This document shows positions 1 through 64,000 of a DNA stretch of 64,000 nucleotides, in pieces (positions within the stretch are counted from its first letter, which is position 1; each line of letters begins with the position of its first letter). The stretch comes from an uncultured Thermodesulfatator sp. (GTDB lineage: Bacteria > Desulfobacterota > Dissulfuribacteria > Dissulfuribacterales > QOAL01). A program made the position numbers and the translations under genes. Below the pieces are notes generated by a model. It worked only from the letters and a program-made list of their open reading frames with translations. It did not search any database and had not been told where the DNA came from. Location: positions 176,156 to 240,155 of the forward strand of contig CAZOMT010000010.1 in the NCBI GenBank assembly GCA_964581255.1, read 5' to 3'.

Positions 1-1
1 G

Positions 2-250
2 CTTAAGGAAAACGGGCCATTCGACATAGTGCTCCTGGATTGGTACATGCCCAAGATGGAAGGGTATGACTGCCTTTTGGAGATCAGAAAAAAGACTGAA
101 TGGAATGATACCAAGGTCATGATGGTCACCACAGAGAATCAGCAGCAAAATGTTATCAAAGCGGTCATGGCAGGGGCTAACGAGTATTTGATGAAGCCTT
201 TTACGCCTGAAATGCTCGAAGAAAAGGTGAGAATGGTACTCGGTTTATGA
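2..250 (+). CDS. cheY: CheY-like response-regulator receiver domain, 5'-truncated by the window edge
   Basis: ORF runs off the 5' edge. The translation LLDWYMPKMEGYDCL...VMMVTTE...GANEYLMKPF covers the phospho-acceptor Asp, conserved Thr and Lys-Pro part of a REC domain. Its stop overlaps the cheB start (ATGA at 247-250). Confidence 0.85.
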   Translation, partial: LKENGPFDIVLLDWYMPKMEGYDCLLEIRKKTEWNDTKVMMVTTENQQQNVIKAVMAGANEYLMKPFTPEMLEEKVRMVLGL

Positions 251-1377
251 CAAGGGTTCTGATTGTCGACGATTCAGTTGTTTTCAGAAAGATACTCGGG
301 GAGGCGCTGGGAAAACATCCTGGTATCTCTGTCGTAGGGACTGCTTGCAACGGCAAGGAGGCCGTACGAAAGGCGCGTCTGCTGAAACCAGATCTCATGA
401 TACTGGATGTGGAGATGCCTGAGATGGATGGCCTGGCCACCCTGGATGAATTGAGAAAACAACGGTTGAAGCCAGGGGTGATCATGTTTTCCACCCTGAC
501 TTCCGCTGGGGCCAAAACCACCATAGAAGCCCTTTCCAAAGGGGCGTTTGATTTTGTGCCAAAACCTACTGGCACTGGTGCATTTGCACAAAGTGTCAAA
601 CGCATCCAACAAGAACTCATACCCAAGATAGAGGCCTTTGGACAAAACAGAAATGGCAATCGGAAGATTGCTTCAAATAGAGGCCCGGCTAGACCAATGC
701 CTGCAGCAAAGGCCCGGAGAAGACCTTCTGCATCACTCAGGAATAACCATCAGGTGCAGAGGAACATCAGGAAGTTCGCAGGCAAGGCACTCAACTTTAA
801 GGCAGAGGCTGTGGCCATCGGAGTTTCAACCGGCGGCCCCAATGCCTTGAACCAAGTGATTCCCAGATTTCCCTCAACCTTCAGGCTGCCAGTGTTCTTG
901 GTGCAGCATATGCCACCTGTATTCACCTCTCAATTGGCTTCGAGGCTGAACCAGAAATCCAAGATCAGAGTTGTGGAGGCGCAAGATGGTATGCAAGTAC
1001 GTCCTGGAACGGTCTATGTGGCGCCAGGCGATTATCACATGGAGGTGACCAGGAAAAACAAGGCAAAGATCATCCGTCTTAACCAAGACCCACCAGTAAA
1101 TAGTTGCAGGCCTGCAGTAGATGTCTTGTTCAGGTCGGTGGCAGAAGTTTATGGGGAAAGAGTTGTGGCTGCAGTGCTTACAGGTATGGGTCAAGATGGT
1201 TTTGAGGGCGCAAAGCTTTTGAAGAAGAAGGGTGCCCGTATAATTGCACAGGACAGACAAACCAGTGTGGTGTGGGGCATGCCCAAGTTGATCGTCGAGG
1301 CTGGCATTGCCGACAGGGTCGTACCCCTGGCAGTAGTAACCTCAACGATCATGGAACTTTCGGGACAGAGATATTGA
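247..1377 (+). CDS. cheB: Protein-glutamate methylesterase/glutaminase CheB (REC + methylesterase)
   Basis: N-terminal REC (VLIVDDS...DLMILDVEMPEMDG...KGAFDFVPKP). C-terminal CheB esterase motifs are GVSTGGPNAL, LVQHMPPVFT and TGMGQDG. Lies in a che operon. Confidence 0.9.
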   Translation: MTRVLIVDDSVVFRKILGEALGKHPGISVVGTACNGKEAVRKARLLKPDLMILDVEMPEMDGLATLDELRKQRLKPGVIMFSTLTSAGAKTTIEALSKGAFDFVPKPTGTGAFAQSVKRIQQELIPKIEAFGQNRNGNRKIASNRGPARPMPAAKARRRPSASLRNNHQVQRNIRKFAGKALNFKAEAVAIGVSTGGPNALNQVIPRFPSTFRLPVFLVQHMPPVFTSQLASRLNQKSKIRVVEAQDGMQVRPGTVYVAPGDYHMEVTRKNKAKIIRLNQDPPVNSCRPAVDVLFRSVAEVYGERVVAAVLTGMGQDGFEGAKLLKKKGARIIAQDRQTSVVWGMPKLIVEAGIADRVVPLAVVTSTIMELSGQRY

Positions 1378-1405
1378 ATAGATTTTTAGCGAGGTAACAG
1401 GGACG

Positions 1406-2224
1406 ATGATTAATCCGGAACAGTTCCGGTTCTTTTCGGAAATGGTCAGACAGAATAGCGGTATATCTCTCCAGAAGGGAAAGGAATACCTGCTTGAGAG
1501 CCGGTTAAACGAACTGGCCAGGGTCCTTGGGCTCAAAAACATAGATGAACTGTACAGAAAGATCAAATTTCAGCCCAATCCAAAACTCAAGGAACAGATA
1601 GTTGAGGCCATGACTACCAATGAGACATACTTTTTCAGGGATCAACATCCTTTCGATGCCCTGAAAAATCATGTCATTCCAGAACTCATGCAAGCCAAGA
1701 AGGACGTGAAAAGGTTGAAGTTCTGGAGTGCGGCATGCTCCACTGGCCAGGAACCGTACAGCATAGCCATGATCCTGAGAGAGCATTTTCAGGCATTAAA
1801 CAACTGGCGTGTGGAGATCATCGCCTCTGATATTTCCCAACAGGCCATCAACAAAGGAAAGGAAGGGCGTTTTACTCAGGTCGAGGTGAACAGGGGCCTG
1901 CCTATCCAACTGCTCATCAAATATTTTAAGCAGAACGGTGCCTTCTGGATAGTTGATTCCAAGCTGAAGAACATGATCAGGTTCAAGAAGGTTAATCTCA
2001 TGGGGCCTTTTATAGGGATATCTGGCATTGATGTAATCATGTGCAGATATGTTCTCATATATTTCGACCAGAAGACCAAAAAAGGGATACTTGAAAAGCT
2101 GGTCAAGACCTTAAATCCAGGGGGATATCTCTTCCTTGGCGCCACAGAGACGCCTGTGGGTCTGCCTCCCAGCATGAAGAGGAAGACCTTTGGCAGGGCA
2201 ACCTGTTGGCAGAAGAGCGCATGA
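1406..2224 (+). CDS. cheR: Chemotaxis protein methyltransferase CheR
   Basis: TNETYFFRD motif plus the SAM-binding region FWSAACSTGQEPYSIAM...ASDIS. Operon context. Confidence 0.9.
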   Translation: MINPEQFRFFSEMVRQNSGISLQKGKEYLLESRLNELARVLGLKNIDELYRKIKFQPNPKLKEQIVEAMTTNETYFFRDQHPFDALKNHVIPELMQAKKDVKRLKFWSAACSTGQEPYSIAMILREHFQALNNWRVEIIASDISQQAINKGKEGRFTQVEVNRGLPIQLLIKYFKQNGAFWIVDSKLKNMIRFKKVNLMGPFIGISGIDVIMCRYVLIYFDQKTKKGILEKLVKTLNPGGYLFLGATETPVGLPPSMKRKTFGRATCWQKSA

Positions 2225-2257
2225 TTTTGAAAGTGATCACAAAAAGGAGAAATTGAT

Positions 2258-4969
2258 ATGGGTATGGAAGACGACATTCTAAAAGATTTTTTGGCAGAAT
2301 CCAAAGAAAACCTGGAATTACTGGACCAGCAATTTGTGGAGTTGGAACAGGAGCCAGACAACGAAGAGCTTATCAAAAGCATATTCAGGACCATTCATAC
2401 CATAAAAGGCACTTCTGGTTTCTTCGGCTTCACCACTCTTGAGGGAATAGCCCACTTTGCCGAGGATATCCTGTCGAAATTGCGAGATGGTATTGTACAG
2501 GTAAACGAAGAGATCACTACAATTCTGCTTCAGTCAGTTGATTATATCAAGGCCATACTGGCTGAACTAGAAAACACAGGGCAGGAACCTGTTGATACCG
2601 AGTATCTCGATTTCATAGTTGATCTGCGTAATTTCTCTGAAAAGATCGCAAAGAACGCACCAGCAGATACAGAAGAAGCCAACGAGCAGCAAGCCCCTAA
2701 AGAGGGGGAAGAGACCGAGGAAGCCGAGGCCAAGGAAGAGGTTCAGGAAAAGGCTGAGAAAGACCAAGAAGAAGCACCATCAGAACCTCGAAAGGAAGAA
2801 AAGGCTGCTCAAGCCTCTGAAAAGGAAAAGGCACCAGCTGCCGAGAAGAAAAAACAGCCAAAATCCAAACCAGCTGCCAAGAAGCGGGTTGCTCAGCCGC
2901 CTTCCGCGCATCTTGCCGAAACACATGTGAGGATAGATGTACATCTTCTGGATCAACTGATGACCCTTGCTGGCGAATTAGTCCTTTCGAGGAACAGGAT
3001 GACGCAGTTGGCCAGTAAGCTCAATGATCCCGATTTTGTTACTGCCAACCAGCGAATGAGCCTGGTGGTTACCGAACTGCAGGAACAGATAATGAAGACC
3101 AGGATGCAGCCTATAGGGAATGTCTTCAACAAATTTCCTAGGATAGTGAGGGATCTTGCAAAAACAGCGGAAAAAAAGGTCCAGTTGAAGATTGTAGGTG
3201 CAGAAACGGAACTGGATCGTTCCATCATAGAGAGCATCAAAGACCCATTGACCCATATGGTCAGAAACTCCATAGATCATGGTATAGAGCCTCCAGACAT
3301 CCGTGTCCAGAAAGACAAGCCCCCAGTCGGCAGCCTCACCATGAAGGCATACCACGAAGGAGGTCAGGTAATAATTGAGATCACAGACGACGGTGCTGGG
3401 ATAGATCCTGACAAGCTTCGCGCAAAGGCCGTGGAAAAGGGTATTATTACAGAAGAACAGGCCAGGAGCTTGAGTAACCGCGAGGCACTCATGCTCATAT
3501 TCCAGCCTGGTTTCTCTACTGCGGAAAAGGTCACCAATATTTCTGGCAGGGGTGTTGGCATGGACGTTGTCAAGACCAATATAGAGAAACTCGGAGGCAC
3601 TGTTGAGCTCGAAAGCGAAATAGGCACTGGCACCACAGTCAAGATCAAGATACCCCTCACCCTGGCCATCATACCTGCCCTCATAGTTACTAGTGCAGGA
3701 CAGCGTTACGCGATTCCACAGGTCAACCTGGTCGAACTTGTACATCTCAATCCCCAGGCCTCCAAAAAGGACGTTCAGATTATAGGAAATTCTGAATTTT
3801 ACCGTTTGAGGGGTGAGATTTTGCCGTTAATCAGGCTCAGAAAGGCACTATCTGTGCCTGAGGATGAAGAAAGCCAAGAGGAAACAGACACAGGCATGAA
3901 TATAGTGGTGTTGAATGCAGGCGGTAGGCTCTTTGGCCTGGTGGTTGATGCCATTAGCGATTCAGAGGAAATCGTTGTCAAACCCCTTGGCAGCCATCTC
4001 AAGAACATACCTGTCTTTGCTGGCACCACCCTTATGGGGGATGGGCGTGTTGCGCTTATTCTCGACATAGTCGGCATCACCTCTTCTATTGCAAGCTCTG
4101 GAGATGATTCCATGAAACAGGCCGCATCCATTTCAGGTACAGGAATGGAGGATGAGCACCAGTTTCTCCTTCTGTGTTCTGTTGATCCGCAGGAATTTTT
4201 CGCACTGCCCCTGGCCTTGGTCAACAGGTTGGACAAGATCAAGGCTTCTGACCTCGAATACGTGGGTGGCAAGGAGGTCATTCAATACAGAGGCCACTCC
4301 ATGCCAGTGATCCGCCTGGAAAACTACCTGTCTGTATCACCTCTGCCAGAACAGGATGAATATCATCTCATCGTGTTCCATATGAACAACAAGGATATCG
4401 CATTCCTGGTCTCTCAGATAGAAGACAGCCTGGATCTTGCCATTGATGTGGAAGAAGGGATCTTCAAGCAGGAAGGCATATTAGGTTCCGCCATAGTCAA
4501 GGACAGGACCACCCTGTTTTTGGATGTATATCAGATCATCAACATGCATGACCCAGAATTCTTCATGACGGAAGATCTCCATGCCGAGGAACCTGCGCGG
4601 ATCCTTCTGGCGGAAGATTCCACATTCTATAGAAACATGCTCACTTCATACCTGACTGCTGCTGGTTATGAGGTTATAGAGGCAGAGGATGGCCTAAAAG
4701 GCTGGCAGCTCTTCCAGTCAGAGCCAGTCGATCTTGTGATCACAGATATAGAGATGCCTCACATGGACGGCCTGGAATTCACCAGAAAGATCAGGAGCCA
4801 GAACAGCGACATCCCGATAATCGCTGTCACATCACTTTCAGGCGAGGAAAACAGGCAGAAGGGTGCAGAGGCTGGAATAAGTGATTACCAGGCCAAGCTC
4901 GATAGGGATCAAGTGCTTCAGGCGGTAAGCAGGCTCCTTAGTGAAAGGTCCCTGGAAAATGCAGCTTGA
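2258..4969 (+). CDS. cheA: Hybrid chemotaxis histidine kinase CheA (Hpt - low-complexity linker - dimerisation/HATPase - CheW-like - C-terminal REC)
   Basis: Hpt site RTIHTIKGTSG. HATPase boxes HMVRNSIDHGIE, DDGAGID and GRGVGMDVV. CheW-like region follows. Terminal receiver is ILLAEDS...DLVITDIEMPHMDG. An E/K/A/P-rich linker is encoded at about 2650-2900. Confidence 0.9.
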   Translation: MGMEDDILKDFLAESKENLELLDQQFVELEQEPDNEELIKSIFRTIHTIKGTSGFFGFTTLEGIAHFAEDILSKLRDGIVQVNEEITTILLQSVDYIKAILAELENTGQEPVDTEYLDFIVDLRNFSEKIAKNAPADTEEANEQQAPKEGEETEEAEAKEEVQEKAEKDQEEAPSEPRKEEKAAQASEKEKAPAAEKKKQPKSKPAAKKRVAQPPSAHLAETHVRIDVHLLDQLMTLAGELVLSRNRMTQLASKLNDPDFVTANQRMSLVVTELQEQIMKTRMQPIGNVFNKFPRIVRDLAKTAEKKVQLKIVGAETELDRSIIESIKDPLTHMVRNSIDHGIEPPDIRVQKDKPPVGSLTMKAYHEGGQVIIEITDDGAGIDPDKLRAKAVEKGIITEEQARSLSNREALMLIFQPGFSTAEKVTNISGRGVGMDVVKTNIEKLGGTVELESEIGTGTTVKIKIPLTLAIIPALIVTSAGQRYAIPQVNLVELVHLNPQASKKDVQIIGNSEFYRLRGEILPLIRLRKALSVPEDEESQEETDTGMNIVVLNAGGRLFGLVVDAISDSEEIVVKPLGSHLKNIPVFAGTTLMGDGRVALILDIVGITSSIASSGDDSMKQAASISGTGMEDEHQFLLLCSVDPQEFFALPLALVNRLDKIKASDLEYVGGKEVIQYRGHSMPVIRLENYLSVSPLPEQDEYHLIVFHMNNKDIAFLVSQIEDSLDLAIDVEEGIFKQEGILGSAIVKDRTTLFLDVYQIINMHDPEFFMTEDLHAEEPARILLAEDSTFYRNMLTSYLTAAGYEVIEAEDGLKGWQLFQSEPVDLVITDIEMPHMDGLEFTRKIRSQNSDIPIIAVTSLSGEENRQKGAEAGISDYQAKLDRDQVLQAVSRLLSERSLENAA

Positions 4970-4996
4970 TGAATCTCATGACAGGAGAAAAGGACA

Positions 4997-5521
4997 ATGA
5001 ATAAAACAGGAGAAAACAATCTGCCATCTGTTTCCGAAAATTCCAAGGTGACTGACATAAGGGTTGGCGAGACAAAACAGTTTGTCACATTCTATTTTGG
5101 CAGGCATTTCTTTGGCCTTCCCATAGACGAAGTGATAGAGATAAATAAGGCCTTAGACATCACACCTGTCCCTCTAGCCCCCAGTTATGTTTCAGGGGTC
5201 ATAAACCTCAGGGGCCAGATACTCACTGCCATAAATCTGGCTGCCAGGATTGGGCTCATATCCCAAAGGGACAGCAATGAAGAGGGACACCTTAACAACG
5301 TGATAATGGGGAATCGGGAAGAGCCAGTGAGTCTTCTTGTGGAAAGGATTGGCGATGTCATGTCGATTCCAGTGGAAAAGATCGAATCAGTGCCTGACAT
5401 GATCCATGGAATAGACATAAAATATGTGAATCAGGTCTGTAAGCTCAAGGATCAGCTCCTTATTATACTCAACAGCCAAGCATTGGAGGAGGCTGGTTCC
5501 TCTGGGAACGGGCCCAATTGA
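4997..5521 (+). CDS. cheW: Chemotaxis coupling protein CheW
   Basis: 174-aa single CheW-like domain (FVTFYFGRHFFGLPIDEVIEI...VSGVINLRGQILTAINL). Operon context. Confidence 0.85.
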   Translation: MNKTGENNLPSVSENSKVTDIRVGETKQFVTFYFGRHFFGLPIDEVIEINKALDITPVPLAPSYVSGVINLRGQILTAINLAARIGLISQRDSNEEGHLNNVIMGNREEPVSLLVERIGDVMSIPVEKIESVPDMIHGIDIKYVNQVCKLKDQLLIILNSQALEEAGSSGNGPN

Positions 5522-5597
5522 CGGCCAGAGGGGAAGCTGGCCGATTGGTGAGTTGTATTTCCTGAGCTAGGCCCTTGGAACCGTCTCACTAGGCCCT

Positions 5598-6626
5598 ATG
5601 AACTTCAAAGACAAGGACCCGTATACCCTGCTTCAAATCTCAAAGGATGCGGGTCCATCTGAGATTAAGAGGGCTTACCGTAGATTGGTCAGAAGGCTTC
5701 ATCCTGACGTTTGCGGGATGAGCATGGCCAATATCAAGAGATTTCTGGATATAAAAGATGCCTATTCTTACCTGATCCAAAAGCATTCCACTCCATCAGC
5801 ATCGTGTGCCGAATCGGGCAGAAAGATTGATGATGACAAAAACCACCTCAAAGATGGCCTGTTTATCTTCAAGACCCTTTCTCTCAAGGAGGCCCTTCAC
5901 GGGACTAAACTTTCCCTGAACATCACGAAACGGGAAGACTTTTGCCCTAGATGCAGAGGACTCGGCAAGTTTCCGGCTCACACCAAGGGCTCCTGCAGCA
6001 AATGTTCAGGCAACGGGTACGTATTCATACCTTGGGCAGGAGAGAGGCTCAAGGTGGTCTGTTCGAGGTGCAGTGGAACAGGGGCCAGGGGGCTTGAGAC
6101 ATGTCCTGTGTGCAAAGGGCGTGGGAAGGTGTTTAAAGAACAGGTGGTGACTGTTTCTATTCCAGGAGGCGTTAAAGATGGTCAGACCATAAGATTTCCT
6201 GGGGCAGGACCCATTGACCCTGCCACCAAGAAGCGCACCCCCCTTTTTGTCACAATAGAGGTCAAGCTGCCAGAGGGTTGGCAGATTCGTGAAAGAGATA
6301 TCGTCTCTGTTCTCGAAGTAGATTGCTGGACATGTCTTGGGGGCGGCAATGTCTGTGTGAAGACCATGGACGGTGAGACGACCGTCTGGATAAGGCCAGG
6401 CACAGTGCATGGAGATACAGTCGTTCTACCAGGATGCGGTTGGATTGGTGAAGATGGATCACGTGGGGATCATATCTGCAAAATCAAGGTAAAAAGTCCC
6501 GTAGGGCCCTGCCCTCCCCTGGCAAAGACATATTTAAACATCCTAAAATCACTATGGCCTGCAAAGGGTTTTGAATACAAGAGCCTTGCGGACGATCGTA
6601 AAAAACGTGATGATCGATTCAAGTGA
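5598..6626 (+). CDS. DnaJ-like protein: J domain plus four CxxCxGxG zinc-finger repeats plus DnaJ C-terminal-like region, without a G/F-rich segment
   Basis: J domain with HPD (YRRLVRRLHPDV). Zinc-finger repeats are CPRCRGLG, CSKCSGNG, CSRCSGTG and CPVCKGRG. Confidence 0.7.
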   Translation: MNFKDKDPYTLLQISKDAGPSEIKRAYRRLVRRLHPDVCGMSMANIKRFLDIKDAYSYLIQKHSTPSASCAESGRKIDDDKNHLKDGLFIFKTLSLKEALHGTKLSLNITKREDFCPRCRGLGKFPAHTKGSCSKCSGNGYVFIPWAGERLKVVCSRCSGTGARGLETCPVCKGRGKVFKEQVVTVSIPGGVKDGQTIRFPGAGPIDPATKKRTPLFVTIEVKLPEGWQIRERDIVSVLEVDCWTCLGGGNVCVKTMDGETTVWIRPGTVHGDTVVLPGCGWIGEDGSRGDHICKIKVKSPVGPCPPLAKTYLNILKSLWPAKGFEYKSLADDRKKRDDRFK

Positions 6627-6748
6627 AAAAAATAATATATCGACGTCAACTATAGAAATATTTTGGGAAAATCATGTAGTTACCGATAAAGAGTTCTAAA
6701 AGGGGCTGTTTTTTGAAAACCCGGAAATTTATTAGGAGGGCCTAGGAG

Positions 6749-9070
6749 TTGATCAAGAAAGCGTTGAAAAGGTTTACAGATACTACTTTGATATTTCGTA
6801 TACTCGTTGGAATAAGTTTCATCGTTTTTGCCCTTACTGCCTTACAGATAATCATCTTGAAGTCTTCTGCCTCGTCTGAGAAAGATAAGATTGTCCAGCA
6901 GGCACTTGCCAACAAAGACGCACTTATCAGGGAGGCGGACCTTATTGCAGACAGAAACATGGAACTAGCGTACCTGTTTGCCAGTATGGACAAGGTAAAG
7001 GCGGCGATGGCATCAGGAGACAGGCAACTACTCTTGTCCACTGTCAAGCCAGTAGTGGACAGGTTGAATCAGGGCAGGGACATAGCCATGAAGGTACATT
7101 TTCATGTGCCGCCTGGCAGATCCTTTTTGAGGGTTTGGAAACCCAAGAAAAATGGAGACGATATATCTGGCTTCAGAAAGACAGTGGTAGATGTGCTTAC
7201 GAGTGGAAAAGCTGTTAAAGGCATTGAGGCAGGCAGGGTGGGCCTTGCCATAAGGGGAGTTGCCCCAATCTATGTTGAAGGGAGCCAGAAGCCAGTAGGA
7301 AGTGTTGAGGTAGCCACAAGCCTGTCTGCAGTAGCAAAGGGCGTCCAAAAATCCATCCATGGAAAGATACAGCTCTTTGCATTACAAAAAGTAAAGGCTA
7401 CTGCCGCGAGCTCCAAACTTCAACATCTTGGGCGGTTTACCATACTTACAAGTAATCCTCTGGACAAGATGGTATTGGATGACGCCTTTCTGGAAGAGGC
7501 CTTTTCCAAGGGCCAAGCGGTTAAGGACCTTGGAAATCTACTGGTTGCTGCAGTCAAGATCCCCGACTACAACGATGTGCCCACAGGTGTTTGTGTACAG
7601 TACATTGATCTGACAGCCCTACAAAAACAAGTGGAGTCACAGGTCATCCAGTCGAGCGGCATAGCTGTGCTGGCAGGACTTATTGCCATAGTGATCACTA
7701 TATTTGGCCTGAAGATGAATCTTCAGCGCCCACTTTACAACACAGTCGCTGCCTTGGAAAAGGCCACACATGGTGATCTCACCAAGTATGTGGAGCCCCA
7801 AGGCGCCTTTGAGATCAAAAACATAGGGAAAATGGCAAATAATGTCATATATACTACTGGACATCTGTTAAATCTCTTGAAAAAACAATCTAAGGGATTG
7901 AAGGACACCACAAAGGAGTTGAGTGCAGCCACTGATATTGTCAAGGAAGGCTCAAATGATATAGACAAGGCTGCAAAGGAGGTAGCTGATTCCTCCTCTG
8001 AGGCTTCGGCTACCCTTGAAAACGTAGCCAACTCCACCCAGGAGTTGGCAGATGCAACAAACGAGATAGCTCAAAACGTTTCGGATACAGCCCGTGCAAC
8101 CAACGAGGCAAAGGAAAAGGCACAATACACCAATGAGGTCATACAGGAACTTGGTGAAAACTCTGAAAAGATAGGCGGCATCATCCAGGTGATCAATTCT
8201 ATAGCCGAACAGACGAATCTCCTGGCACTCAATGCCACCATAGAAGCTGCAAGGGCCGGGGATGCAGGTAAGGGCTTTGCAGTGGTGGCAAACGAGGTAA
8301 AAGAACTTGCAAAACAGACCTCAGAGGCCACAGAGGAGATCACCAGAATGATTCAGATCATTCAAAAAGGCACATCCGATGCCGTGACATCGGTTCAGGA
8401 AATAACTACCAGCGTGTCTGAAGTGAATGATTTTGCAAATACCATTGCAAGTGCTGCTGAGGAACAGACGGCAACCGTATCCGAGATCAATGAAAGTGTC
8501 TCCTTTGGAGCAAAAAAGGTCAAGACCCTTGAAAGACAGGCTCACAACCTGGCAGACCAGGCCCAGGATTTCTCACATATTGCCACGACCATTGAAACGG
8601 TTCAGAACATAACCGTGGCATTTTCCAACCAGCTATCTGATGTCACCGACCTTTACAAGGTGGACTACGATGTACTGCATGAGGTCTCAAAATATGCCAC
8701 CCCAAAGGTTCAACTTACAGGCAGTATGCTGGGCCAGTTTGCCTGGCTGGAAAGTATAAGACTTGCCATCATGGAAGACCGTATCCCAGATATCAAATAC
8801 GACCCTGGCCACTGTTTTATTGGGAAATGGATAAACAAGTACATGAATGACAACGCCGTGCCTTCAGGCATGATGGAGGAGCTGAATTCTGCCCACCTGA
8901 AGCTCCACGAACAAGCTGGATTGCTAAAGGAGATGACAGAAAAGGCAGCACCCAGGGAAGAGAGGCTGAAGTTTTATATGGATGAGATCCAGCCTCAGTT
9001 TATGACAATGCTTCATATGATAAGGACGCTCTTAGACAGGATAGACGATGAGAAGTTTCTAAAGGCATAG
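6749..9070 (+). CDS. Methyl-accepting chemotaxis protein with periplasmic Cache-type sensor, HAMP, MA signalling domain and a C-terminal CZB-like (zinc-binding) domain
   Basis: TTG start preceded by AGGAGG. TM helix, then the Cache-like block [15 protein letters not shown]...GDDISGFR. Second TM plus HAMP. MA core is [38 protein letters not shown]-terminal CFIGKW...21 aa...HLKLH fits the CZB pattern Cx[ILV]Gx[W]-x18-27-HxxxH. Confidence 0.9.
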
Positions 9071-9086
9071 ATCAACAGTGGCTTTG

Positions 9087-9128
9087 AGGCCCTGGCTCCT
9101 GGTATCAAATGGGGCAAGGGCCTTTTTT
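9087..9128 (+). terminator. Rho-independent terminator after the chemoreceptor gene
   Basis: AGGCCCTGGCTCC...GGGGCAAGGGCCT long imperfect stem followed by TTTTTT. Lies 17 nt after the stop. Confidence 0.5.
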
Positions 9129-9138
9129 GAAAAAGATC

Positions 9139-10278
9139 TTATGGTGAAAGTGCAAGCTCCAATTCTTCGCCGCCTATGTCACTTGCAATAAAGGCCTTTC
9201 CAATGCCCTTGGTCAATACAAAATGCAACTTTCCGTCCTGAACCTTCTTGTCCCTTTTCATGTGGCCGATGATGGATTGCCTTTCCATCTCTTTTGGAAT
9301 CACTGTCGGGAGCTTGAACTGCTCAAGAAGCCCTTTCAGCCTGGATAATTCTTCATGTGCCATGAGTCCTCTTGCCACAGAAATCTTCGATATCGCAACC
9401 ATCCCTATGGCCACCGCTTCTCCATGCGGTATGCTGTAACCTGATACTGCCTCTACGGCATGGCCAATGGTGTGGCCGAAGTTCAAAATCCTTCTAAGCC
9501 CCCCTTCTTTTTCGTCCCTTGAGACAACATCCGCCTTTATTTCACAGGAACGCTTCACGAGATAACTTGTGGCTTCAGGTTCAAGATTTACTACATCCCA
9601 CCATTTTTCCTCTAGAAACTTGAATAGAGAATAATCCATTATCATGCCATACTTGACTATTTCCGCTATACCATTTCTGAGTTCCCGGGCTGGCAGAGTT
9701 GTCAATACGCCTATGTCAGCGAACACAGCAAGGGGTTGGGCAAAGGTGCCTATCAGGTTTTTACCTTCTGGGAGATCCACACCTGTCTTTCCTCCAACAG
9801 AGCTATCAACTTGTGCCAACAGGCTTGTAGGAAGCTGGATGAAGGGGATGCCACGCATGTAAATAGATGCCAAAAAGCCACAGATATCACCTGTGACCCC
9901 GCCTCCCAAGGCCAGTAGAACTGATTTTCTATCTGCCCCAAAACCTATAAGTTTCCTGGCCAGGTCTATGACCGTGTCCATATTCTTCGACTCTTCACCT
10001 GCTGGGAAAGAGAGCATTTCTACCTGATAACCAGCACCTTTGAGGATTGGCAGTAGATCCTGCCCAAGGAGATCCTCGACATTGGAGTCTGTTACTACAA
10101 AAAGCCTGTTTTTTATGCCGAGCCTTTGAAGCCTTTGGGGAAGCTCGGTCAAAAGTCCTGGTCCAATGAATATGTCATAGGACCGCTGACCAAGGGGCAC
10201 CTTTACCGTGTTCCAGACATGACTGATATCTTCGGGTCTGCATTTGGAAGTCGTACCAAAACTCGAATTTTTATCCAT
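9139..10278 (-). CDS. aroB: 3-dehydroquinate synthase
   Basis: GGGVTGDICGF nucleotide-binding motif and the metal-ligand region NFGHTIGHAVE. Length 379 aa. AGGAGG RBS. Confidence 0.9.
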   Translation of the reverse strand: MDKNSSFGTTSKCRPEDISHVWNTVKVPLGQRSYDIFIGPGLLTELPQRLQRLGIKNRLFVVTDSNVEDLLGQDLLPILKGAGYQVEMLSFPAGEESKNMDTVIDLARKLIGFGADRKSVLLALGGGVTGDICGFLASIYMRGIPFIQLPTSLLAQVDSSVGGKTGVDLPEGKNLIGTFAQPLAVFADIGVLTTLPARELRNGIAEIVKYGMIMDYSLFKFLEEKWWDVVNLEPEATSYLVKRSCEIKADVVSRDEKEGGLRRILNFGHTIGHAVEAVSGYSIPHGEAVAIGMVAISKISVARGLMAHEELSRLKGLLEQFKLPTVIPKEMERQSIIGHMKRDKKVQDGKLHFVLTKGIGKAFIASDIGGEELELALSP

Positions 10279-10628
10279 GGTTCAAACCTTTCCTCCTGTG
10301 GCACAACAGTTTAGCACAAGGGCCATCCTTATGAAAATATTCCAGGGAGTTCTTTTGTTGAATAAAGCCGTCACACCTCTTAGTCTTATGGTGTCAAATA
10401 GACAACCTTTCACTGTACTTAGATTTTCTTGTCTCTTTCAGATACACTTTTACCGTGAGAACCAATGAAAATTCCGAAGGGGCTAGCTTAAAGGGTGTTA
10501 TCTTCAATTGGTGCAGGATATGGAGAGAAATGAAAAGGAAGATTTTGGGAATAATGTTATCCCAAGAGAATGAAGAGGGAGGTATTATCCTGTAAATGGC
10601 CCAAAATTTACATTGAAGGTCGCAAGTA

Positions 10629-11066
10629 CTATAAAAGTGAATTCAATTTTTCTCGTATCTCTTGTGCCGCAACAGCTCCTACGATGCTATCAACCAATTC
10701 CCCATTTTTGAAAAACAGAAGTGTAGGAATGCTTCGTATCTGAAATCTTTGGGCGGTTGAGGGATTTTCATCAACATTCAACTTTCCAATAACAGCCCTG
10801 TTTCCAAATTCCCTTGCAAGTTCCTCAATCACAGGTGCTATCACACGGCATGGTCCACACCAAGGTGCCCAGCAGTCCACAAGTATTGGCCTCGAAGATC
10901 TGATCAGGTCGTCAAAATTTGCATCTGTGACTATGATAGGCTCGCCTGTGCCTGTGTGTAATGGTGTTTTACATCGTCCACACCTGGGGCTGCTGTTTAT
11001 GCGGCTCAACGGTACCCGGTTTTTAACACCGCAGTTTGGACATCGCAAAATGATCGTCTGTTCCAT
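10629..11066 (-). CDS. Thioredoxin with N-terminal zinc-finger extension (Trx2-type)
   Basis: N-terminal CPNCGVKN...CGRCKTPL pair followed by the WAPWCGPCR active site. Confidence 0.85.
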   Translation of the reverse strand: MEQTIILRCPNCGVKNRVPLSRINSSPRCGRCKTPLHTGTGEPIIVTDANFDDLIRSSRPILVDCWAPWCGPCRVIAPVIEELAREFGNRAVIGKLNVDENPSTAQRFQIRSIPTLLFFKNGELVDSIVGAVAAQEIREKLNSLL

Positions 11067-11198
11067 GTTTACCTTGCCCTCCTTCCATACAGGGATTAAA
11101 AAATTTCAATGGTGCCATCTCCAACAGATGGTTTTAAGGCCGCAAGGCCTCGGAAAAAAAATAATAACTTTTGAAAAAATTTCCAGCGATCAAAAAAT

Positions 11199-11987
11199 AT
11201 GCCAAGCGCTTTCTGCCCATCACATTTGAAAAGGCCTGTTTATCTGGTCCTTATTCTGCTTCACCTATTTCTTTATGGATGTGCCTATATGGTGAAGACA
11301 CCCTCTATTATGATTCCCGAGTCTGAAAAGACCGGGGATCTCAAACAAGACCTGCTAAATAGAGCCAAATCCATTGAGAGCCTGAAGATCCAAGGACGAC
11401 TCAAGATCTCCAATCGGACCAGTAAATTCCCTTCATTTAATTGTGCCATATGGTTTTTTAGCAAAAAGGGAAAGCTGCTGTTGAGGATCAGAGGCTCGGG
11501 TCCTTTTGGGGTTACTGTATTTGATCTCCTCGCGGATCGTCGTGAGGTTTGGATATATCTTCCACAGCAGGGTAAGATCCTGAAGGGTAACACCTTCTTC
11601 ACTGACTATGGCAACATCAGTGTGGACAAAGCAATCAGATTGATGGAGATGTGCCTCAACCCGTGGTCACCAGCAAGATATTGCAGCCCTATGCGATTGC
11701 TGAAGAATGGCTCAAACGGCATTGCCAGCCTCGTGTGCTGCCTATTTGGACAGGATATTACTCTCAGTTACCGCCTTCCTGGGCTAACGCCAATCATTTT
11801 TGACAGTGGCCTCACTTCGATAACCTTTAGTACCTCACAAGAGCTTGAGGCAGATGCATATCCCCGGGAAATTTCATTTCTTTTAAAAAACGATGGAATC
11901 AAGGGCACTCTTTCTATCAGAGAAATAAAATTCAATAATCTGTCCCCCAACAGCCCAATTTTTGACAGGGCTCTGTTTAGCCATTGA
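11199..11987 (+). CDS. Putative outer-membrane lipoprotein (LolB-like/DUF4292-like)
   Basis: Lipobox-like LFLYGC after a hydrophobic N-terminus, with a beta-rich body. The family call is by eye only. Confidence 0.45.
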   Translation: MPSAFCPSHLKRPVYLVLILLHLFLYGCAYMVKTPSIMIPESEKTGDLKQDLLNRAKSIESLKIQGRLKISNRTSKFPSFNCAIWFFSKKGKLLLRIRGSGPFGVTVFDLLADRREVWIYLPQQGKILKGNTFFTDYGNISVDKAIRLMEMCLNPWSPARYCSPMRLLKNGSNGIASLVCCLFGQDITLSYRLPGLTPIIFDSGLTSITFSTSQELEADAYPREISFLLKNDGIKGTLSIREIKFNNLSPNSPIFDRALFSH

Positions 11988-11990
11988 TCT

Positions 11991-12896
11991 TCAATGCAGT
12001 TTGGGGCCGCCACAACCCTTGCCGGTCTTTTCGTTCAGCATATAGAGCCTGTTTTTATACCGTTTAACGAGATAACCATCTTTCTCCTTCTTCAAAAACA
12101 GCGTGATCAGGCCTATCGATTTCCCCAAGGGATGACTGCTTACAATTAGGCAGTTTCCTTGTTTGGTGGGAAGGCTAGTGGGATAAGTGCGGCCACTCGA
12201 AATGACAAGAGCGATTTCCGGATGTCTTTGGAGAAAGCCAATCTCAAGCCCCATGGGCATGGAAGAAAGGGCAACTATGAAATCCGCATTCTTCTTTATC
12301 TTGGCCATGTACCTGTCAAGGGATGGATCGTTTTCCCTAATCTCTATCTCCTTGTTCTCTACAAGGCCAGGCATCAATATGCGTCCAGAAAGGCCGACAA
12401 CGGCAACTTTGATTCCCCTGACATCATATATACGAAATGGTGGGAACAAGGGCCTGCCATTGCAGTAGAGGTTGGCTGAGACCAAATGTTCGCCTGCAGG
12501 GTCCAAGTCTTTTAGAAATTGGCAGCCTGCAGAAAGGTCCTCGACGCCTATGCCTGCCAATTTATAGCCCATCTTTTTGTATTCATTGAAGATACTTTCA
12601 GCCTTTTTCTTAGTCAGCTCGCTGACGTGCCTGCCAGGAGGGAAAAGGAACCTGCCACCGTCCAGCAAGAGGTCTATGTGTTTGTCCTTACTATTTTTCC
12701 GGATCCAACTGATCCGCCGGAGGAGCCCTCCGATTTGCCTGCCGCCTCAGGAATGGACAGGCTCGATCTGGCCCCAAGTGTTGGTGGTATATGCAATGGA
12801 TACTTGAGGTTCATCCGTTTGGGTGGTTTCTGATAGGCCGATGCCAGGAACAAGAAACAAGACAAGGAAAAGCAGGGAAAGATAGTTTTTTTTCAT
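11991..12896 (-). CDS. Secreted 5'-nucleotidase/metallophosphoesterase-like protein interrupted by one in-frame TGA (12747-12749): candidate selenoprotein, alternatively a pseudogene
   Basis: ATG at 12896 overlaps the stop of the upstream HD gene (ATGA). Signal peptide MKKNYLSLLFLVLFLVPGIGLSE. The reading frame continues across TGA as ...WGQIEPVHS-TGA-GGRQIGGLLRRISWIRKNSKDKHIDLLLDGGRF..., joining track ORFs 12747-13037 and 11991-12668, which are exactly in frame. Two hairpins lie 14-47 nt after the TGA. Confidence 0.5.
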
Positions 12897-13504
12897 GGTA
12901 AATTCTCCTTTTTTGCGCCATCGTGCAACTTGGCAAAAGATTCCATCCACCAACTTGCCCAATGGATATCCTTGATCTTTGAAGCAAGTTCTTTGGCCTG
13001 GTTGGTTACAAGCCTCTTTTCCACGAATCGTACCCACGATGCAGCATTGGGATTTCCACAGTCCATCTGTTCCTTGAGCGAAATAAGCATATCTATCTGG
13101 TCTGCATCGCGGGCAAGCATTGCCTCAAGGGTCCTGCCTTGTTCATATTCCTCATATAGCTCAATGAGATCTTGTGCAAAGAAGCAGCCATCCACTGCAT
13201 CTTTAAAAGCCCTCATCTCGTCTCTTTTTACATATAACTTATGAACTGCATTTGCGTCACCTGTCCTTGCCTCTGGTAAGTCGTGTACCAAGGCCATTAG
13301 GACAAGTCTTTCTATGTTTGCTCCTGGCACCATCTTTCCAAGGAGCATGGCTATAAAGGCGGTGGAAAAACTGTGGGCTGCACAATTTTCGGCTCCACTG
13401 CCTAAGAAGGCGTAACCTGTCCGCATGGTTCGCTTCAACATGGCTGCTTCAAAAATGAGATTGACCATCGGGTTTATCTGCTCAGGATCAATAGACTTAG
13501 CCAT
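12893..13504 (-). CDS. HD-domain phosphohydrolase (YfbR-type 5'-deoxynucleotidase family)
   Basis: Has H...HD...D motifs (AAHSFS, LVHDLPEARTGD, ARDADQIDML). Confidence 0.8.
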   Translation of the reverse strand: MAKSIDPEQINPMVNLIFEAAMLKRTMRTGYAFLGSGAENCAAHSFSTAFIAMLLGKMVPGANIERLVLMALVHDLPEARTGDANAVHKLYVKRDEMRAFKDAVDGCFFAQDLIELYEEYEQGRTLEAMLARDADQIDMLISLKEQMDCGNPNAASWVRFVEKRLVTNQAKELASKIKDIHWASWWMESFAKLHDGAKKENLP

Positions 13505-13515
13505 TTGGGTTTCCT

Positions 13516-14838
13516 TTAGAGATTTTTCATGAAAAAGTTTTCTATGACTAGCTCAGGTGACACCTTGCCTCCTTTTAAGGAAAGATCCATCTCTGCCATT
13601 TCTTCTAACATGTCAAAGAGTTCATGCAATGAATAGTTGCCTGAAGAAGTAATGTTGAGCCAAGCGCCATACGGGTGAAGGTTACCAAGGGGATTCCATC
13701 CGTAAGGTTCCAAAACCGATTTCAACGATTGCCAAAACTTGTCTTTGAACAAGGTGTAGCTGCTCTTCTCCACTTGACGTTCAAAACCACTGGCTGCTAC
13801 AGCAACCTTTAAGGCCAGGATCCTTAAAAGACAATTTCTTACAGCAGACAATACCGCAAGGGGATGTATGCCTTGTTCCAAAAGGAGCCTTGAACTTTTG
13901 AGTGCGGCACCTATGTCTCTACGCCTAATGGCGTCTCCAATCTTGAATATCTCTTCTTCCCTGTGGCGAATCACGAGCCCCTTTACATCTTCAAGCCCTA
14001 TAATTTTTCTTTGTCCACTAAGGCTGATGAGTTTTTCTGCCTCGTTCTTCAATGCAGAAATGGATCGGTCACCAACTAATTCCATTAGATGCTTGAGTGC
14101 TTCTGGAGATATCTGCTTGCCCGCTTCTTTTACCCAGTTTTTGACCTGCGTTTGGAGAAAAACCGTCTTTTTCCCATGACCTTCACTGCCTCCGCTAAGA
14201 TCAGTGAAAGGGCAAAGCTTCAAGAATTGTTTGAGTTCTTTTCGTCTCCTGTCGGGTCTTTCCACAGAAAGGCACAAGAATACGTTTTGCCTGCCTTTTT
14301 TTTCTATTCCACTTCTAAGCCACTGGAGAATGCGCTCACCACTGGATTCAAGAGGTTCTTTGCGTAGTTGTTCAAGGCGGTCTTGAAATCTTTCAACCAT
14401 CTCGAGCAACCCTTTCATGTCAATGCCCTTTGGCAGTGCCAGCCTACCAATGGCTTGTTTAGTAGCGCTTTTGAGCTCTGACACAGAGACATCTTCCCTT
14501 GCCATAAGTCTTGCCAGTAACTTGACCACCCTTTCTTCATTGTTGCTCTCAAGGGCCTTTTCGAGTCTTTTGGAAATATCGTCCGCCCTGCCCTTCGCCC
14601 TCAAAAAGTCAGGCTCCTGGTAGATCACTATGGTCCTTGAAACAAAAAGACCCTTGGTTCGAAGCGCTTCAACAATATTGGCTTCGGTGACCTCGTCACC
14701 ATGCAAAATGGAGATCTCATCTTCAGAAAGGCCTGGAAATATTCCAGCCAACATCTTCATACAACGTGGCTTTACCGCCTGCCATTCCCCAAAAAAGATG
14801 TGGCAGAATGTGGCCTTGCCATCCTTTGAACGCTTCAT
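13516..14838 (-). CDS. holA: DNA polymerase III delta subunit-like (HolA), long form
   Basis: Pattern resembles HolA: ...GLFVSRTIVIYQEP..., EAEKLISLSG...IGLEDVKGLV...EEEIFKIGDAI...ALKSSRLLLEQGIHPLAVL. At 440 aa it is longer than typical HolA. Confidence 0.6.
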   Translation of the reverse strand: MKRSKDGKATFCHIFFGEWQAVKPRCMKMLAGIFPGLSEDEISILHGDEVTEANIVEALRTKGLFVSRTIVIYQEPDFLRAKGRADDISKRLEKALESNNEERVVKLLARLMAREDVSVSELKSATKQAIGRLALPKGIDMKGLLEMVERFQDRLEQLRKEPLESSGERILQWLRSGIEKKGRQNVFLCLSVERPDRRRKELKQFLKLCPFTDLSGGSEGHGKKTVFLQTQVKNWVKEAGKQISPEALKHLMELVGDRSISALKNEAEKLISLSGQRKIIGLEDVKGLVIRHREEEIFKIGDAIRRRDIGAALKSSRLLLEQGIHPLAVLSAVRNCLLRILALKVAVAASGFERQVEKSSYTLFKDKFWQSLKSVLEPYGWNPLGNLHPYGAWLNITSSGNYSLHELFDMLEEMAEMDLSLKGGKVSPELVIENFFMKNL

Positions 14839-14846
14839 AAGGGTCT

Positions 14847-15668
14847 TTATTTTCGCCCAAGCTCTTTGGAGCGGTTGGAGGCAGCCCTTACAGCATCCAT
14901 AACAGCACCAAAAAGCCCATTGCCATGCAGGTGATATATCCCGTGAATGGTGGTGCCTCCTGGACTCGTGACCATGGAGACAAGCTCCTCAGGATGCCTG
15001 CCTGTCTCCATGCACATCTTTGCCGACCCCAACACTGTCTGGATGGCCAGCTCAGAGGCGATTGGCCTGGGCAAACCCTCCCTTATCCCAGCCTGAATAA
15101 GGGCCTCTATAAACAAAAAACAATACGCAGGGCCGCTGCCGCTAAGCCCTGTGACTGCATCCATGAGTGATTCTGGAACCTCCACAGCCTTTCCCATGGC
15201 CCCAAAGAGTTTTAGTGCCCATTTTATATCGTCAGACGTGGCGTAGCGTCCCTTACACAGGGCTGCAGCACCCTCCTGGACCAAGGCTGGCGTATTTGGC
15301 ATGACCCTTATCACCCTTACCCCTTCGTCAAGACCATTTTCTATTTGAGAAAGCCTTATTCCTGCAGCTATGGATATCACAAGTTGCTCTTTGGAAACTA
15401 CAGATTTTAATTCTGACAAGACAACATCCATGACCTGCGGCTTTACCGCCAGGACGATAACGTCCTTCCCTGCGACAGCCTCTCTGTTGTTGTCAAAGGT
15501 GGTAATTTGGTAGGTCTCGTTCAGGTATTTCCGTCTTGTCTCCAAGGGTTCGGAACAAGAAACGGATTCCTTAGGGGTGATTCCCTTGTCAGTTACGGCT
15601 CGTATGAGCGCTTCAGCCATCTGGCCTCCACCAACAAAGCAAATGGTTTCCTTGGTGTACGACGGCAT
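14847..15668 (-). CDS. proC: Pyrroline-5-carboxylate reductase
   Basis: N-terminal Rossmann ICFVGGGQMAEAL and the C-terminal P5CR dimerisation motif SPGGTTIHG. Confidence 0.9.
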   Translation of the reverse strand: MPSYTKETICFVGGGQMAEALIRAVTDKGITPKESVSCSEPLETRRKYLNETYQITTFDNNREAVAGKDVIVLAVKPQVMDVVLSELKSVVSKEQLVISIAAGIRLSQIENGLDEGVRVIRVMPNTPALVQEGAAALCKGRYATSDDIKWALKLFGAMGKAVEVPESLMDAVTGLSGSGPAYCFLFIEALIQAGIREGLPRPIASELAIQTVLGSAKMCMETGRHPEELVSMVTSPGGTTIHGIYHLHGNGLFGAVMDAVRAASNRSKELGRK

Positions 15669-15717
15669 AAAAACTCCTTTTTCGTATGAGGGGAATTAAC
15701 GCAAGAAGGCCTGAACA

Positions 15718-16503
15718 TCAAGCAGAGACAGGCCTGACCATTACCTTTTGGGCAAGTCCTTTTCCAAGGGCTACCCTGGAGCCCTTAACACTTACTATCA
15801 GGGGGCCACCTCGGTTCAGTACCTCGATCTCCTGACCAATGGATATTCCCATGTCAGACAGTCTCTTCCTAAGTTGCCCACCTCCGTTGAATTCGATGAT
15901 CTTCACCTTCTCACCTGGAGAAACCATGCTAAGAGGCAGGTTTTGGCCCTGTTTGTCCCTGCATTCAGGGCAAATCCCATATATGGTGCATTTTTTGGAG
16001 ATGGGCTCAAAGCCATACTGTCTGGCTGTTTTGGTCATGGTCTTTTCAAGGTCTTCATGCTCAAATTCCACGACCTTACCACATCTCATGCACAGGAGAT
16101 GGTCATGTCTTTCGCCAAGATGAAGATGTTCGTACCAAGGGCCCCTGCCATTTAGATGGACCTTCTGGGCAAGTCCATAACGGCATAGAAGATCTAACAT
16201 GCCTTCAACTTCTTCCAAGGATACGTCAAGCTGTCTTTGAGAAAGCCTTTCTTGCAGATAGTCACTGGACAGGTGTCCTTCGGATTGGAGAAATTCGTCA
16301 ACTATCTGCATCTGAACAGGCGAGAGGCTGGCCCCTGTTTGTTTCAGAAGTCTTAGAAGATCCTGTTTTTCCCTTTGGTGAAGCCTCTGAAAACAGTTTC
16401 CATCCTGCTGGTCAGTCGAGGCCTCCTGGTTTAGATCACAGGTCTCGCAATCCCTGCATATGATTGGCTCAGATTTCATCTTTTCAAAAAGCCTTTGAAA
16501 CAC
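15718..16503 (-). CDS. Fur-family regulator fused to a C-terminal FeoA (SH3-like) domain, with a Cys-containing N-terminal extension
   Basis: Fur core (winged-helix region, HLHLGERHDHLLCMRCGKVVEF...CPEC). This is followed by the FeoA-like LSMVSPGEKVKIIEFNGGGQLRKRLSDMGISIGQEIEVLNRGGPLIVSVKGSRVALGKGLAQKVMV. N-terminus contains CRDCETC. Confidence 0.7.
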   Translation of the reverse strand: MFQRLFEKMKSEPIICRDCETCDLNQEASTDQQDGNCFQRLHQREKQDLLRLLKQTGASLSPVQMQIVDEFLQSEGHLSSDYLQERLSQRQLDVSLEEVEGMLDLLCRYGLAQKVHLNGRGPWYEHLHLGERHDHLLCMRCGKVVEFEHEDLEKTMTKTARQYGFEPISKKCTIYGICPECRDKQGQNLPLSMVSPGEKVKIIEFNGGGQLRKRLSDMGISIGQEIEVLNRGGPLIVSVKGSRVALGKGLAQKVMVRPVSA

Positions 16504-16560
16504 GGTAACTCTCCCTACGACAACAGGATCTCGTCGTGTATATGGATATCTCCTTACAGA

Positions 16561-16580
16561 GATTGTTTTTCATTGTCAAT
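16561..16580. promoter_or_regulatory. Weak Fur-box-like AT-rich element in the divergent fur/fur-feoA intergenic region
   Basis: GATTGTTTTTCATTGTCAAT partly resembles the Fur-box half TAATCATTATC (8/12 by eye). Confidence 0.2.
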
Positions 16581-16668
16581 AAGCCTTGACTCAATATGGT
16601 AATAGGGTTAGAAAATTTTGCAAACACTACCGTCTAAGGTGGAAAATAATTTCTCTTTCAGGAACAAC

Positions 16669-17106
16669 ATGAAATCAGAGCTTGAAATATTCAGGGAATT
16701 CCTCAAAAAAAAGGGGATGCGATATACCCCTGAAAGGGAAATAATTATCAAGGAAATCTTCTCCATACATGACCACTTCGATGTGGACAGCCTCTATATC
16801 TCCATGCGGAAAAAGGATGCCAGGGTGTCCAAGGCCTCGATTTACAGGCTCATCCCCTTACTGATTGAAGCAAATCTCATTGAAGAGGTGTTTTTTGACA
16901 AGGGCCAGATGTATTATGAACATATATATGGCCATGAACACCATTGCCATCTGCGGTGTGTCAATTGCAGAAAGATCCAGGAGTTCAGCGACCCACGTCT
17001 GAAGGAAATAGAACAAGAGTTGGCGGACAGGTTTGACTACAAGATCCTGAGGCACAAGCTGGAAGTAATGGGGCTATGCTCCAAATGCCAGGATGAACAG
17101 GACTGA
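16669..17106 (+). CDS. fur: Fur-family transcriptional regulator
   Basis: ATG at 16669 is preferred over the track's TTG at 16618. Motifs are HDHFD, HEHHCHLRCVNCRKIQEF and CSKCQ. Confidence 0.8.
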   Translation: MKSELEIFREFLKKKGMRYTPEREIIIKEIFSIHDHFDVDSLYISMRKKDARVSKASIYRLIPLLIEANLIEEVFFDKGQMYYEHIYGHEHHCHLRCVNCRKIQEFSDPRLKEIEQELADRFDYKILRHKLEVMGLCSKCQDEQD

Positions 17107-17599
17107 GCCCCAAAACCGTATCCATCTAAACGTGGTCCTGGTCGAGCCTGAGATACCGCCAAACACAGGAAACATAGCAAGGCTCTGTGCTGCCACCTCC
17201 TCTACCTTGCATCTCGTTCATCCCCTTGGTTTCAGAACCGATGATAAAAGCCTTAAAAGGGCAGGCCTAGACTATTGGCCACACGTAACAGTAATCCATC
17301 ACGAAAGCCTGGATGCATTCCTCGAAAAATTCCAGCACGAAAACCTCATTCTGTTTTCGACCAGGGGAAAAAGGCCTTACACTGAGGCCCCCTATATGAA
17401 TGAAGCCTTTCTACTGTTTGGCAAGGAAACAGCAGGGCTTCCCCAGTGGCTGATTGACGAAAGGCATTTCAGCACTTTCCGTATCCCCATGTGGGGAAAG
17501 ACCAGGAGCCTCAATCTTTCAACAGCCGCAGGAATTGTGGTATATGAAGGTTACAGGAGGTTAACCAGGGATTTCAGGTGCCCTATTTTTTCTTCTTGA
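17093..17599 (+). CDS. trmL: tRNA (cytidine/uridine-2'-O)-methyltransferase TrmL (SpoU family)
   Basis: VVLVEPEIPPNTGNIARLCAAT, C-terminal knot motif RSLNLSTAAGIVVYE. Small size. Confidence 0.8.
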   Translation: MNRTEPQNRIHLNVVLVEPEIPPNTGNIARLCAATSSTLHLVHPLGFRTDDKSLKRAGLDYWPHVTVIHHESLDAFLEKFQHENLILFSTRGKRPYTEAPYMNEAFLLFGKETAGLPQWLIDERHFSTFRIPMWGKTRSLNLSTAAGIVVYEGYRRLTRDFRCPIFSS

Positions 17600-17858
17600 A
17601 CTCCTTCAGGCACTTTTCACAGCAGAAATAATAGAGCTTCCCGCCCCTGCCATACACGATGGCCTCTTTTTTTGGAACGTACACGCCACAGACTGGATCT
17701 TTTACGAGTTCATCTGTAATCGGTGGCTTAGGGGGGCCACTATCCCGGGGACCCTTGGGAAACAGGCCAGCTACATACCTCTTTAAGGCTAGATAGCCAA
17801 AGATTATAATGGCCAAAAAGAACAAAAACTTCACGCAAGCGCCCCCTCTGGTTCCCAA
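17583..17858 (-). CDS. Small membrane-anchored YHS/TRASH-type metal-binding domain protein
   Basis: N-terminal TM helix followed by DPVCGVYV...YYFCCEKCLKEF. Confidence 0.6.
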   Translation of the reverse strand: MGTRGGACVKFLFFLAIIIFGYLALKRYVAGLFPKGPRDSGPPKPPITDELVKDPVCGVYVPKKEAIVYGRGGKLYYFCCEKCLKEFKKKK

Positions 17859-18370
17859 GATACACGTTCTAAGACCTCTTTTTGGGATGGCAAGTCCTGA
17901 AGCATTTGGCCAACTGTCCTGCCAAGGGATTCTATAAAAAGGTGTGGCGCTATCTCAGCCCAGGGCATTAGCACAAAGGCCCTTTCCTTGATCCTGGGGT
18001 GTGGAATGGTTAGATCGCCCCTGCCGTGATCTTTTGTGATGTTGATGCCCTCCATAAACAAGATATCAAGATCTATCGTCCTGTCTGGGCCAGACGCCCT
18101 GTCTCTTCCCATCATCCTTTCTATATCCAGTAAGGAGTCGAGAAGTGTTTCGGGCTCGAGGCATGTGCGGACTTCAAGGACAGCATTTATAAAGGTGTTA
18201 TCAGACTCCATATCCACAGGCTCTGTAATATACGGGGACGAGCTCCTGACAGTTTCTATGCCTGGAGTTTTCGAAAGCATGTCTTTGGCCTTGAGGCAGT
18301 TGGCTATCCTGTCGCCAAGGTTTGATCCAAGGGCAATAAACGCCCTTCTGAACCGTTGGCCCTGGGCCAT
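17831..18370 (-). CDS. folK: 2-amino-4-hydroxy-6-hydroxymethyldihydropteridine diphosphokinase
   Basis: ALGSNLGDR...YITEPV...RTIDLDIL...HPRIKERAFVL. Confidence 0.85.
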   Translation of the reverse strand: MAQGQRFRRAFIALGSNLGDRIANCLKAKDMLSKTPGIETVRSSSPYITEPVDMESDNTFINAVLEVRTCLEPETLLDSLLDIERMMGRDRASGPDRTIDLDILFMEGINITKDHGRGDLTIPHPRIKERAFVLMPWAEIAPHLFIESLGRTVGQMLQDLPSQKEVLERVSWEPEGALA

Positions 18371-18371
18371 T

Positions 18372-19535
18372 TCAAAGCACGCCCCTCAGTCTTTCAACTG
18401 CCTCGGACAACCTTTCTTCGGAGACGGTAAGGGCCATCCTTACATAGCCTTCTCCTGGCTCTCCAAATCCGTTTCCAGGAGTGCAGACAATGCCAGCCTT
18501 TTCAAGAAGCAGTGTACTGAAAGAACTCGAAGTGTACCCCTTGGGTACCTTTATCCAGACATAAAAGGTGGCCTTGGGTCTATGCGCCTTTATTCCAAGA
18601 GAAAGAAGACCGTCAACCAATACGTTTCTTCTTTTGGTATAGATCTCCTGCATCGTGGCTACAAAGGATTGGTCACTTTCGAGAGCAGCGGCGGCTGCCT
18701 CCTCCACTGCCTCAAACTGTCCAGAATCAACATTTGATTTTACTTGTTTGAGTGCTCCAATAAGTTCTGGATTGCCCGTGGCAAAACCAATCCTCCAGCC
18801 AGTCATGTTGTAGGTCTTGGAGAGGGAATGGAACTCGATCCCTATATCCATTGCCCCGGGGGTCTCAAGAAAGCTTGGAGCCTTATATCCGTCAAAACAC
18901 ATCTCACTGTATGCTGCGTCATGGCAGACGATTATTTGATTGGCCTTTGCAAATTCCACTACCTCTTGGAAAAATTCCTTTGTGGCACATGCTGAAGTTG
19001 GATTGTTGGGATAGTTGAGCCATATTATCCTTGCCTTTTCCGCCACGTCTTGAGGAATAGCCGACAGATCTGGCAAGAAGGAATTGTCTTCCAATAAGGG
19101 CATAAAGTAGGAAATGCCACCACAAAAGAGTGTTCCTATATGGTAGACAGGATAACCAGGAGATGGCACCAAAACTATGTCTTCCGGCTCCACAAAGGCG
19201 ATGGGGAAATGGGCTATGGCCTCCTTGGACCCGATACAGGCACAAACTTGTGTTTCAGGGTCTGGCTCCAACCCAAACCTCCTCCTTAAGAAGGTTGTGG
19301 CCGCTTTCCTGAATGAAAGGCTTCCCTGGGATGAAGGATATCTGTGATTTTTCGGCTTCCTGATAGCTTTCGCCATTGCATCTACGACAAAGTCAGGCGT
19401 GGGGAGATCCGGGTCTCCAATGCCTAGATCTATGACATCGACGCCCTTTGCCTGAATCTGGGCCTTTTTCCTATCCAGTTCGACAAAAAGGTAAGGCGGA
19501 AGCCTCTTTATCCGCTGACTTTTCTCAAAATTCAT
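18372..19535 (-). CDS. dapL: LL-diaminopimelate aminotransferase-type class I aminotransferase
   Basis: RLPPYLFVELD...VIDLGIGDPDLPTP, PLP-Lys region HSLSKTYNMTGWRIG. Same-strand neighbourhood with dapB and dapA. Confidence 0.7.
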   Translation of the reverse strand: MNFEKSQRIKRLPPYLFVELDRKKAQIQAKGVDVIDLGIGDPDLPTPDFVVDAMAKAIRKPKNHRYPSSQGSLSFRKAATTFLRRRFGLEPDPETQVCACIGSKEAIAHFPIAFVEPEDIVLVPSPGYPVYHIGTLFCGGISYFMPLLEDNSFLPDLSAIPQDVAEKARIIWLNYPNNPTSACATKEFFQEVVEFAKANQIIVCHDAAYSEMCFDGYKAPSFLETPGAMDIGIEFHSLSKTYNMTGWRIGFATGNPELIGALKQVKSNVDSGQFEAVEEAAAAALESDQSFVATMQEIYTKRRNVLVDGLLSLGIKAHRPKATFYVWIKVPKGYTSSSFSTLLLEKAGIVCTPGNGFGEPGEGYVRMALTVSEERLSEAVERLRGVL

Positions 19536-19549
19536 CTGTCTTGCCTTTC

Positions 19550-20317
19550 CTATTCTTGTGATACAGAATTTTCGAGCCTTCCTATGCCCTCTATTTCCAC
19601 GACAACTTCATCCCCTGCTTCTATCTTGCCAACCCCAAAGGGTGTGCCTGTGGCTATGACATCCCCTGGCTCCAGGGTCATGATATGAGAGATGAAGCTG
19701 ACCAGTTCAGGTACTTTGTGGATGAGGTTGCTGGTGTTGGAATCCTGACGTTTCCTGCCATTCAGGTATGAACAGATCTTGAGGGAGCTTGGGTCGAGTT
19801 CTGTCTCAATATAGGGTCCTATGGGGCAAAAGGTGTCAAAGGACTTGGACCTTGTAAACTGGCCATCCTTTTTTTGAAGATCTCTGGCTGTGACATCGTT
19901 AACACATGTAAAACCAAGGATGTGGCCATAGACATCTGATTCGTTTACCTTAGAGGTCTTTTTGCCTATGACTACAGCAAGTTCTGCTTCATATTCCACT
20001 TGGTTGCTCATGCTTGGAAGGACTATCTTGTCACCATGGCCTATTACCGCCGATGGCGGTTTCAGGAATATCAGTGGTTCTTCAGGAATGGGCATCCCAA
20101 GCTCCCTGGCGTGATCCAGGTAGTTGAGGCCCACAGCCACTATCTTGGTGGGTTCACATGGTGGAAGAAGCCGCACCTTGTCCGTGGCATAGGTCTCACT
20201 GGAAGCAACAATGAGTCCTTCAAAGGGTGAAGCCACTATGACAGATATGTTGTCTCCCTCCAAGATACCATAGAGGGGATCCGGAGAACCTGGCCTGTTG
20301 AATCTTGCAATTTTCAT
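19550..20317 (-). CDS. Fumarylacetoacetate hydrolase (FAH) family protein
   Basis: KIVAVGLNYLDHA...EAELAVVIG...NDVTARDLQ...K..DTFCPIGP motifs. ATGA overlap with the dapB stop. Confidence 0.85.
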   Translation of the reverse strand: MKIARFNRPGSPDPLYGILEGDNISVIVASPFEGLIVASSETYATDKVRLLPPCEPTKIVAVGLNYLDHARELGMPIPEEPLIFLKPPSAVIGHGDKIVLPSMSNQVEYEAELAVVIGKKTSKVNESDVYGHILGFTCVNDVTARDLQKKDGQFTRSKSFDTFCPIGPYIETELDPSSLKICSYLNGRKRQDSNTSNLIHKVPELVSFISHIMTLEPGDVIATGTPFGVGKIEAGDEVVVEIEGIGRLENSVSQE

Positions 20318-21117
20318 GAGAGCCCCAGCACATCCTGCATGTTGTACATACCAGCGGGTTTGTCCTTGATCCAGATGGCTGCCCTGACTGCCCCCTTTGC
20401 AAAGGTGTCTCGGCTGGATGCCTTGTGGGTGATCTCCACCCGTTCTCCTATGCCACCGAAGAGTACAGTGTGTTCGCCAACTATATCGCCGGCCCGTATG
20501 GTCTGAATGCCTATCTCCTCACGGGACCTTTCGCCAATCAAACCATTTCTTTCGAATACCGCCACCTTGTCAAAATCCCTACCGAGGGCCTTGGCCACCA
20601 CCCTGCCAAGCTGAAGGGCGGTTCCACTCGGAGCGTCTTTCTTCATCCTGTGGTGGGCTTCGACTATCTCCACGTCGTAATCGTCTCCAAGGACCTTTGC
20701 CGCAAGGTCCAGAAGCTTGTATAGGAGATTGACACCCACGCTCATATTTGGGGCTAGCACACATGGAAAGGCATTGGACAGCTCTTGGATACGGCTATAT
20801 TCGTCTGGAGAAAATCCAGTAGTGCCAATGACCATTGCCCTACCTTTTTCTGCTGCTTTTTCAGCATGTTTTACTGTTGCCTCATGAAAAGTGAAATCGA
20901 TTATCACATCACCTGAATCGATTACACTTTCTAGCGAGTCTGCAATGGTTACACCAAGCTGTCCTACACCAGCCACCACACCAGCATCCTTGCCCACGGC
21001 ATCGCTGTCTGGTCTCTCAAAGGCAGCGGCAAGTTCAATTCCTTTGGTGCCACTGATGATATTGATTATGCGGCCTCCCATCCTGCCACCAGCTCCTGCT
21101 ACAATTGCCTTGATCAT
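20314..21117 (-). CDS. dapB: 4-hydroxy-tetrahydrodipicolinate reductase
   Basis: GAGGRMG Rossmann motif and EAHHRMKKDAPSGTA. Confidence 0.9.
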   Translation of the reverse strand: MIKAIVAGAGGRMGGRIINIISGTKGIELAAAFERPDSDAVGKDAGVVAGVGQLGVTIADSLESVIDSGDVIIDFTFHEATVKHAEKAAEKGRAMVIGTTGFSPDEYSRIQELSNAFPCVLAPNMSVGVNLLYKLLDLAAKVLGDDYDVEIVEAHHRMKKDAPSGTALQLGRVVAKALGRDFDKVAVFERNGLIGERSREEIGIQTIRAGDIVGEHTVLFGGIGERVEITHKASSRDTFAKGAVRAAIWIKDKPAGMYNMQDVLGLS

Positions 21118-21156
21118 GTCTATAGGGTCCTCTCGTTTGCTAAAAGGTTTTGGGTT

Positions 21157-22095
21157 CTACTTCACCAGTTTGAGAGACTTCAAAACTTCCATGAGCCTGG
21201 CCTTGTTGGCTTCGCTCATGGATGCAAGGGGAAGCCTCACTTCGTCGGATTCTATTTTACCCATTTCGGCAAGGGCTGTCTTTGCAGGCACGGGATTTGT
21301 TTCATAGAATAGTGCTTCGAACAGTGGAAAGAGCTTGTAATGTAGTCTCCTGGCCTTGTCTATGTCGCCCTTCATGAAGGCATTCATCATATTGGCCATC
21401 TCCTTTGGCATGAGGTTTGAGGCCACAGAAATGACACCTTTGCCCCCAACTGCCATAGTTGGAAATGCTGTGAAATCGTCCCCGGAAAGAAGTATGAAGT
21501 TTCTGGGGCACAACCTGATGACATCGGTTACCTGTTTCAGGCTGCCAGTAGCCTCCTTGATGCCTATCACATAACGATTTTTGGCACAGCGTGCTACTGT
21601 CTCAGGAAGCATGTTTACGCTGGTCCTGCCAGGTACATTATAAAGTATCATGGGAAACTTACATTCCTGAGCCACTGCCATAAAATGCTGATATAATCCT
21701 TCCTGGCTAGGTTTGTTGTAATAAGGAGTTATCACCAGGGCCGCATCAGCACCGGCTTTTTTGGCATGCTTGGTAAGCATTATGGTTTCAGAGGTGGAGT
21801 TTGACCCTGTCCCGGCGATGACTGGGATCTTACCATTGACTGTCTCCACTGTGAGCTCCACAACCCTCATGTGCTCTTCGTGGCTCATGGTAGCAGACTC
21901 GCCGGTCGTGCCACAGGGCACGATGCAATGAGTGCCTGCCTTTATGTGCCACTTTATGAGGCTCTTCAATCCCTCCTCATCGATCTTGCCATCCTTAAAA
22001 GGGGTCACTATTGCTACTATTGCACCCTTGATGTCCTTTTTAGATGACTGCTTACTGTTCTTGGTCGTTTTGCCAGCCCTGGTTCGGCATGCCAT
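21157..22095 (-). CDS. dapA: 4-hydroxy-tetrahydrodipicolinate synthase, with a ~20-aa K/S/T-rich N-terminal extension
   Basis: GAIVAIVTPF, GTTGES and YNVPGRT motifs. The ATG at 22095 has a GGGAGG RBS, so the extension looks real. Confidence 0.9.
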   Translation of the reverse strand: MACRTRAGKTTKNSKQSSKKDIKGAIVAIVTPFKDGKIDEEGLKSLIKWHIKAGTHCIVPCGTTGESATMSHEEHMRVVELTVETVNGKIPVIAGTGSNSTSETIMLTKHAKKAGADAALVITPYYNKPSQEGLYQHFMAVAQECKFPMILYNVPGRTSVNMLPETVARCAKNRYVIGIKEATGSLKQVTDVIRLCPRNFILLSGDDFTAFPTMAVGGKGVISVASNLMPKEMANMMNAFMKGDIDKARRLHYKLFPLFEALFYETNPVPAKTALAEMGKIESDEVRLPLASMSEANKARLMEVLKSLKLVK

Positions 22096-22291
22096 TTTAC
22101 TAAACCTCCCTTGGTAATTTTTAGAAACCTGAACCCAAGTATCGAGTCCAGTACTATCCCTATCAACTTTTTAGAAATATGGCACATTTTGAGTGCCACG
22201 CAGAAGATAATTCACTCTGTAAATGAAATCAAATTTTTATAGTTCAAACAAGCCTGAAACGAGTCTGCAACAAAAAAACTGAGGTCATTGC

Positions 22292-22831
22292 TCACTTGTA
22301 TGCCTTATGGCATGCTTTCATTAACATTTCTATTTCGTCTGACAACCTGTTTGCTGCTTCATAATCTCCCTTTTCAGCCAGACCATAGAGCCTTGTAATC
22401 ATTTCCTTACATGTAGCCCATCTGTTTTCCCAGGCAGGCTCTGCAAAGTCTCCATATCTGTCCAAAAGTGAAAGACATTTCCCCCTTGGGGGCATCGACT
22501 GCCGTATCCTTAAGGAATGCCTTATCTCCTTCCAATGGCCAGCAATGGCCTTCTTGAGCCTTTTGACCTCATAGGGACGCCTTTTCCTTGAAGACCTTTT
22601 CCCCTTGGAAGAGGCTGAGTCACTATGCCTACGAAACCCTTTGACCGAAAGATCGAGTGTAAATTTTCCATTTTTTTCCCTAACGATCCATTCAAGGCTG
22701 AGTTCTTCCGGTATGGGGATTTCGTCTTTTTCGAGGCTTAGGGCTCCATCTGCTATTCTTCCCGCAAGCCTCGTAAGCTCCTGTGCCAGCTCTTCTTTGG
22801 AAAGCCCGTGGCTGTCCTTTTTCTTTTTCAA
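22292..22831 (-). CDS. Amphi-Trp-domain-like protein with a basic linker and a C-terminal helical domain ending ...KACHKAYK (resembles the 'XXXCH' domain I recall from the TIGRFAM GAK-system set)
   Basis: LSKEELAQELTRLAGRIADGALSL...IPIPEELSLEWIVREKNGKFTLDLSVKG fits my memory of amphi-Trp proteins. TTG start directly after the upstream TAA. The family names are recalled, not verified. Confidence 0.4.
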   Translation of the reverse strand: MKKKKDSHGLSKEELAQELTRLAGRIADGALSLEKDEIPIPEELSLEWIVREKNGKFTLDLSVKGFRRHSDSASSKGKRSSRKRRPYEVKRLKKAIAGHWKEIRHSLRIRQSMPPRGKCLSLLDRYGDFAEPAWENRWATCKEMITRLYGLAEKGDYEAANRLSDEIEMLMKACHKAYK

Positions 22832-23884
22832 TTACATCCCTCTGATCCTATCTGAAACCCCCCTGGTAAGTTCCAATGCCTTGATGGCCAGCTCCTGTTT
22901 CAACAAACCAGTGCCACAACTTGGGGTTATGAGGCAACTTTTCCTGATGAGATCCTGGTCGGGACAGAGTCTTGACACCTGGCTTTTCCAAAGTCCCAAC
23001 AGGGATTCCACTGTCTCTTTTTGGAGATCTGCCTCGTTCAAGGTGGGAACGATGCCCCAGGCAAGTATGCCCCCAGCCTTGAGAAAATCCAGCAGCCTGT
23101 CTTTGAAAAGAAATATCTTGTCGAAGTAGCTGTAGGCGTCGAAGCTCAATATGTCCAGGGGTGTTTCGAGGACAAGGGACCAGTCTGTGTTGGCACAGAC
23201 GTGAATTCCTGAGATACCGCCTGCGTCCCTTATTTCTTTCAATGGTTCGCTTATGTCCGAGATGGCATCCTGCCTGGTGATACCTACCATTTGAGACGAG
23301 CCGAAACCAGACAATGCAGGCTCATCGAGAAAACATATCACGTTTGGGCAGAACCTTTTCATCTGTTCAACCTGGTATCTGGCCTTGAGGGCTATTGCCT
23401 TGGTGACTGCCTCCCTCAGCGTAGGGTTGAAATATGCCATCTTGCCATCACTATCCTTAATGCCTGTGAGCATGGTAAAGGGGCCGGTAATTTGTCCCTT
23501 GAGCGCGACAGGCTTGGTATCCAGTTCAGAAACTGCCTTTAAGAAACTTTCAAAGCCCTTGGCAGTTTCTTTGGAAAAGGCAAAGCGCGACCCTTCGAGT
23601 GGCTTTCCTCCTTCTGTGACAGCAAGATAATCCTCAAAAAATTCAAGGACTTCCTGATCAAATTCTGGAGAGGAGGTGTCAAAGAAAACCGAACCTTCCT
23701 TATCCCGTACGGCCGGAAGCCCTTCGGAAAACTGTGTCAGGAGCCTTTCCTTTGGATAACAGGGTAACTGGGGCCAAAGAGGGATCTCTTTCATGTATTT
23801 GAGAATGAGGGCGGTCGCCTCTGTATGGTCCTTGAGGGGCAAGCTGCCTATTAGAGTAGGCAAGCAATCTGGTTGAAAATTCAT
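22832..23884 (-). CDS. Cobalamin-independent methionine synthase (MetE C-terminal-like / Meth_synt_2) family protein
   Basis: PTLIGSLP, CFLDEPAL and GIHVCANTDW resemble the MetE-like catalytic barrel. Substrate unknown. Confidence 0.5.
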   Translation of the reverse strand: MNFQPDCLPTLIGSLPLKDHTEATALILKYMKEIPLWPQLPCYPKERLLTQFSEGLPAVRDKEGSVFFDTSSPEFDQEVLEFFEDYLAVTEGGKPLEGSRFAFSKETAKGFESFLKAVSELDTKPVALKGQITGPFTMLTGIKDSDGKMAYFNPTLREAVTKAIALKARYQVEQMKRFCPNVICFLDEPALSGFGSSQMVGITRQDAISDISEPLKEIRDAGGISGIHVCANTDWSLVLETPLDILSFDAYSYFDKIFLFKDRLLDFLKAGGILAWGIVPTLNEADLQKETVESLLGLWKSQVSRLCPDQDLIRKSCLITPSCGTGLLKQELAIKALELTRGVSDRIRGM

Positions 23885-23939
23885 ATTGAGTTATCCTTAC
23901 AATTCACTGCTCTTTATGAAAGACCAGCTACTTCTATTT

Positions 23940-25499
23940 TTATTCCTTTTTATCCAGATGGATATAGGTTATTTCAAACTGCTCCAAATGGAAATCAGGT
24001 CTGGGTTCAATGATAATCTCCTTTTCAAACTGCCGTTCCAGTAGTTCTATGAAGGTGGCTTCCTCCTTCAAAAGCATCTCTCCTATGGCAGGATGAACCT
24101 GTACTTGAATGCCATTGGTGATATATGAAGACGCATCCCTGCTTATTTTCCGGAAGATTTCATAGCAGACGGTGCGACGCGATTTCAAGCTGCCAGCCCC
24201 TTCGCAGTAGAAACACTTTTCAGTGAGTAACCTTCCAAGGCTTTCCCTGTTTCTCTTCCGCGTCATTTGTATGAGTCCGAGTTCAGACATCCTGAGGATA
24301 TTCGTCTTGCACTTATCCCTTTTCAAGGCCTCCTTGAGGGTCTTGAACACCTCTTCCCTGCTGGAAGAATCTGCCATGTCAATGAAATCTATGATGATCA
24401 ACCCTCCAATGTTCCTGAGTCTCAACTGATAAGCGATCTCTTTTGCCGCCTCTATGTTGGTCTTAAGAATAGTGTCTTCAAGGTGTCTTTTGCCCACGAA
24501 TTTTCCGGTATTCACGTCCACTGCCGTTAGGGCCTCGGTGCTTTCGATAACTATGTAACCTCCAGACTTGAGCCAAACCTTTTTCCCTAGTGAACGAGAC
24601 ATCTCTATCTCTATTCCATGGGCATCGAATATAGGCTGGGAATCTTCATAGAGTTCCACCTTTGGTTTAAGTTCAAAGGCAAAGGTGTCTATGAATTGGA
24701 GTATCCGATCGTAGGCCTGCCTTGAATCCACAACAAGCCTTTCCACGTCTCCAGTGAAGAGATCCCGCACCGCCCTCAGGGTGATGTCGAGGTCCTCGTA
24801 TACAAGGCTTGGAATGGGAAGGGTGGAGCTTTGTTGCTGAATATTTTTCCACAGCCTGAGCAGGAAATCCATCTCTGCCTTCAAGTGCTCTTTTTTTATC
24901 CCCTCGCTGGCAGTCCTGGCAATAAAACCTGTACCAGCAGGCCTAAGTTCCTCGATCAATTCCTTGAGCCGGATTCTTTCGGCTTCGTCCTCAATGCGCC
25001 TTGAAATGCCCACGTGATTCATGGTGGGCATAAGTACAAGATGCCTGCCGGGAAGGGATATATGAGATGTGATCCTTGCCCCTTTGCTTCCCACAGGTTC
25101 CTTGGTCACCTGCACAAGGATCTCCTGCCTTTCGTGTAACAGGTCCTCTATGCGAAATGGGGGCGGGACGTAATGCAGGTCTGGCTGGGGCTCTTCATCC
25201 TGGTGCCTCATATACGGGTCTGGTTCTTCCACACATTCAGCCCTTCCAAGCATAAGTTCAAATTCTGATAGATGGTCATATACGTCTGTGACATACAGAA
25301 AGGCTGTTCTGTCCAGGCCAATGTCCACGAAGGCTGCCTGCATTCCTGGCAACACCCTAACTACCCTGCCCTTGTAAATATTTCCAACGTGGCCTGGCCT
25401 TGTGGCGCGCTCCACGTGAAATTCCACTGCCGTTCCATTTTCCAAAAGGGCAACCCTGGTTTCCCAAGGGGCAACGTTTATGATTAGCTCTGCTCCCAT
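23940..25499 (-). CDS. rng: Ribonuclease G / RNase E-G family endoribonuclease
   Basis: N-terminal S1 region GNIYKGRVVRVLPGMQAAFVDIGLDRTAFL, DNase-I-like core, and GGLIIIDFIDM. Confidence 0.85.
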   Translation of the reverse strand: MGAELIINVAPWETRVALLENGTAVEFHVERATRPGHVGNIYKGRVVRVLPGMQAAFVDIGLDRTAFLYVTDVYDHLSEFELMLGRAECVEEPDPYMRHQDEEPQPDLHYVPPPFRIEDLLHERQEILVQVTKEPVGSKGARITSHISLPGRHLVLMPTMNHVGISRRIEDEAERIRLKELIEELRPAGTGFIARTASEGIKKEHLKAEMDFLLRLWKNIQQQSSTLPIPSLVYEDLDITLRAVRDLFTGDVERLVVDSRQAYDRILQFIDTFAFELKPKVELYEDSQPIFDAHGIEIEMSRSLGKKVWLKSGGYIVIESTEALTAVDVNTGKFVGKRHLEDTILKTNIEAAKEIAYQLRLRNIGGLIIIDFIDMADSSSREEVFKTLKEALKRDKCKTNILRMSELGLIQMTRKRNRESLGRLLTEKCFYCEGAGSLKSRRTVCYEIFRKISRDASSYITNGIQVQVHPAIGEMLLKEEATFIELLERQFEKEIIIEPRPDFHLEQFEITYIHLDKKE

Positions 25500-25752
25500 G
25501 ACAACTAAAGAATAAAGGGTGATTTGACAAAGTACAAGTAGGGCATGGGCCTATTTTGCTGGGCTTTTCGTGGTTTCTCATCCACGAATAGAAGCCATCT
25601 TTACACATTTGGCCAAGCTGTGGCTGAAAGGCCGGTTGACTCCCTGGCCTGATCCAAGCCGTGGCATAATGGAAGCAAATATTGTATGAAACCAGCCTAA
25701 CGCAGACGTTAAATGAAAAGGTCGCATACAAAAAAACGTGGGAGATTCAGTT

Positions 25753-26208
25753 ATGCGCGCTGTATGGCAAAGGGTTAAAGAGGCAGAGGTAAGGATCAAT
25801 GGAAAAGGTTTTGCCCAAATAGGCAAAGGTGCCCTGGTCTTCTGTGGAGTAGAAAAGGGAGATAGCCTTGAAGATGCCCGTTGGATAGCAGAAAAGTGTG
25901 TTAATTTAAGACTCTTTGAAGATGAGAAGGGACGTTTTGATAAATCTCTTCTGGATATAAGAGGGCAGATGCTTCTGGTATCCCAGTTCACACTCCTTGG
26001 TGATTGTAGAAAGGGAAGACGCCCATCCTTTTCAAAGGCTGCAAGGCCAGAAGAGGCGAAGACACTCTATGAAGACACCGCACGGTTCATGGAGGCCAAG
26101 GGCATAGAGGTGAAGACGGGTGTCTTTCAAGCACACATGGAGGTACATTTGGTGAACGATGGGCCGGTTACGGTTTTGCTCGACAGCAAAGACAAAAAAG
26201 GCGGGTGA
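25753..26208 (+). CDS. dtd: D-aminoacyl-tRNA deacylase
   Basis: MRAVWQRV...ALVFCGVEKGD...LLVSQFTL...NDGPVT. ATG at 25753 is preferred over the track's GTG at 25738. Confidence 0.9.
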   Translation: MRAVWQRVKEAEVRINGKGFAQIGKGALVFCGVEKGDSLEDARWIAEKCVNLRLFEDEKGRFDKSLLDIRGQMLLVSQFTLLGDCRKGRRPSFSKAARPEEAKTLYEDTARFMEAKGIEVKTGVFQAHMEVHLVNDGPVTVLLDSKDKKGG

Positions 26209-26224
26209 GATTTCTCCACCCGCC
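26194..26224 (-). terminator. Hairpin plus U-tract reading on the minus strand (putative adk terminator embedded in the dtd 3' end)
   Basis: GGCGGGTG...CACCCGCC stem (26200-26224) with an A6 run on the plus side, which is a T-run on the minus strand. Confidence 0.45.
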
Positions 26225-26252
26225 TGCTAGCGTTATCTCACATGGGTGTTAA

Positions 26253-27017
<765 letters not shown>

Positions 27018-27042
27018 TCACATCTGGTTTACCCTTGTCCCT

Positions 27043-27600
27043 ATGGAAAATGAATCGCGATTCATAAACGGGGTAAAGGGTCTGATCTTCACCATCGACC
27101 ACGTTAGCGAATTGATGGGGAAGGCGGTCTCCTGGTGTTCCTTGCTATTGGTAATCCTGGTCACATTGAATGTGATACTTCGCTACGCCTTCAATATCAG
27201 TTTTGTATTTGCCGAAGAGATGCAGTGGCACCTTTATGCCCTCATATTCCTTTTGGGCGCAGGATACACATTGAGATACAACGGCCACGTAAGAGTTGAT
27301 GTCTTTTATCAACGCCTTGGCAAAAGGGCACGGGCATTCATAAATGTAATGGGTTGCCTCCTATTCCTCTTTCCAGGTTGCTTTCTTGTGATAAAGACCT
27401 CCATTCCGTTTGTGGAATCTTCCTGGGCCATGCAAGAGGGCTCAGCCGACCCTGGTGGCCTGCCTTGCAGATACCTGCTGAAAGCTGTCATCCCCCTTGC
27501 CTTTGCCCTCCTTTCCATACAAGGCCTGTCCATGTTTCTGAAAAGCCTTTTTACATTGTTTGGAAGGCCTATCCCTGACCGGAAGAAAGGGGGCATCTAA
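27043..27600 (+). CDS. dctQ: TRAP transporter small permease (DctQ family)
   Basis: 185-aa four-TM protein. Its stop overlaps the start of the large-permease gene. Confidence 0.8.
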   Translation: MENESRFINGVKGLIFTIDHVSELMGKAVSWCSLLLVILVTLNVILRYAFNISFVFAEEMQWHLYALIFLLGAGYTLRYNGHVRVDVFYQRLGKRARAFINVMGCLLFLFPGCFLVIKTSIPFVESSWAMQEGSADPGGLPCRYLLKAVIPLAFALLSIQGLSMFLKSLFTLFGRPIPDRKKGGI

Positions 27601-28919
27601 TGGATTATCTAGCCGCATGGATGTTTCTTACCTTAACCATCCTCCTTCTTGCGGGTTTTCCTGTGGCCTTCACCTTACTGGGCACTGCCCTTTGCTTTGG
27701 CCTGATAGGATTTGGCTGGGATTTTTTCAACCTTCTACCCATGAGGATTTGGGGTGTAATTACAAACTTTACCCTTGTAGCAGTGCCATTGTTCATATTC
27801 ATGGGGGTCATGTTGGAACGTTCCGGCATAGCAGGCGACCTGCTGAAAAGCATGGGGATGGCTTTTGGTAGGATAAGAGGCGGGCTTGCAGTATCTGTTG
27901 TAGTGGTGGGAGCCCTTCTTGGTGCCTCCACAGGTATAGTTGGTGCTACTGTTGTCACTATGGGCCTGCTTGCTCTGCCCACCATGATAGAATATGGCTA
28001 CAGAAAGGAACTTGCCACTGGAACCATAGCATCATCAGGAACTCTGGGGCAAATAATCCCACCGAGTATCGTTCTGGTGCTCTTGGGGGACATAATAGGG
28101 GTTTCAGTGGGGGATCTCTTTATAGGGGCTGTTATACCCGGCCTCATATTGGTAATTCTATATGTTATCTATATCCTTGTGACTTCCTGTTTGCATCCCG
28201 ACTGGGCTCCACCAATCAAGGATGACACATTCAAGGAAGAAGGACGGTCTTTTGCACTATATCTCTTGAAGTCATTGATTCCGCCGCTGTCACTGATGGT
28301 CGCTGTCCTTGGTTCCATCTTTGCAGGTATTGCCTCGCCCACAGAAGCTGCAGGCGTAGGAGCGACTGGGGCTACTCTTCTTTGTATCTTGAACAAACGC
28401 TTCAACATGGATGTACTCAGGACTGTCATGGAGACTACGGTTCAGCTCACAAGCATGGTCTTCATCATATTGGTAGGCGCAACGGCATTTGGGCTGGTCT
28501 TCAGAGGGCTCGGAGGTGATATTGTCATAAGGCAGTTTGTCACCCACATCCCTTTTGGGAAATGGGGGGTGCTGGCCACTGTAATGGCTGTTATCTTCAT
28601 AGCAGGTTTTTTTCTGGACTTCATTGAAATCACCTTCATTCACATACCAGTGCTTGCTCCCCTTATGAAGACAATGGGATTTGACCCTGTATGGTTTGCA
28701 ATTCTTTTTGCGGTAAATCTGCAAACCTCTTTTCTCACGCCACCCTTTGGTTTCTCGCTATTCTATCTTAAAGGTGTCGCGCCGCCAGAGGTATCCACTG
28801 TCCAAATCTATAAGGGGATTATACCCTTTGTGGCCATTCAGCTGATTGGACTGTTTATAGTGGTGCTTTTTCCTGAAACAGCAACTTGGCTGCCACGGCT
28901 CATGAACTCCCTGAGATAG
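27600..28919 (+). CDS. dctM: TRAP transporter large permease (DctM family)
   Basis: 439-aa polytopic protein with DctM-like blocks (AVPLFIFMG, GGLAVSVVV, TLGQIIPPS, FGFSLFYLKG). Confidence 0.9.
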   Translation: MDYLAAWMFLTLTILLLAGFPVAFTLLGTALCFGLIGFGWDFFNLLPMRIWGVITNFTLVAVPLFIFMGVMLERSGIAGDLLKSMGMAFGRIRGGLAVSVVVVGALLGASTGIVGATVVTMGLLALPTMIEYGYRKELATGTIASSGTLGQIIPPSIVLVLLGDIIGVSVGDLFIGAVIPGLILVILYVIYILVTSCLHPDWAPPIKDDTFKEEGRSFALYLLKSLIPPLSLMVAVLGSIFAGIASPTEAAGVGATGATLLCILNKRFNMDVLRTVMETTVQLTSMVFIILVGATAFGLVFRGLGGDIVIRQFVTHIPFGKWGVLATVMAVIFIAGFFLDFIEITFIHIPVLAPLMKTMGFDPVWFAILFAVNLQTSFLTPPFGFSLFYLKGVAPPEVSTVQIYKGIIPFVAIQLIGLFIVVLFPETATWLPRLMNSLR

Positions 28920-29284
28920 TAAGTCCCTTCCATAGATGGCTTTTCATGGTTCTATTGGAGGATGTTCTGGCCTGCACTTTCTCAGACATCTCCTGTAGTC
29001 GTCCATGGCAGAAGTTGTTGCTTCCATCAATTTTGCATCAGAAAGGCCAGTTTCCTACAGGTCCATTATCATAAACATGTTCACAGTCGTGGTCTGAAGG
29101 ATGAGGGGCCCGGCGAAGAGAAGGTCATTTACGAGAAAGGTTTGAGATGTCGAAGAGTTGGGATTCAAAAACGTCGCTCGTCTTCTAAAGGGCATTCGTC
29201 TTGTCTACCATGGGAAACATGTAGTCCGGCATCAAATTTCGAGCAAACAGAAGGCATGGAACATATTTCCCCAGAGGTTTTGTT

Positions 29285-29317
29285 ACCTACAGGAGCCTTG
29301 GACAAGCTCCTGTAGGT
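29285..29317 (-). terminator. Perfect 12-bp hairpin just downstream of the orthocaspase gene (terminator-like, no U-tract)
   Basis: ACCTACAGGAGC-cttggacaa-GCTCCTGTAGGT. Lies 19 nt beyond the stop at 29336-29338. Confidence 0.4.
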
Positions 29318-29335
29318 AAAAGACAGTCTCAAGGT

Positions 29336-30193
29336 CTACCTTTCCTTGTTGTTTTCCAATTTTTCATCTGTTATCACATTTCTGTTCCTTTTTGTGGCAT
29401 CTACCTCAAGCTGTGGCACCTGGCTGTAATGGCCGTGTCTCAGGGAGGCACGCACTTTCTGGAGCAGCCTGCGCCGTGAAACACGAGGAGAACGCCTTAA
29501 GTGTTTATTGAAGTAGTAGGTAAATGCCCCGTGAAATCGGCCATTTATATAGGCATCTGCAGATGTCTGATCTGCCCTGCAACCTGCCCATAAAATGTGG
29601 TGTTTCCTTTTCCTCCTCTTGGCACCTTCTATGAATCCTCTATATTCCAACTCATCCTCCTCGCCTGAAAAGCGCAATAGCAGATCGGTGGGAGGTGGGA
29701 GATAGCGGCTGATAATTTTAGGCTCTTCATCTTCGACAGGAGGTTCAAGTCCTATATTTCTGAGCCCGGTTCCTGAATGACAAGAATCCAGGACTACTTC
29801 GAGCAAAGCACCTGCTGGCACATTTTTGAGTATGCTATTTAGTTCGTCGTCTGTGATATAGGTGCCGCTCCAGTCCATGTCATAGGGACAGATGAGCTCA
29901 TCCAGGTGGTCCACCAGTTCATCACCATCCCTGTCCCTGATCTGGGACCCATGGCCTGAAAAGTGGAAAAAGAGGAAATCCCCTGGTTTGGCATCGTCCA
30001 CCAACCATCTAAGACGCGCCAAGATATTGTCTTTGGTTGCCCTACTGTCAGTAAGGACCCTGATCTCCTTTGTCTTGAACCCAAATAGGCTTCTGAGGGA
30101 AAAGTGCATGTCCAATACATCGTTGATACATCCTCTCAAATCGTTGACCTTTTCGTAATCGTTTATCCCTACGAGCAATGCCTTCCTACCCAT
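29336..30193 (-). CDS. Orthocaspase / caspase-fold (C14) cysteine peptidase with p20- and p10-like regions
   Basis: ALLVGINDY, catalytic His in FFHFSGHG, catalytic Cys in VLDSCHSG, and a p10-like ILWAGCRADQTSADA...GAFTYYF. AAGGAG RBS. Confidence 0.85.
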   Translation of the reverse strand: MGRKALLVGINDYEKVNDLRGCINDVLDMHFSLRSLFGFKTKEIRVLTDSRATKDNILARLRWLVDDAKPGDFLFFHFSGHGSQIRDRDGDELVDHLDELICPYDMDWSGTYITDDELNSILKNVPAGALLEVVLDSCHSGTGLRNIGLEPPVEDEEPKIISRYLPPPTDLLLRFSGEEDELEYRGFIEGAKRRKRKHHILWAGCRADQTSADAYINGRFHGAFTYYFNKHLRRSPRVSRRRLLQKVRASLRHGHYSQVPQLEVDATKRNRNVITDEKLENNKER

Positions 30194-30230
30194 TTTTAGT
30201 CTCCTTTGGTGTACTGGGACATGCCAGATT

Positions 30231-30713
30231 TCACTCTTTGGACATGTCTGGCAGTTGCCCTGCCTTTCGTTCGTATATGAAGGCAGGAGTTACGAATATC
30301 CAGCGTTGCGGTTCGCCTTCCTTTTTCGTTTGGATTAGCCAGGCCTCACGGCCTGGTGAACCGTCATACACGAATACCGGTTCTTGAAGGGTCTCTCCTT
30401 CCTCTATGGGGACTGTCGAAACTACCCGTTCAAGTGCCTCCTTACCTGACAAGCCGGTGACCATTGACGCCCCGTTTAGGGCGCCAATGGCTGCAACTTC
30501 ACCGGTGCCGGTAATTCTGGCAAACCCCTTCAGCTGACCACTTGGTTTTATGGGCACCAGCCAATAGCCAGGGTTGCCTTGCAGGTCCCTCACAAGTACC
30601 GGCTCTCCAATGACGACACTGTTCCACTGGGAAAATTCCAGTTCACCACTCATGCTTAGCATTAAAGCTGCATTAAGCGCCTTCTTCTTTGCCTCTTCCG
30701 CAGAAATGAACAT
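30231..30713 (-). CDS. 160-aa hypothetical protein with two PepSY/prodomain-like repeats, paralogous by eye to the N-terminal region of the upstream peptidase
   Basis: ISAEEAKKKAL...EPVLVRDLQGNPGYWLVPIKPSGQLKGFARI and LSGKEALERV...EPVFVYDGSPGREAWLIQ. Likely ATG at 30713. Lies 17 nt after the upstream stop. Confidence 0.55.
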   Translation of the reverse strand: MFISAEEAKKKALNAALMLSMSGELEFSQWNSVVIGEPVLVRDLQGNPGYWLVPIKPSGQLKGFARITGTGEVAAIGALNGASMVTGLSGKEALERVVSTVPIEEGETLQEPVFVYDGSPGREAWLIQTKKEGEPQRWIFVTPAFIYERKAGQLPDMSKE

Positions 30714-30730
30714 CAATGCATTCCTTTAGC

Positions 30731-31978
30731 TCAATGACACGTTTGAGTACGATGTCTTACATAGATAAAGTTGGTATGGGTTACAGCATTCCAATTTTCC
30801 CAATATACCCGTCCACCCTTGCATGGATCCGGGTTCCAAGGCCAAGGGTCATAGATCTTGAGCCATCGCTGGAGAGGCTGCCATATCAAGTGAAAATTCT
30901 GCCGCTTCCACCCGGCACAAGCCCTGGCATGGCCTGGGATACCTGATTTTAAGGGTCTGTTTGCATTTATTTCTGCCTGGGCTTCAACCCAGTTGGCGCT
31001 TGTATCGAGCGTGGCATCCAGACAGCCCTTTGAAAGGCTCTCATATCCTGTGACCTGTCCATTGAGGGTTGTACCGCCAGGGCCGGTACCCATAGCGTAG
31101 GCAATCTGATCCTGACTGAAGTAATACCTGTAAAAGTCAAGGATCATCTGGCCTGTTGCCACTGCGCAATAGACACTTGTCTTTTGCCCCCTGAGTTCGA
31201 AACAATCGTGGGGCGTACACCTTGGCGCATACCGCAACACCCTCCAAGAGTAAAAGGGTATGGGTATTGGGGTGGGACTCAAGGGATGGACCGGCTGAAT
31301 AGATGCAGCTATGGATGCCTTCAGATCCTTCAGTTCCTTAGAGCTAAAACCTCGGTCAAAGGCCCTTGGTATCCTGTCTTTCATGATCTCCAGTTCCTTG
31401 TCGGAAAGGTCCCAGAGGTATTCCCTCTTGGCAGCCTCAGGATATGCATATTCATGGTAAAAGGAATAGACGCCCGAGCCTTCTTCTTCGTGGTCGCTGA
31501 AGATCTCCACTTCAGATCCGTTTGAGACGTCGAATATGGTTGCCTGTTCAGTGCCGTCAGGCTCGCTGAAAAACACCCTTATCCCTATCCGGGGATAGCA
31601 ATAGCAAACCACATCCACATCCTTGATCTCTGCCTTGGGATATTTTTCCTTTACCTTTTTTTCAGCTTGTTTGGCCGCCTTGTCTGGATCCCATGACCTT
31701 TTTCCAAATTCTACAGTGACTATGGGGCTTCCCAATGCCCGGCTGGCACTCGCCTTGACTGTTCCAGACTCCTTTTTGCCATTGATCACCTTGAACTCGT
31801 AGAACAGTATCTCGCCATTCAGGTCATTGATCTCAAGAGGCTCTGGATCTACTTCACAGGCACCCCAAGGTTCCAGATCCCGTACCTGCCCTGCCCATTC
31901 TTTCCGTATTGTCATGAGCGCGTGTTCGTATGCACGTCCCTTGTCAACTGGACTCAATGGTTCCTTGTAAACCTTCAT
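30731..31978 (-). CDS. Papain-fold (C39-like/C1-like clan CA) cysteine peptidase with a ~250-aa N-terminal prodomain-like region
   Basis: Q-x5-C signature GQKTSVYCAVATGQMIL, later GIPGHARACAGW (His) and IYDPWPWNP (Asp/Asn). GGAGGAG RBS. Confidence 0.65.
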   Translation of the reverse strand: MKVYKEPLSPVDKGRAYEHALMTIRKEWAGQVRDLEPWGACEVDPEPLEINDLNGEILFYEFKVINGKKESGTVKASASRALGSPIVTVEFGKRSWDPDKAAKQAEKKVKEKYPKAEIKDVDVVCYCYPRIGIRVFFSEPDGTEQATIFDVSNGSEVEIFSDHEEEGSGVYSFYHEYAYPEAAKREYLWDLSDKELEIMKDRIPRAFDRGFSSKELKDLKASIAASIQPVHPLSPTPIPIPFYSWRVLRYAPRCTPHDCFELRGQKTSVYCAVATGQMILDFYRYYFSQDQIAYAMGTGPGGTTLNGQVTGYESLSKGCLDATLDTSANWVEAQAEINANRPLKSGIPGHARACAGWKRQNFHLIWQPLQRWLKIYDPWPWNPDPCKGGRVYWENWNAVTHTNFIYVRHRTQTCH

Positions 31979-32027
31979 GTTTTTCTCCTCCTTCTTTTTT
32001 GTCTTACCCTTGGTTAACTTGATATCT

Positions 32028-32071
32028 GGCCCTGCCTGCTAGGCCCTCTCTATCCTTGCACAGGCAGGGCC
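32028..32071 (-). promoter_or_regulatory. GC-rich 11-bp perfect hairpin in the predicted 5' leader of the protease operon
   Basis: GGCCCTGCCTG-22 nt-CAGGCAGGGCC, between the sigma-54-type promoter (about 32097-32110) and the RBS/ATG at 31978. Confidence 0.5.
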
Positions 32072-32095
32072 GCGCCTACCCTTCGATGGTGTTAT

Positions 32096-32112
32096 TGCCA
32101 CTTTTGTGCCTT
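32096..32112 (-). promoter_or_regulatory. Sigma-54 (-24/-12)-type promoter facing the protease operon
   Basis: Minus strand reads AAGGCACAAAAGTGGCAAT. GG (32110/32109) and GC (32098/32097) are separated by exactly 10 nt, fitting TGGCAC-N5-TTGC at 11 of the 15 consensus-aligned positions; the 10 specified consensus bases match at the core residues GGCAC and T-GC. Lies about 120 nt upstream of the ATG at 31978. A sigma-54 activator gene is adjacent. Confidence 0.55.
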
Positions 32113-32247
32113 ATGGCCGAATTCAAAAAATTTTTTTAAAATCGTTGATTAATTAATGGTTTTTATTGAAAAAACCGATTAAACAAATTCTTTGACCCAC
32201 ATTGTTTCTCGGATTATTTCGTAAACCTTATAGACATTTTTGGTTTT

Positions 32248-32270
32248 ATATGTAAACATTCTTTACATAT
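32248..32270. promoter_or_regulatory. Perfect 9-5-9 palindrome: candidate activator-binding site (UAS/operator)
   Basis: ATATGTAAA-cattc-TTTACATAT. Lies about 150 bp upstream of the -12 element and 25 bp upstream of the activator's own ATG. A second AT-rich palindrome, TTAATGGTTTTTATTGAAAAAACCGATTAA (32155-32182), and an IHF-like AATCAACGATTTT (minus strand, about 32141-32153) lie in between. Confidence 0.4.
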
Positions 32271-32294
32271 TCATGAGAATGGAGAATAACCCTT

Positions 32295-33851
32295 ATGAAA
32301 TCAACGGATAATATCTCCCTGTCTAAAGACGACTTTTCCCTCTTTTATGAGATCTCCACCTCTATCCAGGAAATTTGCGATCTCGATGAAATGCTTCACT
32401 CTATCCTTTCAAAGATCAAAAAGGCCTTCCATATAGAAGGGGTGTCTGTCGTGCTCCATGATCCAGAGAACAAGGAGTTTTATTTTTTGAGGGCTGCTGA
32501 ATCGGAGATGGGTCTTGATCCGCTTCGTATGCATGAGATGAGATTCCCAGATGACGTAGGGGTCGCTGGATGGGTTATGAGGGAGGGCCAAACTGTGGTT
32601 ATCCAAAACGTGGCCAGGGACGAAAGGTTTTTCAGCGGTCTCGATAACAAAAAGGGCTTTGTGACAAGATCTATGATATGCGTACCCCTCAAGACCAGGA
32701 GAGGTTTTACAGGCGTTTTATACGCACTCAACAAGATCCAGGGTAGTTTCTCTGAAAAGGATGCCAAGATCCTGGAGATCCTTTCCACTCCTATTGCAAT
32801 CTCCATTGAAAACGCTCGTCTTTACGGAGAACTAAAACGGCATGCAGACATCCTTGAAAGGCAAAACCGCCATCTGTGCAGCAAGGCTCAGGAAAGATTC
32901 AATAAAGAGGGGATTATTGGCAGGAGCGGTCCCATGCGGCAGCTCTTTTCATTGATCGACAAGGTGATAGACACCCCCACCACAGTGTTGATACAGGGAG
33001 AAACAGGTACTGGCAAGGAATTGGTCGCAAGGGTCATTCACTTCAGTGGCCCTTTGAAGGACAGGCCATTTGTTGCAGAAAATTGTGGCGCTCTTCCTGA
33101 AAATCTCCTGGAAAGTGAATTATTCGGCCATGTCAAAGGTGCCTTTACCGGTGCAACATCCGACAAGAAGGGACTCTTTGAGATAGCAGACGGCGGCACT
33201 ATATTTCTTGATGAAATAGGAGAGATGAGTCCGGCTATGCAGGTGAAGCTCCTTAGAGTGCTCCAGGAAGGCCAGATCCGGCCAGTTGGCTCCAACCGTT
33301 TCCGCAAAGTCAACGTGCGAGTCATCGCGTGTACCAATAGGGATCTGGAGCATGAAGTAAGGAGGGGAAGATTCAGGCAAGACCTGTTGTACAGAATAAA
33401 TGTATTCCCAATAACCGTTCCTGCACTCAGGGAAAGAAGGGACGATATACCCCTTCTTGTGGACCACTTCTTGAAAAAGGCAGCGGAAAAATTACACAGG
33501 CCTGCACCTACTGTCTCTCCTCTGGCCATGGATTTGCTTCTTAATTTCGACTGGCCTGGAAATATCAGGCAACTCGAAAATGAGATGGAGAGGGCATTGA
33601 TCCTTGCAGGTAGTTCATTGGAAATCGGGCCTGAACATTTGTCATTGAGATTGCAGCAGGATCTAGGATTCGACGGCCCCAAAGGCAACGAGGGGGCTTC
33701 ATTGAAAGAGGTGGTTCAAAGATTGGAGGCGGGAATGATCGAAAGGGCCCTATCCAAAACTGGTGGAAACAGGTCAAAGGCAGCTCGTCTCCTTGGGCTT
33801 ACCCGCCAAGGCTTGATAAACAAGATCAACCGCTACGATTTGAAGATCTGA
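32295..33851 (+). CDS. Sigma-54-dependent transcriptional activator (GAF - AAA+ - Fis-type HTH)
   Basis: N-terminal GAF-like domain. Walker A GETGTGKE, ESELFGHVKGAFTGA (GAFTGA loop), and the C-terminal HTH GGNRSKAARLLGLTRQGLINKI. Confidence 0.9.
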   Translation: MKSTDNISLSKDDFSLFYEISTSIQEICDLDEMLHSILSKIKKAFHIEGVSVVLHDPENKEFYFLRAAESEMGLDPLRMHEMRFPDDVGVAGWVMREGQTVVIQNVARDERFFSGLDNKKGFVTRSMICVPLKTRRGFTGVLYALNKIQGSFSEKDAKILEILSTPIAISIENARLYGELKRHADILERQNRHLCSKAQERFNKEGIIGRSGPMRQLFSLIDKVIDTPTTVLIQGETGTGKELVARVIHFSGPLKDRPFVAENCGALPENLLESELFGHVKGAFTGATSDKKGLFEIADGGTIFLDEIGEMSPAMQVKLLRVLQEGQIRPVGSNRFRKVNVRVIACTNRDLEHEVRRGRFRQDLLYRINVFPITVPALRERRDDIPLLVDHFLKKAAEKLHRPAPTVSPLAMDLLLNFDWPGNIRQLENEMERALILAGSSLEIGPEHLSLRLQQDLGFDGPKGNEGASLKEVVQRLEAGMIERALSKTGGNRSKAARLLGLTRQGLINKINRYDLKI

Positions 33852-33858
33852 AGAAAAA

Positions 33859-36120
33859 ATGCAAGGGACGCACCCAAGGAGCTTGCACAAATTTTATAAA
33901 TGGCGGCTAAACATCAAAAGTGTCGCGATCTTCTCGTTACTGGTGATATCTTCTGGATTTCTTTGTGCCCTCTATCCGCCTTTGTCCCAAAAGGCCCTGG
34001 AGGCGGATCTTGCCACGTGGTTCAGGCTCAGGCAATTCAAGCCCAGCCCTGAAGATGTGGTCATAGTAAACCTTGACAGTGAGTCCGGGGCCAGGCTTGG
34101 CCTGCCACCAAGTCCTGAAAAATGGCCACGCACCATCTACGCCAAGCTAGTTGAACGCCTTGCAGACCTTGGCGCCCTATCAATCGTGCTTGACGTCCAT
34201 TTTTCAGATGTAAAAAATCTTGAGGAAGACCTGGTCTTTGCAAAGGCAATCAAACAGGCCGCCAGTGTCGTGCTCTTTGAATATACCAACAGAAGGCTTA
34301 TCAAGCTTGATGCCGTAAGGGAAAACGGCCTTCCAAAAATCGCAATAGAAACCGCCATCCCGCCACTGCCTGTTCTTGCTTCTGCTGCTGTGGCTACCGC
34401 TCCATTTCCCTTGCCAAAGGTACCTGTCCGTCTAAACCGTTTTTGGACCTTCAAGTCTAGCCTTGGAGACGTGCCTAGCCTGCCAGTTGTGGCCCTATAT
34501 CTCTATGTGTTCAATAAGGAAAAAAGGCTCAAGGATAAGCTTTCTGAATTGTTTCCTGACCTTTTCCAAGAATTTGAAGATATGAGAAACGTGAAGCTGT
34601 TGGCACTGAGATTGAGACAGTATCTTCTTCTCAATAAAGGAGCTGCGGAAAGGGCTTTTAATGAGTTGGATCATGATGTGGCCCTCAAGATGGAAGAAAA
34701 AAGGCTCTTAAAGGTATTGATCTATACGGCAGCAGGTCCTGAAAGCCCCTTTTTGAACTTTTACGGCCCTCCTGGGACCATCCTTACCATACCATGCAGC
34801 ACGGTGTTGGCAGAGGAGTCAAGTGAGGAGCTCCTCATTAACAATATCAAGGGTCGTGTAGTCTTTGTGGGAGCTGCAACCAAGAATCCTTCGGAGCAAA
34901 AGGATGGCTTCTACACGGTCTACACTCGGCCTGACGGCCTCGATCTCAGCGGGGTAGAGATCGCTGCAACTGCCTTTGCCAATCTCCTGAACCAAGAATC
35001 TGTAAGGCCTGCGACAGCCTGGATGCGTGCCTTAATAATCGTGGCTTGGGGGCTATTTGTCACAATGGTCGCCTTTTTCCTGCCTCCAGTATTTTCTGCC
35101 CTTACATTCACAATGGGCGCTGCCACTTATGTGTATGGTGGCCTTGTCGCCTTTACAACAAAGACCATATGCCTACCTTTTTGGCTGCCTGTGATATTTC
35201 CATGTGTTCCAGCATATGGGTTCATGGTTTTATGGCAATACAGCAGGGTCAGAACAGAAAGAAAAAACATCAGCAAGGCCTTTAGCCACTATTTGCCATC
35301 AAAGGTGGTGGATACCCTTGCCAGGGACCGTACATTCATTAATAGGCCGCCTCAGTTACTCTATGGCGTCTGTTTAATGACAGATGCAGAACAATACACG
35401 TCCCTTTCAGAGCATATGGAACCTGGGGAATTGGCAAGGTTCATGAATCAATATTACGAGCATATCTTCGAGCCTGTAAAAAAGAATGGGGGGGTAATTT
35501 CAGACGTGTTGGGAGACTCCATGCTGGCAATCTGGACAGGAGCTGAACCAAACGTCAGGCTAAATGCATCTGCAATAAAGGCTGCGCTCGAGATCATGGA
35601 AAAGGTTCGAGACTTTAACAAAAAAAACAATCAGTCCATACAGCTCCCCACCCGTATAGGCCTCCATTCAGGACACCTTGCCCTTGGGCATCTCGGCACA
35701 CCTGACCATTTTGAATTTACTCCAATAGGCGATATCGTAAACACGGCCTCCCGCATAGAAGGCCTCAACAAATACTTGGGCACCAGGATCTTATCTTCTG
35801 GGGATCTGTTATCTCTGAATAATGGATTCCTCGTAAGAGAACTAGGCAGTTTCCTTTTAGCTGGCAAATCCAAACCAATTGTGATATACGAAATCTTAAG
35901 CACAATTGAAGAATCGACACCGTTTCAACGCCAACTGTGCAACTCTTTTGGCCAGGCATTGAGAAAATTCAGGGAGAGGAATTGGGATGAGGCTGCTAGG
36001 GGCTTTATGGAATGCGGAATAGATGGACCAGCCCGCTTCTATCTAAAATTGTGCAACGCCTACCTGAAAAATCCGCCCTTGGAAGACTGGACAGCTACTA
36101 TCAGACTGGATAGAAAATAG
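33859..36120 (+). CDS. CHASE2 sensor domain - class III adenylate/guanylate cyclase
   Basis: N-terminal TM, then a ~330-aa extracytoplasmic region (VIVNLDSES...VLDVHF, typical of the start of CHASE2) and three TM helices. Cyclase core is CLMTDAEQYTSLSE...GDSMLAIW...IGLHSGHLALG...IGDIVNTASRIEG. Starts 8 nt after the activator gene. Confidence 0.85.
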   Translation: MQGTHPRSLHKFYKWRLNIKSVAIFSLLVISSGFLCALYPPLSQKALEADLATWFRLRQFKPSPEDVVIVNLDSESGARLGLPPSPEKWPRTIYAKLVERLADLGALSIVLDVHFSDVKNLEEDLVFAKAIKQAASVVLFEYTNRRLIKLDAVRENGLPKIAIETAIPPLPVLASAAVATAPFPLPKVPVRLNRFWTFKSSLGDVPSLPVVALYLYVFNKEKRLKDKLSELFPDLFQEFEDMRNVKLLALRLRQYLLLNKGAAERAFNELDHDVALKMEEKRLLKVLIYTAAGPESPFLNFYGPPGTILTIPCSTVLAEESSEELLINNIKGRVVFVGAATKNPSEQKDGFYTVYTRPDGLDLSGVEIAATAFANLLNQESVRPATAWMRALIIVAWGLFVTMVAFFLPPVFSALTFTMGAATYVYGGLVAFTTKTICLPFWLPVIFPCVPAYGFMVLWQYSRVRTERKNISKAFSHYLPSKVVDTLARDRTFINRPPQLLYGVCLMTDAEQYTSLSEHMEPGELARFMNQYYEHIFEPVKKNGGVISDVLGDSMLAIWTGAEPNVRLNASAIKAALEIMEKVRDFNKKNNQSIQLPTRIGLHSGHLALGHLGTPDHFEFTPIGDIVNTASRIEGLNKYLGTRILSSGDLLSLNNGFLVRELGSFLLAGKSKPIVIYEILSTIEESTPFQRQLCNSFGQALRKFRERNWDEAARGFMECGIDGPARFYLKLCNAYLKNPPLEDWTATIRLDRK

Positions 36121-36195
36121 CTGCTCCTGCTTTTCGATTTCAAGGCTGGTTTCTATCTCTTGAAAAAAACAAAAGGCCCTCGGATGTGAGGTGTT

Positions 36196-39100
36196 ATGGA
36201 GCAAAAGACCAAATTATCCATAAGTATCCTAATCATATTTATTGAAATCATATTCTTCTTTGGCTTTGCAATAGGCCAAGAAAACAGACCAGAAACAGGG
36301 ATAGGGAAACTGGTATCTCTTAGAGGGGAAGTCCAGATCCAACGAGCGGGAAGTAGGCTATGGCAGCCTGCCAAGCTCCATGAGCAAATTTTTCCAGGAG
36401 ACATATTACGCACAGGCCCAAATAGCAGGGCCGCACTGCTACTGGCAAATGATTCCGTGGTGCGCCTTGGAGCCAACACATCCTTAGTGGTTTCAGGCAA
36501 GCAGAAAGCTTCTACCACCTTCATGAAACTTCTCAAGGGCGTGGCCCATTTTTTCAGCCGCTTTCCTCACAGTCTTGAGATCTCCACACCATTTGTGAAT
36601 GCTGCCATAGAAGGTACGGAATTTACCATCCACGTCCTTGAAGACAAAACAAATATCACTGTCCTGAATGGACGTGTCAGGGCAAGCAACGATTCTGGAA
36701 GTGTGGTTCTTGGCCCGAACCAGGCCGCAGTAGCATCCAAGGGTGCCAGGCCACAGAGTAGAATCGTACTAAACCCAACGGATGCTGTTCAGTGGGCCCT
36801 CTATTATCCTTCCGTACTTGATTTGACATGTGAAAGCATGGAAGGCCCAGGAGCAACAGACGTAAAAAGCGCTGTATCACTCTACAGGCAAGGCAATGTC
36901 ACACAAGCCATCAATGAACTTTCAAAGTTGCAGAATGGCTATCGTCAAGCATGGATTCAGGTGCTTATCGCCAGCATGTACCTTTCTGTGGGCCAGGCAG
37001 AAAAGGCCATGGTCCACCTTGACAAGGCCGAAGACATTGAACCGGGATTTGGCCCTGCAATGGCCATTAGGGCCATCATGGCCGTGGCCCAAAACAAGAA
37101 ACAAGAAGCCCTCTTGCTTTCTGCCAAGGCGATGTCCTTGGCCCCTTCTTCTGCGTCTCCACTGATTGCACGATCTTATGCCCTTCAGGCAGTATTCAGG
37201 CCAGAAGATGCCCTTTCAGTGCTCCAAAAGGCAGTTGTACTTGAGCCAAGAAACAGTCTTGCTTGGTCAAGGTTATCGGAATTGTGGCTTTGTGTCGGTG
37301 AGGTTTCAAACTCTGTTGAGGCAGCAACAAAGGCCGAGGCCCTGGACCCTTACAATGCCCGATCCAAAACCGTTTTGGGCTTTTCCTTGTTGGCTAGCCT
37401 TGATACAGAAAAGGCCATAAGTTCATTCAAAAAGGCCATAGAGATGAATCCTTCGGATCCTCTGCCACGATTGGGCCTTGGCCTTTCAAGGATAAAGGAT
37501 GGAGATGTGGACGAGGGCTTGGTGCAACTGGAGATAGCTGCTGCCCTTGATCCCGCCAATGCACTTATTAGGAGTTATCTCGGCAAGGCCTACTATGCCA
37601 AGTGCCGGCCAGAAAAGGCAGCTGCCCAGTTTGAGATGGCCCGCCGGCTCGATCCCAAAGACCCGACACCCTGGTTCTATGATGCCATACTCAAACAAAG
37701 CATAAACAGGCCTGTGGCTGCCCTCAAGGATCTTCAAAAATCCATAGAGCTTAACGACAACAGGGCCGTATACAGGTCTCGTCTCCTTCTGGACCAGGAT
37801 CTGGGAAGTAGAAGCACAAGCCTTGCCAGGATCTACAATGACCTGGGATTCGACCATTTGGCCTTGGTTGAGGGCTGGAAGTCGTTGGATTACGACCCTG
37901 GATCCTATTCTGCCCACCGTTTTCTGGCAGATTCTTATACCGCCTTGCCAAGACACGAAATCGCAAGGGTCAGTGAGCTTTTGAAATCTCAGCTGCTCCA
38001 GACCCTGAATATTGTACCCGTCCAACCCTATTTAGCAGAGAGCAAGCACTTTTTTTACACGGATACAGGCCCTTCGCTGCCTTCATATAACGAGTACACT
38101 CCGCTATTCATGTCAGACAGGCTGGCACTTCAAGCCAATGGCCTTGGCGGAACCAGGGGAACCTGGGGAGACGAGGTGGTGCAGGCCGGCCTTTTCAAAA
38201 GATATTCCTATAGCTTGGGTCAATTCCACTACGAGACCAATGGTTTCCGCCAGAATCAAGATCAGCGTCAAAACATATACAACGCATTCGTCCAGTCGGC
38301 ACTAGGGCCTCAGATAAATGTCCAGGCAGAATATAGACATCTACGGATAAAAAAGGGTGATCTATTCCTGCGTTTTGATCCAGAAAACTATTTCCCAGAC
38401 TTGAGGGATGATGAAAAGAGAAATTCATTGCGCTTGGGCATGACATACAGATTTGGGCCCGAAAACACGTTCCTGTCGTCCCTTATATTGGCTGAGACAG
38501 ATTGGCATACCAAGATTTTCCCAGAATATATCATAACAGATGAAGAAAGGGGCTTTCTCGCAGAAATTCAACACCTTTACAACGGGCCCAAGTTCAGTCT
38601 CATAACAGGGGCTGGCTGGTTTAAGACCAATCAGGAAATATCCCATGTTTTTGCGCCCTTTCAAGAGATTTCAGAAAGAGACACAATCCATCAGACAAAC
38701 CTCTACACTTATCCCCGGATCCGTTTGGGACATGGCTTGGTCCTTACCATTGGAGCCAGCGCAGATTTCTATGAGGGTACTGCAGGTAGCAGGGAACAGT
38801 TCAATCCAAAACTTGGACTTGTTTGGAATCCTTCTCCAGATACCACTATACGAATCGCAGGTTTCAGGGTCTTAAAGCGCATGCTCCTTACTGACCAGAC
38901 CGTGGAGCCCACAGAAGTCGCAGGCTTCAACCAGTTCTTTGACGACTATGAAGGCACCAGGAGCTGGCGTTATGGGTTTGGTGTGGACCAGCGCATCTTT
39001 TCCAATATCTATGGAGGCTTCGAGCTCAGTAGAAGAGACCTCGATGTTCCATACTTGGATTTTGAACTCGACAAGGTACTATATGCAGACTGGCGAGAAG

Positions 39101-39531
39101 ATCTTGTCAGTACCTACCTCTACTGGATAGCCTCCAACCATCTTGTGACCTCTGTCCAGTACCAATATGAAAGATTCAAAAGAAAGGACTACCAGCCTGG
39201 AGAAGAGGATATTGTATCTTTGAAGACCCACAGGTTGCCACTGTCTATAGGCCTTTTCCTTCCAGCTGGTTATGGAGCAAAGCTTACCACTACCGGAGTG
39301 TGGCAGTCTGGTCTCTTTGGCAACAAGAAAACAGGTATCTATCCAGGAGAGGACCATTTCTGGATAGTGGATCTTTCCCTGCGCTATAGGTTGCCTAAAA
39401 GATATGGAATGTTGGAGTTTAAGGCCAAAAATCTCCTGGATCATCACTTCAGGTTTCAGGACACTGATCCGTCAAATCCGAGCATATGTCCCAAACGTCT
39501 ATTGTTTGCTAGAATCACACTCTGGTTCTGA
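36196..39531 (+). CDS. 1111-aa envelope protein: signal/anchor - FecR-like domain - long TPR array - C-terminal beta-barrel-like domain
   Basis: Hydrophobic N-terminus. FecR-like region GKLVSLRGEVQIQRAG...IFPGDILRTGPNSRAALLLANDSVVRLGANTSLVV. Repeated TPR-like A/L/Y helices span about aa 230-600. The last ~470 aa alternate in a beta-strand pattern and end ...ARITLWF, the aromatic terminus typical of OM barrels. Confidence 0.7.
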   Translation: MEQKTKLSISILIIFIEIIFFFGFAIGQENRPETGIGKLVSLRGEVQIQRAGSRLWQPAKLHEQIFPGDILRTGPNSRAALLLANDSVVRLGANTSLVVSGKQKASTTFMKLLKGVAHFFSRFPHSLEISTPFVNAAIEGTEFTIHVLEDKTNITVLNGRVRASNDSGSVVLGPNQAAVASKGARPQSRIVLNPTDAVQWALYYPSVLDLTCESMEGPGATDVKSAVSLYRQGNVTQAINELSKLQNGYRQAWIQVLIASMYLSVGQAEKAMVHLDKAEDIEPGFGPAMAIRAIMAVAQNKKQEALLLSAKAMSLAPSSASPLIARSYALQAVFRPEDALSVLQKAVVLEPRNSLAWSRLSELWLCVGEVSNSVEAATKAEALDPYNARSKTVLGFSLLASLDTEKAISSFKKAIEMNPSDPLPRLGLGLSRIKDGDVDEGLVQLEIAAALDPANALIRSYLGKAYYAKCRPEKAAAQFEMARRLDPKDPTPWFYDAILKQSINRPVAALKDLQKSIELNDNRAVYRSRLLLDQDLGSRSTSLARIYNDLGFDHLALVEGWKSLDYDPGSYSAHRFLADSYTALPRHEIARVSELLKSQLLQTLNIVPVQPYLAESKHFFYTDTGPSLPSYNEYTPLFMSDRLALQANGLGGTRGTWGDEVVQAGLFKRYSYSLGQFHYETNGFRQNQDQRQNIYNAFVQSALGPQINVQAEYRHLRIKKGDLFLRFDPENYFPDLRDDEKRNSLRLGMTYRFGPENTFLSSLILAETDWHTKIFPEYIITDEERGFLAEIQHLYNGPKFSLITGAGWFKTNQEISHVFAPFQEISERDTIHQTNLYTYPRIRLGHGLVLTIGASADFYEGTAGSREQFNPKLGLVWNPSPDTTIRIAGFRVLKRMLLTDQTVEPTEVAGFNQFFDDYEGTRSWRYGFGVDQRIFSNIYGGFELSRRDLDVPYLDFELDKVLYADWREDLVSTYLYWIASNHLVTSVQYQYERFKRKDYQPGEEDIVSLKTHRLPLSIGLFLPAGYGAKLTTTGVWQSGLFGNKKTGIYPGEDHFWIVDLSLRYRLPKRYGMLEFKAKNLLDHHFRFQDTDPSNPSICPKRLLFARITLWF

Positions 39532-39565
39532 CAAGATCCAGGGATAAGAAAAGGAGGAGACTAGT

Positions 39566-39802
39566 ATGAGCGAAAAAAGACACAACAAGGCGTATTTCAA
39601 GGTATTGTACGACAAGGAGGGGGAAGTGATAGGGGTAGAGCCCCCAAAAGGAAAAGAGGTGAGAATACTAAACGAATGTGATCTATACAGAGAGCCCCTA
39701 AAAGACATAAATGGCATCAAGGCCACACTTATAATCTCGCGACCGGGAAACACCCCATGCTGTGTCAAGGCTGGCAGATGGCTTTGGTGCTGGTGCCTGT
39801 AA
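39566..39802 (+). CDS. 78-aa hypothetical protein with a C-terminal Cys/Trp-rich tail
   Basis: Strong RBS (AAGGAGGAG, 8 nt before the ATG). Lies 34 nt after the barrel gene. Ends ...RPGNTPCCVKAGRWLWCWCL. No signal peptide is visible. Confidence 0.5.
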   Translation: MSEKRHNKAYFKVLYDKEGEVIGVEPPKGKEVRILNECDLYREPLKDINGIKATLIISRPGNTPCCVKAGRWLWCWCL

Positions 39803-39825
39803 TGTACCTGGATATCAACAACGGA

Positions 39826-39849
39826 CCAGGGGCGGCTCAAAGCCCCTGG
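39826..39849 (+). terminator. 8-bp GC hairpin after the small ORF (terminator-like, no U-tract)
   Basis: CCAGGGGC-ggctcaaa-GCCCCTGG. Lies 24 nt after the stop. Confidence 0.3.
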
Positions 39850-40086
39850 ACATCAAGAGCTTGTCTTAAGGCTGCCTCAGACTCGAAGCTGATTTGTTCA
39901 AAACGGCTGATATAACGAGCCATGACAGTTTTTGGAAGATACCCATAAGGCCCAGGAGGAGTCAGGGCTGCCCCTCATGCCTTTGAGCTGCCTGAAAAAT
40001 CCGTATCGACAGGATAACTACGGTTATTCTTTTCTTGGGCCTTGTGCCTGAATTGAAATTACAGATTGCACACTGAAAGAAGATAC

Positions 40087-41664
40087 CTATCTCGTGGGTA
40101 GCTCAGGAGTGGGTTGGGCGTTGTCCATCTGCTCATCCTTTCCCGCGATGCCATGACACTTCTGATAAAAGGGGCAATTTTTGCATTCATGGATCTTTTC
40201 GGCGTAAGTGCCCATCACCCTGCCTTCGCACATTGTCCCTGCTATGGCCCAGCATATGCGTCCAAAATATGGATAGGCTGGGCACCGACGCGTAGGATCC
40301 TTTTCAATGCCGCACTTGATATATTGCCAGCACTGGGTCTTTTTGTCCTCTTCTTCGCTTTGATAGGGGAAGTGGAGGGTAAAGGTGGTTCCTGTGTCCT
40401 CGTCACTCTTGACTTCTATAAAGCCCCTGTGCTCTTCCAGGATCTTTTGCACAATGGCCAGTCCCAGGCCAGTTCCTACCCCAATCTTCTTGGTTGAATA
40501 AAAAGGCTGAAAGATGAGAGCCAGCTTTTCCTTGGGTATGGGCCTTCCAGTATTGTTTATGGAGACGATGACCCAGAGGACCTCGTTTTGCATCTTTGTC
40601 CCTGTAGTTACCGATATGGTGCCTCCTTCGTGGCTCACTGCATCTATTGCATTGGTTATGAGGTTTCCAATGGCCTGTTTTATTTGGTCGTAATCAAAAT
40701 AGACCCTTGGAAGATCTGGCATATAATTTTCAATCAGACGTATCTTTTCTGTTTGGCAAAGATCACAGAAAAATTCCACTGCATCCCTGACAGGCTCATT
40801 TATGTCACCACGTTTGAGTTCAAAGCGAAATTGTTCGGAGGACAATATCATGACATCCTTGAGTATTGCCTCAAGCCTTTCCGCCTCGGCGAGAATGACC
40901 CTTAGATATTCCTTTTCTTTTGTGCCTTCTTTGATGTGTTTATCCAGACGCCTGGCCATGCCTCCGAGTGCCGATAACGGATTTCTTATCTCGTGGGCAA
41001 TGTCGTAGGTGAGCCTGCCCATAGCTGCCAGTTTTTCCGCCTCGATGAGCCTCGACTGCATGCGTTTGAGATATTCTATGGACTCTTCAAGGCGTCTGTT
41101 CAATTCCTCAATCCTTTTCTTGTCTCGCCTGAGCTTTTCTGAAAGAAGACCGAGAGGTATTGCGATAAGATATAAGAAAGCGATCCTGAGAGCCTGGTCT
41201 GTCCAGTGGATGGTGCCCAAGTAGGGTATGATGTTCACCAGATACATTATGCCAGAAATGGTGGCCACAAGGGCACCGAACTTGGGTCCAAAATAAAAGG
41301 TGTGAAGCGCTGTGAGCAGGTAATATCCAAGAAAGAAGCTATTGTTGAGATCCCTGTGGAAACTCACAAGGAAGAACACGAAAACCATGTCAAGGAAGAG
41401 GGAAGCTATATAGGCATATCTTATCTTCTCAGGCCGTTTGAATATGTAGATATATAGGAGACTGCTGTAGATAGAGAAGGCCACAAGGGCCTTGGCAAGA
41501 TCTCCCCTTTCCTTGTTTGAAAGGGGGGCCAGTAGCAACCAGGCGATCCCACCAAGCACTGTGACAATCCTGAGCACGAGAAAACCCAGATCTATGACGC
41601 CAAGGGGTCCACATGCCCTTTTGATGGTCTCTTTCAGGTGTTCGCTCAGGGTCCTCTTTGCCAT
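40087..41664 (-). CDS. Membrane sensor histidine kinase with a C-terminal Cys-rich domain (two 'CW' motifs)
   Basis: About 5 TM helices. H-box YDIAHEIRNPLSAL, N-box LITNAIDA and G-box GTGLGLAIV. Tail is QCWQYIKCG...RRCPAYPYFGRICWAIAGTMCEG...HECKNCPFYQKCHG, with 9 Cys. Confidence 0.85.
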   Translation of the reverse strand: MAKRTLSEHLKETIKRACGPLGVIDLGFLVLRIVTVLGGIAWLLLAPLSNKERGDLAKALVAFSIYSSLLYIYIFKRPEKIRYAYIASLFLDMVFVFFLVSFHRDLNNSFFLGYYLLTALHTFYFGPKFGALVATISGIMYLVNIIPYLGTIHWTDQALRIAFLYLIAIPLGLLSEKLRRDKKRIEELNRRLEESIEYLKRMQSRLIEAEKLAAMGRLTYDIAHEIRNPLSALGGMARRLDKHIKEGTKEKEYLRVILAEAERLEAILKDVMILSSEQFRFELKRGDINEPVRDAVEFFCDLCQTEKIRLIENYMPDLPRVYFDYDQIKQAIGNLITNAIDAVSHEGGTISVTTGTKMQNEVLWVIVSINNTGRPIPKEKLALIFQPFYSTKKIGVGTGLGLAIVQKILEEHRGFIEVKSDEDTGTTFTLHFPYQSEEEDKKTQCWQYIKCGIEKDPTRRCPAYPYFGRICWAIAGTMCEGRVMGTYAEKIHECKNCPFYQKCHGIAGKDEQMDNAQPTPELPTR

Positions 41665-41789
41665 ATATTCGCCTGGAAGCCTTTTGGGCCTCCAGGTCCT
41701 CCTTCAGGTTTCACCAGATGGAGCCCTCTTGCCCCATGACAAAAAGGCCCCAGCTTCTGTATTTGCTTAAAAAGCAGTTAAGGAAAGAA

Positions 41790-42875
41790 TTAGAGCATGG
41801 AATCATAATAGGATTTCTCAGAAATCTCGTTCCAGGCTGCCAACTTCTTCTTGAAGGCCATGAAATCCTCATTCACCTTTTTTGCCAGGGGGTCCTTGGC
41901 GGCAGTTTCCGAAATGGTCTCTGCGGCAAGCCTTTTGAGGCCTTCCATGACCTCATCTGGAAATCGCAATAGCTGAATCTTGTGGGACCTTTTTAACTCG
42001 GCCAAGGCCTTTGCGTTTTCTGTTTCAAATTCCGATAGCATGGTCACGTTGAGTTCAGCCGCTGCAGTTTCCACAGCCGCCTTGATATCGGCTGGTAAGG
42101 CTTCATATGCCTTCTTGTTCATGATGAATTCCAAGGTGCTGCCAGGTTCATGCCATCCTGGATAATAATAGTACTTGGCAACCTTGTAAAAACCCATTCT
42201 TATATCGTGGCATGGGCCGATCCATTCGGTGGCATCGATAACACCCCGTTCAAGAGATGTATAGATCTCCCCTGCAGGCAGAAGCACCACTGCGCCTCCA
42301 GCCTTGGCAAGCACCTTTCCCCCAAGGCCAGGGATCCTCATCTTGAGTCCCTTGAAATCCGCCATGGAATTTATCTTCTTGTTGAACCATCCACCCATCT
42401 GAAAGCCAGTGTTGCCAGCCGGCCGAGGCACCAGATTGAAGGGCTTGTATACCTCTTCCCAGAGCTTAAGACCATTTCCAAAATAGAACCAGGCATTCAT
42501 GCCCTGGGCATCCATCCCAAAGGGGACACAGGTGAACCACTGGGCAGCATTGCATTTGCCAGCCCAGTAGTATGCCGCACTGTGGCCACAGTGCACAGAG
42601 CCAGATGAAACTGCATCAAACACACCAAGGGGAGGAACGAGTTCTCCTCCTGCATAGACCTGAATGGTAAGCCTGCCATTTGTGAGTTCCTCAACCCGTT
42701 TTGCAAAACGTTCCACTCCAGTCTGAAGTATAGGGAAGGCAGGAGGCCATGAGGTCACCATTCTCCATCTTATCTTCTCACTGGATGTGGCTTGTGCAGA
42801 TCCTGCGCCTAAGGCTGACGCTGCAACCGCTGCTCCTGCAATAGCTCCCTTTTTGAGCAAATTTCGCCTGTCCAT
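41790..42875 (-). CDS. dctP: TRAP transporter substrate-binding protein (DctP family) with a twin-arginine-like signal peptide
   Basis: ATG at 42875 (AGGAGG RBS) gives MDRRNLLKKGAIAGAAVAASALGAGSAQA, and the body is DctP-like. The track's upstream start is rejected. Confidence 0.85.
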   Translation of the reverse strand: MDRRNLLKKGAIAGAAVAASALGAGSAQATSSEKIRWRMVTSWPPAFPILQTGVERFAKRVEELTNGRLTIQVYAGGELVPPLGVFDAVSSGSVHCGHSAAYYWAGKCNAAQWFTCVPFGMDAQGMNAWFYFGNGLKLWEEVYKPFNLVPRPAGNTGFQMGGWFNKKINSMADFKGLKMRIPGLGGKVLAKAGGAVVLLPAGEIYTSLERGVIDATEWIGPCHDIRMGFYKVAKYYYYPGWHEPGSTLEFIMNKKAYEALPADIKAAVETAAAELNVTMLSEFETENAKALAELKRSHKIQLLRFPDEVMEGLKRLAAETISETAAKDPLAKKVNEDFMAFKKKLAAWNEISEKSYYDSML

Positions 42876-43160
42876 AAAAAACCTCCTTATCTGTTCTTGT
42901 GTGAAAAAAGTATTTCTTACCTGTCCCCTTATCCTGTTTTTGAAGAAATCGAGCAAATTTCATGGCACAGGTTATGGACCTTATACGTCTGTCGTATGGG
43001 GAACGCAATACGAAATGGTTCAAAACCGCAAATCAATGCCACCTGTGCCTGTTTTTTTACTTTTCTCTTTTTTTAAGTTGCGCGCTCCTTTTTTTCACCT
43101 AAAATATCTTGAATCTTAGCATTAATACCAAGCCTTAAATTTGATGGCCAAAAACAAGCG

Positions 43161-43853
43161 ATGAAAGGATGCTCCAACCAAATGAATACCAGTGTGAAAA
43201 CTTTACTGCTGATCTTACTTCTACTCTTCCTGACTGTTCCCGCCATAGAAGTCTTCGCATCCAGTCTCTACGTAGCGCCATCGAGCGAGGTGCCCCTTAG
43301 GACTGGCAAGAGCACCTCCAGAAAGATAGTGGCTGTGTTGGCCGATGGGACGCAGGTTGAACTTCTCAAACAAGAAGATGCATGGGCCCTGGTCCGGACA
43401 CAAGGCGGGAAGGAGGGATGGATCCTCAGGCGCTATCTTACAGAAAACCCACCTCCCAAGATGCAGCTAGCTGCCTTGAGAAAAAAGAACCAGGCGCTGC
43501 TAGAAAGGTATCAGAAACTGAAGCAGGAGATCGAGCAGCTATCTGAAACAGGTTCAGATTTCAAGAAACAGCTCACGAAATGTATTTCAGAAAGGGATAC
43601 CATCAGGACCCAGTATGAAAAGCTGAAAAGGGATGCGGCGAACGTGGTGCAGACCAAAAAGATGCTGTCTGAGACCCAAAAAAGGTTGAGCCAAGCAAAT
43701 GCACAACTTATCTCTTTAAAACAAAAGGTCAACAACCTGGAGGCCAATTCCAATGTGAAATGGTTCCTGGCTGGAGGCGGGGTGCTTCTGGCAGGTTGGT
43801 TGTTAGGTTTGTTCTCTGGAAGAAAAAGGAGGAGGAAACCCTCACTCTTGTAA
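43161..43853 (+). CDS. SH3-domain protein with coiled coil and C-terminal membrane anchor (YgiM-like architecture)
   Basis: Signal peptide, SH3b-like region (VLADGTQVELLKQEDAWALVRTQGGKEGWILRRYL), a long coiled coil, a terminal TM and an RKRRRK tail. The true start may be Met8 (43182). Confidence 0.6.
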   Translation: MKGCSNQMNTSVKTLLLILLLLFLTVPAIEVFASSLYVAPSSEVPLRTGKSTSRKIVAVLADGTQVELLKQEDAWALVRTQGGKEGWILRRYLTENPPPKMQLAALRKKNQALLERYQKLKQEIEQLSETGSDFKKQLTKCISERDTIRTQYEKLKRDAANVVQTKKMLSETQKRLSQANAQLISLKQKVNNLEANSNVKWFLAGGGVLLAGWLLGLFSGRKRRRKPSLL

Positions 43854-43867
43854 CTGATAGCCATAAA

Positions 43868-44098
43868 ATGGACACTGTTAGAGTTTATGTTCAAATGAAT
43901 AACGATGAAACTAAGGTGACGAAATGCCCTGGGTGCGGGCACCTGGTTGATCTTGATTCCAACCCATACAGGCCATTTTGTTCCAAGAGGTGTAAGATGG
44001 CAGATCTTGGTTCATGGCTAAAGGAGGAATACCGAATTTCCTCATCCCTTTATTTCATGGAATCGAACATGGACCAAGAGGAAGAAAAGAGGCACTGA
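43868..44098 (+). CDS. yacG: DNA gyrase inhibitor YacG-like zinc-finger protein
   Basis: CPGCGHLV...NPYRPFCSKRCKMADLGSWLKEEYRI. The start is either 43868 or 43895. Confidence 0.7.
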   Translation: MDTVRVYVQMNNDETKVTKCPGCGHLVDLDSNPYRPFCSKRCKMADLGSWLKEEYRISSSLYFMESNMDQEEEKRH

Positions 44099-44157
44099 GG
44101 AACTGGCCTCTTGAGGATTTTTGAGGCACATATACCCTATGAAAGAGGCTTAGCAAT

Positions 44158-44799
44158 ATGATACTCAAGGAATATACCGTAGGCCCTTTGCAGGTAAGGG
44201 CCTACATAATAGGCTGCTCCAACACAAAGGATGCCATCGTCATAGATCCAGCGGGCAGTGAAGAACATCTTGCCGCAACCCTAAAAGAAGAAGGGCTGAA
44301 GCTCACAGCAATCGTAAATACCCATGGCCATCCAGACCATACTTGTGGAAACCAACGGATGAAGGCCCTGACAGGTGCCCCTGTGCTAATGCACCAGGAA
44401 GATGACCAACTTTTCAGACAACCTGAGATAGTGTCCATGTTCAGATCTTGGGGGTTTGAGCCAGCGCCACCGGCTGATGGATATCTCGAAGAGGGCCAAG
44501 TGCTCCAAATCGGAAATCTCAAATTCCAGGTAATCCACACCCCTGGCCACTCTCCAGGCTCAGTTTGTCTGTATGGTCACGGATATCTCGTCACAGGAGA
44601 TACTCTATTCATCGATGCAGTAGGCCGCACAGATCTTCCAGGCGGGGACATGAAGGTCCTGATGGATTCTCTAAGAAACAAAATCCTGTCGCTGCCTGAT
44701 GAGACCATAGTGCTTCCAGGGCATGATTATGGCCCAAGGCCCACTGATACTCTTGGAAACCAAAAGAAGACCAATCCCTATTTGAACAGTCTGATCTGA
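44158..44799 (+). CDS. MBL-fold metallo-hydrolase (glyoxalase II-like)
   Basis: NTHGHPDH metal motif, HTPGHSPGS and GDTLF. Confidence 0.85.
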   Translation: MILKEYTVGPLQVRAYIIGCSNTKDAIVIDPAGSEEHLAATLKEEGLKLTAIVNTHGHPDHTCGNQRMKALTGAPVLMHQEDDQLFRQPEIVSMFRSWGFEPAPPADGYLEEGQVLQIGNLKFQVIHTPGHSPGSVCLYGHGYLVTGDTLFIDAVGRTDLPGGDMKVLMDSLRNKILSLPDETIVLPGHDYGPRPTDTLGNQKKTNPYLNSLI

Positions 44800-44810
44800 A
44801 ATAGTCCAAA

Positions 44811-47800
44811 TTGAGTTTCACCAGGGTCAAATGTCAGCCAGGCCTGCCCATCTGTAGATTCTGGGACAGGCTCGTCAGTCATATAAAAAAAAGTCAGGTC
44901 GTAATAGTCACTGGGGAAACAGGCTCTGGAAAATCTACGCAGCTTCCAAAGATATGCCTTGCGGCAGGAAGGGGAAAGACCAAGCAGATAGTCTGTACCC
45001 AGCCTAGGCGGATAGCTGCAATCTCTGTTTCTAAACGCGTGTCAGAAGAGCTCCAAGATTCCTTTTCTAATAGAGCCATAGTCGGATACAAGATACGCTT
45101 CCAGGATAACACCAGTGAAAATACCAAGGTAAAATTCGTTACAGACGGCCTGCTCCTATCTGAGATGCAGGCAGACAGAAATCTTTCAGCCTATGACACC
45201 GTAATACTTGACGAGGCACACGAAAGAAGCCTCAACATCGATCTTTTGGCTGGCATGATCAAGCGCCTTCTTCGAAGGCGAAGGGATCTCAAGGTCATTA
45301 TCACCTCAGCCACCATGGAGGTGGAAAAATTCAAGGAATTCTTCAACAACCCCCCTGTTATCAAAGTAGAGGGCAGGGCCTATCCGGTAAAAATATTTTA
45401 TACAGATCCCTTGGAAGACACAGATGAAGGCACGCCTGACATCCAGGCACTAGTGAAGACTTCGGTGGAGCGAATAAGGCAAATAGATCCATTGGGCCAC
45501 ATCCTAGTCTTCCTGCCCACTGAACGTGACATCCTCGAGGCAAAAAAGATCCTGTCTGCCAAGGCAGGGAAAGAGTGTCTCATACTCCCCCTATTTGCAA
45601 GGCTGTCTGCAAGGGATCAGGCACGGATCTTTGCCCCTTCCAACAATCAAAAGATCGTCCTTGCCACGAATATCGCTGAAACCTCCATCACGGTACCTGG
45701 CATCAAATACATAGTGGATTCAGGCCTTGCCCGCATATCCAGATACAATGTCAATACACACACCAAGGCCTTGCCTGTTTCAAAGATATCCAAGGCCAGT
45801 GCGGATCAGCGTGCTGGAAGGGCTGGTCGGGTGGAAGAAGGTGTATGCATCAGGCTTTATTCCAAGGAGGACTATGTGTCCAGACCAGACTTCACCCTGC
45901 CAGAAATCTTGCGGTGCAATCTCGCAGAGGTGATTCTTAGAATCGTGTATCTGGGCCAGGGGCCTGTGGATAGATTTCCCTTTGTGGATCCACCGCCACG
46001 AAGTGCGGTAAGGGAAGGCATCCATACACTCAAGGAATTGGGAGCCCTCGATGCCAGGGAACGGCTTACTGGCCTGGGGAGAAAGATGGCGAGGTTTCCA
46101 CTGGATCCAAGGCTTTCAAGGATGCTCATCCAGGCAATAAGAGAGGGTTGCCTGAGACAGATCCTCATAATCGTATCTGCCATTTCCATCCAAGATCCCA
46201 GGCAAAGGCCGGCAGACAAGGAGGCTGAGGCCTCGATGGCCCACAAGGTTTTTGAGGACCAGCAAAGCGATTTCATCACCTGGTTAAATCTGTGGGATAG
46301 ATGGTTGGGTCTGAAAAGCCGAGGCGCCAGCAATAGCGTACTGCGAAGGTTCTGCAAGCAACATTTTCTATCGTTTCCTCGAATGAGGGAATGGGAGGAT
46401 ATTTTCGATCAGCTTTTGTCTACTGTTTATGAGATGAAACTATCGAATCAAAAGGTGGTTAAAGTTCATTCTGAAAGTTCTTCTAAAGGTCTTGAACAGG
46501 CCACCAGGGATGCGATTCACAGGTGCGTTCTCGCTGGCTTTCTAGGTAACATTGCCTCATTAAAGGGTAAAAACCAATATGCCGGGGCAAAAGGCAAGAA
46601 GCTATACATATTCCCTGGCTCCTGTCTTTTTAAGAAGCAGCCCCAATGGATAGTGTCGGCAGAACAGGTGGTAACCTCCAGACTTTTTGCCCGTACTGTC
46701 GCTCCTGTGGAACCACAGTGGATAGAAGAGATAGGGGGGCATCTTTGTAAATATTCATATCTTGAACCCAGATGGTCTGAATCCAGAGGTGAGGCCGTCT
46801 GTACCGAAAAGGTTACCCTTTATGGCCTCACAGTAGTACCAGGCAGGCCAAGATCCCTTAAAGGGGTTGATCCTCAACTAGCCCAGGAATTCCTGATAAA
46901 TGAAGGGCTGTCGAAGTGCAGACTCAAAAACAGATTCAAGTTCAATGAGCAAAACAGAATGCTTCTTCAAAAAATCAAGGATATGGAGGAAAGGTTGAGG
47001 ACCTCCATGCCTCTCGTGGAATCAGAGGTCATTGAGGGATTTTTTCAAAGAGCAATCTCCGCACTTGAAAAAGACACTGGTCACAGAATCTTGGATGAGG
47101 CAGACCTAAAAAGGGTGTTAAGGAAGTTTCCTGGCAGCCAAGACAAGTTGATGCTCGATGAAAAAACCCTATTAAAAGAGTTGCTCGGCAAATCCACAAC
47201 ACTTCTATATCCTGGCCATCTTCAGATTCGAGACCACAAGCTGCCGTTGACCTACAGGTTCTGCCCTGGCCTTGAAGAAGATGGAATAACAATAGGCATC
47301 CCTTTGCTGCTTCTTGGGCAAATCCACACAGACGACCTGGAATGGCTTGTTCCAGGGTTTCTTGAGGAAAAGGTGGAATTTATACTGCGACATCTTCCGA
47401 AACAGTTGCGTTCCAGGATCTTTGACTATAGGCGCCTGGCTTCGAGGGTTTGCCGCATGTTACTGGAGGAAAGGTCTTGCCACTTTCAACAATCTCTTGC
47501 TAACGCCCTTGAAAAGGAGCTTGGCACTAAGGTGAACCAAAAAGATCTGGACCTTGTCCCTGAACTGCCTGTCCATCTTAGGATGAGAATAGAACTTATA
47601 GACAAAAGGGATAACGTATTGGAGGTAAGTCGAGATCTGGATGCACTGAAGAAAAAATACCTTCACAGGGCCAAGGCGCAGCTTATCAGTCATCCCCTTT
47701 GGAAAGGTACATGTAAGAAATGGGAAAGAAGAATAGATGCCAAAGATCTCGACACCCTTCCCTCCTTCCTGGATATTGGCATGATAAATGGCGCGATGGT

Positions 47801-48644
47801 TGAGGCGTTTCCTGCCTTGGTCCCAGAAGACCATGGGCAAGGTGAGGAAGTATGGCTCAGACTTTATGCAAACAGGCAAACGGCCCTTAAACAGACCAGA
47901 AATGGGCTCATCTGTCTGTTAAAAAGAGAATTCAAACAGGAACTCGCCTTTCTTTCCAAGAAAATCAGGAAGACCCTCGGAATTAACCCGCTGAAAAAGG
48001 GGCAGAGGCTGCCCCAAAGGTCGCTTCCCTTATTTCTGGATACTGAGCAGTTGGTGGAGAATGCACTCAACTTTATATGTCAAGAAATCCTTTCACCTTG
48101 GGAAAACATCCCATCTACCAACGATTTCTTTGTTAAATCAAGGCGAATACGACAGACATTCATCGCAGATTCTCAGGCGCTCATTGATCAAATACTAAAG
48201 GTGGTATCAAGCTATCTCGCATATGCCCAACGAAGAAACAGGATTATGACCAAGGGGCTGCCAGGTGGATATGCCTCAAGTGCCATCCAAGACATAGATG
48301 GATTAGCCAAGCTTCTGATGACCGAGCAATTCCCAGCTGACAGAAGCCTGGCATTCATCAACCAGATGGATAGATTCGTAAGGGCCCTTGATTTGAGGCT
48401 GCAACGCGCCATCGAAAACCCATGGCGAGACATGGAGAAACAAAAAAGATTCCGTCAGCTCGCCCCCTTGTTGGAGAAGTTGAAGGACGCCCATTGCCAG
48501 ACTGATGATGAAATGGTCAAGAAGCACATGGAGCTTGAACTTTGCCTATGGGAGTTCATGGTTTCCATATTTGCCCCAGAACTGTCGGTAAGGGGCAGAA
48601 TCTCGATAAAAAAACTCAATACCCTCCTTAATAGTTACAAATAA
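44811..48644 (+). CDS. hrpA: ATP-dependent RNA helicase HrpA (DEAH box)
   Basis: GETGSGKSTQLP, DEAHERS, TNIAETSITV and QRAGRAGR motifs. Size 1277 aa with a long C-terminal region. Confidence 0.9.
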   Translation: MSFTRVKCQPGLPICRFWDRLVSHIKKSQVVIVTGETGSGKSTQLPKICLAAGRGKTKQIVCTQPRRIAAISVSKRVSEELQDSFSNRAIVGYKIRFQDNTSENTKVKFVTDGLLLSEMQADRNLSAYDTVILDEAHERSLNIDLLAGMIKRLLRRRRDLKVIITSATMEVEKFKEFFNNPPVIKVEGRAYPVKIFYTDPLEDTDEGTPDIQALVKTSVERIRQIDPLGHILVFLPTERDILEAKKILSAKAGKECLILPLFARLSARDQARIFAPSNNQKIVLATNIAETSITVPGIKYIVDSGLARISRYNVNTHTKALPVSKISKASADQRAGRAGRVEEGVCIRLYSKEDYVSRPDFTLPEILRCNLAEVILRIVYLGQGPVDRFPFVDPPPRSAVREGIHTLKELGALDARERLTGLGRKMARFPLDPRLSRMLIQAIREGCLRQILIIVSAISIQDPRQRPADKEAEASMAHKVFEDQQSDFITWLNLWDRWLGLKSRGASNSVLRRFCKQHFLSFPRMREWEDIFDQLLSTVYEMKLSNQKVVKVHSESSSKGLEQATRDAIHRCVLAGFLGNIASLKGKNQYAGAKGKKLYIFPGSCLFKKQPQWIVSAEQVVTSRLFARTVAPVEPQWIEEIGGHLCKYSYLEPRWSESRGEAVCTEKVTLYGLTVVPGRPRSLKGVDPQLAQEFLINEGLSKCRLKNRFKFNEQNRMLLQKIKDMEERLRTSMPLVESEVIEGFFQRAISALEKDTGHRILDEADLKRVLRKFPGSQDKLMLDEKTLLKELLGKSTTLLYPGHLQIRDHKLPLTYRFCPGLEEDGITIGIPLLLLGQIHTDDLEWLVPGFLEEKVEFILRHLPKQLRSRIFDYRRLASRVCRMLLEERSCHFQQSLANALEKELGTKVNQKDLDLVPELPVHLRMRIELIDKRDNVLEVSRDLDALKKKYLHRAKAQLISHPLWKGTCKKWERRIDAKDLDTLPSFLDIGMINGAMVEAFPALVPEDHGQGEEVWLRLYANRQTALKQTRNGLICLLKREFKQELAFLSKKIRKTLGINPLKKGQRLPQRSLPLFLDTEQLVENALNFICQEILSPWENIPSTNDFFVKSRRIRQTFIADSQALIDQILKVVSSYLAYAQRRNRIMTKGLPGGYASSAIQDIDGLAKLLMTEQFPADRSLAFINQMDRFVRALDLRLQRAIENPWRDMEKQKRFRQLAPLLEKLKDAHCQTDDEMVKKHMELELCLWEFMVSIFAPELSVRGRISIKKLNTLLNSYK

Positions 48645-48734
48645 ACCCTTATCAATAATCCATAATCTTCCGATTAGGAGAAAAGAAAACGCGTATGATC
48701 TGATAAAAAATCAAAGGGGGATCCTTATACTTTT

Positions 48735-49499
48735 ATGGATATCGGAACTGTAATCGGCCTTGTCGCCGGAATGGTTCTCATTGTCAGTGCTATTCTCCTG
48801 GGCGGTTCGCTTACGGCCTTCATAGACGTCCCCTCGATATTGATCGTGGTTGGAGGGGCAACTGCAGCCACCTTCATCCGTTTCACCCTTCCAGATATCC
48901 TCAATAGCATGAGTGTTGCAATGAAGGCCTTCTTCGCAAAGGCCCGTCCTCCAGAAGAGATCATCCAGGAACTAGTTACCCTTTCCAATATCGCAAGGAA
49001 AGAAGGGCTTCTTAAGCTGGAAAAACAACCCATAGACGACCCTTTTCTCAAAAAGGCTATCATGTACTGCGTGGATGGGCATGAGGCCGAATTCATTCAA
49101 GACGTTCTGGAAAAGGAGATAGACCTTACCCTCGAAAGGCACGGCCTTGGAAAAGGCATATTCGACGCAATAGGCGATGCAGCACCTGCCTTTGGAATGA
49201 TCGGAACGTTGGTGGGGCTTGTCAACATGCTTGGAAACATGTCTGATCCCTCGAGTATTGGCCCTGCCATGGCCGTTGCTCTCCTCACCACACTCTATGG
49301 GGCCATCATGGCAAACCTCATTGCCTTGCCCATTGCAGATAAGCTCAAGAGAAGGAGTCAGGAAGAGGAGCTTAACAAAAGACTCGTACTTGAAGGGGTT
49401 CTGGGCCTTCAGAAAGGGCTGAACCCAAGGGTCCTGGAGGAACTTCTCAAGACCTTTTTGCCACCTAAGGCCCGGGGTTCCAGCGAGGAGGCAGGCTAA
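48735..49499 (+). CDS. motA: Flagellar stator protein MotA/PomA family
   Basis: Four-TM MotA/TolQ/ExbB-type channel protein (FGMIGTLVGLV...ALLTTLYG), immediately followed by motB. Confidence 0.85.
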   Translation: MDIGTVIGLVAGMVLIVSAILLGGSLTAFIDVPSILIVVGGATAATFIRFTLPDILNSMSVAMKAFFAKARPPEEIIQELVTLSNIARKEGLLKLEKQPIDDPFLKKAIMYCVDGHEAEFIQDVLEKEIDLTLERHGLGKGIFDAIGDAAPAFGMIGTLVGLVNMLGNMSDPSSIGPAMAVALLTTLYGAIMANLIALPIADKLKRRSQEEELNKRLVLEGVLGLQKGLNPRVLEELLKTFLPPKARGSSEEAG

Positions 49500-49501
49500 A
49501 A

Positions 49502-50260
49502 ATGGGAAAGAAGTGTGAATGCCCCAAGGGCGCTCCCATGTGGATGGTCACCTTTGGTGACCTGATGTCCTTGCTTCTGTGCTTTTTCGTCCTTTTGCTG
49601 TCATTTTCAACTACTGATCCAGCCATGTACAAGGAGGTTTCTGGCTCCCTAGAGAAGGCGTTCGGGGTCCAAAAACAGGAAATCACCCTGGATATTCCCA
49701 AGGGCATAGACATCGTATCAAGGGACTTCAATCCGGTCTTTTCCGTAGATGTGATACTTGAGAAGATCAAATCTGCCATCAAGCTTGAGCTCATCAAGGG
49801 AGAGGTCCAGGTCGAGGCCTTGAACGACAGGGTTGTGCTTCGTATGAACGATGAGATCACCTTTGACCCAGGAAGCGATCAGTTAAAAGAGGAATCAAAG
49901 CCCATACTGGATAAAATAAGGAGCATCATAGAGACTGTTCCAGGTGACATTGTGGTATCAGGCCATACGGATGATTCTCCTGTTTCTGGTACATTCGAGT
50001 CCAACTGGCATCTTTCAGCTGCAAGGGCAGCATCTGTGGTTGTCTATCTGTTGAGAAGACACTCAATAGATCCGAGCAGAATGGCCGCAGTGGGATATGG
50101 AGCCAGCCAGCCCTTGGTGCTAAACGATACTCCAGAACACAGGGCGAGAAACAGAAGGGTTGAGATCATTTTCCTGCAACCAAGAAATCCTGACAATTTT
50201 GAGGTTCGCCCCCTCGATGAGAAAGGGATTCTCGAGCAGGAGCCTCTCCCTCTGGATTAA
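49502..50260 (+). CDS. motB: Flagellar stator protein MotB (OmpA-like C-terminal domain)
   Basis: N-terminal WMVTFGDLMSLLLCFFVLL with the conserved Asp. OmpA-like region is SGHTDDSP...NWHLSAARAASV...NRRVEI. Confidence 0.85.
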   Translation: MGKKCECPKGAPMWMVTFGDLMSLLLCFFVLLLSFSTTDPAMYKEVSGSLEKAFGVQKQEITLDIPKGIDIVSRDFNPVFSVDVILEKIKSAIKLELIKGEVQVEALNDRVVLRMNDEITFDPGSDQLKEESKPILDKIRSIIETVPGDIVVSGHTDDSPVSGTFESNWHLSAARAASVVVYLLRRHSIDPSRMAAVGYGASQPLVLNDTPEHRARNRRVEIIFLQPRNPDNFEVRPLDEKGILEQEPLPLD

Positions 50261-50272
50261 AGATTTTACGAT

Positions 50273-50872
50273 ATGGACAAGTGCAAAGACAACGCAAAGG
50301 AAAAAAGAGAGTGCATCAGGATCAAAGATAGGGTCCTTTTGAGCTTCAAGGAGATCTCAAAGGAGACCTACAAGGAAAAGGTCGCCGAATACATGGATGG
50401 TCTTCGGGACCCTTGGATAGAGTCTTGTCATCCATCGGTGAGAAAGGGAATAAAAAAACATCTCAAGCGGCTCAAAGAAAAGGACCCAGATCTTGCTGGC
50501 ATACTGGAGATCCTGGATGAAAAATTGAATCTACTCCTTAGCCTTGCCAGCTCGCAGGACGATTCTGGCCAAAAGGAAAGATTATACAAGGTAGACCTGA
50601 GCGCAAAGGGAATAGGTTTTTTCTCAAAGGCGTCCTTGTCGCCGGGCACTTTGCTAGACCTTAGGATAGGTTTATTGCCAGAGCACTACTTCTTTAACTG
50701 TTTCGGCAAGGTAATAAGGATAGATAAGAAAAAGGGGCAAAATTTCATAGCTGTGAAATTTCTTTGGATTACTGAGGACGATCAGGAAAAGCTTATAGAG
50801 CACATCTTCAGCCGCCAAGTGCTCCAACTCAGGATGAGAAGAAAGAAAAAGGAACAGGCCAAGGGTAAATAG
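50273..50872 (+). CDS. PilZ-domain protein
   Basis: RECIRIKDR (RxxxR-like) and DLSAKGIGF (D/NxSxxG) motifs. Confidence 0.7.
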   Translation: MDKCKDNAKEKRECIRIKDRVLLSFKEISKETYKEKVAEYMDGLRDPWIESCHPSVRKGIKKHLKRLKEKDPDLAGILEILDEKLNLLLSLASSQDDSGQKERLYKVDLSAKGIGFFSKASLSPGTLLDLRIGLLPEHYFFNCFGKVIRIDKKKGQNFIAVKFLWITEDDQEKLIEHIFSRQVLQLRMRRKKKEQAKGK

Positions 50873-50880
50873 CGTACCTA

Positions 50881-51053
50881 TTCCTTCAAACCATGTAGCC
50901 CTGCATGCCGTATCCATCAAGGGACAATACCAATAACGATGTGGAATGGCAGAGACCTTCTGCTATTACATATTGGATTGGTGTGTAATAACTGGTCTCC
51001 ATTCGTGTCTATTTTCAGGGGCAAATCCAAATTCTAACTCAGGTGGTCTTTTG
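50881..51053 (+). repeat. Copy 1 of a three-block conserved intergenic element (partner at 63165-63292)
   Basis: Block identities to copy 2 are 23/26 (TTCCTTCAAACC...TGCAT), about 27/32 (ACGATGTGGA..TGGCAGAGACCT.CTG..ATT) and 15/17 (ACTCAGGT..TCTTTTG). Extra internal hairpin TTGGATT...AATCCAA. Confidence 0.5.
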
Positions 51054-51075
51054 CCAAAAGCACTTGCTGGTTCAA

Positions 51076-52890
51076 CTAGTCCTTGTTGATGAAATAGGGA
51101 CCATTTTGAGGATCATATCTCATGATTACATGAAAATTTTCCGCTGATGCATTCTTGAGAATGAACTTCTTCTCCCTGCCATCACACCTTATGATAACCT
51201 GGCCTGCAGATGCCATTCTGCCCTTTATGTCCACCATCAACCCATTTATGGCAGCTTCTATCTGCTCCTTTTGATTCAAGAGGGATTCCTTTTTTTCCGT
51301 GATGTCAGAATATTTTTCCTGAATTTCCACCATGAGCTTCAGGTGTTTGATTATTCCTCTAAAATCAGCTCCATAAGAATCCTCGAATTTTTTAACCCTG
51401 TCTTTAATCTTGCCAATGGGTATCTTGCCCAGAAGTATCATGGTGGCAAACTGTTTGATGACAGGAATGAATTTCTTTTGCTCGTCTGACAAGATGGAAC
51501 AGGCAAGCTTCAGCTTCTGGCCCATGACTGCCCCCCTGTCTCTTAAGTTTGCAGCAGTGCGTGACGCCTCTTCTTCTAATTCAACGTACTGTTTTTCCAG
51601 TTGGGCGCGAGTCTTGAAGAGCCTCTTTCCGATCTCTATCTCAAATATATTTCTCACATTTACTGGCCCGCCCTTTACCACATCTGCTTCAGCGATGGTC
51701 CTGCCAATCATTACCTCTGGATTTCCGTGGGGCTCAAAGAAGATAAATGGCGCCTTGATCTGGCATTCGGCAAGCTCCCTTTTTATCTTGGCTGTCTGGT
51801 TGGCGATAAGGGTGGCATTTCGTGCAGATCCTATTTCCATATCGCTGCCAGATCGCAGGAAATTTCTAACAAAGGAGGCCACCACCGGGCCTGTTGCATC
51901 GACCGTAGCCCCCTCTACAGCGCCTTTAACGTTTAATGCCCCGTCTATAACCACTGAAAAATGGCCCCTTATGTCCCCTTCCACCACTACATTTGCCTTG
52001 CACCTCAGCTCTCCTGACTGCCCCTTGAGGCTTCCGGTGGTGAAATCTATATCTTTTACCACTATCTCATTCTTTATTGATATGGCGCGGATATTGGAAG
52101 GATCCGGCGGACCTTCAAATTCGCAAACTATTATTCCAGGCTTTTTGCAGAAAAAATCTTGATAGTGCTCCTTTCTTACTTCATCGTAGCCATTTTCAAC
52201 CTCAAAGCCTTCGCCAGGCTTTATAGGAAATGGTGAGCCAGCCTTAGGAGCTATTGGGAGGCCATAGGCGTCGGTTCCTTCTGTCCCAGGAGTTGGCTGG
52301 TAGATGCGGAAAACATGTTCCCCTTCACATGCCTGAGGGAAACGGTTGATCTCGGTGAAATCTATACTTCCATCTGGAAGGTATTTGCCTGGCTGGATAT
52401 GAAAATCGAAATACACCTCTATGGAGCCGTCATTGCCATCAACTGGCTCGGTTCCCCTGATGGTCAGTGTGGATATCTCTGGAAAGGTATTGATCTCAAC
52501 GTGTCGCGGCTGGAGATGTTTTTCCCTGGCTGGCGAGATGAACTCGAAATTGTCCATACCTCGCTGAAGGATGCTTTCTTTGACCTCATCTGGGAATTTA
52601 TTTATGCCAAAATCCCTGAGTACCATATTAATGGCAGACAGGAAGTTTTCAGGGCTGACCCTGTTCACTGGAGGCAGATCCATGGTTACGGCGAGGATAT
52701 CGGAGCCATGCTTAAGTGCCTCCCTGGATTCCAGGATCCACTTGGCTATGTTCTCAGGTGGGGTGTCCTGGGAGAATGTTTCTTCAAACTCCTCTTCGTC
52801 CTGGAAGTCCCCGTTGTCTTCAGCATCGATACTGGTGTATGAATCCAGGTCATCGACTGATATCATATCTTCCAGCTTTTCCTGAGCCAT
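51076..52890 (-). CDS. DUF342/FapA-family protein
   Basis: 604 aa. Acidic N-terminus, a beta-helix-like repetitive core (VVVEGDIRGHFSVVIDGALNVKGAVEGATVDATGPV) and a C-terminal coiled coil. Confidence 0.65.
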   Translation of the reverse strand: MAQEKLEDMISVDDLDSYTSIDAEDNGDFQDEEEFEETFSQDTPPENIAKWILESREALKHGSDILAVTMDLPPVNRVSPENFLSAINMVLRDFGINKFPDEVKESILQRGMDNFEFISPAREKHLQPRHVEINTFPEISTLTIRGTEPVDGNDGSIEVYFDFHIQPGKYLPDGSIDFTEINRFPQACEGEHVFRIYQPTPGTEGTDAYGLPIAPKAGSPFPIKPGEGFEVENGYDEVRKEHYQDFFCKKPGIIVCEFEGPPDPSNIRAISIKNEIVVKDIDFTTGSLKGQSGELRCKANVVVEGDIRGHFSVVIDGALNVKGAVEGATVDATGPVVASFVRNFLRSGSDMEIGSARNATLIANQTAKIKRELAECQIKAPFIFFEPHGNPEVMIGRTIAEADVVKGGPVNVRNIFEIEIGKRLFKTRAQLEKQYVELEEEASRTAANLRDRGAVMGQKLKLACSILSDEQKKFIPVIKQFATMILLGKIPIGKIKDRVKKFEDSYGADFRGIIKHLKLMVEIQEKYSDITEKKESLLNQKEQIEAAINGLMVDIKGRMASAGQVIIRCDGREKKFILKNASAENFHVIMRYDPQNGPYFINKD

Positions 52891-52905
52891 TCATCAACTC
52901 TCCAC

Positions 52906-54582
52906 TCATCTGCAGGCTCCACACCTCTTGCACTTGCCAAGGTCACAGAAAGAGGTCTCCATACACCTTTGGGCCTTGATCCATTGTGAATATAGAAAAT
53001 CCCTTTTCACCCTGTGTGTAAGGATTTCCCATGGAAAGAGCTCGTCCTTGGCCCTTTCCCTAAGATATTTTTCGGCCATTGGTGAAATTTTCTTGACCAT
53101 CTTTCTGGTGCCAACGCCTTGAAGCCTCAAGAAGAGAAGATCCCTGCAAAGGTTCCTGTCTCCTCTGCTCAAGACAGCCTGCAAAAGGGCCTTGTCTGGA
53201 GAATCGAGCCTCAGCTTGCAATTGGAAAGCCCTCTCAAGCCCTTTTCGATGATCAAACGCCTTCTCAGGAGTAATTTCATGTCTATGAAACCTGCCCACT
53301 GAAAAGGGGTCCACGCCTTTGGCACAAAGGTTGAGACTGACACCGTGAGGGAGCCAAGGCTCCTGGTTTTCCTGCCGGCACTTTTCATAAGGGAAAGTAT
53401 CCTTTTAGAAAGCCTTACCAGTTCCTCCACGTCTTCATCCTCTTCAAACGGGAGCCCCAACATGAAATAGAGCTTCAAGTTCCTGATGCCTGCCTGGAGC
53501 AAGAGTTCGCAACAACCCAGCAGCTGATCTTGGGAAAGGTTCTTGTTGATGATTTTCCGTAGCCGTTCAGAGCCAGCCTCAGCAGCAATGGTTGCAGTCT
53601 TGGAGCCAGACGTCGCAACAAGCTTTGCAAAATCCGGTGTTATCGCATCTGCCCTTAGGGACGAAAAACCCAGTCTGTAACCACTTTCGAGAAGGGTTTG
53701 TGACAGCTGGTATATCCCTTGATCGTCCACGAATTCAAGTCCAACAAGCCCGATCTTCTTGGTACCTTTCACAAGGGAAAGGGTATTGCAAATGCTTTCC
53801 ATGGGCCAGGGTCTGGGCGGTCTGTATACGAATCCTGCTGCACAAAACCGGCATCCTCTGCCACAGCCCCTGGCGACCTCTATGAGAAAAGTACGGGCAA
53901 AGGCAGCGCTTTCAGAAAGCACGATCGTGTGTGGCAATATGGCAGGTGGTGTTTCTTCAATGGCTGGAAGAATGGTACGAGAACGTACAGGGGGATCATT
54001 TTGGCCTATTTCAGGGGTAAAAAGGGGTACATATACACCTTGGCAGCAGTCAAGTAGGCCCTTTAAAAGTCCCCTTCTGTCATTTTCCATTAGGAGTAGG
54101 TGATTATTAAGAAATCTGGCAAAATCTTGGTATATAGCCTCAAAATCTCCAAGAATAAAGGCGTCTATGAGGGGAGCAATTGGTTCTGGATTTATCTGAC
54201 AGGCTATGCCTCCTGCCAGGACAAGGGGGCAACTGCCATTTCTTTTTGAACTGAGCAGTGGGATCCCTGCCATTTGCAAGATGAGAGGGATATTAAAGTA
54301 ACTGAATTCAAAACTTACAGAAAAGATTATAAGATCAAATTCATCAAGGGACCTTTCAGACTCCACTGATCTCAGGGAGCCCCGATTTGTATCAGGCAGG
54401 AAAAAACGCTCGGCGACAATCTCGTCGAAATTGTTTAAGAGTTCGTAAACCCTCTGAAAGCCAAGATTCGACATTCCGAGGGCATAGGTGTCTGGAAAAA
54501 CCAGTGCCACTGTTATGCGGTTGTGCCAGCGCTTCTTGATGGCGCCAGACTCCTGGAATTTCCAGCCTCGGCTCTTTTTCAA
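52906..54582 (-). CDS. Radical SAM protein with N-terminal B12-binding-like domain (TIGR03960-like by eye)
   Basis: CX3CX2C cluster motif in EVARGCGRGCRFCAAGFVY. The N-terminal VALVFPDTYALGMSNLGFQRVYELLN resembles that family. Confidence 0.7.
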   Translation of the reverse strand: MKKSRGWKFQESGAIKKRWHNRITVALVFPDTYALGMSNLGFQRVYELLNNFDEIVAERFFLPDTNRGSLRSVESERSLDEFDLIIFSVSFEFSYFNIPLILQMAGIPLLSSKRNGSCPLVLAGGIACQINPEPIAPLIDAFILGDFEAIYQDFARFLNNHLLLMENDRRGLLKGLLDCCQGVYVPLFTPEIGQNDPPVRSRTILPAIEETPPAILPHTIVLSESAAFARTFLIEVARGCGRGCRFCAAGFVYRPPRPWPMESICNTLSLVKGTKKIGLVGLEFVDDQGIYQLSQTLLESGYRLGFSSLRADAITPDFAKLVATSGSKTATIAAEAGSERLRKIINKNLSQDQLLGCCELLLQAGIRNLKLYFMLGLPFEEDEDVEELVRLSKRILSLMKSAGRKTRSLGSLTVSVSTFVPKAWTPFQWAGFIDMKLLLRRRLIIEKGLRGLSNCKLRLDSPDKALLQAVLSRGDRNLCRDLLFLRLQGVGTRKMVKKISPMAEKYLRERAKDELFPWEILTHRVKRDFLYSQWIKAQRCMETSFCDLGKCKRCGACR

Positions 54583-54660
54583 TACCTTAATCGATTTTTA
54601 GATGGAACCAAAAGAAGGCTGAGGCCTGGCCTATGTCCATAAGGGCAGGCCTCTTCCATT

Positions 54661-56478
54661 CTATTCATTGTTTTCACCATCCATCTTTGCAAGGTCTTCA
54701 AAACGGATATCTATTCCAAGGACTCCCACTATCTCATCGTTTTCGTTTCTGATGGGACCAGAAACAGTTATACACAGTGCATTTGTGATCCTTGATGTGT
54801 AGAAGTCGGTTACGTGGATCTTGCCATCCTTGATGGGGGCAATAAACCAAGGCCTGCCAGAAAAATCACTGTCCAGTTGGAAGGATGCGTACTTGCTCCT
54901 GTCTTCGATGTGGGTGATATTGTGGGTGATCTTTTCTCCCTCGGCATTTACCACGTAAAGAAATTGGATGAAGGGATTTTCGTCAAGGACCTTCTTGAGC
55001 ATGGGCTCCATGCGCTCTGGATCCATGGAACGTATCTCTGGATTTTCCACAAGCTCTTCCACAAGGTGAAAGGCTAGGCTGTGCGCCCTCTTTTTCAGCC
55101 TGTCGAAGTCAGATGTGAAAAGCTCTGGCAGGTATTTTCTCGCAAGGGATTCCATCTCAGACTTTGACATAGATGTCACCCTGCCATCTTCATACTGCTT
55201 CATTATCTGCTTGTATATCTTTACTATTCCAGGATGTCTCTTGTCTATCTGGCCAGCCCCCTTGAGCCCCAGATGGGAGTTTATCCAATGTGCAATACCG
55301 GCTGTGCCTGACGTATCTGAGATGATGACAGAGACCGGCCTGTTGAGGATCTTTGCAGTATCAAAGATGTTGTATATCTCCTCATTCTTGAGAAGTCCGT
55401 CTGCATGCACGCCAGCGCTTGTGGCATTGAAATCTTCACCCACCAGGGGATAATTGGCCGGAATGTGAACCTTGAGTTCCTTCACAAAATACTCAGCCAT
55501 CTCGGTAATCACTCTGGTGTCAATGCCGTCTGTTTCCCCTCTGAGTGCTATTCTTTCGATTAGCAACGCCTCGAGGGGGGTGTTGCCTGTCCGTTCTCCA
55601 AAGCCGAGAAGGGTGCCATTTATGACTCCGCATCCATAAAGCCATGCTGTGGTGGCGTTTATCACTACCTTGTGAAAATCGTTGTGGCCATGCCACTCAA
55701 GAAGCTCACCAGGCACTCCTGCATCGTCTATCATGGCACGCACCACCTTGGGCACACTTCTTGGAAGAGCTGCTCCAGGGTATGTGATGCCATAGCCCAT
55801 GGTATCGCACATCCTTATCTTGACATCTATGCCCGTCTCTTCCCTGAGCTTCATGAGTTCTATTGCAAAGGGAACGCAAAAACCATATATATCCGCCCTT
55901 GTGATGTCCTCAAAATGGCACCTGGGCCTGATCCCAAGCTCAAGGGCTGCCCGCACAATGGAAAGATAACCATCCATTGCCTCTTTCCTGCTCTTTTTGA
56001 GCTTGAGGAAGATGTGGTAATCAGAGGCAGATGTGAGGATGCCTGTTTCTTCAAGCTCCATTTCCTTCACAAGCTGAAGATCATCCTTTTTGGCCCTGAT
56101 CCAGCCTGTTACCTCAGGGAATCGGTACCCCTTCTCCTTGCAGACCTCTACCGCCTTCTTGTCCTTGTCAGTATAGAGAAAGAATTCAGACTGCCGGATA
56201 ATCCCCCTGGGGCCGCTCATTTTATGGAGAAAATCAAAGATCTTGCTTATCTGCTCCACTGTATAAGGAGGTCTGGCCTGTTGGCCATCCCTGAAGGTGG
56301 TATCAGTAATAAGCATTTCCCTGCAGGGCTGGGGTACCAAGTACTTGTTGTCAAAGGCGATACGACAGACCTCCTCGTAAGGGAACAGGTCCCTCATGAG
56401 ATCCGGCTCCTCAACGTCTGCCAGTTTATATTCCTTTGTATAGGTGAGTAAGCCTTTGTCAGGGTTCCATTTGATCAT
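54661..56478 (-). CDS. HMGL-like (isopropylmalate/homocitrate/Re-citrate synthase family) enzyme fused to a C-terminal Cache/PAS-like domain
   Basis: LITDTTFRDGQQA and EWHGHNDFH catalytic motifs. The last ~150 aa contain RPWFIAPIKDGKIHVTDFYTSRITNALCITVSGPIRNENDEIVGVLGIDIRFEDL. ATG at 56478 (GGAGAAGGAA RBS) is preferred over the track's start. Confidence 0.75.
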   Translation of the reverse strand: MIKWNPDKGLLTYTKEYKLADVEEPDLMRDLFPYEEVCRIAFDNKYLVPQPCREMLITDTTFRDGQQARPPYTVEQISKIFDFLHKMSGPRGIIRQSEFFLYTDKDKKAVEVCKEKGYRFPEVTGWIRAKKDDLQLVKEMELEETGILTSASDYHIFLKLKKSRKEAMDGYLSIVRAALELGIRPRCHFEDITRADIYGFCVPFAIELMKLREETGIDVKIRMCDTMGYGITYPGAALPRSVPKVVRAMIDDAGVPGELLEWHGHNDFHKVVINATTAWLYGCGVINGTLLGFGERTGNTPLEALLIERIALRGETDGIDTRVITEMAEYFVKELKVHIPANYPLVGEDFNATSAGVHADGLLKNEEIYNIFDTAKILNRPVSVIISDTSGTAGIAHWINSHLGLKGAGQIDKRHPGIVKIYKQIMKQYEDGRVTSMSKSEMESLARKYLPELFTSDFDRLKKRAHSLAFHLVEELVENPEIRSMDPERMEPMLKKVLDENPFIQFLYVVNAEGEKITHNITHIEDRSKYASFQLDSDFSGRPWFIAPIKDGKIHVTDFYTSRITNALCITVSGPIRNENDEIVGVLGIDIRFEDLAKMDGENNE

Positions 56479-56503
56479 TTCCTTCTCCTGTTTTGTTCTT
56501 GTG

Positions 56504-58303
56504 TTATGAGGTGCCCTCTTGCCGCTGCCAGTCTGGCCTGAGATATAACTCCGCAAGTTGTGCCATGCTTACTTCGGCAGGGGCGTGGGTCATAAGGCAT
56601 TGGGCCTTTTGGGTCTTTGGAAAGGCTATTACATCCCTAATGGTGTCTCTTCCTGCCATTAGCATGACCAGCCTGTCAAGGCCAAAGGCAATACCTCCGT
56701 GAGGTGGCGCACCAAGGGTGAGGGCCTCCAAAAGAAAGCCAAATTTTTCTTCAGCCTCCTTATCATCAATATTCAGGGCCTTGAAGACCCGCTTCTGCAC
56801 TGCCTCCTGATGGATACGGATACTGCCTCCTCCTATTTCTATTCCATTTAGCACAAGATCATAGGCTCGGGAGCGTACCTTGGCTGGATCGGTTTCAAGA
56901 AGATCCAAATCCTCTTTGCTAGGCGCCGTAAAGGGATGATGCAGGGCCTTGAAGCGTCCTTCGTCCTCATCGAACTCAAGAAGTGGAAAGTGTGTTACCC
57001 AGACGAAATTAAAACCCCTTTCAGGGATGAGGTTACGCCTTCTTGCAAGCTCTAACCTCAGCTCGCCAAGCACCCTGTATACTGTATTTAAGGTGTCTGC
57101 ACCGAAAAAGAGTATGTCTCCAGGAACAGCGCCAAGCCTTTCCTTGATGGCCTCTTGCTCTCGAGCTTTAAAAAATTTCGCTATGGGAGATTGCCAACTG
57201 CCGTCTTCCTTTATCTTTACCCATGCAAGGCCCTTGGCACCAAAAGACTGGGCGAATTCTGTCAGAACGTCCAGGTCTTTCCTGGAAAGATCTGCCATGC
57301 CTTTTCCGTTAATGGCCTTGACTACTCCACCAGTGTCCACAATGGTATTGAACACCTTTAGACCACAACCAGCTGCTATATCTGTAATGTCTACAAGCTC
57401 AAGATCAAACCTCGTATCAGGTCTGTCTGTGCCAAACCTTTCCATGGCCTCCTGATAGGTGAGCCTTGCAAATGGTGGCTTAAGCTCCACTCCAAGGGCC
57501 TCTGAAAAGATATGCTTCATGAGTCCTTCTATAAGGCCCATGATGTCTTCTTCGTTTATAAACGACATCTCCATGTCGAGCTGAGTAAACTCAGGTTGCC
57601 TGTCAGCCCTCAAGTCCTCGTCCCTGAAACAGCGAACTATCTGATAGTATCTTTCCATGCCAGCAATCATCAGTATCTGCTTAAAAAGCTGTGGCGACTG
57701 TGGAAGCGCGTAAAATCTTCCAGGGTTCACCCTGCTTGGCACCAAATAATCCCTGGCGCCTTCGGGAGTGCTTCTGGTGAGCATGGGGGTTTCTATCTCC
57801 AAAAAATCCTGCTGATTCAGATACTGCCTCATAGCCTGGCAAACCTGATGCCTCAAAGCGAGGTTTGCCACCATGTGTGCCTTTCTAAGATCAATATAAC
57901 GGTATCTTAGGCGTACACTCTCTGAAACCTCTTTTTCCTCGTCCAGGGGAAAGGGAGGAGTCTTGGAGGTGTTCAAGATCCGAAGTTCTTGGCAGGCAAC
58001 TTCCACCATGCCTGTTTTTATTTTGGGATTTTCCATGCCCTCAGGACGCCTTCTCACCTTGCCCCGTACGGCTATTACGTACTCGCTCCTCAAGGAATGG
58101 GCCTTTTCGTGGGCTCCTGCATCCACCTCTGGGGCGAAAACCACCTGGGTGATGCCCTTTCTATCTCTCAAATCGACGAATATCAGCCCGCCATGATCAC
58201 GCCTGCGATGCACCCAACCCATGAGAACCACTTCGGTCTCAAGGCTCTGTTCGGTAATGCTATAACAGTCATGGGTGCGTTTCAGCCCTCCCATTGATTC
58301 CAT
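56504..58303 (-). CDS. aspS: Aspartate--tRNA ligase
   Basis: GWVHRRRDHGGLIFVDLRD, FRDEDLRADRQPEFTQLD and GGIAFGLDR. Start taken at MESMGGLKRTH (58303), with an AGGAG RBS inside the hisS 3' end. Confidence 0.9.
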   Translation of the reverse strand: MESMGGLKRTHDCYSITEQSLETEVVLMGWVHRRRDHGGLIFVDLRDRKGITQVVFAPEVDAGAHEKAHSLRSEYVIAVRGKVRRRPEGMENPKIKTGMVEVACQELRILNTSKTPPFPLDEEKEVSESVRLRYRYIDLRKAHMVANLALRHQVCQAMRQYLNQQDFLEIETPMLTRSTPEGARDYLVPSRVNPGRFYALPQSPQLFKQILMIAGMERYYQIVRCFRDEDLRADRQPEFTQLDMEMSFINEEDIMGLIEGLMKHIFSEALGVELKPPFARLTYQEAMERFGTDRPDTRFDLELVDITDIAAGCGLKVFNTIVDTGGVVKAINGKGMADLSRKDLDVLTEFAQSFGAKGLAWVKIKEDGSWQSPIAKFFKAREQEAIKERLGAVPGDILFFGADTLNTVYRVLGELRLELARRRNLIPERGFNFVWVTHFPLLEFDEDEGRFKALHHPFTAPSKEDLDLLETDPAKVRSRAYDLVLNGIEIGGGSIRIHQEAVQKRVFKALNIDDKEAEEKFGFLLEALTLGAPPHGGIAFGLDRLVMLMAGRDTIRDVIAFPKTQKAQCLMTHAPAEVSMAQLAELYLRPDWQRQEGTS

Positions 58304-58307
58304 AATC

Positions 58308-59588
58308 TTATTCTCCTGGTTTCTGGTTCCTAATTTTTTCAATGAGCACTTCTGGAAGATCGTCGAGATCTATCTCTTCCTGCTTCTTGGTATTCATGTC
58401 CCTGAAGATGGCTGCCTCGTTTTCAAGCTCTTGCTCGCCAATTATAAGGCAGTAGCGGGCATTGGCCTTGTCTGCCTGTTTCATTTGTGCCTTGAGGCTC
58501 TTGTCTTCAAAGGAAAATTCTACACTTATTCCCTGGCGTCTCAGATAACCTATCCAGTAGTAAGCCTCGTCCCTGGCGTCCCTGCCAAGGGCAGCTATGA
58601 AAAGGTCTATGGCCTTTTCTGGCACGGATTCCTCCATGAGAAGAACAAGACGCTCCACACCCACTGCCATGCCCACGCCTGGCAAATCTGGCCCTCCCAT
58701 CAGTTTAACGAGTCCGTCATAGCGGCCACCTGCTGCAACAGTGCTCTGGGCGCCAAGCCTTTTCGAGGTTATCTCAAAGGTTGTCCTGACGTAATAATCG
58801 AGCCCCCTCACCAAATAGGGATTTTGCACAAAGGGCACTCCATATGCCTCGAGTATGTCGAGAACAAGCCCTAGATGGCCTGCACAATCAGGGCACAGAT
58901 AATGTTTCATCACAGGCGCCAGCATGAGATTGCGCCTGCATTCTTCGTTCTTGCAATCGAAGATCCTCAGGGGATTGACCTTCATCCTGCGCTGACAATC
59001 TTCACAAAGGTCTTCCTTGTTGTTTTCCAGATAGACCTTTAGATCTGCCCTGTGAAGTGGACGGCACTTTTCACAGCCCAGGGAGTTCATCTCCACCAGC
59101 AGGTCTTCAGAACCTGCAATACTGGTTACTATCTCCCAGGCAAGCCATACAATTTCTGCATCTGCTGCAGGTTCCTGCGAGCCTATATATTCCACGTTTA
59201 TCTGGTGAAATTGTCTAAGCCTGCCCTTCTGGGGTCTTTCGTGTCGGAACATGGGCCCCATGGTGAAAAGCTTAAGAAGAGGGCTTTTCCCGTACAGCTT
59301 ATGCTCTACTACGGCCCTTACGATCCCAGCGGTTGCCTCAGGACGGAGTGTGAGGGATTCCCCATTCCTGTCCTGAAAAGTGTACATCTCCTTTTCGACT
59401 ATATCTGTATGCTCGCCTATCCCGCGTTTAAATACCTCTGTCTTTTCGAGTACAGGTGTCCTGATCTCCTTAAGCCCACACCTACCGAAAACCTGCCTTG
59501 CCGTATCCTCTATCCTCACCCTGGCAGGAGCTTCACTTGGAAGTATGTCTTTGAACCCTCTGACTGCCTTAATAGCCACAGATTTCAC
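58308..59588 (-). CDS. hisS: Histidine--tRNA ligase
   Basis: VRGFKDILP, FRHERPQKGRLRQFHQ and GGRYDGL. The likely GTG start is at 59588 or 59579 (GAGGTG RBS), not the track's ATG at 59681. Confidence 0.9.
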   Translation of the reverse strand: MKSVAIKAVRGFKDILPSEAPARVRIEDTARQVFGRCGLKEIRTPVLEKTEVFKRGIGEHTDIVEKEMYTFQDRNGESLTLRPEATAGIVRAVVEHKLYGKSPLLKLFTMGPMFRHERPQKGRLRQFHQINVEYIGSQEPAADAEIVWLAWEIVTSIAGSEDLLVEMNSLGCEKCRPLHRADLKVYLENNKEDLCEDCQRRMKVNPLRIFDCKNEECRRNLMLAPVMKHYLCPDCAGHLGLVLDILEAYGVPFVQNPYLVRGLDYYVRTTFEITSKRLGAQSTVAAGGRYDGLVKLMGGPDLPGVGMAVGVERLVLLMEESVPEKAIDLFIAALGRDARDEAYYWIGYLRRQGISVEFSFEDKSLKAQMKQADKANARYCLIIGEQELENEAAIFRDMNTKKQEEIDLDDLPEVLIEKIRNQKPGE

Positions 59589-59941
59589 CTCAAATCCCGT
59601 TTCCGTTTTGGTAAAAGAATCAAAAAATTCCCCACAGGCCCTTTGCAACTGTCTATCGACCCTGGAGCGTATTGTGCACACACTTGTCCAGGCTGCGCCA
59701 CTAACCTAAATTGTCTGGGGATTGTAACGATTTATAGCGTTTCGTGGGCAGGGCTGCAGGCAATAAACATCTATGATATAAAAACAATTTCATATTTAAT
59801 TCAACATTTGCCCAAATTCAAGTTTTCAGGCAAAATTATTGCCTCCATCCCATCTATATTCTAACCTATGCCGGTTATGTCCTCCTGCGGAAAATACATC
59901 AAACCCATGCACTGTTTTGCCTGCTGGAGCCCCATATCCCC

Positions 59942-61444
59942 ATGAAAGCCAGAGCAAAATGCATAATGTTTCAGGGCACGGGCTCAGGCGTTGGAAAAAG
60001 CATTATTTGTGCAGCCTTTTGCCGGATTCTAAAAAGAAGGGGCATAAAAGTTGCGCCATTCAAGGCCCAAAACATGGCGCTAAATTCCTTTGTGACACCA
60101 GACGGCCGTGAGATGGGACGAGCCCAGGTATTTCAGGCAGAAGCATGTGGGCTTTTGCCAGATGTGCGCATGAATCCAGTACTCCTGAAGCCCTCTAACG
60201 ATGCCAAGAGCCAGGTCATCCTCATGGGCAATCCCCATGAACATATGGCCGCTTCAGATTATTACGAAAGGTCCAGAAAACATTGGCAGGTGGTGAAAAA
60301 GGCATTTGAAAGCCTTGCTGCAGAGTATGATGTGCTGGTACTCGAAGGCGCAGGAAGCCCAGCAGAGATCAACCTTCAGGAAACGGACATAGTCAACATG
60401 AAGATGGCTGCTTATGCCAAGGCATCTGTTGTGATAGTCGCAGACATAGACAGAGGCGGAGTATTTGCCGCCCTTAAAGGCACCTTTGATCTCGTGCACC
60501 CGGAACACAGGGAACTAATAAAGGGCTTTCTCATCAATAAGTTCAGAGGAGATGTTAGGCTTCTGGAACCTGGCATCGCGATGTTCTCTACCATAGTTCC
60601 AGTTCCAGTATTAGGTGTGCTTCCTTGGTTTTCAGACATACACGTAGACGAAGAAGATGGGGTATTTGTTGAGAATCTCAACAGCAAGGGCAGGACTGAA
60701 GCCAAACTTCTGATATCTGTGGTGAGACTACCAAGGATAAGTAACTTCACAGACTTCTCACCCCTTTCCTTCGAGCCAGACGTTTGTCTCAAGCTCGTTG
60801 AAGAGCCTGAAGAGGCTGATGGAAGCCACATGATAATTATCCCAGGCACCAAGGCCACCGTGCATGACCTTCACTTTCTGAAGGAAAGAGGCTGGCAGGA
60901 ATCACTCGAAGGATTTGTAGGGCAGGGAGGCTTTCTAATGGGCATTTGCGGGGGATATCAAATCCTTGGAGAAGAAATAGTAGACGACTTTGGCACCGAT
61001 GGGACAGCCGGTTCCTACAAAGGCCTTGGTTTTTTGCCCGTGGTTACGCGCATGGCACGGGAAAAGACCCTGAAACAGGTTCATCTCACACTTTCTAACC
61101 CGATGCTTTCTGAAAAAGACCTTGAAATAAAGGGCTACGAAATCCATATGGGCCAGACCAAGTCCGTTGATGGACATGGAGGGCTTGGCAAGGGCCTTGG
61201 GCCACAAGTAGGCTATTTCGATGCCAAAAGGTCCATAATGGGTACGTATATTCATGGTATCTTTGAAAATGACCAATTCAGGACTGCCATCTTGAATCTA
61301 ATCAGAAAGAGACAAGACATGGCTGAACATGCCCATTGCTACAATTACAGACGGTTTAGAACTGCTCAGTTCGATCATCTCGCAGACTGGCTAGAACGCT
61401 CCAGCAGTATTGAACAGCTCTTGAGTTTGGTAGATGGCGGTTGA
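59942..61444 (+). CDS. cobQ: Cobyric acid synthase
   Basis: IMFQGTGSGVGKS, C-terminal glutamine amidotransferase GICGGYQILG...YIHGIF. Confidence 0.9.
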   Translation: MKARAKCIMFQGTGSGVGKSIICAAFCRILKRRGIKVAPFKAQNMALNSFVTPDGREMGRAQVFQAEACGLLPDVRMNPVLLKPSNDAKSQVILMGNPHEHMAASDYYERSRKHWQVVKKAFESLAAEYDVLVLEGAGSPAEINLQETDIVNMKMAAYAKASVVIVADIDRGGVFAALKGTFDLVHPEHRELIKGFLINKFRGDVRLLEPGIAMFSTIVPVPVLGVLPWFSDIHVDEEDGVFVENLNSKGRTEAKLLISVVRLPRISNFTDFSPLSFEPDVCLKLVEEPEEADGSHMIIIPGTKATVHDLHFLKERGWQESLEGFVGQGGFLMGICGGYQILGEEIVDDFGTDGTAGSYKGLGFLPVVTRMAREKTLKQVHLTLSNPMLSEKDLEIKGYEIHMGQTKSVDGHGGLGKGLGPQVGYFDAKRSIMGTYIHGIFENDQFRTAILNLIRKRQDMAEHAHCYNYRRFRTAQFDHLADWLERSSSIEQLLSLVDGG

Positions 61445-62435
61445 ACTATCATCTATCCCGCACCTTTTTTTTCTGAGCTCGAATGGAGCACTGTGCCTGT
61501 TAATAGGGGTGCTACTTGACCTTTTGCTTGGTGACCGTGAAAATCTTCCTCATCTGGTAAGATTCATGGGGGCAACGATAAATTGGGCAGAAAAACAGAC
61601 CAGGGCGCTGCTTCTGCCCGAGTTTGTCGCAGGGTCTGCCATGACCATATTTTTGATAGGCGCAACCTATGTGTCGTCGGATCTTTTCTTTACCCTGGCT
61701 AAAAGCACGTGGTTGCCTGCCTATATAGCCCTTGGAGCAGTGGCTATCTATTTCAGCGTAAGTCTCAAATGCCTTGGAGATGAGGCGCAAAAGGTCTTAG
61801 AGGCTCTCGAAGCCAAGGACTTGCCACTTGCCAGAAAAAGGATAGCCATGCTTGTAAGCAGGGATACAGCCAAAATGACAGAAGAAGATATAACAAAGGC
61901 TGCGGTAGAAACAGTGGCTGAAAACCTGGTGGACGGCATAATATCTCCCTTTTTTTATGCCGCCCTTGGAGGGCCTCCATTGTGTCTTTGTTTCAAGATG
62001 ATCAGTACACTGGATTCCATGATAGGCTACAAGAATAAAAAATATCTCTTTTTTGGAAGGCTTGCCGCTCGAATAGACGATGTAGCCAATTTTATTCCTG
62101 CAAGGCTTTCGGTTCCGATAATTGCAGCATGTGCCCCATTGACAGGCATGCCTCCCACAAGGATCTTTTCTTGCGCCCTCAGGCATGGATGGCGCCACGA
62201 AAGTCCAAATTCAGGTTACCCAGAATCGGCCTTCGCAGCGGCACTCGATATCAAGCTTGGCGGCAGGGTTTCTTATTTTGGAGAGACAAAGGAAAGCCCC
62301 ATTATCAATGGGCAAGGTGAAGCTCCATCTGCAATCCACATAAAAAAGGCGGTTTTGTTGCTTTATGCCAGCAGCTTGTTATTCTTTTCCATTTTTCTTG
62401 TTCCTGGCCTCATTAATGCGCTCTTATTAAGATAA
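61434..62435 (+). CDS. cbiB: Adenosylcobinamide-phosphate synthase CbiB/CobD
   Basis: Polytopic protein with GDRENLPHLVRFMG and ESPNSGYPESAFAAAL motifs. Overlaps the cobQ stop by 11 nt. Confidence 0.85.
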   Translation: MAVELSSIPHLFFLSSNGALCLLIGVLLDLLLGDRENLPHLVRFMGATINWAEKQTRALLLPEFVAGSAMTIFLIGATYVSSDLFFTLAKSTWLPAYIALGAVAIYFSVSLKCLGDEAQKVLEALEAKDLPLARKRIAMLVSRDTAKMTEEDITKAAVETVAENLVDGIISPFFYAALGGPPLCLCFKMISTLDSMIGYKNKKYLFFGRLAARIDDVANFIPARLSVPIIAACAPLTGMPPTRIFSCALRHGWRHESPNSGYPESAFAAALDIKLGGRVSYFGETKESPIINGQGEAPSAIHIKKAVLLLYASSLLFFSIFLVPGLINALLLR

Positions 62436-62481
62436 AAAACCATCAAGACATTTAAGATACATTTGTTATATTCAAAAGGTC

Positions 62482-63144
62482 ATGGCCAAAAAGAAACGAA
62501 TTAAGTCCAAAAGAGGAAATGCCCTGTCAGTAAAGCGCCTTTCCTTTCCTGAAGAAGCATCAATCTCCTGGTTGCCCATGTTGCTTGACGCCTATTTTAT
62601 AGCAGACAAGGGCATTGCATCCGCTATTCAAAAACGCATTCTGCACGGTGAGAAGCTGGCCTGTGCCAAGGGCTGCTCCACATGCTGTTCCACCCACGTC
62701 ACCATACCAGTCTATCCCTTGGAAGTGGTTGGGATATATTGGTATGTGATAGAAAAGATGGTTGGTCCTGAACGAGATGTGCTCAAGAAGCAGCTGGCCC
62801 AATTCCAAAAGGGCAAACCCTGCCCTTTCCTCATAGGCGGTGCCTGCTCCATCCATCCAATGAGGCCGCTTGCATGCAGACATTTCAATGTCTTTAACCG
62901 TCCATGCCAGCCTGGAGAAGACCCCTACTACACAAGGAGGCAGGATGTCTTGACCCCTGATGAGAAATTCAAAAACAGGGCTATCGCCGCCATGTTGCCC
63001 TTTCATGGCATCAGGGACCGTGCAAAAAGAAAACTGGCAGCGAGATCAGGCTATCTAAACAACCAAGTTCAAAACCTCCATGAAATAGATTGGCAGAACC
63101 TCGCCATGAGAATGGAAGGTGCAAGGCCTCCACTAAGGGCCTGA
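62482..63144 (+). CDS. YkgJ-family (CxxCxxCC) cysteine-cluster protein
   Basis: CAKGCSTCCS motif plus later CPFL...GACSIHPMRPLACRHF. Confidence 0.65.
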   Translation: MAKKKRIKSKRGNALSVKRLSFPEEASISWLPMLLDAYFIADKGIASAIQKRILHGEKLACAKGCSTCCSTHVTIPVYPLEVVGIYWYVIEKMVGPERDVLKKQLAQFQKGKPCPFLIGGACSIHPMRPLACRHFNVFNRPCQPGEDPYYTRRQDVLTPDEKFKNRAIAAMLPFHGIRDRAKRKLAARSGYLNNQVQNLHEIDWQNLAMRMEGARPPLRA

Positions 63145-63164
63145 CTTCAATCCCTTAGACAGCC

Positions 63165-63292
63165 TTCCTTCAAACCTTGAAGCCATGCATACTCTCCCCT
63201 TCAGGCCAAATTGAATGGCGCAAAAACGATGTGGACGTGGCAGAGACCTCCTGTCATTCGATGGGAGCATATCTCACTCAGGTACTCTTTTG
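63165..63292 (+). repeat. Copy 2 of the three-block conserved intergenic element (partner at 50881-51053)
   Basis: Same three blocks in the same order and orientation, with a shorter spacer between blocks 2 and 3. Confidence 0.5.
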
Positions 63293-63305
63293 ATGAAGGA
63301 ACCCC

Positions 63306-63536
63306 TTAATTCTTATGGGCAAGTGGTTCGATGTGGAAATATTTATTCAGGATGATTGCCATGGGACAGTACCCTGTAAAGGCAAATATAATCATATTGA
63401 ACCCTGCAAGCATTGGCAGGGCAAACCAATAAGGGTTAACAAGGATTCCAAGGGTGATACCACCAAGAACCACGATTCCTGCGATTAGCCAAATAATCCT
63501 TTCCAGGTACCATCTATGTGTCGGTGCTCGATACAT
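63306..63536 (-). CDS. DUF2892-like small two-TM membrane protein (YgaP C-terminal-like)
   Basis: 76 aa. ERIIWLIAGIVVLGGITLG...MLAGFNMIIFAFTGYCPM. Confidence 0.6.
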   Translation of the reverse strand: MYRAPTHRWYLERIIWLIAGIVVLGGITLGILVNPYWFALPMLAGFNMIIFAFTGYCPMAIILNKYFHIEPLAHKN

Positions 63537-63729
63537 CTTTTATCTCCATTAAATCTCTTTCAAATTAGGCCCAATCAAAGGGCTATCTTGTAGCTCCTTC
63601 TTGTAAGATCATATTTTGAAGCCATCCTATATGAAAATTCGTGATTATTGAAGAATCTGCCCAAAAATCACATGTTACTTCAATCAGTTTTAAGACCAAG
63701 GAGCACGTAAGAGGATCTGCCTTCCTCTC

Positions 63730-63761
63730 AAAAAAAAGGCTGCACTAAAAAAAGTGCAGCC
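63730..63761 (-). terminator. Rho-independent terminator of the carbonic anhydrase gene
   Basis: GGCTGCAC-8 nt-GTGCAGCC stem with an A8 run on the plus side, which is a T-run after the stem on the minus strand. Lies about 30 nt after the stop. Confidence 0.6.
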
Positions 63762-63792
63762 CTTTGATTAATTGATGGATTTATCAGTTTTT

Positions 63793-64000
63793 TTATTTCA
63801 GTACCATCCTGGCATTAAGTGGCTGTACCGGGCGATTGTTTGGGCCTTTCATGGCCTTTAAAAGCTTATCAGCCTGCTCTTGTGATACAGTGGGAGTTTC
63901 TTTCATGACTATCCATACCACACCTTCGCTGCATGGTGGGGTGGTCAGAGAGCCATTGAACCTGTAATAATCATGACTTGCCGGTAAAAGGCCAGCTGCG
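63793..64000 (-). CDS. Alpha-carbonic anhydrase, C-terminal fragment (gene continues beyond the window)
   Basis: My translation of the minus strand gives ...SHDYYRFNGSLTTPPCSEGVVWIVMKETPTVSQEQ...NNRPVQPLNARMVLK*, the conserved alpha-CA C-terminal signature. This ORF is not in the supplied track. Confidence 0.8.
   Translation of the reverse strand, partial: AAGLLPASHDYYRFNGSLTTPPCSEGVVWIVMKETPTVSQEQADKLLKAMKGPNNRPVQPLNARMVLK

Follow-up and report, generated by a model that had tools for sequence, protein, structure and literature searches.

A predicted selenocysteine codon in the gene of a short secreted protein with a metal-less 5'-nucleotidase fold

Two open reading frames listed on the minus strand of a 64 kb stretch of DNA (the window in the following, that is, the whole stretch that was analysed) run in the same frame and are parted by a single TGA codon. 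Does this codon end a gene, has it recently broken one, or is it itself translated? An earlier reading, made from the letters of the window without database searches (the sequence-only reading), had proposed that it encodes selenocysteine (Sec) in a secreted, UshA-like protein with degenerate metal motifs. The comparative evidence assembled here argues strongly for Sec decoding, and, as judged from sequence comparison, the TGA almost certainly encodes selenocysteine in a secreted protein with a metal-less 5'-nucleotidase fold.

UshA-like selenoproteins are a known kind of protein. They were listed as previously characterised (COG0737, CxU) in the 2008 Global Ocean Sampling analysis, with 76 Sec and 92 Cys sequences, and even at that time ranked with the more abundant families of ocean metagenomes (PMC2398784). 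They also appear in reviews of 2022 and 2026, with the models NF041198 (CxU) and NF049981 ('family 2', CxxU) being cited (PMC9312934, PMC13188914); the UshA-like entries in selenoproteome surveys to which the sequence-only reading had referred are thus documented in all three sources. NF049981 is listed as annotated in GenBank, and the Thermodesulfobacteriota are among the most selenoprotein-rich bacteria (PMC13188914). We found no experimental study of UshA-like family members in the cited selenoprotein literature. The proteins described below form a short subfamily that is missed by curated models and public annotation.

One reading frame across the TGA

The frame opens at the ATG at 12896, runs through 49 codons to the TGA at 12749-12747 and through another 251 codons to a terminal TGA at 11993-11991. 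Between the ATG and 11991, it contains no further in-frame stop besides the TGA at 12749-12747, so that the two listed frames, 12747-13037 and 11991-12668, are indeed split by this codon only, as had been claimed. The features of the gene and its upstream boundary are:

11991..12896, minus strand: complete predicted selenoprotein gene, 301 codons including one Sec codon, stop TGA at 11993-11991 (from the frame, orthologues with the same architecture and best matches to UshA-like selenoprotein models)
12747..12749, minus strand: UGA codon 50, interpreted as selenocysteine (all orthologues have TGA at this column, and it aligns with Cys in P0109, P0137, P0043 and others)
12831..12896, minus strand: predicted Sec-type signal peptide MKKNYLSLLFLVLFLVPGIGLS, residues 1-22 (from its n-, h- and c-region pattern)
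12905..12909, minus strand: Shine-Dalgarno sequence AGGAG, 8 nt 5' of the ATG (read from the sequence)
12893..13504, minus strand: HD-domain (YfbR-like) gene, upstream and translationally coupled (from the Pfam families of its equivalents in L001-L010)

The gene product reads MKKNYLSLLFLVLFLVPGIGLS...AYTTNTWGQIEPVHS-U-GGRQIGGLLRRISWIR..., and its predicted signal peptide has no lipobox Cys; a hydrophobic N-terminus equivalent to it is present in all orthologues. The start at 12896, the signal peptide and the ATGA that the start codon (12896-12894) shares with the stop of the HD gene (TGA, 12895-12893) had all been pointed out before and were found again on re-reading, and the Shine-Dalgarno sequence can now be added. 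Since the listed frame 12747-13037 begins at a GTG inside the HD gene, the true start is ATG 12896. The listed frame 11991-12668 begins at an internal TTG without a Shine-Dalgarno sequence, in agreement with the earlier statement that the downstream piece lacks a ribosome-binding site of its own.

Eleven relatives were found among 5.8 billion proteins. With the exception of P0011 (322 aa), the most distant one, they are 182-240 residues long and each begins after the TGA column, and such N-terminal truncation is typical of gene callers that fail to recognise a Sec codon and treat it as a stop. An exact look-up of P0001 returned no record. Orthologous DNA was collected from the loci of the protein relatives and by pattern scans of 185,579 species genomes and of JGI metagenomes. 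All of the approximately 18 distinct orthologues obtained in this way, which share 35-67% identity with the window protein or among themselves, carry TGA at the identical column, and none was seen with a sense codon there. Their frame leads from a signal peptide over AYT[TC]NTWG and the TGA to GG[RK]xxGG...RR...DLLLDGG, with an invariant AYTxNTWG before the TGA, GGxxxGG behind it and no start codon in between. The hosts are Thermodesulfobacteriota, Thermodesulfatator-like and 'Deltaproteobacteria' metagenome-assembled genomes, and the gene order proC-holA-HD gene is kept at the orthologous loci. The window itself stems from a metagenome (run SRR8542060), in which look-ups of its edge genes matched short Logan contigs. 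All public copies of the gene are annotated as truncated 'hypothetical protein', because it scores below both curated selenoprotein models. As this alignment shows, selection at the protein level constrains the frame both before and after UGA codon 50, and a conserved in-frame TGA flanked by conserved sequence is among the features that a selenoproteome survey looks for (PMC13188914).

A recent nonsense mutation that split an ordinary UshA-like gene would account for the split or truncated form that gene callers have given the gene in all public records (relatives of 182-240 aa). It would not account for one and the same TGA column in about 18 orthologues with identities as low as 35%, nor for the strong conservation on both of its sides. 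Strains with a sense codon, which the sequence-only reading had named as the mark of a pseudogene, did not turn up among these orthologues, and the TGA is therefore not a recent nonsense mutation; given the conserved TGA and its flanks, the probability of a pseudogene is negligible and this explanation is effectively refuted.

The ORF list and the public annotations, both of which give two pieces, could also be taken literally, as two products: a secreted peptide of 49 residues, terminated by the TGA, and a cytoplasmic protein of some 225 residues, initiated at an internal TTG or ATG. Against this, the invariant GG[RK]xxGGxxRR...DLLLDGG after the TGA precedes any start codon in most orthologues, the called starts vary by locus, the internal TTG has no ribosome-binding site, Cys-containing relatives are continuous across the TGA point, and the downstream piece alone would be left without the first β-strand of the fold. 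Because invariant residues after the TGA lie 5' of any usable start codon, two separate genes are untenable; this reading, which we regard as very improbable, was rejected.

For a single gene that is translated through the TGA, distant relatives indicate what the codon stands for. When 1.84 billion cluster representatives were searched with a profile, there were 5,175 matches at E <= 0.001 and 20 at E <= 1e-30, the closest of which are all N-terminally truncated, too. In full-length distant relatives, Cys is found at the Sec column (PCPYC-RGELGG in P0109, PCETC in P0137, EPCGC in P0043, P0134 and P0159), and Sec would therefore replace the second Cys of a C-x(1-2)-C motif before GG[LI]ARR. The alignment of homologues that had been called for at this column hence yields TGA in all orthologues, amid strong conservation on both sides, and Cys in the distant full-length relatives. 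No Cys-containing member was detected inside the orthologue group among the 1.84 billion representatives, so Cys homologues aligned to the TGA, another feature considered in the survey (PMC13188914), are provided by distant relatives only. Many of the Cys relatives are fused to C-terminal CxxCH multihaem or DsbA-like domains, which argues, by analogy, that the C-x(1-2)-C motif does periplasmic redox work. P0029 (1207 aa), which carries two CxC modules, as well as P0150 and P0119 combine one or two such UshA-like modules with DsbA-like and multihaem cytochrome c domains; fusions of this type point to a large uncharacterised periplasmic redox family on a dead-nucleotidase scaffold.

The YfbR-like HD gene is always directly upstream (equivalents in L001-L010) and often translationally coupled, the two genes sharing an ATGA both in the window and in L001. 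Proteins of the YfbR-like type carry the annotation of cytoplasmic 5'-deoxynucleotidases. The persistence of this link across both clades of orthologues, which are introduced below, suggests an operon; no functional connection is evident. On the other side, a convergent ORF of 262 residues with a lipoprotein-like N-terminus (LFLYGCAY; 11199-11987, plus strand) adjoins the selenoprotein gene in clade A loci only; it has no NCBIfam match, and its counterparts have no Pfam match. A thioredoxin with an N-terminal zinc ribbon and a WCGPC motif (10629-11066, minus strand) is encoded close to the selenoprotein gene in the window as well as in L001, L003 and L004; it is cytoplasmic by sequence and so probably unrelated to the selenoprotein. 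Elsewhere, the window holds a chemotaxis cluster (247-9070, plus strand) with cheB, cheR, a cheA-receiver hybrid, cheW, a DnaJ-like gene and a gene for a 773-residue methyl-accepting protein, a 350-residue ORF without a Pfam family at E <= 1e-8 (22832-23884, minus strand), and a 631-residue ORF (54661-56556, minus strand) that joins an HMGL-like domain (83-355) to an incomplete C-terminal Cache/MCP-like sensor domain (498-623, cut short by the stop); this ORF is either an unusual fusion, the remnant of a gene or an artefact of assembly.

RNA structure downstream of the UGA

Insertion of Sec in bacteria involves a SECIS element in the mRNA, and two hairpins had been noted behind the TGA, CGGAGG-GCU-CCUCCG at 12732-12718 and CGGAUC-AGUUG-GAUCCG at 12716-12700. 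Both are located exactly there, the former with one additional base pair:

12717..12733, minus strand: hairpin 1, UCGGAGG-GCU-CCUCCGG; 7 bp, loop starting with G, 20 nt from UGA to loop, -9.1 kcal/mol; best SECIS candidate
12700..12716, minus strand: hairpin 2, CGGAUC-AGUUG-GAUCCG; 6 bp, loop AGUUG, spacing 36 nt, -7.3 kcal/mol; candidate for a second or auxiliary SECIS stem

Together, they make up the predicted minimum-free-energy structure for the 60 nt that follow the UGA (-19.9 kcal/mol). This fold is unremarkable when measured against dinucleotide shuffles (z = -1.19) and more stable than expected from synonymous-codon resampling (z = -2.45, p = 0.01). The same holds for the orthologues: in 16/16, the 51 nt that follow the UGA fold more stably than synonymous resamples encoding the same peptide (z from -1.65 to -3.7, mean -2.6). 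A hairpin at the position of hairpin 1 exists in all 16 orthologues tested, in a register that differs between the clades, and hairpin 2 is kept in 14 of them, being missing in L005 and L007. One pair in hairpin 2 covaries clearly (U-A in 9, C-G in 4, U-G in 2), and hairpin covariation as a whole, assessed with an RNAalifold consensus and pair counting, is not significant, with 53 of 500 shuffles reaching the observed score.

By the published rules for bacterial SECIS elements, hairpin 1 of the window passes and hairpin 2 just fails on energy; the strict bSECIS rules are passed by only 9 of the 16 orthologues. Hairpin 1 of the window is thus a candidate for the SECIS structure that the selenoproteome survey looks for (PMC13188914). 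A scan of the whole window against Rfam at gathering thresholds gave no match, which is no surprise, since no single family covers the bacterial SECIS elements. There is a SECIS-like structure 3' of the UGA that appears to be under selection, as a candidate element only. Of the earlier SECIS proposal, the stable SECIS-like stems at these sites have held up; its preference for hairpin 2 is the less likely choice, given that hairpin 1 occurs in every orthologue and, in the window, fits the spacing and energy rules. Since it is universal among the orthologues and matches the model spacing, hairpin 1 is more likely to be the SelB site, a choice that is not firm. In the proposed mechanism, SelB with Sec-tRNA(Sec) would be recruited by the stem-loop or stem-loops that start 13-14 nt past the UGA, with hairpin 1 as its more likely site and hairpin 2 possibly extending or assisting it; Sec would then be inserted and translation would continue.

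The genes for this machinery lie elsewhere, if present: selA, selB, selD and tRNA-Sec were found neither in the 64 kb window nor in the fetched orthologue loci, using tRNA scans of the window and 22 loci, the SelD motif G[CU]GCK, and Pfam searches of ORFs of SelA, SelB or SelD size, which turned out to be aspS, hisS, radical SAM, FapA and others. A scan of the window for a second TGA-split selenoprotein gene gave nothing convincing. The lack of Sec machinery in the window, along with the weak hairpin covariation, would be compatible with recoding without selenium, that is, with read-through of the UGA by a near-cognate tRNA (Trp, Cys, Arg) or with a genome-wide reassignment. However, TGA ends 24 of the 53 mapped ORFs in the window; it is an ordinary stop and therefore not reassigned, and reassignment was rejected on this ground. 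Recoding without selenium is further at odds with Cys in relatives at this column, which is the signature of a Sec/Cys exchange, with the closest curated families being selenoprotein families, with the richness of Thermodesulfobacteriota in selenoproteins (PMC13188914), and with the stable structure just 3' of the UGA at SECIS-like spacing. We consider it unlikely and retain Sec as the reading of codon 50.

A 5'-nucleotidase fold with a replaced metal site

In a Pfam scan, the protein matches no family, including Metallophos. The NCBIfam ranking is led by the two UshA-like (seleno)protein models, ahead of 5'-nucleotidases and SoxB, and a profile of the orthologues, when compared with solved structures, matches 3ivd (1e-13), 2z1a (4e-9) and also UshA; both results agree with the UshA-type resemblance around the TGA that had been seen by eye. 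An AlphaFold (AF2) model of residues 51-301 (pLDDT 77.8) superimposes on UshA, SoxB, 3ivd and 2z1a with TM scores of 0.65-0.70, which drop to 0.34-0.38 when normalised to the target, with only the N-domain of these enzymes of about 520 residues being covered. The fold is that of the N-terminal metallophosphoesterase domain of 5'-nucleotidases and SoxB.

The three metal-binding motifs that the sequence-only reading had called replaced are so in profile alignments to solved 5'-nucleotidases as well:

12771..12794, minus strand: degenerate motif I, AYTTNTWG for xHTNDxHG; Asp to Asn39 and His to Trp41 in alignments to 3ivd and 2z1a; invariant in orthologues
12651..12665, minus strand: degenerate motif II, LDGGR; bridging Asp of GD replaced by the invariant Arg82, G81-R82 standing at GD
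12531..12548, minus strand: degenerate motif III, GVEDLS for GNHEFD; Asn to Val118 and His to Glu119 in the HMM alignment

The HMM alignments moreover place S212 at the His of motif IV and SSGR at GHxH, and, according to these alignments, all seven dimetal ligands are replaced. The C-terminal substrate- or nucleotide-binding domain is absent, as the protein ends at residue 301. From these replacements, we infer that the protein is not a dimetal phosphoesterase and would have lost phosphoester hydrolysis. Sec itself is located in a loop seven residues past the former motif I; the true enzymes have no Cys in this loop. UshA, 5'-nucleotidase and CD73 (1ush, 2z1a, 3ivd) therefore share with the window protein the N-terminal alpha/beta sandwich fold and a periplasmic or secreted location, whereas their dimetal ligands (DxH, GD, GNH(E/D), H, GHxH) and catalytic His are replaced in it, and their possession of a C-terminal substrate-binding domain and lack of a Cys in the Sec loop are the opposite of what it displays. 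SoxB (TIGR04486; 2wdc, 4uwq) is an equally good structural match (TM 0.69), and clade B matches it down to E = 5e-14, but this di-manganese hydrolase is about 560 residues long and its metal site is intact, and scores here are 22-51 bits against a cut-off of 550. By analogy, SoxB-like periplasmic sulfur chemistry on the Cys of a carrier protein is a plausible functional neighbourhood.

The most likely function, again by analogy, would be redox or ligand chemistry at Sec. The product would be exported via its Sec-type signal peptide, and the selenol, in the loop after the first β-strand (the former motif I), would serve as a redox or ligand-binding centre. Such a role would match the C-x(1-2)-C/U motif of the large periplasmic family, whose members are often fused to multihaem cytochromes c and DsbA-like domains. 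Overall, the observations are best explained by one gene for a secreted selenoprotein of about 280 residues in its mature form with a Sec-centred, non-hydrolytic role, an explanation that we hold to be highly probable.

A third UshA-like group and its two clades

The top-scoring family of the window protein is NF041198 (UshA_like_PCGU; E = 4e-43), with which it shares the N-terminal 5'-nucleotidase-like domain, the signal peptide and the Sec/Cys position before GG[LI]xRR. Yet it covers the profile only at positions 3-271 of 519 and scores 147.8 bits (orthologues 148-156) against a cut-off of 275. Where NF041198 has P-C-G-[UC] (EPCG[CU], CxU), the window protein has P-V-H-S-U and clade B P-C-P-S-U; and where a member such as P0043 (567 bits) continues through a long linker into a C-terminal domain containing four CxxCH haem sites, no linker, domain or CxxCH of this kind occurs in the window protein. 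NF049981 (UshA-like (seleno)protein family 2; E = 1e-20) resembles it in its single-domain size, with a profile of 262 positions, and clade B has the CxxU spacing of this model. The motif itself is found only in clade B, with Val or Ile in place of Cys in the window and clade A, and the cut-off of 140 bits lies above the scores of the window (74) and the orthologues (67-95). With respect to both models, the orthologue group behaves as a third, short, single-domain UshA-like family. Other UshA-like genes with an in-frame TGA were encountered in L037 (about 687-830, EPCGG-U) and L012 (4803-5969, GCPT-U; 225 bits against a cut-off of 275); they likewise fall below the curated cut-offs, and the curated models therefore miss several Sec-containing branches.

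The orthologues fall into two clades. Clade A comprises the window, L001, L002, L003, L015 and L016, to which L004, left out of the clade alignment owing to an upstream run of N, was added by its P-I-H-S-U motif; clade B comprises L005, L007, L009, L018-L023 and L025. At and around Sec, they differ as follows (positions in the window protein):

Position 38: T in clade A; C in clade B (T in L025)
Position 47: V or I in clade A; C in clade B
Position 50: U in clade A; U in clade B
Position 114: A in clade A; C in clade B (I in L021 and L022)
Position 115: G in clade A; C in clade B (S in L025)
12522..12524, minus strand: Cys125, invariant in clade A, not C in clade B; candidate relocated partner thiol
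12462..12464, minus strand: Cys145, invariant in clade A, not C in clade B

While clade B keeps PCPSU, the CxxU motif has become VxxU in clade A (Val47 in the window, Val or Ile across the clade). Clade A is without all the Cys that cluster near the former active site in clade B and has gained two new invariant ones, leaving Sec as the sole invariant redox-active residue across both clades. In clade B, C38, C47, C114 and C115 around Sec may be fitted for binding a metal or a cluster, or for multi-thiol redox chemistry. In clade A, Sec would act alone or with the clade-specific Cys125 or Cys145, because the partner Cys of CxxU is Val or Ile there. The window protein and its closest relative, L001 (also L014/L028), additionally carry a short Cys-bearing C-terminal tail with a GCG context (window 11991-12040, minus strand), reading ...TGKGCGGPKLH in the window and ...GKRGCGQSLRR in L001; the other clade A members are without it. 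This Cys could be a resolving Cys, or meaningless.

As a tentative proposal, which may well prove wrong, the orthologue group could be an obligate-Sec third UshA-like family in which a chalcogen-based site has been built from the dead dimetal pocket, clade A using either a lone selenol or a relocated resolving Cys. If true, this would be a natural wholesale swap of the partner thiols of a selenoprotein around a fixed Sec, and could point to an undescribed periplasmic sulfur, selenium or metal-handling activity.

The current understanding of UshA-like selenoproteins is not overturned by these findings. That the partner cysteines have all been exchanged between the clades while Sec stayed invariant is a neat observation on evolution, and a third model would correct annotation in Thermodesulfobacteriota genomes from hydrothermal and sediment sources. 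With neither metal site nor cytochrome domain nor Cys orthologues, the short form is a minimal version that isolates the Sec-bearing module, and as such offers a convenient biochemical entry point to a long-known, uncharacterised type of selenoprotein.

Follow-up and report, generated by a model that had tools for sequence, protein, structure and literature searches.

The 316 bases at positions 31979-32294 of the window (the whole stretch of 64,000 nucleotides that was analysed) make up the entire intergenic gap between two divergent operons and very probably form a conventional sigma-54 control region, in which a -24/-12 promoter, with two conserved activator sites beyond an AT-rich spacer, drives a caspase/C39-peptidase operon (Table 1). 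The minus-strand operon, which encodes a C39-like peptidase, its 161-aa partner and a caspase-family peptidase, would be transcribed from a sigma-54-dependent promoter located in the gap, and the divergently encoded GAF-AAA+-HTH enhancer-binding protein is the putative activator of this promoter. The original prediction had taken the gap for a divergent control region containing a sigma-54 promoter; all the elements that it listed were found where it had placed them, the gap is flanked by an activator with a GAFTGA motif, and both promoter and enhancer are kept in five lineages. These five related lineages, which belong to one clade, form the comparative base of the analysis: the same six-gene layout was found in four further lineages, with activators that are 68-84% identical. 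The control region itself is a textbook sigma-54 enhancer-promoter arrangement and one more well-supported example of it. Its interest above the routine lies in the putative linkage of a caspase-family/C39-like output to a CHASE2 cyclase and GAF input.

Table 1. Genes and sequence elements in and around the intergenic gap (window positions; negative and positive distances refer to the predicted transcription start).
Feature	Position	Strand	Remarks
Caspase-family (C14) peptidase, third target gene	29336-30193	minus	Pfam PF00656, 3e-35
161-aa protein, second target gene	30231-30716	minus	no assigned fold; always adjoins the C39-like gene across phyla
C39-like protein, first target gene (415 aa)	30731-31978	minus	flanks the gap; uncharacterised N-terminal domain and C-terminal C39-like cysteine peptidase domain
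Shine-Dalgarno of the C39-like gene	31985-31993	minus	AAGGAGGAG; GGAGG core kept in orthologs
Leader stem-loop	32028-32071	minus	about +15 to +58 of the predicted transcript; G+C-rich arms
Second sigma-54-like match	32057-32073	minus	GCGGCCCTGCCTGTGCA; falls on the hairpin 5' arm
Sigma-54 promoter	32094-32112	minus	AAGGCACAAAAGTGGCAAT; GG 32109-32110, GC 32097-32098; GG-N10-GC
IHF-like site of the original prediction	32138-32150	minus	AATCAACGATTTT; centred at -59
Conserved AT-rich block	32150-32162	minus	AAACCATTAATTA; centred at about -71; IHF-like core wAAC[AC]A-N4-TTR
Imperfect AT-rich palindrome	32155-32182		core GGTTTTT/AAAAACC, 32158-32164 and 32170-32176
UAS2, imperfect dyad	32220-32236	minus	TGTCTATAAGGTTTACG (TGTCTA-N5-TTTACG); centred at -143
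Candidate sigma-70-type promoter of the activator operon	32231-32258	plus	-35 TAGACA 32231-32236; 16 nt; -10 TAAACA 32253-32258
UAS1, perfect dyad	32251-32267		TGTAAA-N5-TTTACA; centred at -174; extended perfect palindrome 32248-32270
GAF-AAA+-HTH_8 sigma-54 activator	32295-33851	plus	flanks the gap; GAFTGA and Walker A; GETGTGKE; PF00158, 1.4e-70
CHASE2 sensor fused to class III nucleotide cyclase	33859-36120	plus	co-transcribed with the activator; gene order kept in all related loci
FecR-TPR protein	36196-39531	plus	C-terminal beta-barrel-like region; probable partner of the CHASE2 sensor

The -24/-12 promoter is kept in five lineages

On the minus strand, AGGCACaaaagTGGCA at positions 32096-32111 reads AGGCAC-N5-TGGCA, and its GG and GC are spaced exactly as at -24/-12. 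Judged from the position of the GC, transcription would start at around 32085. The promoter has two mismatches to the extended consensus TGGCACG-N4-TTGCW, and its departures from consensus are an A for T before the GG and TGGC for TTGC at -12. Because it is poor relative to the consensus, the promoter should be silent without the activator. The bare pattern is not enriched in the window, where 50 matches with at most two mismatches were found for 40.4 expected. A position weight matrix trained on predicted RpoN promoters of Geobacter (training range 8.98-18.45 bits, median 14.1) gave the promoter 9.15 bits, which ranks it 51st in the window behind 50 better-scoring sites, most of them intragenic. 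This matrix check, proposed together with the original prediction, returned a divided answer: the site is the top match within the intergenic gap, but its score is near the bottom of the training range. The window-wide consensus and matrix scans were unable to single the promoter out and are not counted here as positive evidence. The 64-kb window contains no rpoN gene, and no RpoN-box was detected in it. What upholds the predicted promoter, besides its exact spacing, is conservation. The pattern GGNAC-N5-TGGC[AT] is kept in the five lineages as its spacer drifts (AAAAG, GTTCC, AGTTC, ACTTT), and the position of the GG relative to the dyads described below is fixed across the five-lineage alignment.

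Transcription of the protease operon might also originate, alone or in tandem, from the weaker sigma-54-like site within the 5' arm of the leader hairpin; the inverted repeat would then be a DNA-level element and the hairpin would fall outside the transcript. This site has the correct GG-N10-GC spacing and the second-best matrix score in the gap. However, its 7.47 bits lie below the training-set minimum, and the site is missing in the orthologs: no second GG-N10-GC was found in the other lineages, the one in L052 being an unrelated match. We regard a start from this site as very improbable and retain the promoter at 32094-32112.

Two dyads form the candidate enhancer

The 9-5-9 palindrome originally proposed as an activator site is perfect (arms 32248-32256 and 32262-32270), dinucleotide shuffling of the gap produces an inverted repeat of this quality in 17 of 1000 cases, and the half-sites of its core, UAS1, are invariant in five lineages. 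The second activator site had been assigned to the AT-rich palindrome. This assignment has to be given up, the partner of UAS1 being instead the imperfect dyad UAS2, which had been overlooked. The two dyads are separated by 31 bp from centre to centre in four lineages and by 32 bp in L055, and since 31 bp is close to three helical turns, they would face the same side of the DNA helix. In the five-lineage alignment, TGTAAA and TGTCTA are the only fully invariant hexamers, and both TTTAC half-sites are invariant too. Across lineages, the position ranges from -174 to -187 for UAS1 and from -143 to -155 for UAS2. The exact dyad motif is confined to these intergenic regions in the 712 kb of loci searched, and the window has 11 matches with at most one mismatch versus 1.25 expected. 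The control region supplies in this way a defined binding motif, TGT[AC][AT]A-N5-TTTACR, present in two copies 31 bp apart. The activator would bind these two 17-bp dyads at -174 and -143 in the window, distances within the 80-200 bp or so usual for enhancers of this class. The phasing between enhancer and promoter is imperfect, their distance being shifted by +11 to +13 bp between lineages and by -35 bp in some of the cyd loci.

These cyd loci were recovered when metagenomes were scanned for the dyad pair, which gave 12 loci. Nine of the 12 combine a 7TM-kinase/REC-activator, the dyad pair, a GG-N10-GC at 122 or 155 nt downstream, and cydAB. The TGTCTA and TTTAC of UAS2 are also invariant there, and the recognition helix TRQGLINKI is common to the cyd-locus activator, the window, L002 and L055 (TRQGLLNKI in L052 and L053). 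The unit made of the enhancer and the DNA-binding helix appears to be reused in the control of cytochrome bd oxidase, there with a different sensor, a 7TM kinase plus a receiver domain. The same enhancer placed before cydAB under another sensor would be an example of regulatory module reuse. From the same scan, L060 was discarded because it consists of 30-nt tandem repeats that include the dyad and has no relation to sigma-54, and L061, which has a near-identical repeat sequence and no GG-N10-GC, was taken as the same kind. Two loci with related activators were unusable: the sequence of L053 (activator 68% identical) ends 280 nt upstream and includes one dyad-like site only, and L054 (a 64% paralogue) lacks dyads and lies in a different gene neighbourhood.

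The dyad half-sites also read as a candidate sigma-70-like promoter

On the strand of the activator, the motif TAGACA-16/17-TAAAnn, made of dyad half-sites, was found in all five lineages and in both cyd loci examined (L063 and L065). The window copy scores 8 of 12 matches; the standard scan passed over it and found no sigma-70 promoter on either strand of the gap. Its conservation is inseparable from that of the dyads themselves. Because the dyad half-sites double as a sigma-70-like promoter, the bound activator should throttle its own operon: judged from this overlap in sequence, the protein that activates the protease operon from the dyads would also repress the plus-strand activator operon.

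The same overlap is compatible with the promoter GG-N10-GC being a coincidence, the protease operon being transcribed from an unrecognised sigma-70-type promoter and the dyads being only operators for the activator operon, bound by the activator or by another regulator. Indeed, the dyads are 27-75 bp from the activator start codon and overlap the sigma-70-like promoter facing it, and the sigma-54 promoter is a weak match, equally good ones being plentiful within genes. This reading is, however, difficult to reconcile with the GG, the GC and their position being kept in five lineages while the intervening bases change, or with a sigma-70 scan that was empty on both strands. Moreover, at the cyd loci the same dyad pair is found 122 or 155 nt upstream of a GG-N10-GC with a TTGGCA -24 element (9.5-10.8 bits), and an activator with an intact GAFTGA requires a sigma-54 promoter as its target. 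We judge such a coincidence to be improbable by a wide measure, and prefer the dyads as the enhancer of the sigma-54 promoter.

The AT-rich spacer and its candidate bending sites

The spacer between enhancer and promoter is 107 bp long with 25% G+C. The activator would loop over it to reach the promoter, possibly with the help of IHF at around -71. The original prediction had located an IHF-like site between the palindromes and the promoter. Such a site is present at -59 with one mismatch to WATCAANNNNTTR, but a site of this type and quality arises in 39% of shuffles of the 107-nt spacer, which is the chance level, and no IHF-like match was found at the equivalent position in the orthologs, so that it is specific to the window. 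The sequences hint at the AT-rich block at about -71 as a better-conserved candidate bending site. Its equivalents at -71/-72 in L002, L055 and L052 have one mismatch to WATCAANNNNTTR on the same strand; the block has two mismatches in the window and around three in L057, as counted by eye from the alignment.

The AT-rich extended palindrome at 32155-32182 is real but imperfect, with a core of 7 bp and flanks that pair only with one bulged base. Its dyad form is kept, through matching changes, only in the window and L055, and is by eye weak or absent in L002, L057 and L052. The palindrome and the conserved AT-rich block overlap, and the palindrome probably belongs to the bendable spacer instead of serving as a second enhancer. 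Of the geometry first described, a UAS at about 150 bp upstream followed by a bending site and the -24/-12 elements, the enhancer (around 145-175 bp away) and the AT-rich spacer stand, but the second UAS and the IHF site that had been named do not.

The leader hairpin is specific to this lineage

A perfect 11-bp GC-rich stem had been predicted at about +14 to +57 of the transcript, together with a possible control function after initiation. The stem itself is well founded. Its arms (32028-32038 and 32061-32071, 11 nt each) are 100% complementary, arms of this grade were obtained in only 3 of 1000 shuffles, and the leader fold of -31.4 kcal/mol (z = -3.1) was not equalled in stability by any of 200 shuffles. 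The control function does not follow from it. No conserved structure was detected in six leaders by RNAalifold (-0.49 kcal/mol, 5 pairs), and the ortholog leaders folded individually gave z-scores of -0.3 to -1.9. Since neither approach revealed a shared structure, a conserved leader RNA is rejected. The stem is followed by no U-tract and the terminator scan was empty there, as in the rest of the gap. Rfam yielded no family for the leader at gathering or permissive thresholds, the only match being a spurious snoRNA (E = 0.026). Furthermore, the Shine-Dalgarno and the start codon of the C39-like gene are unpaired in the predicted leader fold. Located in the 5' UTR, the hairpin is specific to its lineage and shows no sign of a control role; at most it may stabilise the 5' end of the mRNA. 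A role in gating expression after initiation, be it as attenuator, as a switch that binds protein or RNA, or through effects on processing or stability, would agree with the non-random stem and with the small 5'-proximal stem of some sort that is common in the orthologous leaders, but it is unlikely in view of the missing conservation, U-tract and Rfam family and of the free Shine-Dalgarno.

The protease operon

The C39-like protein has 786 homologues and a weak match to Pfam PF13529, and its AF2 model matches double-glycine peptidase domains as well as those of ComA and PCAT1. The 161-aa protein is modelled with a pLDDT of 92. Over its N-terminal half it shares homology with the N-terminal domain of the C39-like protein (hhalign, 88% probability, E 3e-6). 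A structure search of the PDB gave no match for either the 161-aa protein or this N-terminal domain. In the caspase-family peptidase the His/Cys dyad is intact, with SGHG and DSCHSG motifs. Standard scans found neither a sigma-70 promoter nor a terminator after the caspase gene. PADLOC recognised no known defence system, and reported generic caspase, cyclase and RtcR-like matches only.

The C39/161-aa core is spread over many bacterial and some archaeal lineages, mostly at loci devoid of both the activator and a sigma-54 promoter. Among 20 other C39/161-aa loci, the upstream sigma-54 score exceeded 9 bits in two only (L043, 11.4; L023, 9.4). Since no activator was found nearby either, the sigma-54 wiring is specific to this clade.

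The activator and its putative cyclic-nucleotide input

The closest solved relatives of the activator GAF domain are GAF domains that bind cGMP or cAMP (PDE2A GAF-B, 1.2e-17; PDE10A; PDE5/6). Compared with the NKFDE signature, its motif NK-x4-F-x3-DA is altered at the last residue. The class III cyclase has an Asp at the position of the substrate-specifying Lys of adenylate cyclases. The input to the promoter is probably a cyclic nucleotide, for which the CHASE2 cyclase would be the source and the GAF domain of the activator the sensor. Tentatively, and with rather less confidence than for the control region, the locus can be read as a self-contained second-messenger relay: the FecR-TPR protein and the CHASE2 cyclase would sense an envelope or external cue, the nucleotide would be read by the GAF domain of the sigma-54 activator, and the otherwise silent protease operon (caspase-family peptidase, C39-like peptidase and small paralogous partner) would be unlocked. 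The protease operon could then serve as a gated module for proteolysis, cell fate or defence.

No cyclic-nucleotide-sensing sigma-54 activator is described in the literature searched, and searches on CHASE2 with FecR and caspase, on orthocaspase with CHASE2 and on cNMP-GAF activators returned no description of this system. If the wiring is true, the locus offers a case, open to direct testing, in which sigma-54 transcription is controlled by a cyclic nucleotide, and the activator, the two dyads and the promoter provide an inducible handle on the role of prokaryotic caspase/C39 modules.

Comparison with known systems

In nifH-type promoters, NifA acts from a UAS of the form TGT-N10-ACA, with IHF and a weak -12 region. 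NifA is the best match of the window activator among family models and solved structures, and both are GAF-AAA+-HTH proteins; the window likewise has a far-upstream TGT...ACA dyad enhancer and a promoter off consensus near -12. Membership of the NifA family was nevertheless rejected, the TIGR01817 score (413.6) being below the equivalog cut-off of 528.85 and the window UAS being TGT-N11-ACA rather than N10. Unlike the NifA system, the locus has no nif genes, and its GAF domain resembles cyclic-nucleotide binders rather than that of NifA. At glnAp2 and glnL, NtrC binds two 17-bp 6-5-6 dyads about three helical turns apart upstream of the sigma-54 promoter, and its sites also repress a sigma-70 promoter. 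The window has two dyads of the same size, form and separation, but they differ in half-site sequence, and the activator has a GAF instead of a receiver domain and another regulon. The enhancer of NorR consists of three GT-N7-AC sites, and its GAF domain senses NO via iron; the window differs from it by two 17-bp dyads and a GAF domain akin to cyclic-nucleotide binders. Among the features of norVW given in a published account are a GAF-domain sigma-54 activator divergent from its target and several enhancer sites (PMC2831303), a layout that the window parallels.

In the orp region of Desulfovibrio vulgaris, which consists of divergent operons, the sigma-54 activator OrpR (DVU2106) binds palindromes around 130 bp upstream, the stretch from this enhancer to the -24/-12 promoter contains IHF sites, and the OrpR sites overlap the sigma-70 promoter of the activator itself, which results in a negative loop (PMC3897727). 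The window, from a related group of bacteria, shares with orp the divergent operons and the one-component sigma-54 activator, the logic of orp being experimentally established and that of the window predicted from sequence. Unlike orp, which has two divergent sigma-54 promoters, only one is seen in the window, where the dyads differ in sequence, a GAF domain is the sensor, and the targets are peptidases rather than the orp genes. For the sensor genes, the nearest parallels are a Burkholderia operon, in which a CHASE2 sensor is encoded beside a FecR-domain protein (PMC5192318) as in the window, and the CHASE2-bearing cyclases CyaD1, CyaD2 and CyaK of Sinorhizobium, which feed the cAMP-responsive factor Clr (PMC5498481). 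In the window the nucleotide would be read not by a CRP-like protein such as Clr but by the GAF domain that a sigma-54 activator carries, and the output to which this domain would be linked is a peptidase operon.

The divergent control region and its predicted sigma-54 promoter

Positions 31979-32294 make up the entire gap separating two divergent gene sets (see table). The GAFTGA and Walker A motifs are both present in the activator, and the window contains no second sigma-54 activator carrying them. The G+C content is 47.6% for the window, 36.7% for the gap and 26.7% for the part upstream of the promoter.

Features of the control region, the adjoining operons and the related cyd loci
Feature	Position	Strand	Remark
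Caspase-family C14 peptidase	29336-30193	minus	His/Cys dyad present
161-aa protein	30231-30716	minus	no family match
415-aa protein	30731-31978	minus	weak C39-like peptidase match
Leader hairpin arms	32028-32038, 32061-32071		11 nt each
Sigma-54 promoter	32094-32112	minus	GG 32109-32110, GC 32097-32098
Block wAAC[AC]A-N4-TTR	32150-32162		at -71/-72
Second dyad, TGTCTA-N5-TTTAC[AG]	32220-32236	minus	imperfect; missed by the original prediction
TAGACA	32231-32236		right half of second dyad, towards activator
9-5-9 palindrome arms	32248-32256, 32262-32270		perfect
First dyad, TGTAAA-N5-TTTAC[AG]	32251-32267		core of the 9-5-9 palindrome
TAAACA	32253-32258		in first dyad
GAF-AAA+-HTH_8 sigma-54 activator	32295-33851	plus
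CHASE2 sensor fused to class III nucleotide cyclase	33859-36120	plus
FecR-TPR protein	36196-39531	plus	1111 aa, beta-barrel-like tail
Small ORF	39566-39802	plus	no family match
Nine cydAB-plan loci (L059, L062, L063, L065, L066, L068, L069, L058, L067)	L065:5857-6016 (example)

The sigma-54 promoter, like all the other proposed elements, was found where it had been predicted. Taken by itself it is weak evidence: the window holds 50 matches to TGGCAC-N5-TTGCW with at most two mismatches, versus 40.4 expected. Of the 110 RpoN promoters predicted for Geobacter sulfurreducens (PMC2725144, supplementary file 3), 90 served to train a PWM. It ranked the site first in the gap, ahead of a match of 7.47 bits in the 5′ arm of the leader hairpin, but the 9.15 bits of the site are at the low end of the training scores (8.98-18.45) and reach only rank 51 in the window.

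Two dyads conserved in five lineages

For the C39-like protein, 786 relatives were detectable. Among the fetched loci its pairing with the 161-aa protein extends to many bacterial phyla and some archaeal MAGs; mostly there is no activator gene nearby, and a sigma-54-like site is usually missing upstream. The full layout, with the peptidase operon, the gap and the genes for activator, CHASE2 cyclase and FecR protein, is restricted to one clade. Besides the window, four lineages have it, with activators 84% (L057), 79% (L002/3/4/6/64), 78% (L055/56/51) and 68% (L052) identical to that of the window.

The alignment of the five gaps has 299 ungapped columns, of which only 71 are invariant. Promoter conservation takes the form GGNAC-N5-TGGC[AT], the five spacer bases being completely different between lineages. 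TGTAAA and TGTCTA are the sole fully invariant hexamers, and each begins a dyad whose other half-site is completed by an invariant TTTAC pentamer. The dyad centres lie at -174 to -187 and -143 to -155 relative to the predicted start, 31-32 bp apart, and the leaders measure 99-123 nt. Throughout 712 kb of fetched DNA, the exact motif is confined to these gaps. Two palindromes had been proposed as activator sites; the 9-5-9 palindrome, an equal of which arose in 17 of 1000 dinucleotide shuffles of the gap, withstood this comparison, while the place of the AT-rich one is taken by the imperfect second dyad.

A paralogue of the GAF activator, 64% identical and with a different recognition helix (TRQGMFNKI), is encoded at L054:7470-8000, divergent from another operon (DUF6345, CarboxypepD_reg); this locus has a TGGCAC-N5-TTGTG-like site and no dyads.

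The dyad pair precedes cydAB in a second regulon

A metagenome collection was scanned for the dyad pair (TGTAAA-N5-TTTAC, 15-17 nt, TGTCTA-N5-TTTAC). Twelve loci were recovered: one from the L002 lineage, two of a repeat type (L060, L061) and nine sharing a cydAB plan. In all nine, an operon encoding a 7TM histidine kinase together with a sigma-54 activator that has a receiver domain runs in one direction, and the dyad pair lies within a few bases of the start codon of the kinase gene. Downstream, at 122 or 155 nt from the first dyad (157 nt in the window), comes a GG-N10-GC site (TTGGCACAGTTCCCGCA or TTGGCA[CT]GAAAGCCGCT, with TTGGCA as -24 element; 9.5-10.8 bits), and then cydAB, the cytochrome bd oxidase genes. 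Across its AAA+ and HTH parts, the activator of these loci is only 46% identical to that of the window. It shares with the window, L002 and L055 the recognition helix TRQGLINKI (TRQGLLNKI in L052 and L053), which differs from that of the dyad-less paralogue. The shared dyad pair and helix argue that the pair serves DNA-binding domains of this type as an enhancer, and does so at sigma-54 promoters of two unrelated regulons. The cyd loci themselves suggest that cytochrome bd oxidase is under a sigma-54 two-component control not described so far. Conservation and this independent second regulon thus both support the core of the original prediction, a divergent control region with a sigma-54 promoter, an upstream enhancer and an AT-rich spacer.

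The match in L060 (1840-2001) was rejected as a sigma-54 enhancer: it is an unrelated, iteron-like tandem array of a 30-nt unit (CTGTAAACGAGGTTTACAATCGAGGTCACGAAG) that carries a TGTAAA-N5-TTTACA dyad and has no sigma-54 context. L061, with a near-identical repeat sequence in its match, was taken as the same kind.

The AT-rich spacer and the leader hairpin

The AT-rich palindrome is present in the window, although imperfect, with a 7-bp core and flanks that need a bulge. By eye, its dyad form is retained in the five-gap alignment only in the window and L055. The proposed IHF-like site, with one mismatch to WATCAANNNNTTR, did not hold up: an equally good site occurred in 39% of shuffles of the AT-rich spacer, and the orthologues have none at that position (-59). 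A better-kept block lies 12 bases further upstream on the same strand and coincides with the right arm of the AT-rich palindrome. It has one mismatch to the IHF consensus in L002, L055 and L052 and, counting by eye in the alignment, two in the window and about three in L057. In our reading the 107-bp stretch (25% G+C) is a spacer that can bend and may hold an IHF site, the evidence for IHF being weak, rather than a second enhancer.

The leader hairpin has perfect arms, and an equal inverted repeat arose in 3 of 1000 dinucleotide shuffles of the gap. The window leader folds at -31.4 kcal/mol, more stable than 200/200 shuffles (z = -3.1), with the Shine-Dalgarno sequence and start codon predicted to be unpaired. 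The second control layer proposed for it is not supported, as nothing pointed to a control function. The leaders of the orthologues show no unusual stability (z -0.3 to -1.9), six aligned leaders gave no consensus structure (-0.49 kcal/mol, five pairs), the stem is not followed by a U-tract, a scan for terminators gave none there, and the leader has no Rfam match. The five-gap alignment has no insertion at this point; the hairpin therefore originated in place in this lineage. We conclude that it is real and lineage-specific, and not a conserved control element; it could conceivably stabilise the 5′ end in this one organism.

Putative autoregulation of the activator operon

Only 27 bp separate the end of the first dyad from the activator start codon (20-33 bp in other lineages, but 107 bp in L052), and transcription of the activator operon must therefore start inside the dyads or further out. 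In the direction of the activator, the TAGACA of the second dyad is followed after 16 bases by TAAACA. This pair, with 8/12 matches, did not pass the standard promoter scan. The arrangement TAGACA-16/17-TAAAnn recurs in 5/5 lineages and in the two cyd loci that were examined (L063, L065), a conservation inseparable from that of the dyads themselves. A promoter role would explain the invariable asymmetry of the second dyad (TGTCTA rather than TGTAAA), and the dyad-bound activator would also repress its own operon. Such self-repression has been shown for OrpR of Desulfovibrio vulgaris at its binding sites (PMC3897727).

Predicted input and output of the circuit

The closest solved relatives of the activator GAF domain are cyclic-nucleotide-binding GAFs (PDE2A GAF-B, 1.2e-17, then PDE10A and PDE5/6), and NK-x4-F-x3-D of the NKFDE signature is retained. 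In the cyclase domain (residues ~500-680) of the co-transcribed CHASE2 protein, the two metal-binding Asp residues are intact, as are the catalytic Asn and Arg. Because Asp replaces the substrate-specifying Lys of adenylate cyclases (ISDVLGD versus VTKFIGD in bPAC), its product is uncertain and may be other than cAMP. Pairing of a CHASE2 sensor with a FecR-domain protein is a described association (PMC5192318), and CHASE2-bearing cyclases of Sinorhizobium work via a cAMP-responsive regulator (PMC5498481).

As to the output, only the C-terminal part of the 415-aa protein, as modelled by AlphaFold (pLDDT 85.5), matches C39 double-glycine peptidase domains (ComA, PCAT1 and an AMS/PCAT double-glycine protease, 6mpz). 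Neither the N-terminal domain of this C39-like peptidase nor the confidently modelled 161-aa protein (pLDDT 92) matched a solved structure. The 161-aa protein is a paralogue of that N-terminal domain: its own N-terminal half is homologous to it by hhalign (probability 88%, E 3e-6), and the two models agree in the order of their helices and strands. PADLOC recognised no known defence system, and literature searches found no paper on this gene set. Around the control region we propose a putative wiring from cyclic nucleotide to sigma-54 to protease. This would be the more interesting part, the control region being a well-defined example of a known arrangement.

TRAP-transporter genes flank the seven-gene sensor/protease cluster: dctQM at one end, and dctP with a histidine kinase gene at the other (27043-28919, ~39800-42900), as in the L002 lineage. 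Its neighbours differ in L052, which suggests that the cluster moves as a unit. In all the related loci (L002, L052, L053, L055), as in the window, the FecR-TPR gene is followed by an ORF of 77-85 aa, which probably belongs to the sensor operon as well.

Follow-up and report, generated by a model that had tools for sequence, protein, structure and literature searches.

A predicted NsrA-type outer-membrane receptor encoded beside a CHASE2 nucleotide cyclase in an uncultured Thermodesulfatator sp.

A 64,000-nucleotide stretch of DNA from an uncultured Thermodesulfatator sp. (the window) carries, after a cyclase gene, a large reading frame that the first-pass annotation described as a giant fusion of an N-terminal hydrophobic segment, a FecR-like domain, TPR-like repeats, and an outer-membrane barrel. 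The locus raises the question of whether this protein is a sensor that feeds the cyclase or a pore that exports something through its barrel. The reading frame (36196–39531, plus strand) runs from an ATG to a C-terminal ...ARITLWF and a stop codon and encodes 1111 amino acids, as annotated. Pfam matches, hydropathy, and an AlphaFold2 model of the 1111-residue protein (mean pLDDT 87.5, pTM 0.86) show the four proposed parts, a signal peptide, a FecR domain, a TPR stretch of about 400 residues, and a 470-residue C-terminal barrel, all encoded on the plus strand. The predicted Sec signal peptide (residues 1–27; 36196–36276) is composed of MEQKTK, a hydrophobic core, and AIG. Residues 9–27 form a hydrophobic 19-mer after MEQKTK, followed by AIG|QEN, with a mean Kyte-Doolittle score of 2.66, and by hydropathy they are the only transmembrane-like segment of the protein. 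The model has a helix at residues 2–22 and then a low-pLDDT stretch at 22–32. The same hydrophobic feature is common to 110 of 119 homologues, where it is usually followed by AxA and then by ETCEEW. On this heuristic basis, hydropathy plus family comparison, the N terminus looks like the Sec signal peptide that had been suggested.

The FecR-type beta domain (residues 37–190; 36304–36765) contains a Pfam PF04773 match at residues 70–162 (E 5.7e-16, 59 bits against a cut-off of 24), is all-beta in the model with a pLDDT of ~90, and is predicted to be periplasmic. The TPR superhelix (residues 194–601; 36775–37998) is also predicted to be periplasmic. Numerous Pfam TPR models match residues ~224–530, the PDB sequence matches of this part are consensus TPR proteins, and residues 194–601 are modeled as wholly helical, with 22 helices. 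A conserved extended linker (residues 602–641; 37999–38118) connects the TPR region to the barrel. It is coil in the model, with 10-residue block means of 57–69 in pLDDT and values of 85 and 91 at its two ends, and its invariant residues include Q602, N605, P608, G625, E633, and F638.

The C-terminal beta-barrel (residues 642–1111; 38119–39528) was assigned from DSSP strands, Foldseek and hhalign matches, a weak PF00593 match, and the terminal beta-signal. Residues 642–1110 are all-beta in the model and comprise 23 DSSP elements, which by our count give 22 strands if 822–827 and 831–844 are taken as one kinked strand; the strand number must be even because both ends of the barrel are periplasmic. 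The best 50 Foldseek matches include 49 beta-barrel proteins, and all 49 are TonB-dependent transporters (E ~1e-14 to 1e-12; TM-score 0.43–0.60 normalized to the target), among them FptA (1xkw, E 1.9e-14), OprC, PqqU, and FecA. The remaining match, at rank 32, is a designed TPR protein that aligned to the TPR arm. Pfam PF00593 is sub-threshold in the window protein (24.4 bits against a gathering cut-off of 27), and precomputed PF00593 matches are present in most homologues. We did not detect a plug domain: Pfam Plug (PF07715) has no match at E<=0.01 in the 1111-residue protein, and what stands ahead of the barrel in the model is the FecR domain, the TPR region, and the 40-residue coil. Of 119 homologues, 99 end in F, and positions −3, −5, −8, and −9 are hydrophobic, a pattern that fits the beta-signal of outer-membrane proteins. 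A C-terminal outer-membrane barrel ending in an aromatic residue, as first proposed, agrees with both the confident all-beta model and this conserved F. We predict a barrel of the TonB-dependent-transporter class, with 22 strands by count and no detected plug, and the signal peptide, beta-signal, and barrel model predict an outer-membrane location for the protein. Its putative surface loops are short, and conservation within the barrel is highest in two long loops, 894–921 and 1082–1100.

The best 120 homologues are all 1049–1157 amino acids long and cover 94–100% of the query; FecR and TPR matches are found in every one and a TonB-type barrel match in most. With the barrel alone as the query, we obtained 2478 clusters (50% identity level), of which 1038 have E<=1e-30; most are proteins of 1060–1175 amino acids with the barrel at the C terminus. 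Relatives occur in at least 577 species genomes from Desulfobacterota, Nitrospirota, Gammaproteobacteria, Rokubacteria, Brocadia, Spirochaetia, and Binatia, and receptor identity across phyla is 46–50% over the whole protein, loops included. The view of this protein as an unusual giant fusion did not hold up, since the ~1100-residue layout is found in more than 1000 protein clusters from several phyla. The combination of FecR, TPR, and barrel is not novel but is the fixed architecture of a large, widespread, and little-studied family. Some databases label relatives 'TonB-dependent receptor'. One FecR-TPR-barrel member, NsrA, was reportedly described by Garnerone et al. (2018, J Bacteriol 200:e00019-18).

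The tblastn search found one homologue per Sinorhizobium meliloti pSymB, spanning query residues 31–1092. This homologue is a 1202-residue FecR and TPR protein, directly followed by CHASE2 and cyclase reading frames that are split over two frames in that strain. We take it to be NsrA on the basis of its length and its CHASE2 cyclase neighbor on pSymB. NsrA is, to our knowledge, the sole studied example of an external signal reaching CHASE2 domains. BLASTP of the window protein against the pSymB protein gave E values of 5e-25 and 1e-15, and hhalign of the barrel part alone against the S. meliloti homologue gave a probability of 96.5% (E 7e-10, 399 columns); the two proteins share just ~23% identity. 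As judged from these alignments, the two proteins are collinear and homologous along their whole length. Together with the full-length homologues and the AlphaFold2 model, this comparison assigns the window protein to the NsrA-type outer-membrane receptors encoded beside periplasm-sensing nucleotide cyclases. NsrA is described as an outer-membrane receptor with a barrel at amino acids 600–1200 (PMC7529298), and CyaK is SMb20776 on pSymB (PMC5498481). Signal perception by CyaK and by CyaD1/D2 genetically requires NsrA (PMC7529298, PMC13001267, PMC10463352). This published role, with the full-length homology, is a precedent that supports the first-pass suggestion that an outer-membrane sensor feeds the cyclase.

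The cyclase gene named in the first-pass annotation was confirmed upstream of the receptor gene (33859–36120, plus strand), with matches to Pfam CHASE2 (E 1.4e-26) and Guanylate_cyc (E 3e-12) and a gap of 76 nt between the two genes. Hydropathy and the domain matches describe an inner-membrane receptor cyclase with a transmembrane segment at residues 21–39, a periplasmic CHASE2 domain at ~40–390, a hydrophobic transmembrane region at ~391–447 that scored as two segments, and a class III cyclase domain at 506–673. A cyclase homologue lies directly upstream on the same strand at 40 of 79 related loci. Co-occurrence of the receptor architecture with CHASE2 proteins was counted over 69 informative loci, and a CHASE2 cyclase is present within 7 kb at 62 of them (~90%), directly upstream at 40 and elsewhere at 22. 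Seven loci have no cyclase and two of these seven have a HAMP-PAS-GGDEF-EAL protein instead, so the receptor partner is not fixed. These data show a strong, multi-phylum linkage of the receptor genes to CHASE2 cyclase genes. The two domains also meet in other forms. SMc02177 is a FecR-domain protein that by locus tag adjoins cyaD1 (SMc02176), in Burkholderia and Pseudomonas a CHASE2 kinase has a LysM-FecR protein as its partner (PMC5192318), and Campylobacterota have a cluster that combines a CHASE2 cyclase with a TPR protein and an outer-membrane FecR protein (PMC9239204). By analogy, these cases support FecR-CHASE2 as a general pairing.

The gene for a GAF/AAA+/HTH sigma-54 activator (32295–33851, plus strand; Pfam Sigma54_activat E 1.4e-70, GAF E 2.8e-14, HTH_8) ends 8 nt upstream of the cyclase gene. 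Close orthologues (638–668 bits) are in the same cluster at eight other loci, beside the cyclase gene in five of the eight, and the activator gene was also found in locus L083. Its GAF domain partially matches the cNMP-binding NKFDE motif (NK-x4-F-x3-D-A), and the activator is a candidate cNMP receptor and reader of the pathway output. Histidine kinase, TRAP transporter, and caspase-like genes are also neighbors of the receptor gene. The 18 neighboring ORFs scanned (27600–48644) gave no match to an ECF sigma factor, TonB, or ExbBD and included no polysaccharide synthase or Slam-type substrate genes. An assignment of the protein as a FecR-type anti-sigma factor (FecIRA) was rejected: its only hydrophobic helix is the signal peptide, and no ECF sigma gene is among the neighbors scanned.

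The reading frame probably encodes the outer-membrane half of an NsrA-type two-membrane signaling module. After Sec export, the C-terminal barrel would enter the outer membrane, and the TPR superhelix (~400 residues) and N-terminal FecR domain would remain periplasmic. The FecR/TPR arm would touch the CHASE2 domain that the inner-membrane class III cyclase exposes to the periplasm. A cue at or through the barrel would alter this contact and set the cyclase output, and the cyclic nucleotide would probably be read by the co-transcribed GAF-containing sigma-54 activator. A direct FecR-CHASE2 contact is a part of this picture that we infer, as are the cue in this organism, the filling of the barrel, and the role of the small protein described below. 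The cue in S. meliloti is proteinaceous (PMC7529298). The short putative loops and the peak of barrel conservation in loops 894–921 and 1082–1100 are not what would be expected if the receptor diversified to bind different ligands.

These loop properties also bear on the idea that the protein is an envelope-state sensor or tether that reports outer-membrane integrity, periplasmic width, or stress to the cyclase, with the barrel as an anchor only. Short extracellular loops and 46–50% identity across phyla fit a constant partner better than varied ligands, although the conserved loops might equally form a conserved binding site. A long rigid TPR arm, as the 22-helix superhelix of the model suggests, could span the periplasm, but a large 22-strand barrel is a costly anchor. 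The presence of S. meliloti 'signal 1' activity in plant, yeast, and bacterial extracts points to a cue that is generic, not specific; against this, a purified protein, uL2, triggers the pathway through NsrA and CyaK (PMC7529298). We consider a pure envelope-state sensor unlikely and prefer the two-membrane module in which the barrel perceives a cue.

The small reading frame annotated 34 nt past the receptor stop was confirmed and encodes 78 amino acids (39566–39802, plus strand), with AGGAGG at 39552–39557, 8 nt before its ATG. The product is Cys/Trp-rich, with an N-terminal beta-hairpin and a C-terminal ...PGNTPCCVKAGRWLWCWCL motif; it has no Pfam or NCBIfam match, and relatives on other contigs are 74–88% identical (alignment A3). 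A family HMM run against 10078 ORFs gave 25 matches. Every match lies downstream of an NsrA-like gene, 23–2040 nt from its 3' end, and for 21 of the 25 the distance is no more than 160 nt. Of the 77 loci that extend 500 nt or more past the receptor gene, 25 have a clear family member and about two thirds have none, and no candidate follows the S. meliloti receptor gene. A signal peptide is absent from the small protein of the window and from many of its relatives, and some family members have Sec or lipoprotein signal peptides. The small ORF belongs to an unannotated, possibly new family that is nearly always located at the 3' end of NsrA-like genes. We think it doubtful that the Cys/Trp protein is a dedicated receptor partner, either a self-made ligand in an autocrine or quorum-type loop or the missing barrel plug. 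As a ligand, it would close a loop from small protein to outer-membrane receptor, CHASE2 cyclase, cNMP, and GAF sigma-54 activator; in either role, it would make the locus a self-contained trans-envelope cNMP pathway of a new kind, one that senses a protein.

The first-pass alternative of an export pore for the small protein, modeled on BcsC, PgaA, and Slam, can be widened to an export or surface-display pore in which the TPR arm docks the small protein or another periplasmic substrate, the barrel passes it, and the cyclase only regulates the process or is co-regulated. The placement of the small-ORF family at the gene 3' end in at least 25 of 77 loci (21 of 25 HMM matches within 160 nt) and the signal peptides of some members are consistent with export, as are the undetected plug and a TPR-then-barrel order that is the layout of known exporters. 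However, structure prediction does not sustain the analogy: with 22 strands and 49 of 49 barrel matches to TonB-dependent transporters, the barrel is neither of the BcsC/PgaA nor of the Slam type, and BcsC, PgaA, and Slam are absent from the Foldseek top 50. NCBIfam PgaA and BcsC matches are confined to the TPR region at 14–15 bits against cut-offs of 367 and 858, exporter family HMMs match nothing outside that region, and the receptor has no Pfam match to the BcsC_C, PgaA porin, or DUF560 barrels. A small protein that lacks a signal peptide, as in the window and many relatives, would not be periplasmic by way of Sec. Some two thirds of loci have no clear small ORF, nor is there a candidate after the S. 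meliloti gene, and the cyclase linkage is much tighter at ~90% of informative loci. NsrA genetics also indicate perception, not export (PMC7529298). With a clear small ORF at 25 of 77 loci and no signal peptide on the window copy, export is a weaker reading than sensing and is quite improbable. It is very improbable that the protein is a degenerate TonB-dependent transporter, taking up a nutrient and using its FecR domain to signal as the FecA/FecR/FecI system does: the Foldseek barrel fold, the weak PF00593 match here and the precomputed ones in most homologues, the 'TonB-dependent receptor' names of relatives, and the Fec system, where a FecR domain partners a barrel of this type, speak for it, but PF00593 at 24.4 is under the threshold of 27, there is no Plug match, the N terminus is a signal peptide and then FecR, no ECF sigma, TonB, or ExbBD was found in the 18 ORFs at 27600–48644, and the Fec-system FecR domain sits on an inner-membrane anti-sigma factor, not on the barrel protein.

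Taken alone, the window result is modest, a functional annotation for a 'hypothetical / TPR repeat protein'. Across the family, the NsrA layout is kept as a fixed module, and its distribution is very wide, at more than 1000 sequence clusters from several phyla. Three hypotheses arise from the results: the FecR domain contacts CHASE2; loops 894–921 and 1082–1100, or linker 602–641, fill or gate the barrel; and the small Cys/Trp protein partners the receptor.

Several known systems share parts of this arrangement. BcsC, PgaA, and Slam have an N-terminal periplasmic TPR region and then a C-terminal outer-membrane barrel, but the barrel class differs, with 16 strands in BcsC and PgaA and 14 in Slam compared to the 22 counted here. 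The TonB-dependent transporters (FecA, FptA, OprC, PqqU, BtuB) share the ~22-strand barrel fold and the weak PF00593 signal. Unlike them, the receptor has no detected plug, no TonB/ExbBD genes among the neighbors scanned, much shorter loops (a barrel of 470 residues compared to roughly 550–600), and a FecR domain fused in cis through the TPR arm. The 'BiofilmReg' operon of Burkholderia, also found in P. aeruginosa PAO1, likewise has the gene for a periplasmic FecR protein adjoining a CHASE2 sensor gene, but there the FecR protein is anchored to peptidoglycan by LysM rather than by a barrel, and the output is a kinase, not a cyclase (PMC5192318). In the Campylobacterota cAMP cluster, the TPR part is reported as its own protein, whereas FecR, TPR, and barrel form one polypeptide here, and that cluster includes a phosphodiesterase (PMC9239204), none of which was seen at the window locus. 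NsrA is like the window protein in its collinear signal peptide, FecR domain, TPR region, and C-terminal barrel (~600–1200 in NsrA, 642–1111 here) and in the CHASE2 class III cyclase gene that adjoins its own. The two differ in length (1202 and 1111 amino acids) and in gene order, which is receptor then cyclase in S. meliloti and cyclase then receptor here. The operon here also contains the GAF sigma-54 activator and the small Cys/Trp ORF, neither of which is at the S. meliloti locus, where the downstream reader is the Crp-type regulator Clr. The host here is not a plant symbiont, and its cue therefore probably differs from that of S. meliloti. On these results, NsrA looks less like a rhizobial curiosity than like one instance of a general bacterial route that links the outer membrane to cyclic-nucleotide signaling.

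The receptor is encoded by a 1111-codon ORF at 36196-39531 (+) that starts with ATG and ends in ...ARITLWF. The first-pass annotation had divided the product into a signal or anchor, a FecR domain, a TPR region, and a C-terminal barrel, and all four parts were found. The N-terminal signal, assigned heuristically, consists of MEQKTK, a hydrophobic segment at residues 9-27, and AIG/QEN. This segment is the sole TM-like stretch of the receptor by hydropathy, and an equivalent is present in 110 of 119 homologues, where an AxA-type site commonly follows. Pfam places the FecR domain at residues 70-162 (E 5.7e-16), and many TPR models match between residues ~224 and 530. The barrel matches are sub-threshold in Pfam: TonB_dep_Rec_b-barrel covers residues 677-887 at 24.4 bits versus a cut-off of 27, and the OMP_b-brl match is weak. 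The C-terminal residue is F in 99 of the 119 homologues, which together with hydrophobic residues at positions -3, -5, -8, and -9 is the usual outer-membrane beta-signal. A PDB sequence search with the receptor returned TPR matches only.

The full-length AlphaFold2 model, computed from a 119-sequence alignment, is confident (mean pLDDT 87.5, pTM 0.86). It predicts a signal peptide helix (residues 2-22), an all-beta FecR domain (residues 37-190), a TPR superhelix of 22 helices (residues 194-601), a conserved coil linker of lower pLDDT (residues 602-641), and an all-beta barrel (residues 642-1110). DSSP identifies 23 strand elements in the barrel. The strand number is even because both barrel ends must face the periplasm, and our count for the modeled barrel is 22, provided that 822-827 and 831-844 are a single kinked strand. 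TonB-dependent transporters account for 49 of the best 50 Foldseek matches to the model in the PDB. FptA is the top match (E 1.9e-14), followed by OprC, PqqU, FecA, FhuE, BtuB, and others, and the transporter matches have target-normalized TM-scores of 0.43-0.60. The one non-transporter is a designed TPR protein, ranked 32nd, whose alignment falls on the TPR arm. The transporter matches support the predicted 22-strand count. The likeness to BcsC, PgaA, and Slam drawn in the first-pass annotation was not supported: none of the three is among the Foldseek best 50, and the analogy was rejected on barrel type (Pfam, NCBIfam, and Foldseek).

No Plug domain was found in the receptor with Pfam. Our strand assignment leaves only 721-736, 894-921, and 1082-1100 as extracellular loops that are not short. 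Many family-invariant residues sit in loops 894-921 and 1082-1100 and in linker 602-641; QTxEPTQVAGFNQFFDD and FxFQDTDPxNPxIxPER are examples of the invariant blocks. These two loops and the linker are candidates for what fills or gates the barrel lumen.

A large family has the FecR-TPR-barrel architecture as its standard form. The top 120 homologues are 1049-1157 aa long with 46-70% identity and 94-100% query coverage; all of them have FecR and TPR matches, and most have a PF00593 barrel match. A scan using one genome per species located relatives in at least 577 genomes, which include Desulfobacterota, Nitrospirota, Rokubacteria, Brocadia, Spirochaetia, and Binatia, as well as the gammaproteobacterial Methylococcales and Nitrosomonas. 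The idea that the fusion is novel was not supported. A search of 1.84 billion representatives with the barrel alone matched 2478 clusters at E<=1e-3 and 1038 at E<=1e-30. These proteins are mostly 1060-1175 aa with a C-terminal barrel, and the shorter matches may be fragments. Database names of the relatives are 'TPR repeat protein', 'FecR domain-containing protein', and 'TonB-dependent receptor'.

The gene upstream of the receptor gene (33859-36120) encodes CHASE2 and a class III cyclase domain, as the sequence had suggested at the outset. The topology of this cyclase is of the receptor type, with a TM segment at 21-39, a periplasmic CHASE2 domain, a hydrophobic TM region at ~391-447, and a cytoplasmic cyclase domain. 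Among 79 related loci, a CHASE2-cyclase homologue lies immediately upstream on the same strand in 40 and elsewhere within 7 kb in 22. It is absent from 7 loci whose flanks reach 2.6 kb or more on each side, and the flank is too short to judge its absence in the other 10. Co-occurrence with CHASE2 is therefore 62 of 69 informative loci. Two of the seven cyclase-less loci, both gammaproteobacterial (L040 10662-14097 and L064 9590-12876), have a HAMP-PAS-GGDEF-EAL protein encoded downstream, and a gene for a 211-233-aa protein with no domain match lies between it and the NsrA-like gene. These loci suggest that c-di-GMP enzymes can take the place of the cyclase as partners of an NsrA-like receptor.

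A GAF sigma-54 activator gene ends 8 nt upstream of the window cyclase gene. Close orthologues of the activator (638-668 bits) belong to the same gene cluster in eight other loci, directly beside the cyclase gene in five, and the gene is also present in L083, a fully syntenic relative. The activator GAF domain is a partial match to the NKFDE motif, and the activator may be a cNMP reader. The operon is flanked by genes for a HisKA/HATPase membrane histidine kinase and a TRAP transporter (DctP, DctM), located at 40087-41664 (-), 41790-42956 (-), and 27600-28919 (+). L083 keeps the same flanks, which makes the whole region syntenic; the closest syntenic genome is GCA_054020195.1.

The anatomy, homology, and cyclase linkage of the receptor are direct observations, and the best-supported reading of the receptor is a trans-envelope relay. 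The barrel would sit in the outer membrane, and the TPR superhelix and FecR domain would be located in the periplasm. The FecR/TPR arm would touch the CHASE2 domain of the cyclase, and a cue at the barrel would modulate the cyclase. The outer-membrane receptor role is suggested by analogy to S. meliloti genetics, and we infer the FecR-CHASE2 contact and the nature of the cue. The receptor could also serve as a pore that exports the small protein encoded downstream, the second option of the first-pass annotation, or it could be a degenerate TonB-dependent transporter; each fits fewer observations than the relay. The same is true of an envelope-state tether.

The small protein is encoded by a 78-codon ORF (39566-39802 (+)) that begins 34 nt past the receptor stop, as first described, with AGGAGG 8 nt ahead of its ATG. 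Neither Pfam nor NCBIfam gave a match to its product, which also lacks a hydrophobic segment by hydropathy. Relatives with 74-88% identity are encoded on other contigs, and a profile search of 5.8 billion proteins gave just 10 matches, all 'hypothetical' and none with a Pfam domain. Many related loci have a 60-135-aa ORF located 20-250 nt beyond the receptor gene. Common to them are an N-terminal beta-hairpin, 'h-h-h-D-x-x-G-x-h-x-V', and a C-terminal NPxC...GxWYxxC-like motif with two or more Cys, roughly [NS]-[PS]-x-C-x(5-9)-G-x-[WYF]-x(2-3)-C. Members of the family include L001 13516-13728, L043 10453-10683, and L068 10374-10637. An HMM built from these ORFs matches 25 of the 10078 ORFs of the loci. 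All 25 are located 23-2040 nt past the 3' end of NsrA-like genes, with 21 at no more than 160 nt, and in this data set the family is seen almost only just 3' of NsrA-like genes. With a control-based threshold, a clear member is present in 25 of 77 loci that have at least 500 nt downstream, a count that is largely the training set; more divergent candidates identified by eye push it higher. Two copies, or a convergent copy, occur in some loci. Most gammaproteobacterial loci yielded no clear member, and no candidate follows the S. meliloti nsrA-like gene. Sec or lipoprotein signal peptides are present in some members and absent from the window copy and many others. AlphaFold2 with 12 sequences gave a mean pLDDT of 55 for the small protein, too low to support a fold search. 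This family is the one item for which we found no description, and the protein may be a ligand, plug, co-receptor, or substrate.

A promoter scan for TGGCAC-N5-TTGCW with up to two mismatches yielded 50 matches versus 40 expected, which is no enrichment, and no convincing sigma-54 site ahead of the receptor gene or the small ORF. Sigma-70 promoter and terminator scans of 31900-40200 were at or below shuffle expectation, with no terminator predicted downstream of the small ORF. One sigma-54-type -24/-12 match, AGGCACAAAAGTGGCA at 32096-32111 (-), is intergenic, lies upstream of the GAF activator gene, and faces away from it; alone, it is not statistically significant. Matches facing away from the activator gene are also found at L048 11853-11868 (-), L058 11966-11981 (-), L077 12476-12491 (-), and L060 14620-14635 (+), and the counterpart site in three relatives is TGGCAT-N5-TCTGCA. 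The window site precedes three minus-strand genes at 30731-31978, 30231-30716, and 29336-30193. This divergent trio (29336-31978 (-)) encodes proteins of 415 aa (weak Peptidase_C39_2), 161 aa (no match), and 285 aa (Peptidase_C14, caspase-like). The close relative L083 also has it, but the other related loci do not, and membership in the conserved module was rejected for lack of homologues in the 80 related loci. The trio may be a sigma-54-dependent output of the pathway. Behind the divergent site in L048, L058, and L077 is an exported protein of ~112-123 aa, and the next ORF in L058 and L077 encodes 143-149 aa and is PilZ-like by eye (KRHW...DVGSGGLSFEY). These ORFs are at L048 11336-11674 (-), L058 10880-11329 and 11487-11846 (-), and L077 11396-11827 and 11981-12352 (-).

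The receptor belongs to the NsrA family, a known kind of protein that has barely been studied. The S. meliloti NsrA precedent supports the outer-membrane sensor option raised in the first reading. The upside is modest and consists of a transporter-like barrel without a detected plug and a conserved small partner ORF; the interest of the protein itself is moderate to low. The NsrA barrel spans aa 600-1200, ribosomal protein uL2 is a proteinaceous cue, and its activation of the pathway depends on NsrA and CyaK (PMC7529298, PMC13001267, PMC10463352). CyaK is SMb20776, encoded on pSymB (PMC5498481). Searching plasmids by tblastn identified one receptor homologue per listed S. meliloti pSymB replicon, aligned to query residues 31-1092 with ~23% identity. 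In strain ml59 the homologue is 1202 aa long, is named 'FecR domain-containing protein', and has FecR and TPR matches. BLASTP aligned it with the N-terminal half of the receptor (E 5e-25) and with residues 311-1097 (E 1e-15), and hhalign matched the family profile to its last 602 residues (probability 96.5%, E 7e-10, 399 columns). Based on these matches, the pSymB protein is taken as NsrA, its gene as probable nsrA, and the receptor as a putative distant orthologue-level relative.

On ml59 pSymB (locus L002), CHASE2 and cyclase parts directly follow the nsrA-like gene in two frames at 9173-11476 (+), where the gene table lists no gene; a frameshift, a pseudogene, or an assembly error could account for the split. 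A gene annotated DUF5706 at 5244-5789 (-) is divergent to the nsrA-like gene and matches Pfam PycTM (Pycsar effector protein, E 9e-12), which puts a cyclic-nucleotide-associated membrane effector beside the cyclase locus. The FecR-domain protein SMc02177 adjoins cyaD1 (SMc02176), judged by locus tag. A LysM-FecR protein is paired with a CHASE2 kinase in Burkholderia and Pseudomonas (PMC5192318), and Campylobacterota combine a FecR outer-membrane protein, a TPR protein, and a CHASE2 cyclase (PMC9239204). All three are further guises of the FecR-CHASE2 pairing.

Follow-up and report, generated by a model that had tools for sequence, protein, structure and literature searches.

A small protein ending in a cysteine- and aromatic-rich hairpin is linked to an NsrA-like outer-membrane receptor in a CHASE2 cyclase operon

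The gene described here encodes a protein of 78 residues and is linked, near-obligately and in both directions, to one orthogroup of NsrA-like outer-membrane receptors. It lies in a stretch of 64,000 nucleotides from an uncultured Thermodesulfatator sp. (GCA_964581255.1, CAZOMT010000010.1:176156-240155), hereafter the window, at the end of an operon that also encodes a class III nucleotidyl cyclase with a fused CHASE2 sensor. The sensor module is of a known kind; its small third component belongs to an unannotated family and was not found described in the domain libraries and the literature searched. The reading that we prefer, tentatively and at somewhat less than even chances, is that the small protein could be the cognate partner or signal of the receptor, contacted through a stapled aromatic hairpin at its C-terminus. 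The features of the region are listed below with the basis of each assignment.

29336-30193, minus strand: caspase C14 (Pfam/NCBIfam), without signal peptide
30231-30716, minus strand: 161-aa protein with no assigned family, without signal peptide
30731-31978, minus strand: C39-like protein of 415 aa (Pfam/NCBIfam), without signal peptide
32096-32111, minus strand: candidate sigma-54 promoter AGGCAC-N5-TGGCA, facing the C39-like, 161-aa and caspase genes
32295-33851, plus strand: GAF-AAA+-HTH sigma-54 enhancer-binding protein (Pfam)
33859-36120, plus strand: fusion of a CHASE2 sensor and a class III nucleotidyl cyclase, 753 aa (PF05226 and PF00211; hydropathy)
36196-39531, plus strand: NsrA-like outer-membrane receptor, 1111 aa (Pfam, termini, orthologues)
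39551-39559, plus strand: Shine-Dalgarno sequence AAGGAGGAG, 6 nt 5' of the small-gene ATG
39566-39802, plus strand: small-protein gene, 78 aa and a stop codon (ATG 39566-39568, TAA 39800-39802)
39752-39799, plus strand: predicted C-terminal beta-hairpin TPCCVKAGRWLWCWCL, codons 63-78 (AlphaFold secondary structure)
39826-39849, plus strand: 8-bp GC-rich stem-loop CCAGGGGC-N8-GCCCCTGG, 24 nt past the small-gene stop, without a T-run

The cyclase is composed of a transmembrane segment (residues 17-35), a periplasmic CHASE2 domain, further transmembrane segments (385-447) and a cytoplasmic cyclase domain (506-673). The receptor contains a signal peptide, a FecR domain (70-162), TPRs (about 220-530) and a beta-barrel (about 660-1111) with the C-terminal beta-signal ...ARITLWF. 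The operon therefore holds the features of an NsrA-type module, namely a FecR-domain outer-membrane barrel and an adjacent CHASE2 class III cyclase. The GAF-sigma-54 activator, the probable cNMP-responsive output regulator, lies upstream or convergent downstream in most related loci but is missing from some, and in locus L015 a SulP-STAS-cNMP_binding protein stands in its place. Upstream of the sensor operon, the genes for the C39-like protein, the 161-aa protein and the caspase form a divergent operon (29336-31978, minus strand), and all three products are cytoplasmic. Among the loci examined, this trio recurs only in L001, the closest relative, and is absent from L009, L012, L015, L016 and L019. 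A similarly placed site, TGGAAC-N5-TGGCA, is present in L001, and the candidate promoter at 32096-32111, which alone is not statistically secure, may mark a lineage-specific output.

The small gene begins 34 nt beyond the stop codon of the barrel gene (TGA, 39529-39531) and closes the plus-strand run, the next gene (40087-41664) being convergent. Its translation, MSEKRHNKAYFKVLYDKEGEVIGVEPPKGKEVRILNECDLYREPLKDINGIKATLIISRPGNTPCCVKAGRWLWCWCL, ends in CCVKAGRWLWCWCL, with four Cys and three Trp within the final 14 residues. AGGAGG-type sites are found 5' of nearly all of its homologues. The sequence-only reading had taken it for a real gene, on the grounds of its strong ribosome-binding site and tight spacing, had placed it last in the sensor operon with this count of Cys and Trp, and had proposed the balance of synonymous and non-synonymous change in relatives as a check; on all these points it was right. 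One orthologue, L005 (77 aa, 86% identity), from a Deltaproteobacteria MAG, was the sole return of a genome contig scan that used a narrow two-sequence alignment, while a word-indexed protein search gave L001 (85 aa, 73% identity) and one identical entry. Substitutions fall mostly in the third codon position: counts at positions 1/2/3 are 6/5/34 against L005 (pS 0.63, pN 0.079, dN/dS about 0.06) and 18/9/45 against L001 (pN 0.17; pS 0.84, which is saturated, so that dN/dS is not computable). The DNA 3' of the ORF is not alignable between the window and L005. The small ORF is a real gene under strong purifying selection in the plus frame, and an overlapping antisense ORF (39499-39840) is therefore an artefact, the codon-position pattern favouring the plus frame.

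No sigma-54 promoter was found directly 5' of the small gene in the eight loci examined, so that co-transcription with the barrel gene is probable. On the 3' side, the stem-loop at 39826-39849 may mark the transcript end between the convergent genes. The segment 39800-39870 folds at -20.7 kcal/mol (z = -1.95); a terminator scan 3' of the ORF found no canonical terminator and did not call the stem-loop. Rfam returned nothing on 39000-40300, and no paralogue of the small gene was found in the window or in the first 17 loci.

The AlphaFold model of the 78-aa protein is a small beta fold with a pLDDT of 87, structured over the whole chain, in which the N-terminal part packs with the tail (pLDDT about 90); the beta-rich character already apparent from the sequence is thus reproduced. 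The protein is confidently predicted to be an all-beta domain of about 65 residues, the extreme C-terminus of which would be a rigid Trp/Tyr-rich hairpin. In the model the hairpin strands span residues 63-69 and 72-75 around a turn at G70-R71, with C66 paired to C75 across the strands; C65, W76 and C77 are conserved as well. A Cys pair equivalent to C66/C75 also flanks the hairpin in other subfamilies. The hairpin would be stapled by the cross-strand pair C66-C75, to which the CWC subfamily would add a second pair, C65 and C77. Foldseek against the PDB found no structural neighbour (best E = 2.6, TM <= 0.25). The N-terminus, which begins MSEKRHNKAYFKV, holds no hydrophobic segment, signal peptide or lipobox (maximum 12-residue hydropathy 0.4), in agreement with the earlier remark that no signal peptide was visible.

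An exhaustive profile search over 1.84 billion representatives gave 49 matches, about 30 of which are proteins of 68-95 aa that can be aligned end to end, with the consensus YFxVxFDxxGxVIGVEPPxG...IIsKpGxSPCCIxxGGxxWCWC-COOH. Within this CWC family, C75 and W76 are invariant and C65, C66, C77, G19 and G29 are at least 90% conserved; most members stop exactly at CWC and a few end in CW-PP-C. The possible conservation of a CC...WLWCWC tail, raised by the sequence-only reading, was confirmed in part. In the closest subfamily, conservation of the tail is limited to CC...CWC, the Trp between the last two Cys and the SP/GG positions; the WLW of the window is variable (WEW, KYY, IIW or VRY elsewhere), and the set of four Cys does not extend to the wider family. 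The remaining matches of the 49 are RCC1-like repeat proteins, similar over the hairpin only: the hairpin of RCC1 blades resembles the profile tail, ...C-x-V-K-x-G-G-x-L-W-C-W-G/C, in many repeat proteins. Assignment as an RCC1 repeat protein was rejected, as about 25 residues match, the N-terminal two thirds do not, and the small proteins have one hairpin in 68-95 aa and no propeller. The zinc-ribbon, rubredoxin and desulforedoxin class of Cys4 proteins was likewise rejected, the motif CC-x8-CxC having no knuckle pair and no Pfam, PDB or fold match.

The earlier failure to recognise a family also stands. Pfam and NCBIfam gave sub-threshold noise only for the window protein, 33 family members and 12 members of a second subfamily. 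DUF2283 (PF10049), matched by two of the 33 members at a best E of 0.077, lies below the Pfam gathering threshold, and AgrD is a sub-threshold match (0.089); both were discarded. A PDB sequence profile search with the small-protein family returned nothing below E = 1, and tblastn of the small protein against plasmids (PLSDB) gave no match.

Further evidence on the family comes from its neighbourhood. The gene immediately 5' of the small gene is a barrel orthologue in every locus with upstream DNA, about 10 independent lineages in all, which bears out the suggestion that homologues would always follow FecR-TPR-barrel genes. These orthologues are 43-54% identical over their full length where whole, and 47-73% identical over the C-terminal fragments present in L005 and L021. 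The CHASE2 cyclase gene in turn lies 5' of the barrel gene wherever the DNA extends that far. Conservation of the neighbours thus points to a core made of cyclase, barrel and small protein, the cNMP reader being interchangeable and the proteases lineage-specific.

The linkage was also examined in reverse, by scanning metagenomes with the C-terminal 300 residues of the barrel. At least 491 relatives were found, and the best 80 (44-55% identity) were taken as a sample, 75 of them with at least 330 nt of downstream DNA. Among these best 80, a small same-strand downstream partner, recognised by position and tail hallmark, is present in about 68 of the 75 loci, and the CWC-family profile matches the downstream ORF in only 12 of the 80. 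Partner ORFs are mostly of 60-130 aa (11 are of 270-330 aa), usually start 80-175 nt past the barrel stop and have a strong Shine-Dalgarno sequence. Their hallmark is a tail of the form (S/N)PxC-aromatic-G-aromatic-C, within a layout of N-terminal beta-hairpin, linker, then strand-(S/T/N)PxC-aromatic strand-G turn-aromatic strand-(C)-COOH. The type of tail follows the barrel phylogeny.

Most of these partners appear to be related. A single BLAST single-linkage cluster takes in 52 of the 60 unique short partner ORFs, and hhalign aligns the two largest subfamilies, the CWC group and the GYYYF group, over 63 collinear columns (E = 6.8e-5, probability 64%). Variant tails include ...THTNPTCGYYYFNGKWWYR, with one Cys, ...YTPNGCCWKKIGGVWKCVPC, ...LQSNPCIWVNAIGSWYYICW, ...SSPGHWCVIGGQRRWCPW and ...ENPTCYWYWDGRQYRRYCW. 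Most tails have an even number of Cys, arranged in cross-strand register as disulfide staples would require, and in most branches the pair equivalent to C66/C75 flanks the hairpin in that register. In one large branch the second Cys is gone and the hairpin is an all-aromatic Tyr/Trp zipper, although its member L039 still has that Cys. Four Cys are dispensable across the wider family, one large subfamily having one Cys and others two.

A Sec signal peptide or a lipobox is present in about a quarter of the downstream partners. Short signal-bearing partners are found, for example, in L041, L045, L056 (lipobox LVLGC), L060, L079, L083 and L098, and the barrel clade ending ...ALP, ...AIP or ...AFP has secreted partners of 270-330 aa with a Cys-flanked terminal hairpin. 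A profile built from signal-less members only was run against 6500 six-frame ORFs, where noise begins at about E = 0.3. It retrieved L056 (E = 3.8e-6) and, as a near full-length match, L098 (E = 6.5e-6), while L045 (E = 1.8e-3) and L079 (E = 6.9e-3) were borderline. On the barrel tree the short signal-bearing partners are scattered among signal-less ones, which suggests repeated gain or loss of the signal.

Among the roles that had been put forward for the small protein, that of a ligand, or of a cargo or plug, of the barrel/CHASE2 sensor fits these data best. In our preferred reading, as cognate partner or signal, the hairpin and free C-terminus would be the element contacted by the receptor, either at the barrel or at its periplasmic TPR/FecR part, and binding would alter the activity of the CHASE2 cyclase. 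The resulting cNMP would be read by the GAF domain of the sigma-54 activator or, in some relatives, by another cNMP-binding protein. The small protein would act outside the cytoplasm, where it could arrive either by being secreted or by escaping from kin cells that are damaged or lysed; action in the envelope or outside the cell would fit both the window protein, which has no export signal, and the homologues that carry Sec or lipoprotein signals. Physical binding, the binding site, the release route, disulfide formation and the direction of the cyclase effect are all parts of the proposal that we infer.

The closest parallel is the sensing of a ribosomal protein by Sinorhizobium meliloti. The 1111-aa barrel is about 23% identical, over 83-96% of its length, to a FecR-domain protein of S. 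meliloti pSymB that is NsrA by position and size. NsrA and the CHASE2 cyclases CyaK and CyaD1/D2 sense free ribosomal protein uL2 and signal via cAMP and Clr, and the uL2 signal is also present in bacterial and yeast extracts, including lysed cells (PMC7529298, PMC13001267). As in the NsrA/CyaK pathway, the window barrel adjoins a CHASE2 class III cyclase gene, although the order is barrel then cyclase in S. meliloti and cyclase then barrel in the window. The output also differs, a CRP-family protein (Clr) in S. meliloti and a GAF-sigma-54 activator in the window, where the module holds no gene for a CRP-type regulator. By analogy, release of the small protein could parallel the sensing of free cytoplasmic uL2 by NsrA/CyaK.

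Several points weigh against the partner or signal reading. A signal peptide is lacking in the window protein and in about three quarters of the family, and no exporter is conserved nearby, so that release by lysis is an assumption on our part. Co-inheritance of adjacent genes alone would make the type of tail track the barrel tree. The lineages are probably anaerobes, in which disulfide formation is uncertain, and where a cytoplasmic protein has four invariant Cys, a metal site is the more usual explanation. Unlike the basic uL2, the family has no consistent charge, its pI being scattered around a median of 6.7, and an analogy of charge was dropped for this reason. Finally, the family profile found no small-protein homologue at the S. 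meliloti nsrA locus, which indicates that NsrA-type receptors can function without such a partner.

The cysteines and the missing signal peptide could instead speak for a cytoplasmic regulator of the cyclase, in which CC...CWC would bind a metal (Zn, Fe or Cu) or serve as a redox or sulfide switch, the protein docking on the catalytic domain or on the C-terminal extension. We regard this as rather doubtful, although much is in line with it: neither the window protein nor most of the family has a signal peptide or transmembrane segment, an exporter is not conserved in the neighbourhood, each of the four Cys is kept by all or by at least 90% of the CWC subfamily, desulforedoxin offers a precedent for metal ligation by vicinal Cys-Cys, and the roughly 80 cyclase residues past the catalytic domain are a possible docking site. 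A strictly cytoplasmic role is however contradicted by homologues with a Sec signal or lipobox in several barrel lineages, which could not act there, and by branches with one or two Cys, unable to form a Cys4 site, which cannot be the conserved function of the family; the motif, moreover, is not a CxxC knuckle, and neither sequence nor fold led to zinc-ribbon or rubredoxin relatives. The small protein could also be a structural partner in the periplasm or outer membrane, as a trans plug, co-receptor or pilotin-like assembly factor held by beta-strand augmentation and not diffusible. The barrel resembles those of TonB-dependent receptors and has no plug domain in cis, the near-obligate linkage is one-to-one and the pair co-diversifies, and lipoproteins or periplasmic proteins occur among the homologues. 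Many tails end in C-[W/F/Y]-COOH, reminiscent of the beta-signals of outer-membrane proteins. A Burkholderia LysM-FecR/CHASE2-kinase operon also has an extra gene, DUF4136 (PMC5192318). This role nevertheless appears distinctly unlikely: a stoichiometric envelope subunit would need a signal for crossing the inner membrane, and its absence from the window protein and most of the family contradicts a strictly periplasmic role, while about 70 aa is small for a plug.

Two further proposals of the sequence-only reading find little support. If the protein were a RiPP or lipidated precursor, the Cys/Trp tail would be the core, to be cross-linked, prenylated or acylated and then released by cleavage from a leader made up of the 55-60 N-terminal residues. 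A Cys/Trp-rich segment does lie at the C-terminus, neighbours give weak domain-level NCBIfam matches, far below cut-off, to TIGR04510 and TIGR03903 (peptide-modification cyclase/TPR proteins), and a C39-like protein is encoded nearby in the window lineage. We judge this very unlikely, as no radical-SAM enzyme, cyclodehydratase, YcaO, lanthionine synthetase (LanM), prenyltransferase or ABC exporter is found in the window module or conserved by any homologue, and the C39-like gene is not conserved either. Furthermore, the protein looks like a folded domain throughout: a chain structured along its whole length does not fit a division into leader and core, the N-terminal part folds with the tail in the model and is kept after the signal peptide in exported homologues, and conservation is highest in the tail scaffold, whereas most RiPP cores are variable. 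A possible double-glycine site, the EMVGG at the C-terminus of the L001 orthologue, was set aside since it occurs in L001 only. A role as substrate or regulator of the caspase or C39-like peptidases, for instance as a pro-peptide cleaved on activation, would account for the divergent protease operon nearby in the window and L001, with a sigma-54-like promoter which the activator encoded in the sensor operon could switch on. It is weakened to the point of being barely credible by the restriction of the caspase and C39-like genes to the window and L001: they are missing from all the more distant loci that were read on both sides and keep the small gene, and the linkage of the small gene is with the barrel instead.

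Related modules are known in other bacteria. In Campylobacterota, a CHASE2 adenylate cyclase, a FecR-domain outer-membrane protein, a TPR protein and a phosphodiesterase are clustered and were inferred to form one pathway (PMC9239204). There the TPR is a separate protein, whereas in the window it is fused into the barrel protein, and the cluster has a phosphodiesterase and no described small hairpin-tailed protein, whereas the window module has no phosphodiesterase. The Burkholderia 'BiofilmReg' operon encodes a LysM-FecR protein, a CHASE2 histidine kinase and, as its fourth gene, a DUF4136 protein of unknown function (PMC5192318). It shares with the window a FecR envelope protein, a CHASE2 sensor and an extra gene at the operon end, but its output is a kinase and its FecR protein is not a barrel, in contrast to the cyclase and barrel of the window; DUF4136 is an unrelated family, the window family having no Pfam match.

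At the level of the hairpin itself, the likeness is to peptides of another origin. Protegrin, tachyplesin and thanatin are disulfide-stapled hairpins of 17-21 residues, processed, secreted and eukaryotic, and several stapled hairpin peptides bind outer-membrane or Lpt/Bam proteins by strand augmentation. As in these and in Trp-zipper peptides, the window hairpin is predicted to be short and two-stranded, with cross-strand Cys pairs and many aromatic residues. It differs from the protegrin type in ending a folded bacterial protein of 70-90 aa with no processing site, and no sequence relationship was found.

A stronger form of the partner or signal reading can be considered, although we think it unlikely to hold in full. 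The small protein would then be a dedicated, receptor-linked signal of kin damage: an abundant cytoplasmic protein, released or secreted, its hairpin locked by disulfides, that would be read by the neighbours' receptor and passed through the CHASE2 cyclase to a cNMP/sigma-54 programme, which here would include the caspase operon. Sensing of kin lysis is known from the necrosignal AcrA-TolC in swarms of E. coli and from the response of P. aeruginosa to kin lysate. By analogy, and as an inference only, what would be shared is a cytoplasmic or envelope protein from dead kin, read at the outer membrane of the survivors. We know of no dedicated signal gene linked to its receptor in these necrosignal or kin-lysis systems. 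If true, this would give a CHASE2/FecR-type sensor its first ligand encoded by the cell itself, and would define a bacterial danger signal in molecular terms.

The predicted hairpin, a Cys-stapled Trp/Tyr zipper that ends in the free C-terminus, might also be useful as a compact natural scaffold where binding to outer-membrane proteins is sought. To our knowledge, few natural ligands of CHASE2 sensors and of their FecR-domain partners have been described, and NsrA/CyaK, the sole worked example, responds to a protein from other cells. The small family described here adjoins one large receptor orthogroup in about 90% of cases, and thus provides a concrete candidate partner or ligand for this class of sensors.

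The small gene closes a seven-gene module (window 29336-39802) that is flanked by TRAP transporter genes on one side and by a histidine kinase gene plus dctP on the other:

27043-28919, forward strand: TRAP transporter dctQ/dctM, on one flank of the module
40087-42956, reverse strand: histidine kinase and dctP, on the other flank

In L001, the closest relative examined, the DNA 3' of the small gene is wholly unlike that of the window, containing GmrSD-like genes and others, and synteny therefore stops exactly at the small gene. On this pattern, the module may be a mobile or insertable block. As the L001 contig also encodes a reverse gyrase (18836-20258, reverse strand; zf_Rg, DEAD, Toprim and Topoisom_bac domains), a thermophilic lineage is hinted at.

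The AtoS/ZraS-like histidine kinase convergent with the small gene (window 40087-41664, reverse strand) carries after its ATPase domain a Cys-rich C-terminal extension of ~60 residues, over which Pfam identified no domain. In the counterpart kinase of the related locus L005 (846-2387, reverse strand), this extension reads ...CWQYIKCGIEKDPTRRCPAYPYFGRICWAIAGTMCEGRV...CKNCPFYQQC. Between the two convergent genes of the window lies one further element:

39826-39849, forward strand: GC-rich 8-bp stem-loop, devoid of a T-run, 24 nt 3' of the small ORF stop

The fold of window 39800-39870 has an energy of -20.7 kcal/mol (z = -1.95). In L034, the first small gene has two more paralogues of the same family on its 3' side (2517-3349, forward strand; E = 2.7e-5 and 3.8e-2). 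L016 harbours an additional 55-aa ORF between the barrel and small genes (9830-9997, forward strand).

Analysis of the spacers that separate the barrel gene's stop from the start codon of the small gene revealed an orphan extended Shine-Dalgarno-like element, G[GA]GGTG(AT), in 48 of 62 unique spacers (loci L008-L100), versus 4.3 on average in shuffled spacers. It is located 17-47 nt 3' of the barrel stop and ~78-95 nt upstream of the small gene's own SD/ATG, and a mini-ORF 1-7 codons long often comes after it, such as ATG TAA, ATG AGT TAA or ATT CGT AAT ACT ATA GAT TAA. Example spacers are:

L009, 9877-10000: spacer with the element
L012, 9874-10000: spacer with the element

The element may provide start-stop, leader-peptide or ribosome-standby control of the small gene. 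The window spacer (39532-39565) does not contain it, and the element is lost in the window lineage.

Sigma-54-type -24/-12 elements adjoin the gene of the GAF-sigma-54 activator in the window and L001, ~120-135 nt 5' of the divergent C39-like/161-aa/caspase operon:

Window 32096-32111, reverse strand: AGGCAC-N5-TGGCA
L001, about 2334-2349, reverse strand: TGGAAC-N5-TGGCA

A window-wide scan allowing <=2 mismatches gave 50 matches versus 40 expected, which is not significant alone. Among NCBIfam models, the caspase-domain protein (window 29336-30193, reverse strand) best matches 'caspase, EACC1-associated type', scoring below cut-off (E = 1.1e-13); this type is tied to systems of conflict or cell death. 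NCBIfam yielded nothing for either neighbour, the 161-aa or the 415-aa protein. In Pfam, the 415-aa protein has just a weak C39-like hit that falls short of the threshold, and the 161-aa protein has none. The placement of these candidate sigma-54 elements suggests that the caspase operon would be turned on by the cNMP signal in the window/L001 lineage.

In loci where the sigma-54 activator gene instead lies 3' of the small gene in convergent orientation, a TGGCA[CT]-N5-TTGAT element is conserved 5' of a divergent gene:

L009, 12175-12805: element and divergent gene
L012, 11919-12574: element and divergent gene
L019, 6869-7541: element and divergent gene

The product, of 106-114 aa, carries a signal peptide, and the N-terminus of its mature form is rich in His (HHNGRHN, GHNNHMEWHYH). 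It recalls periplasmic metal or stress proteins of the ZraP type, which depend on sigma-54. This His-rich protein may be the output of the pathway in these lineages.
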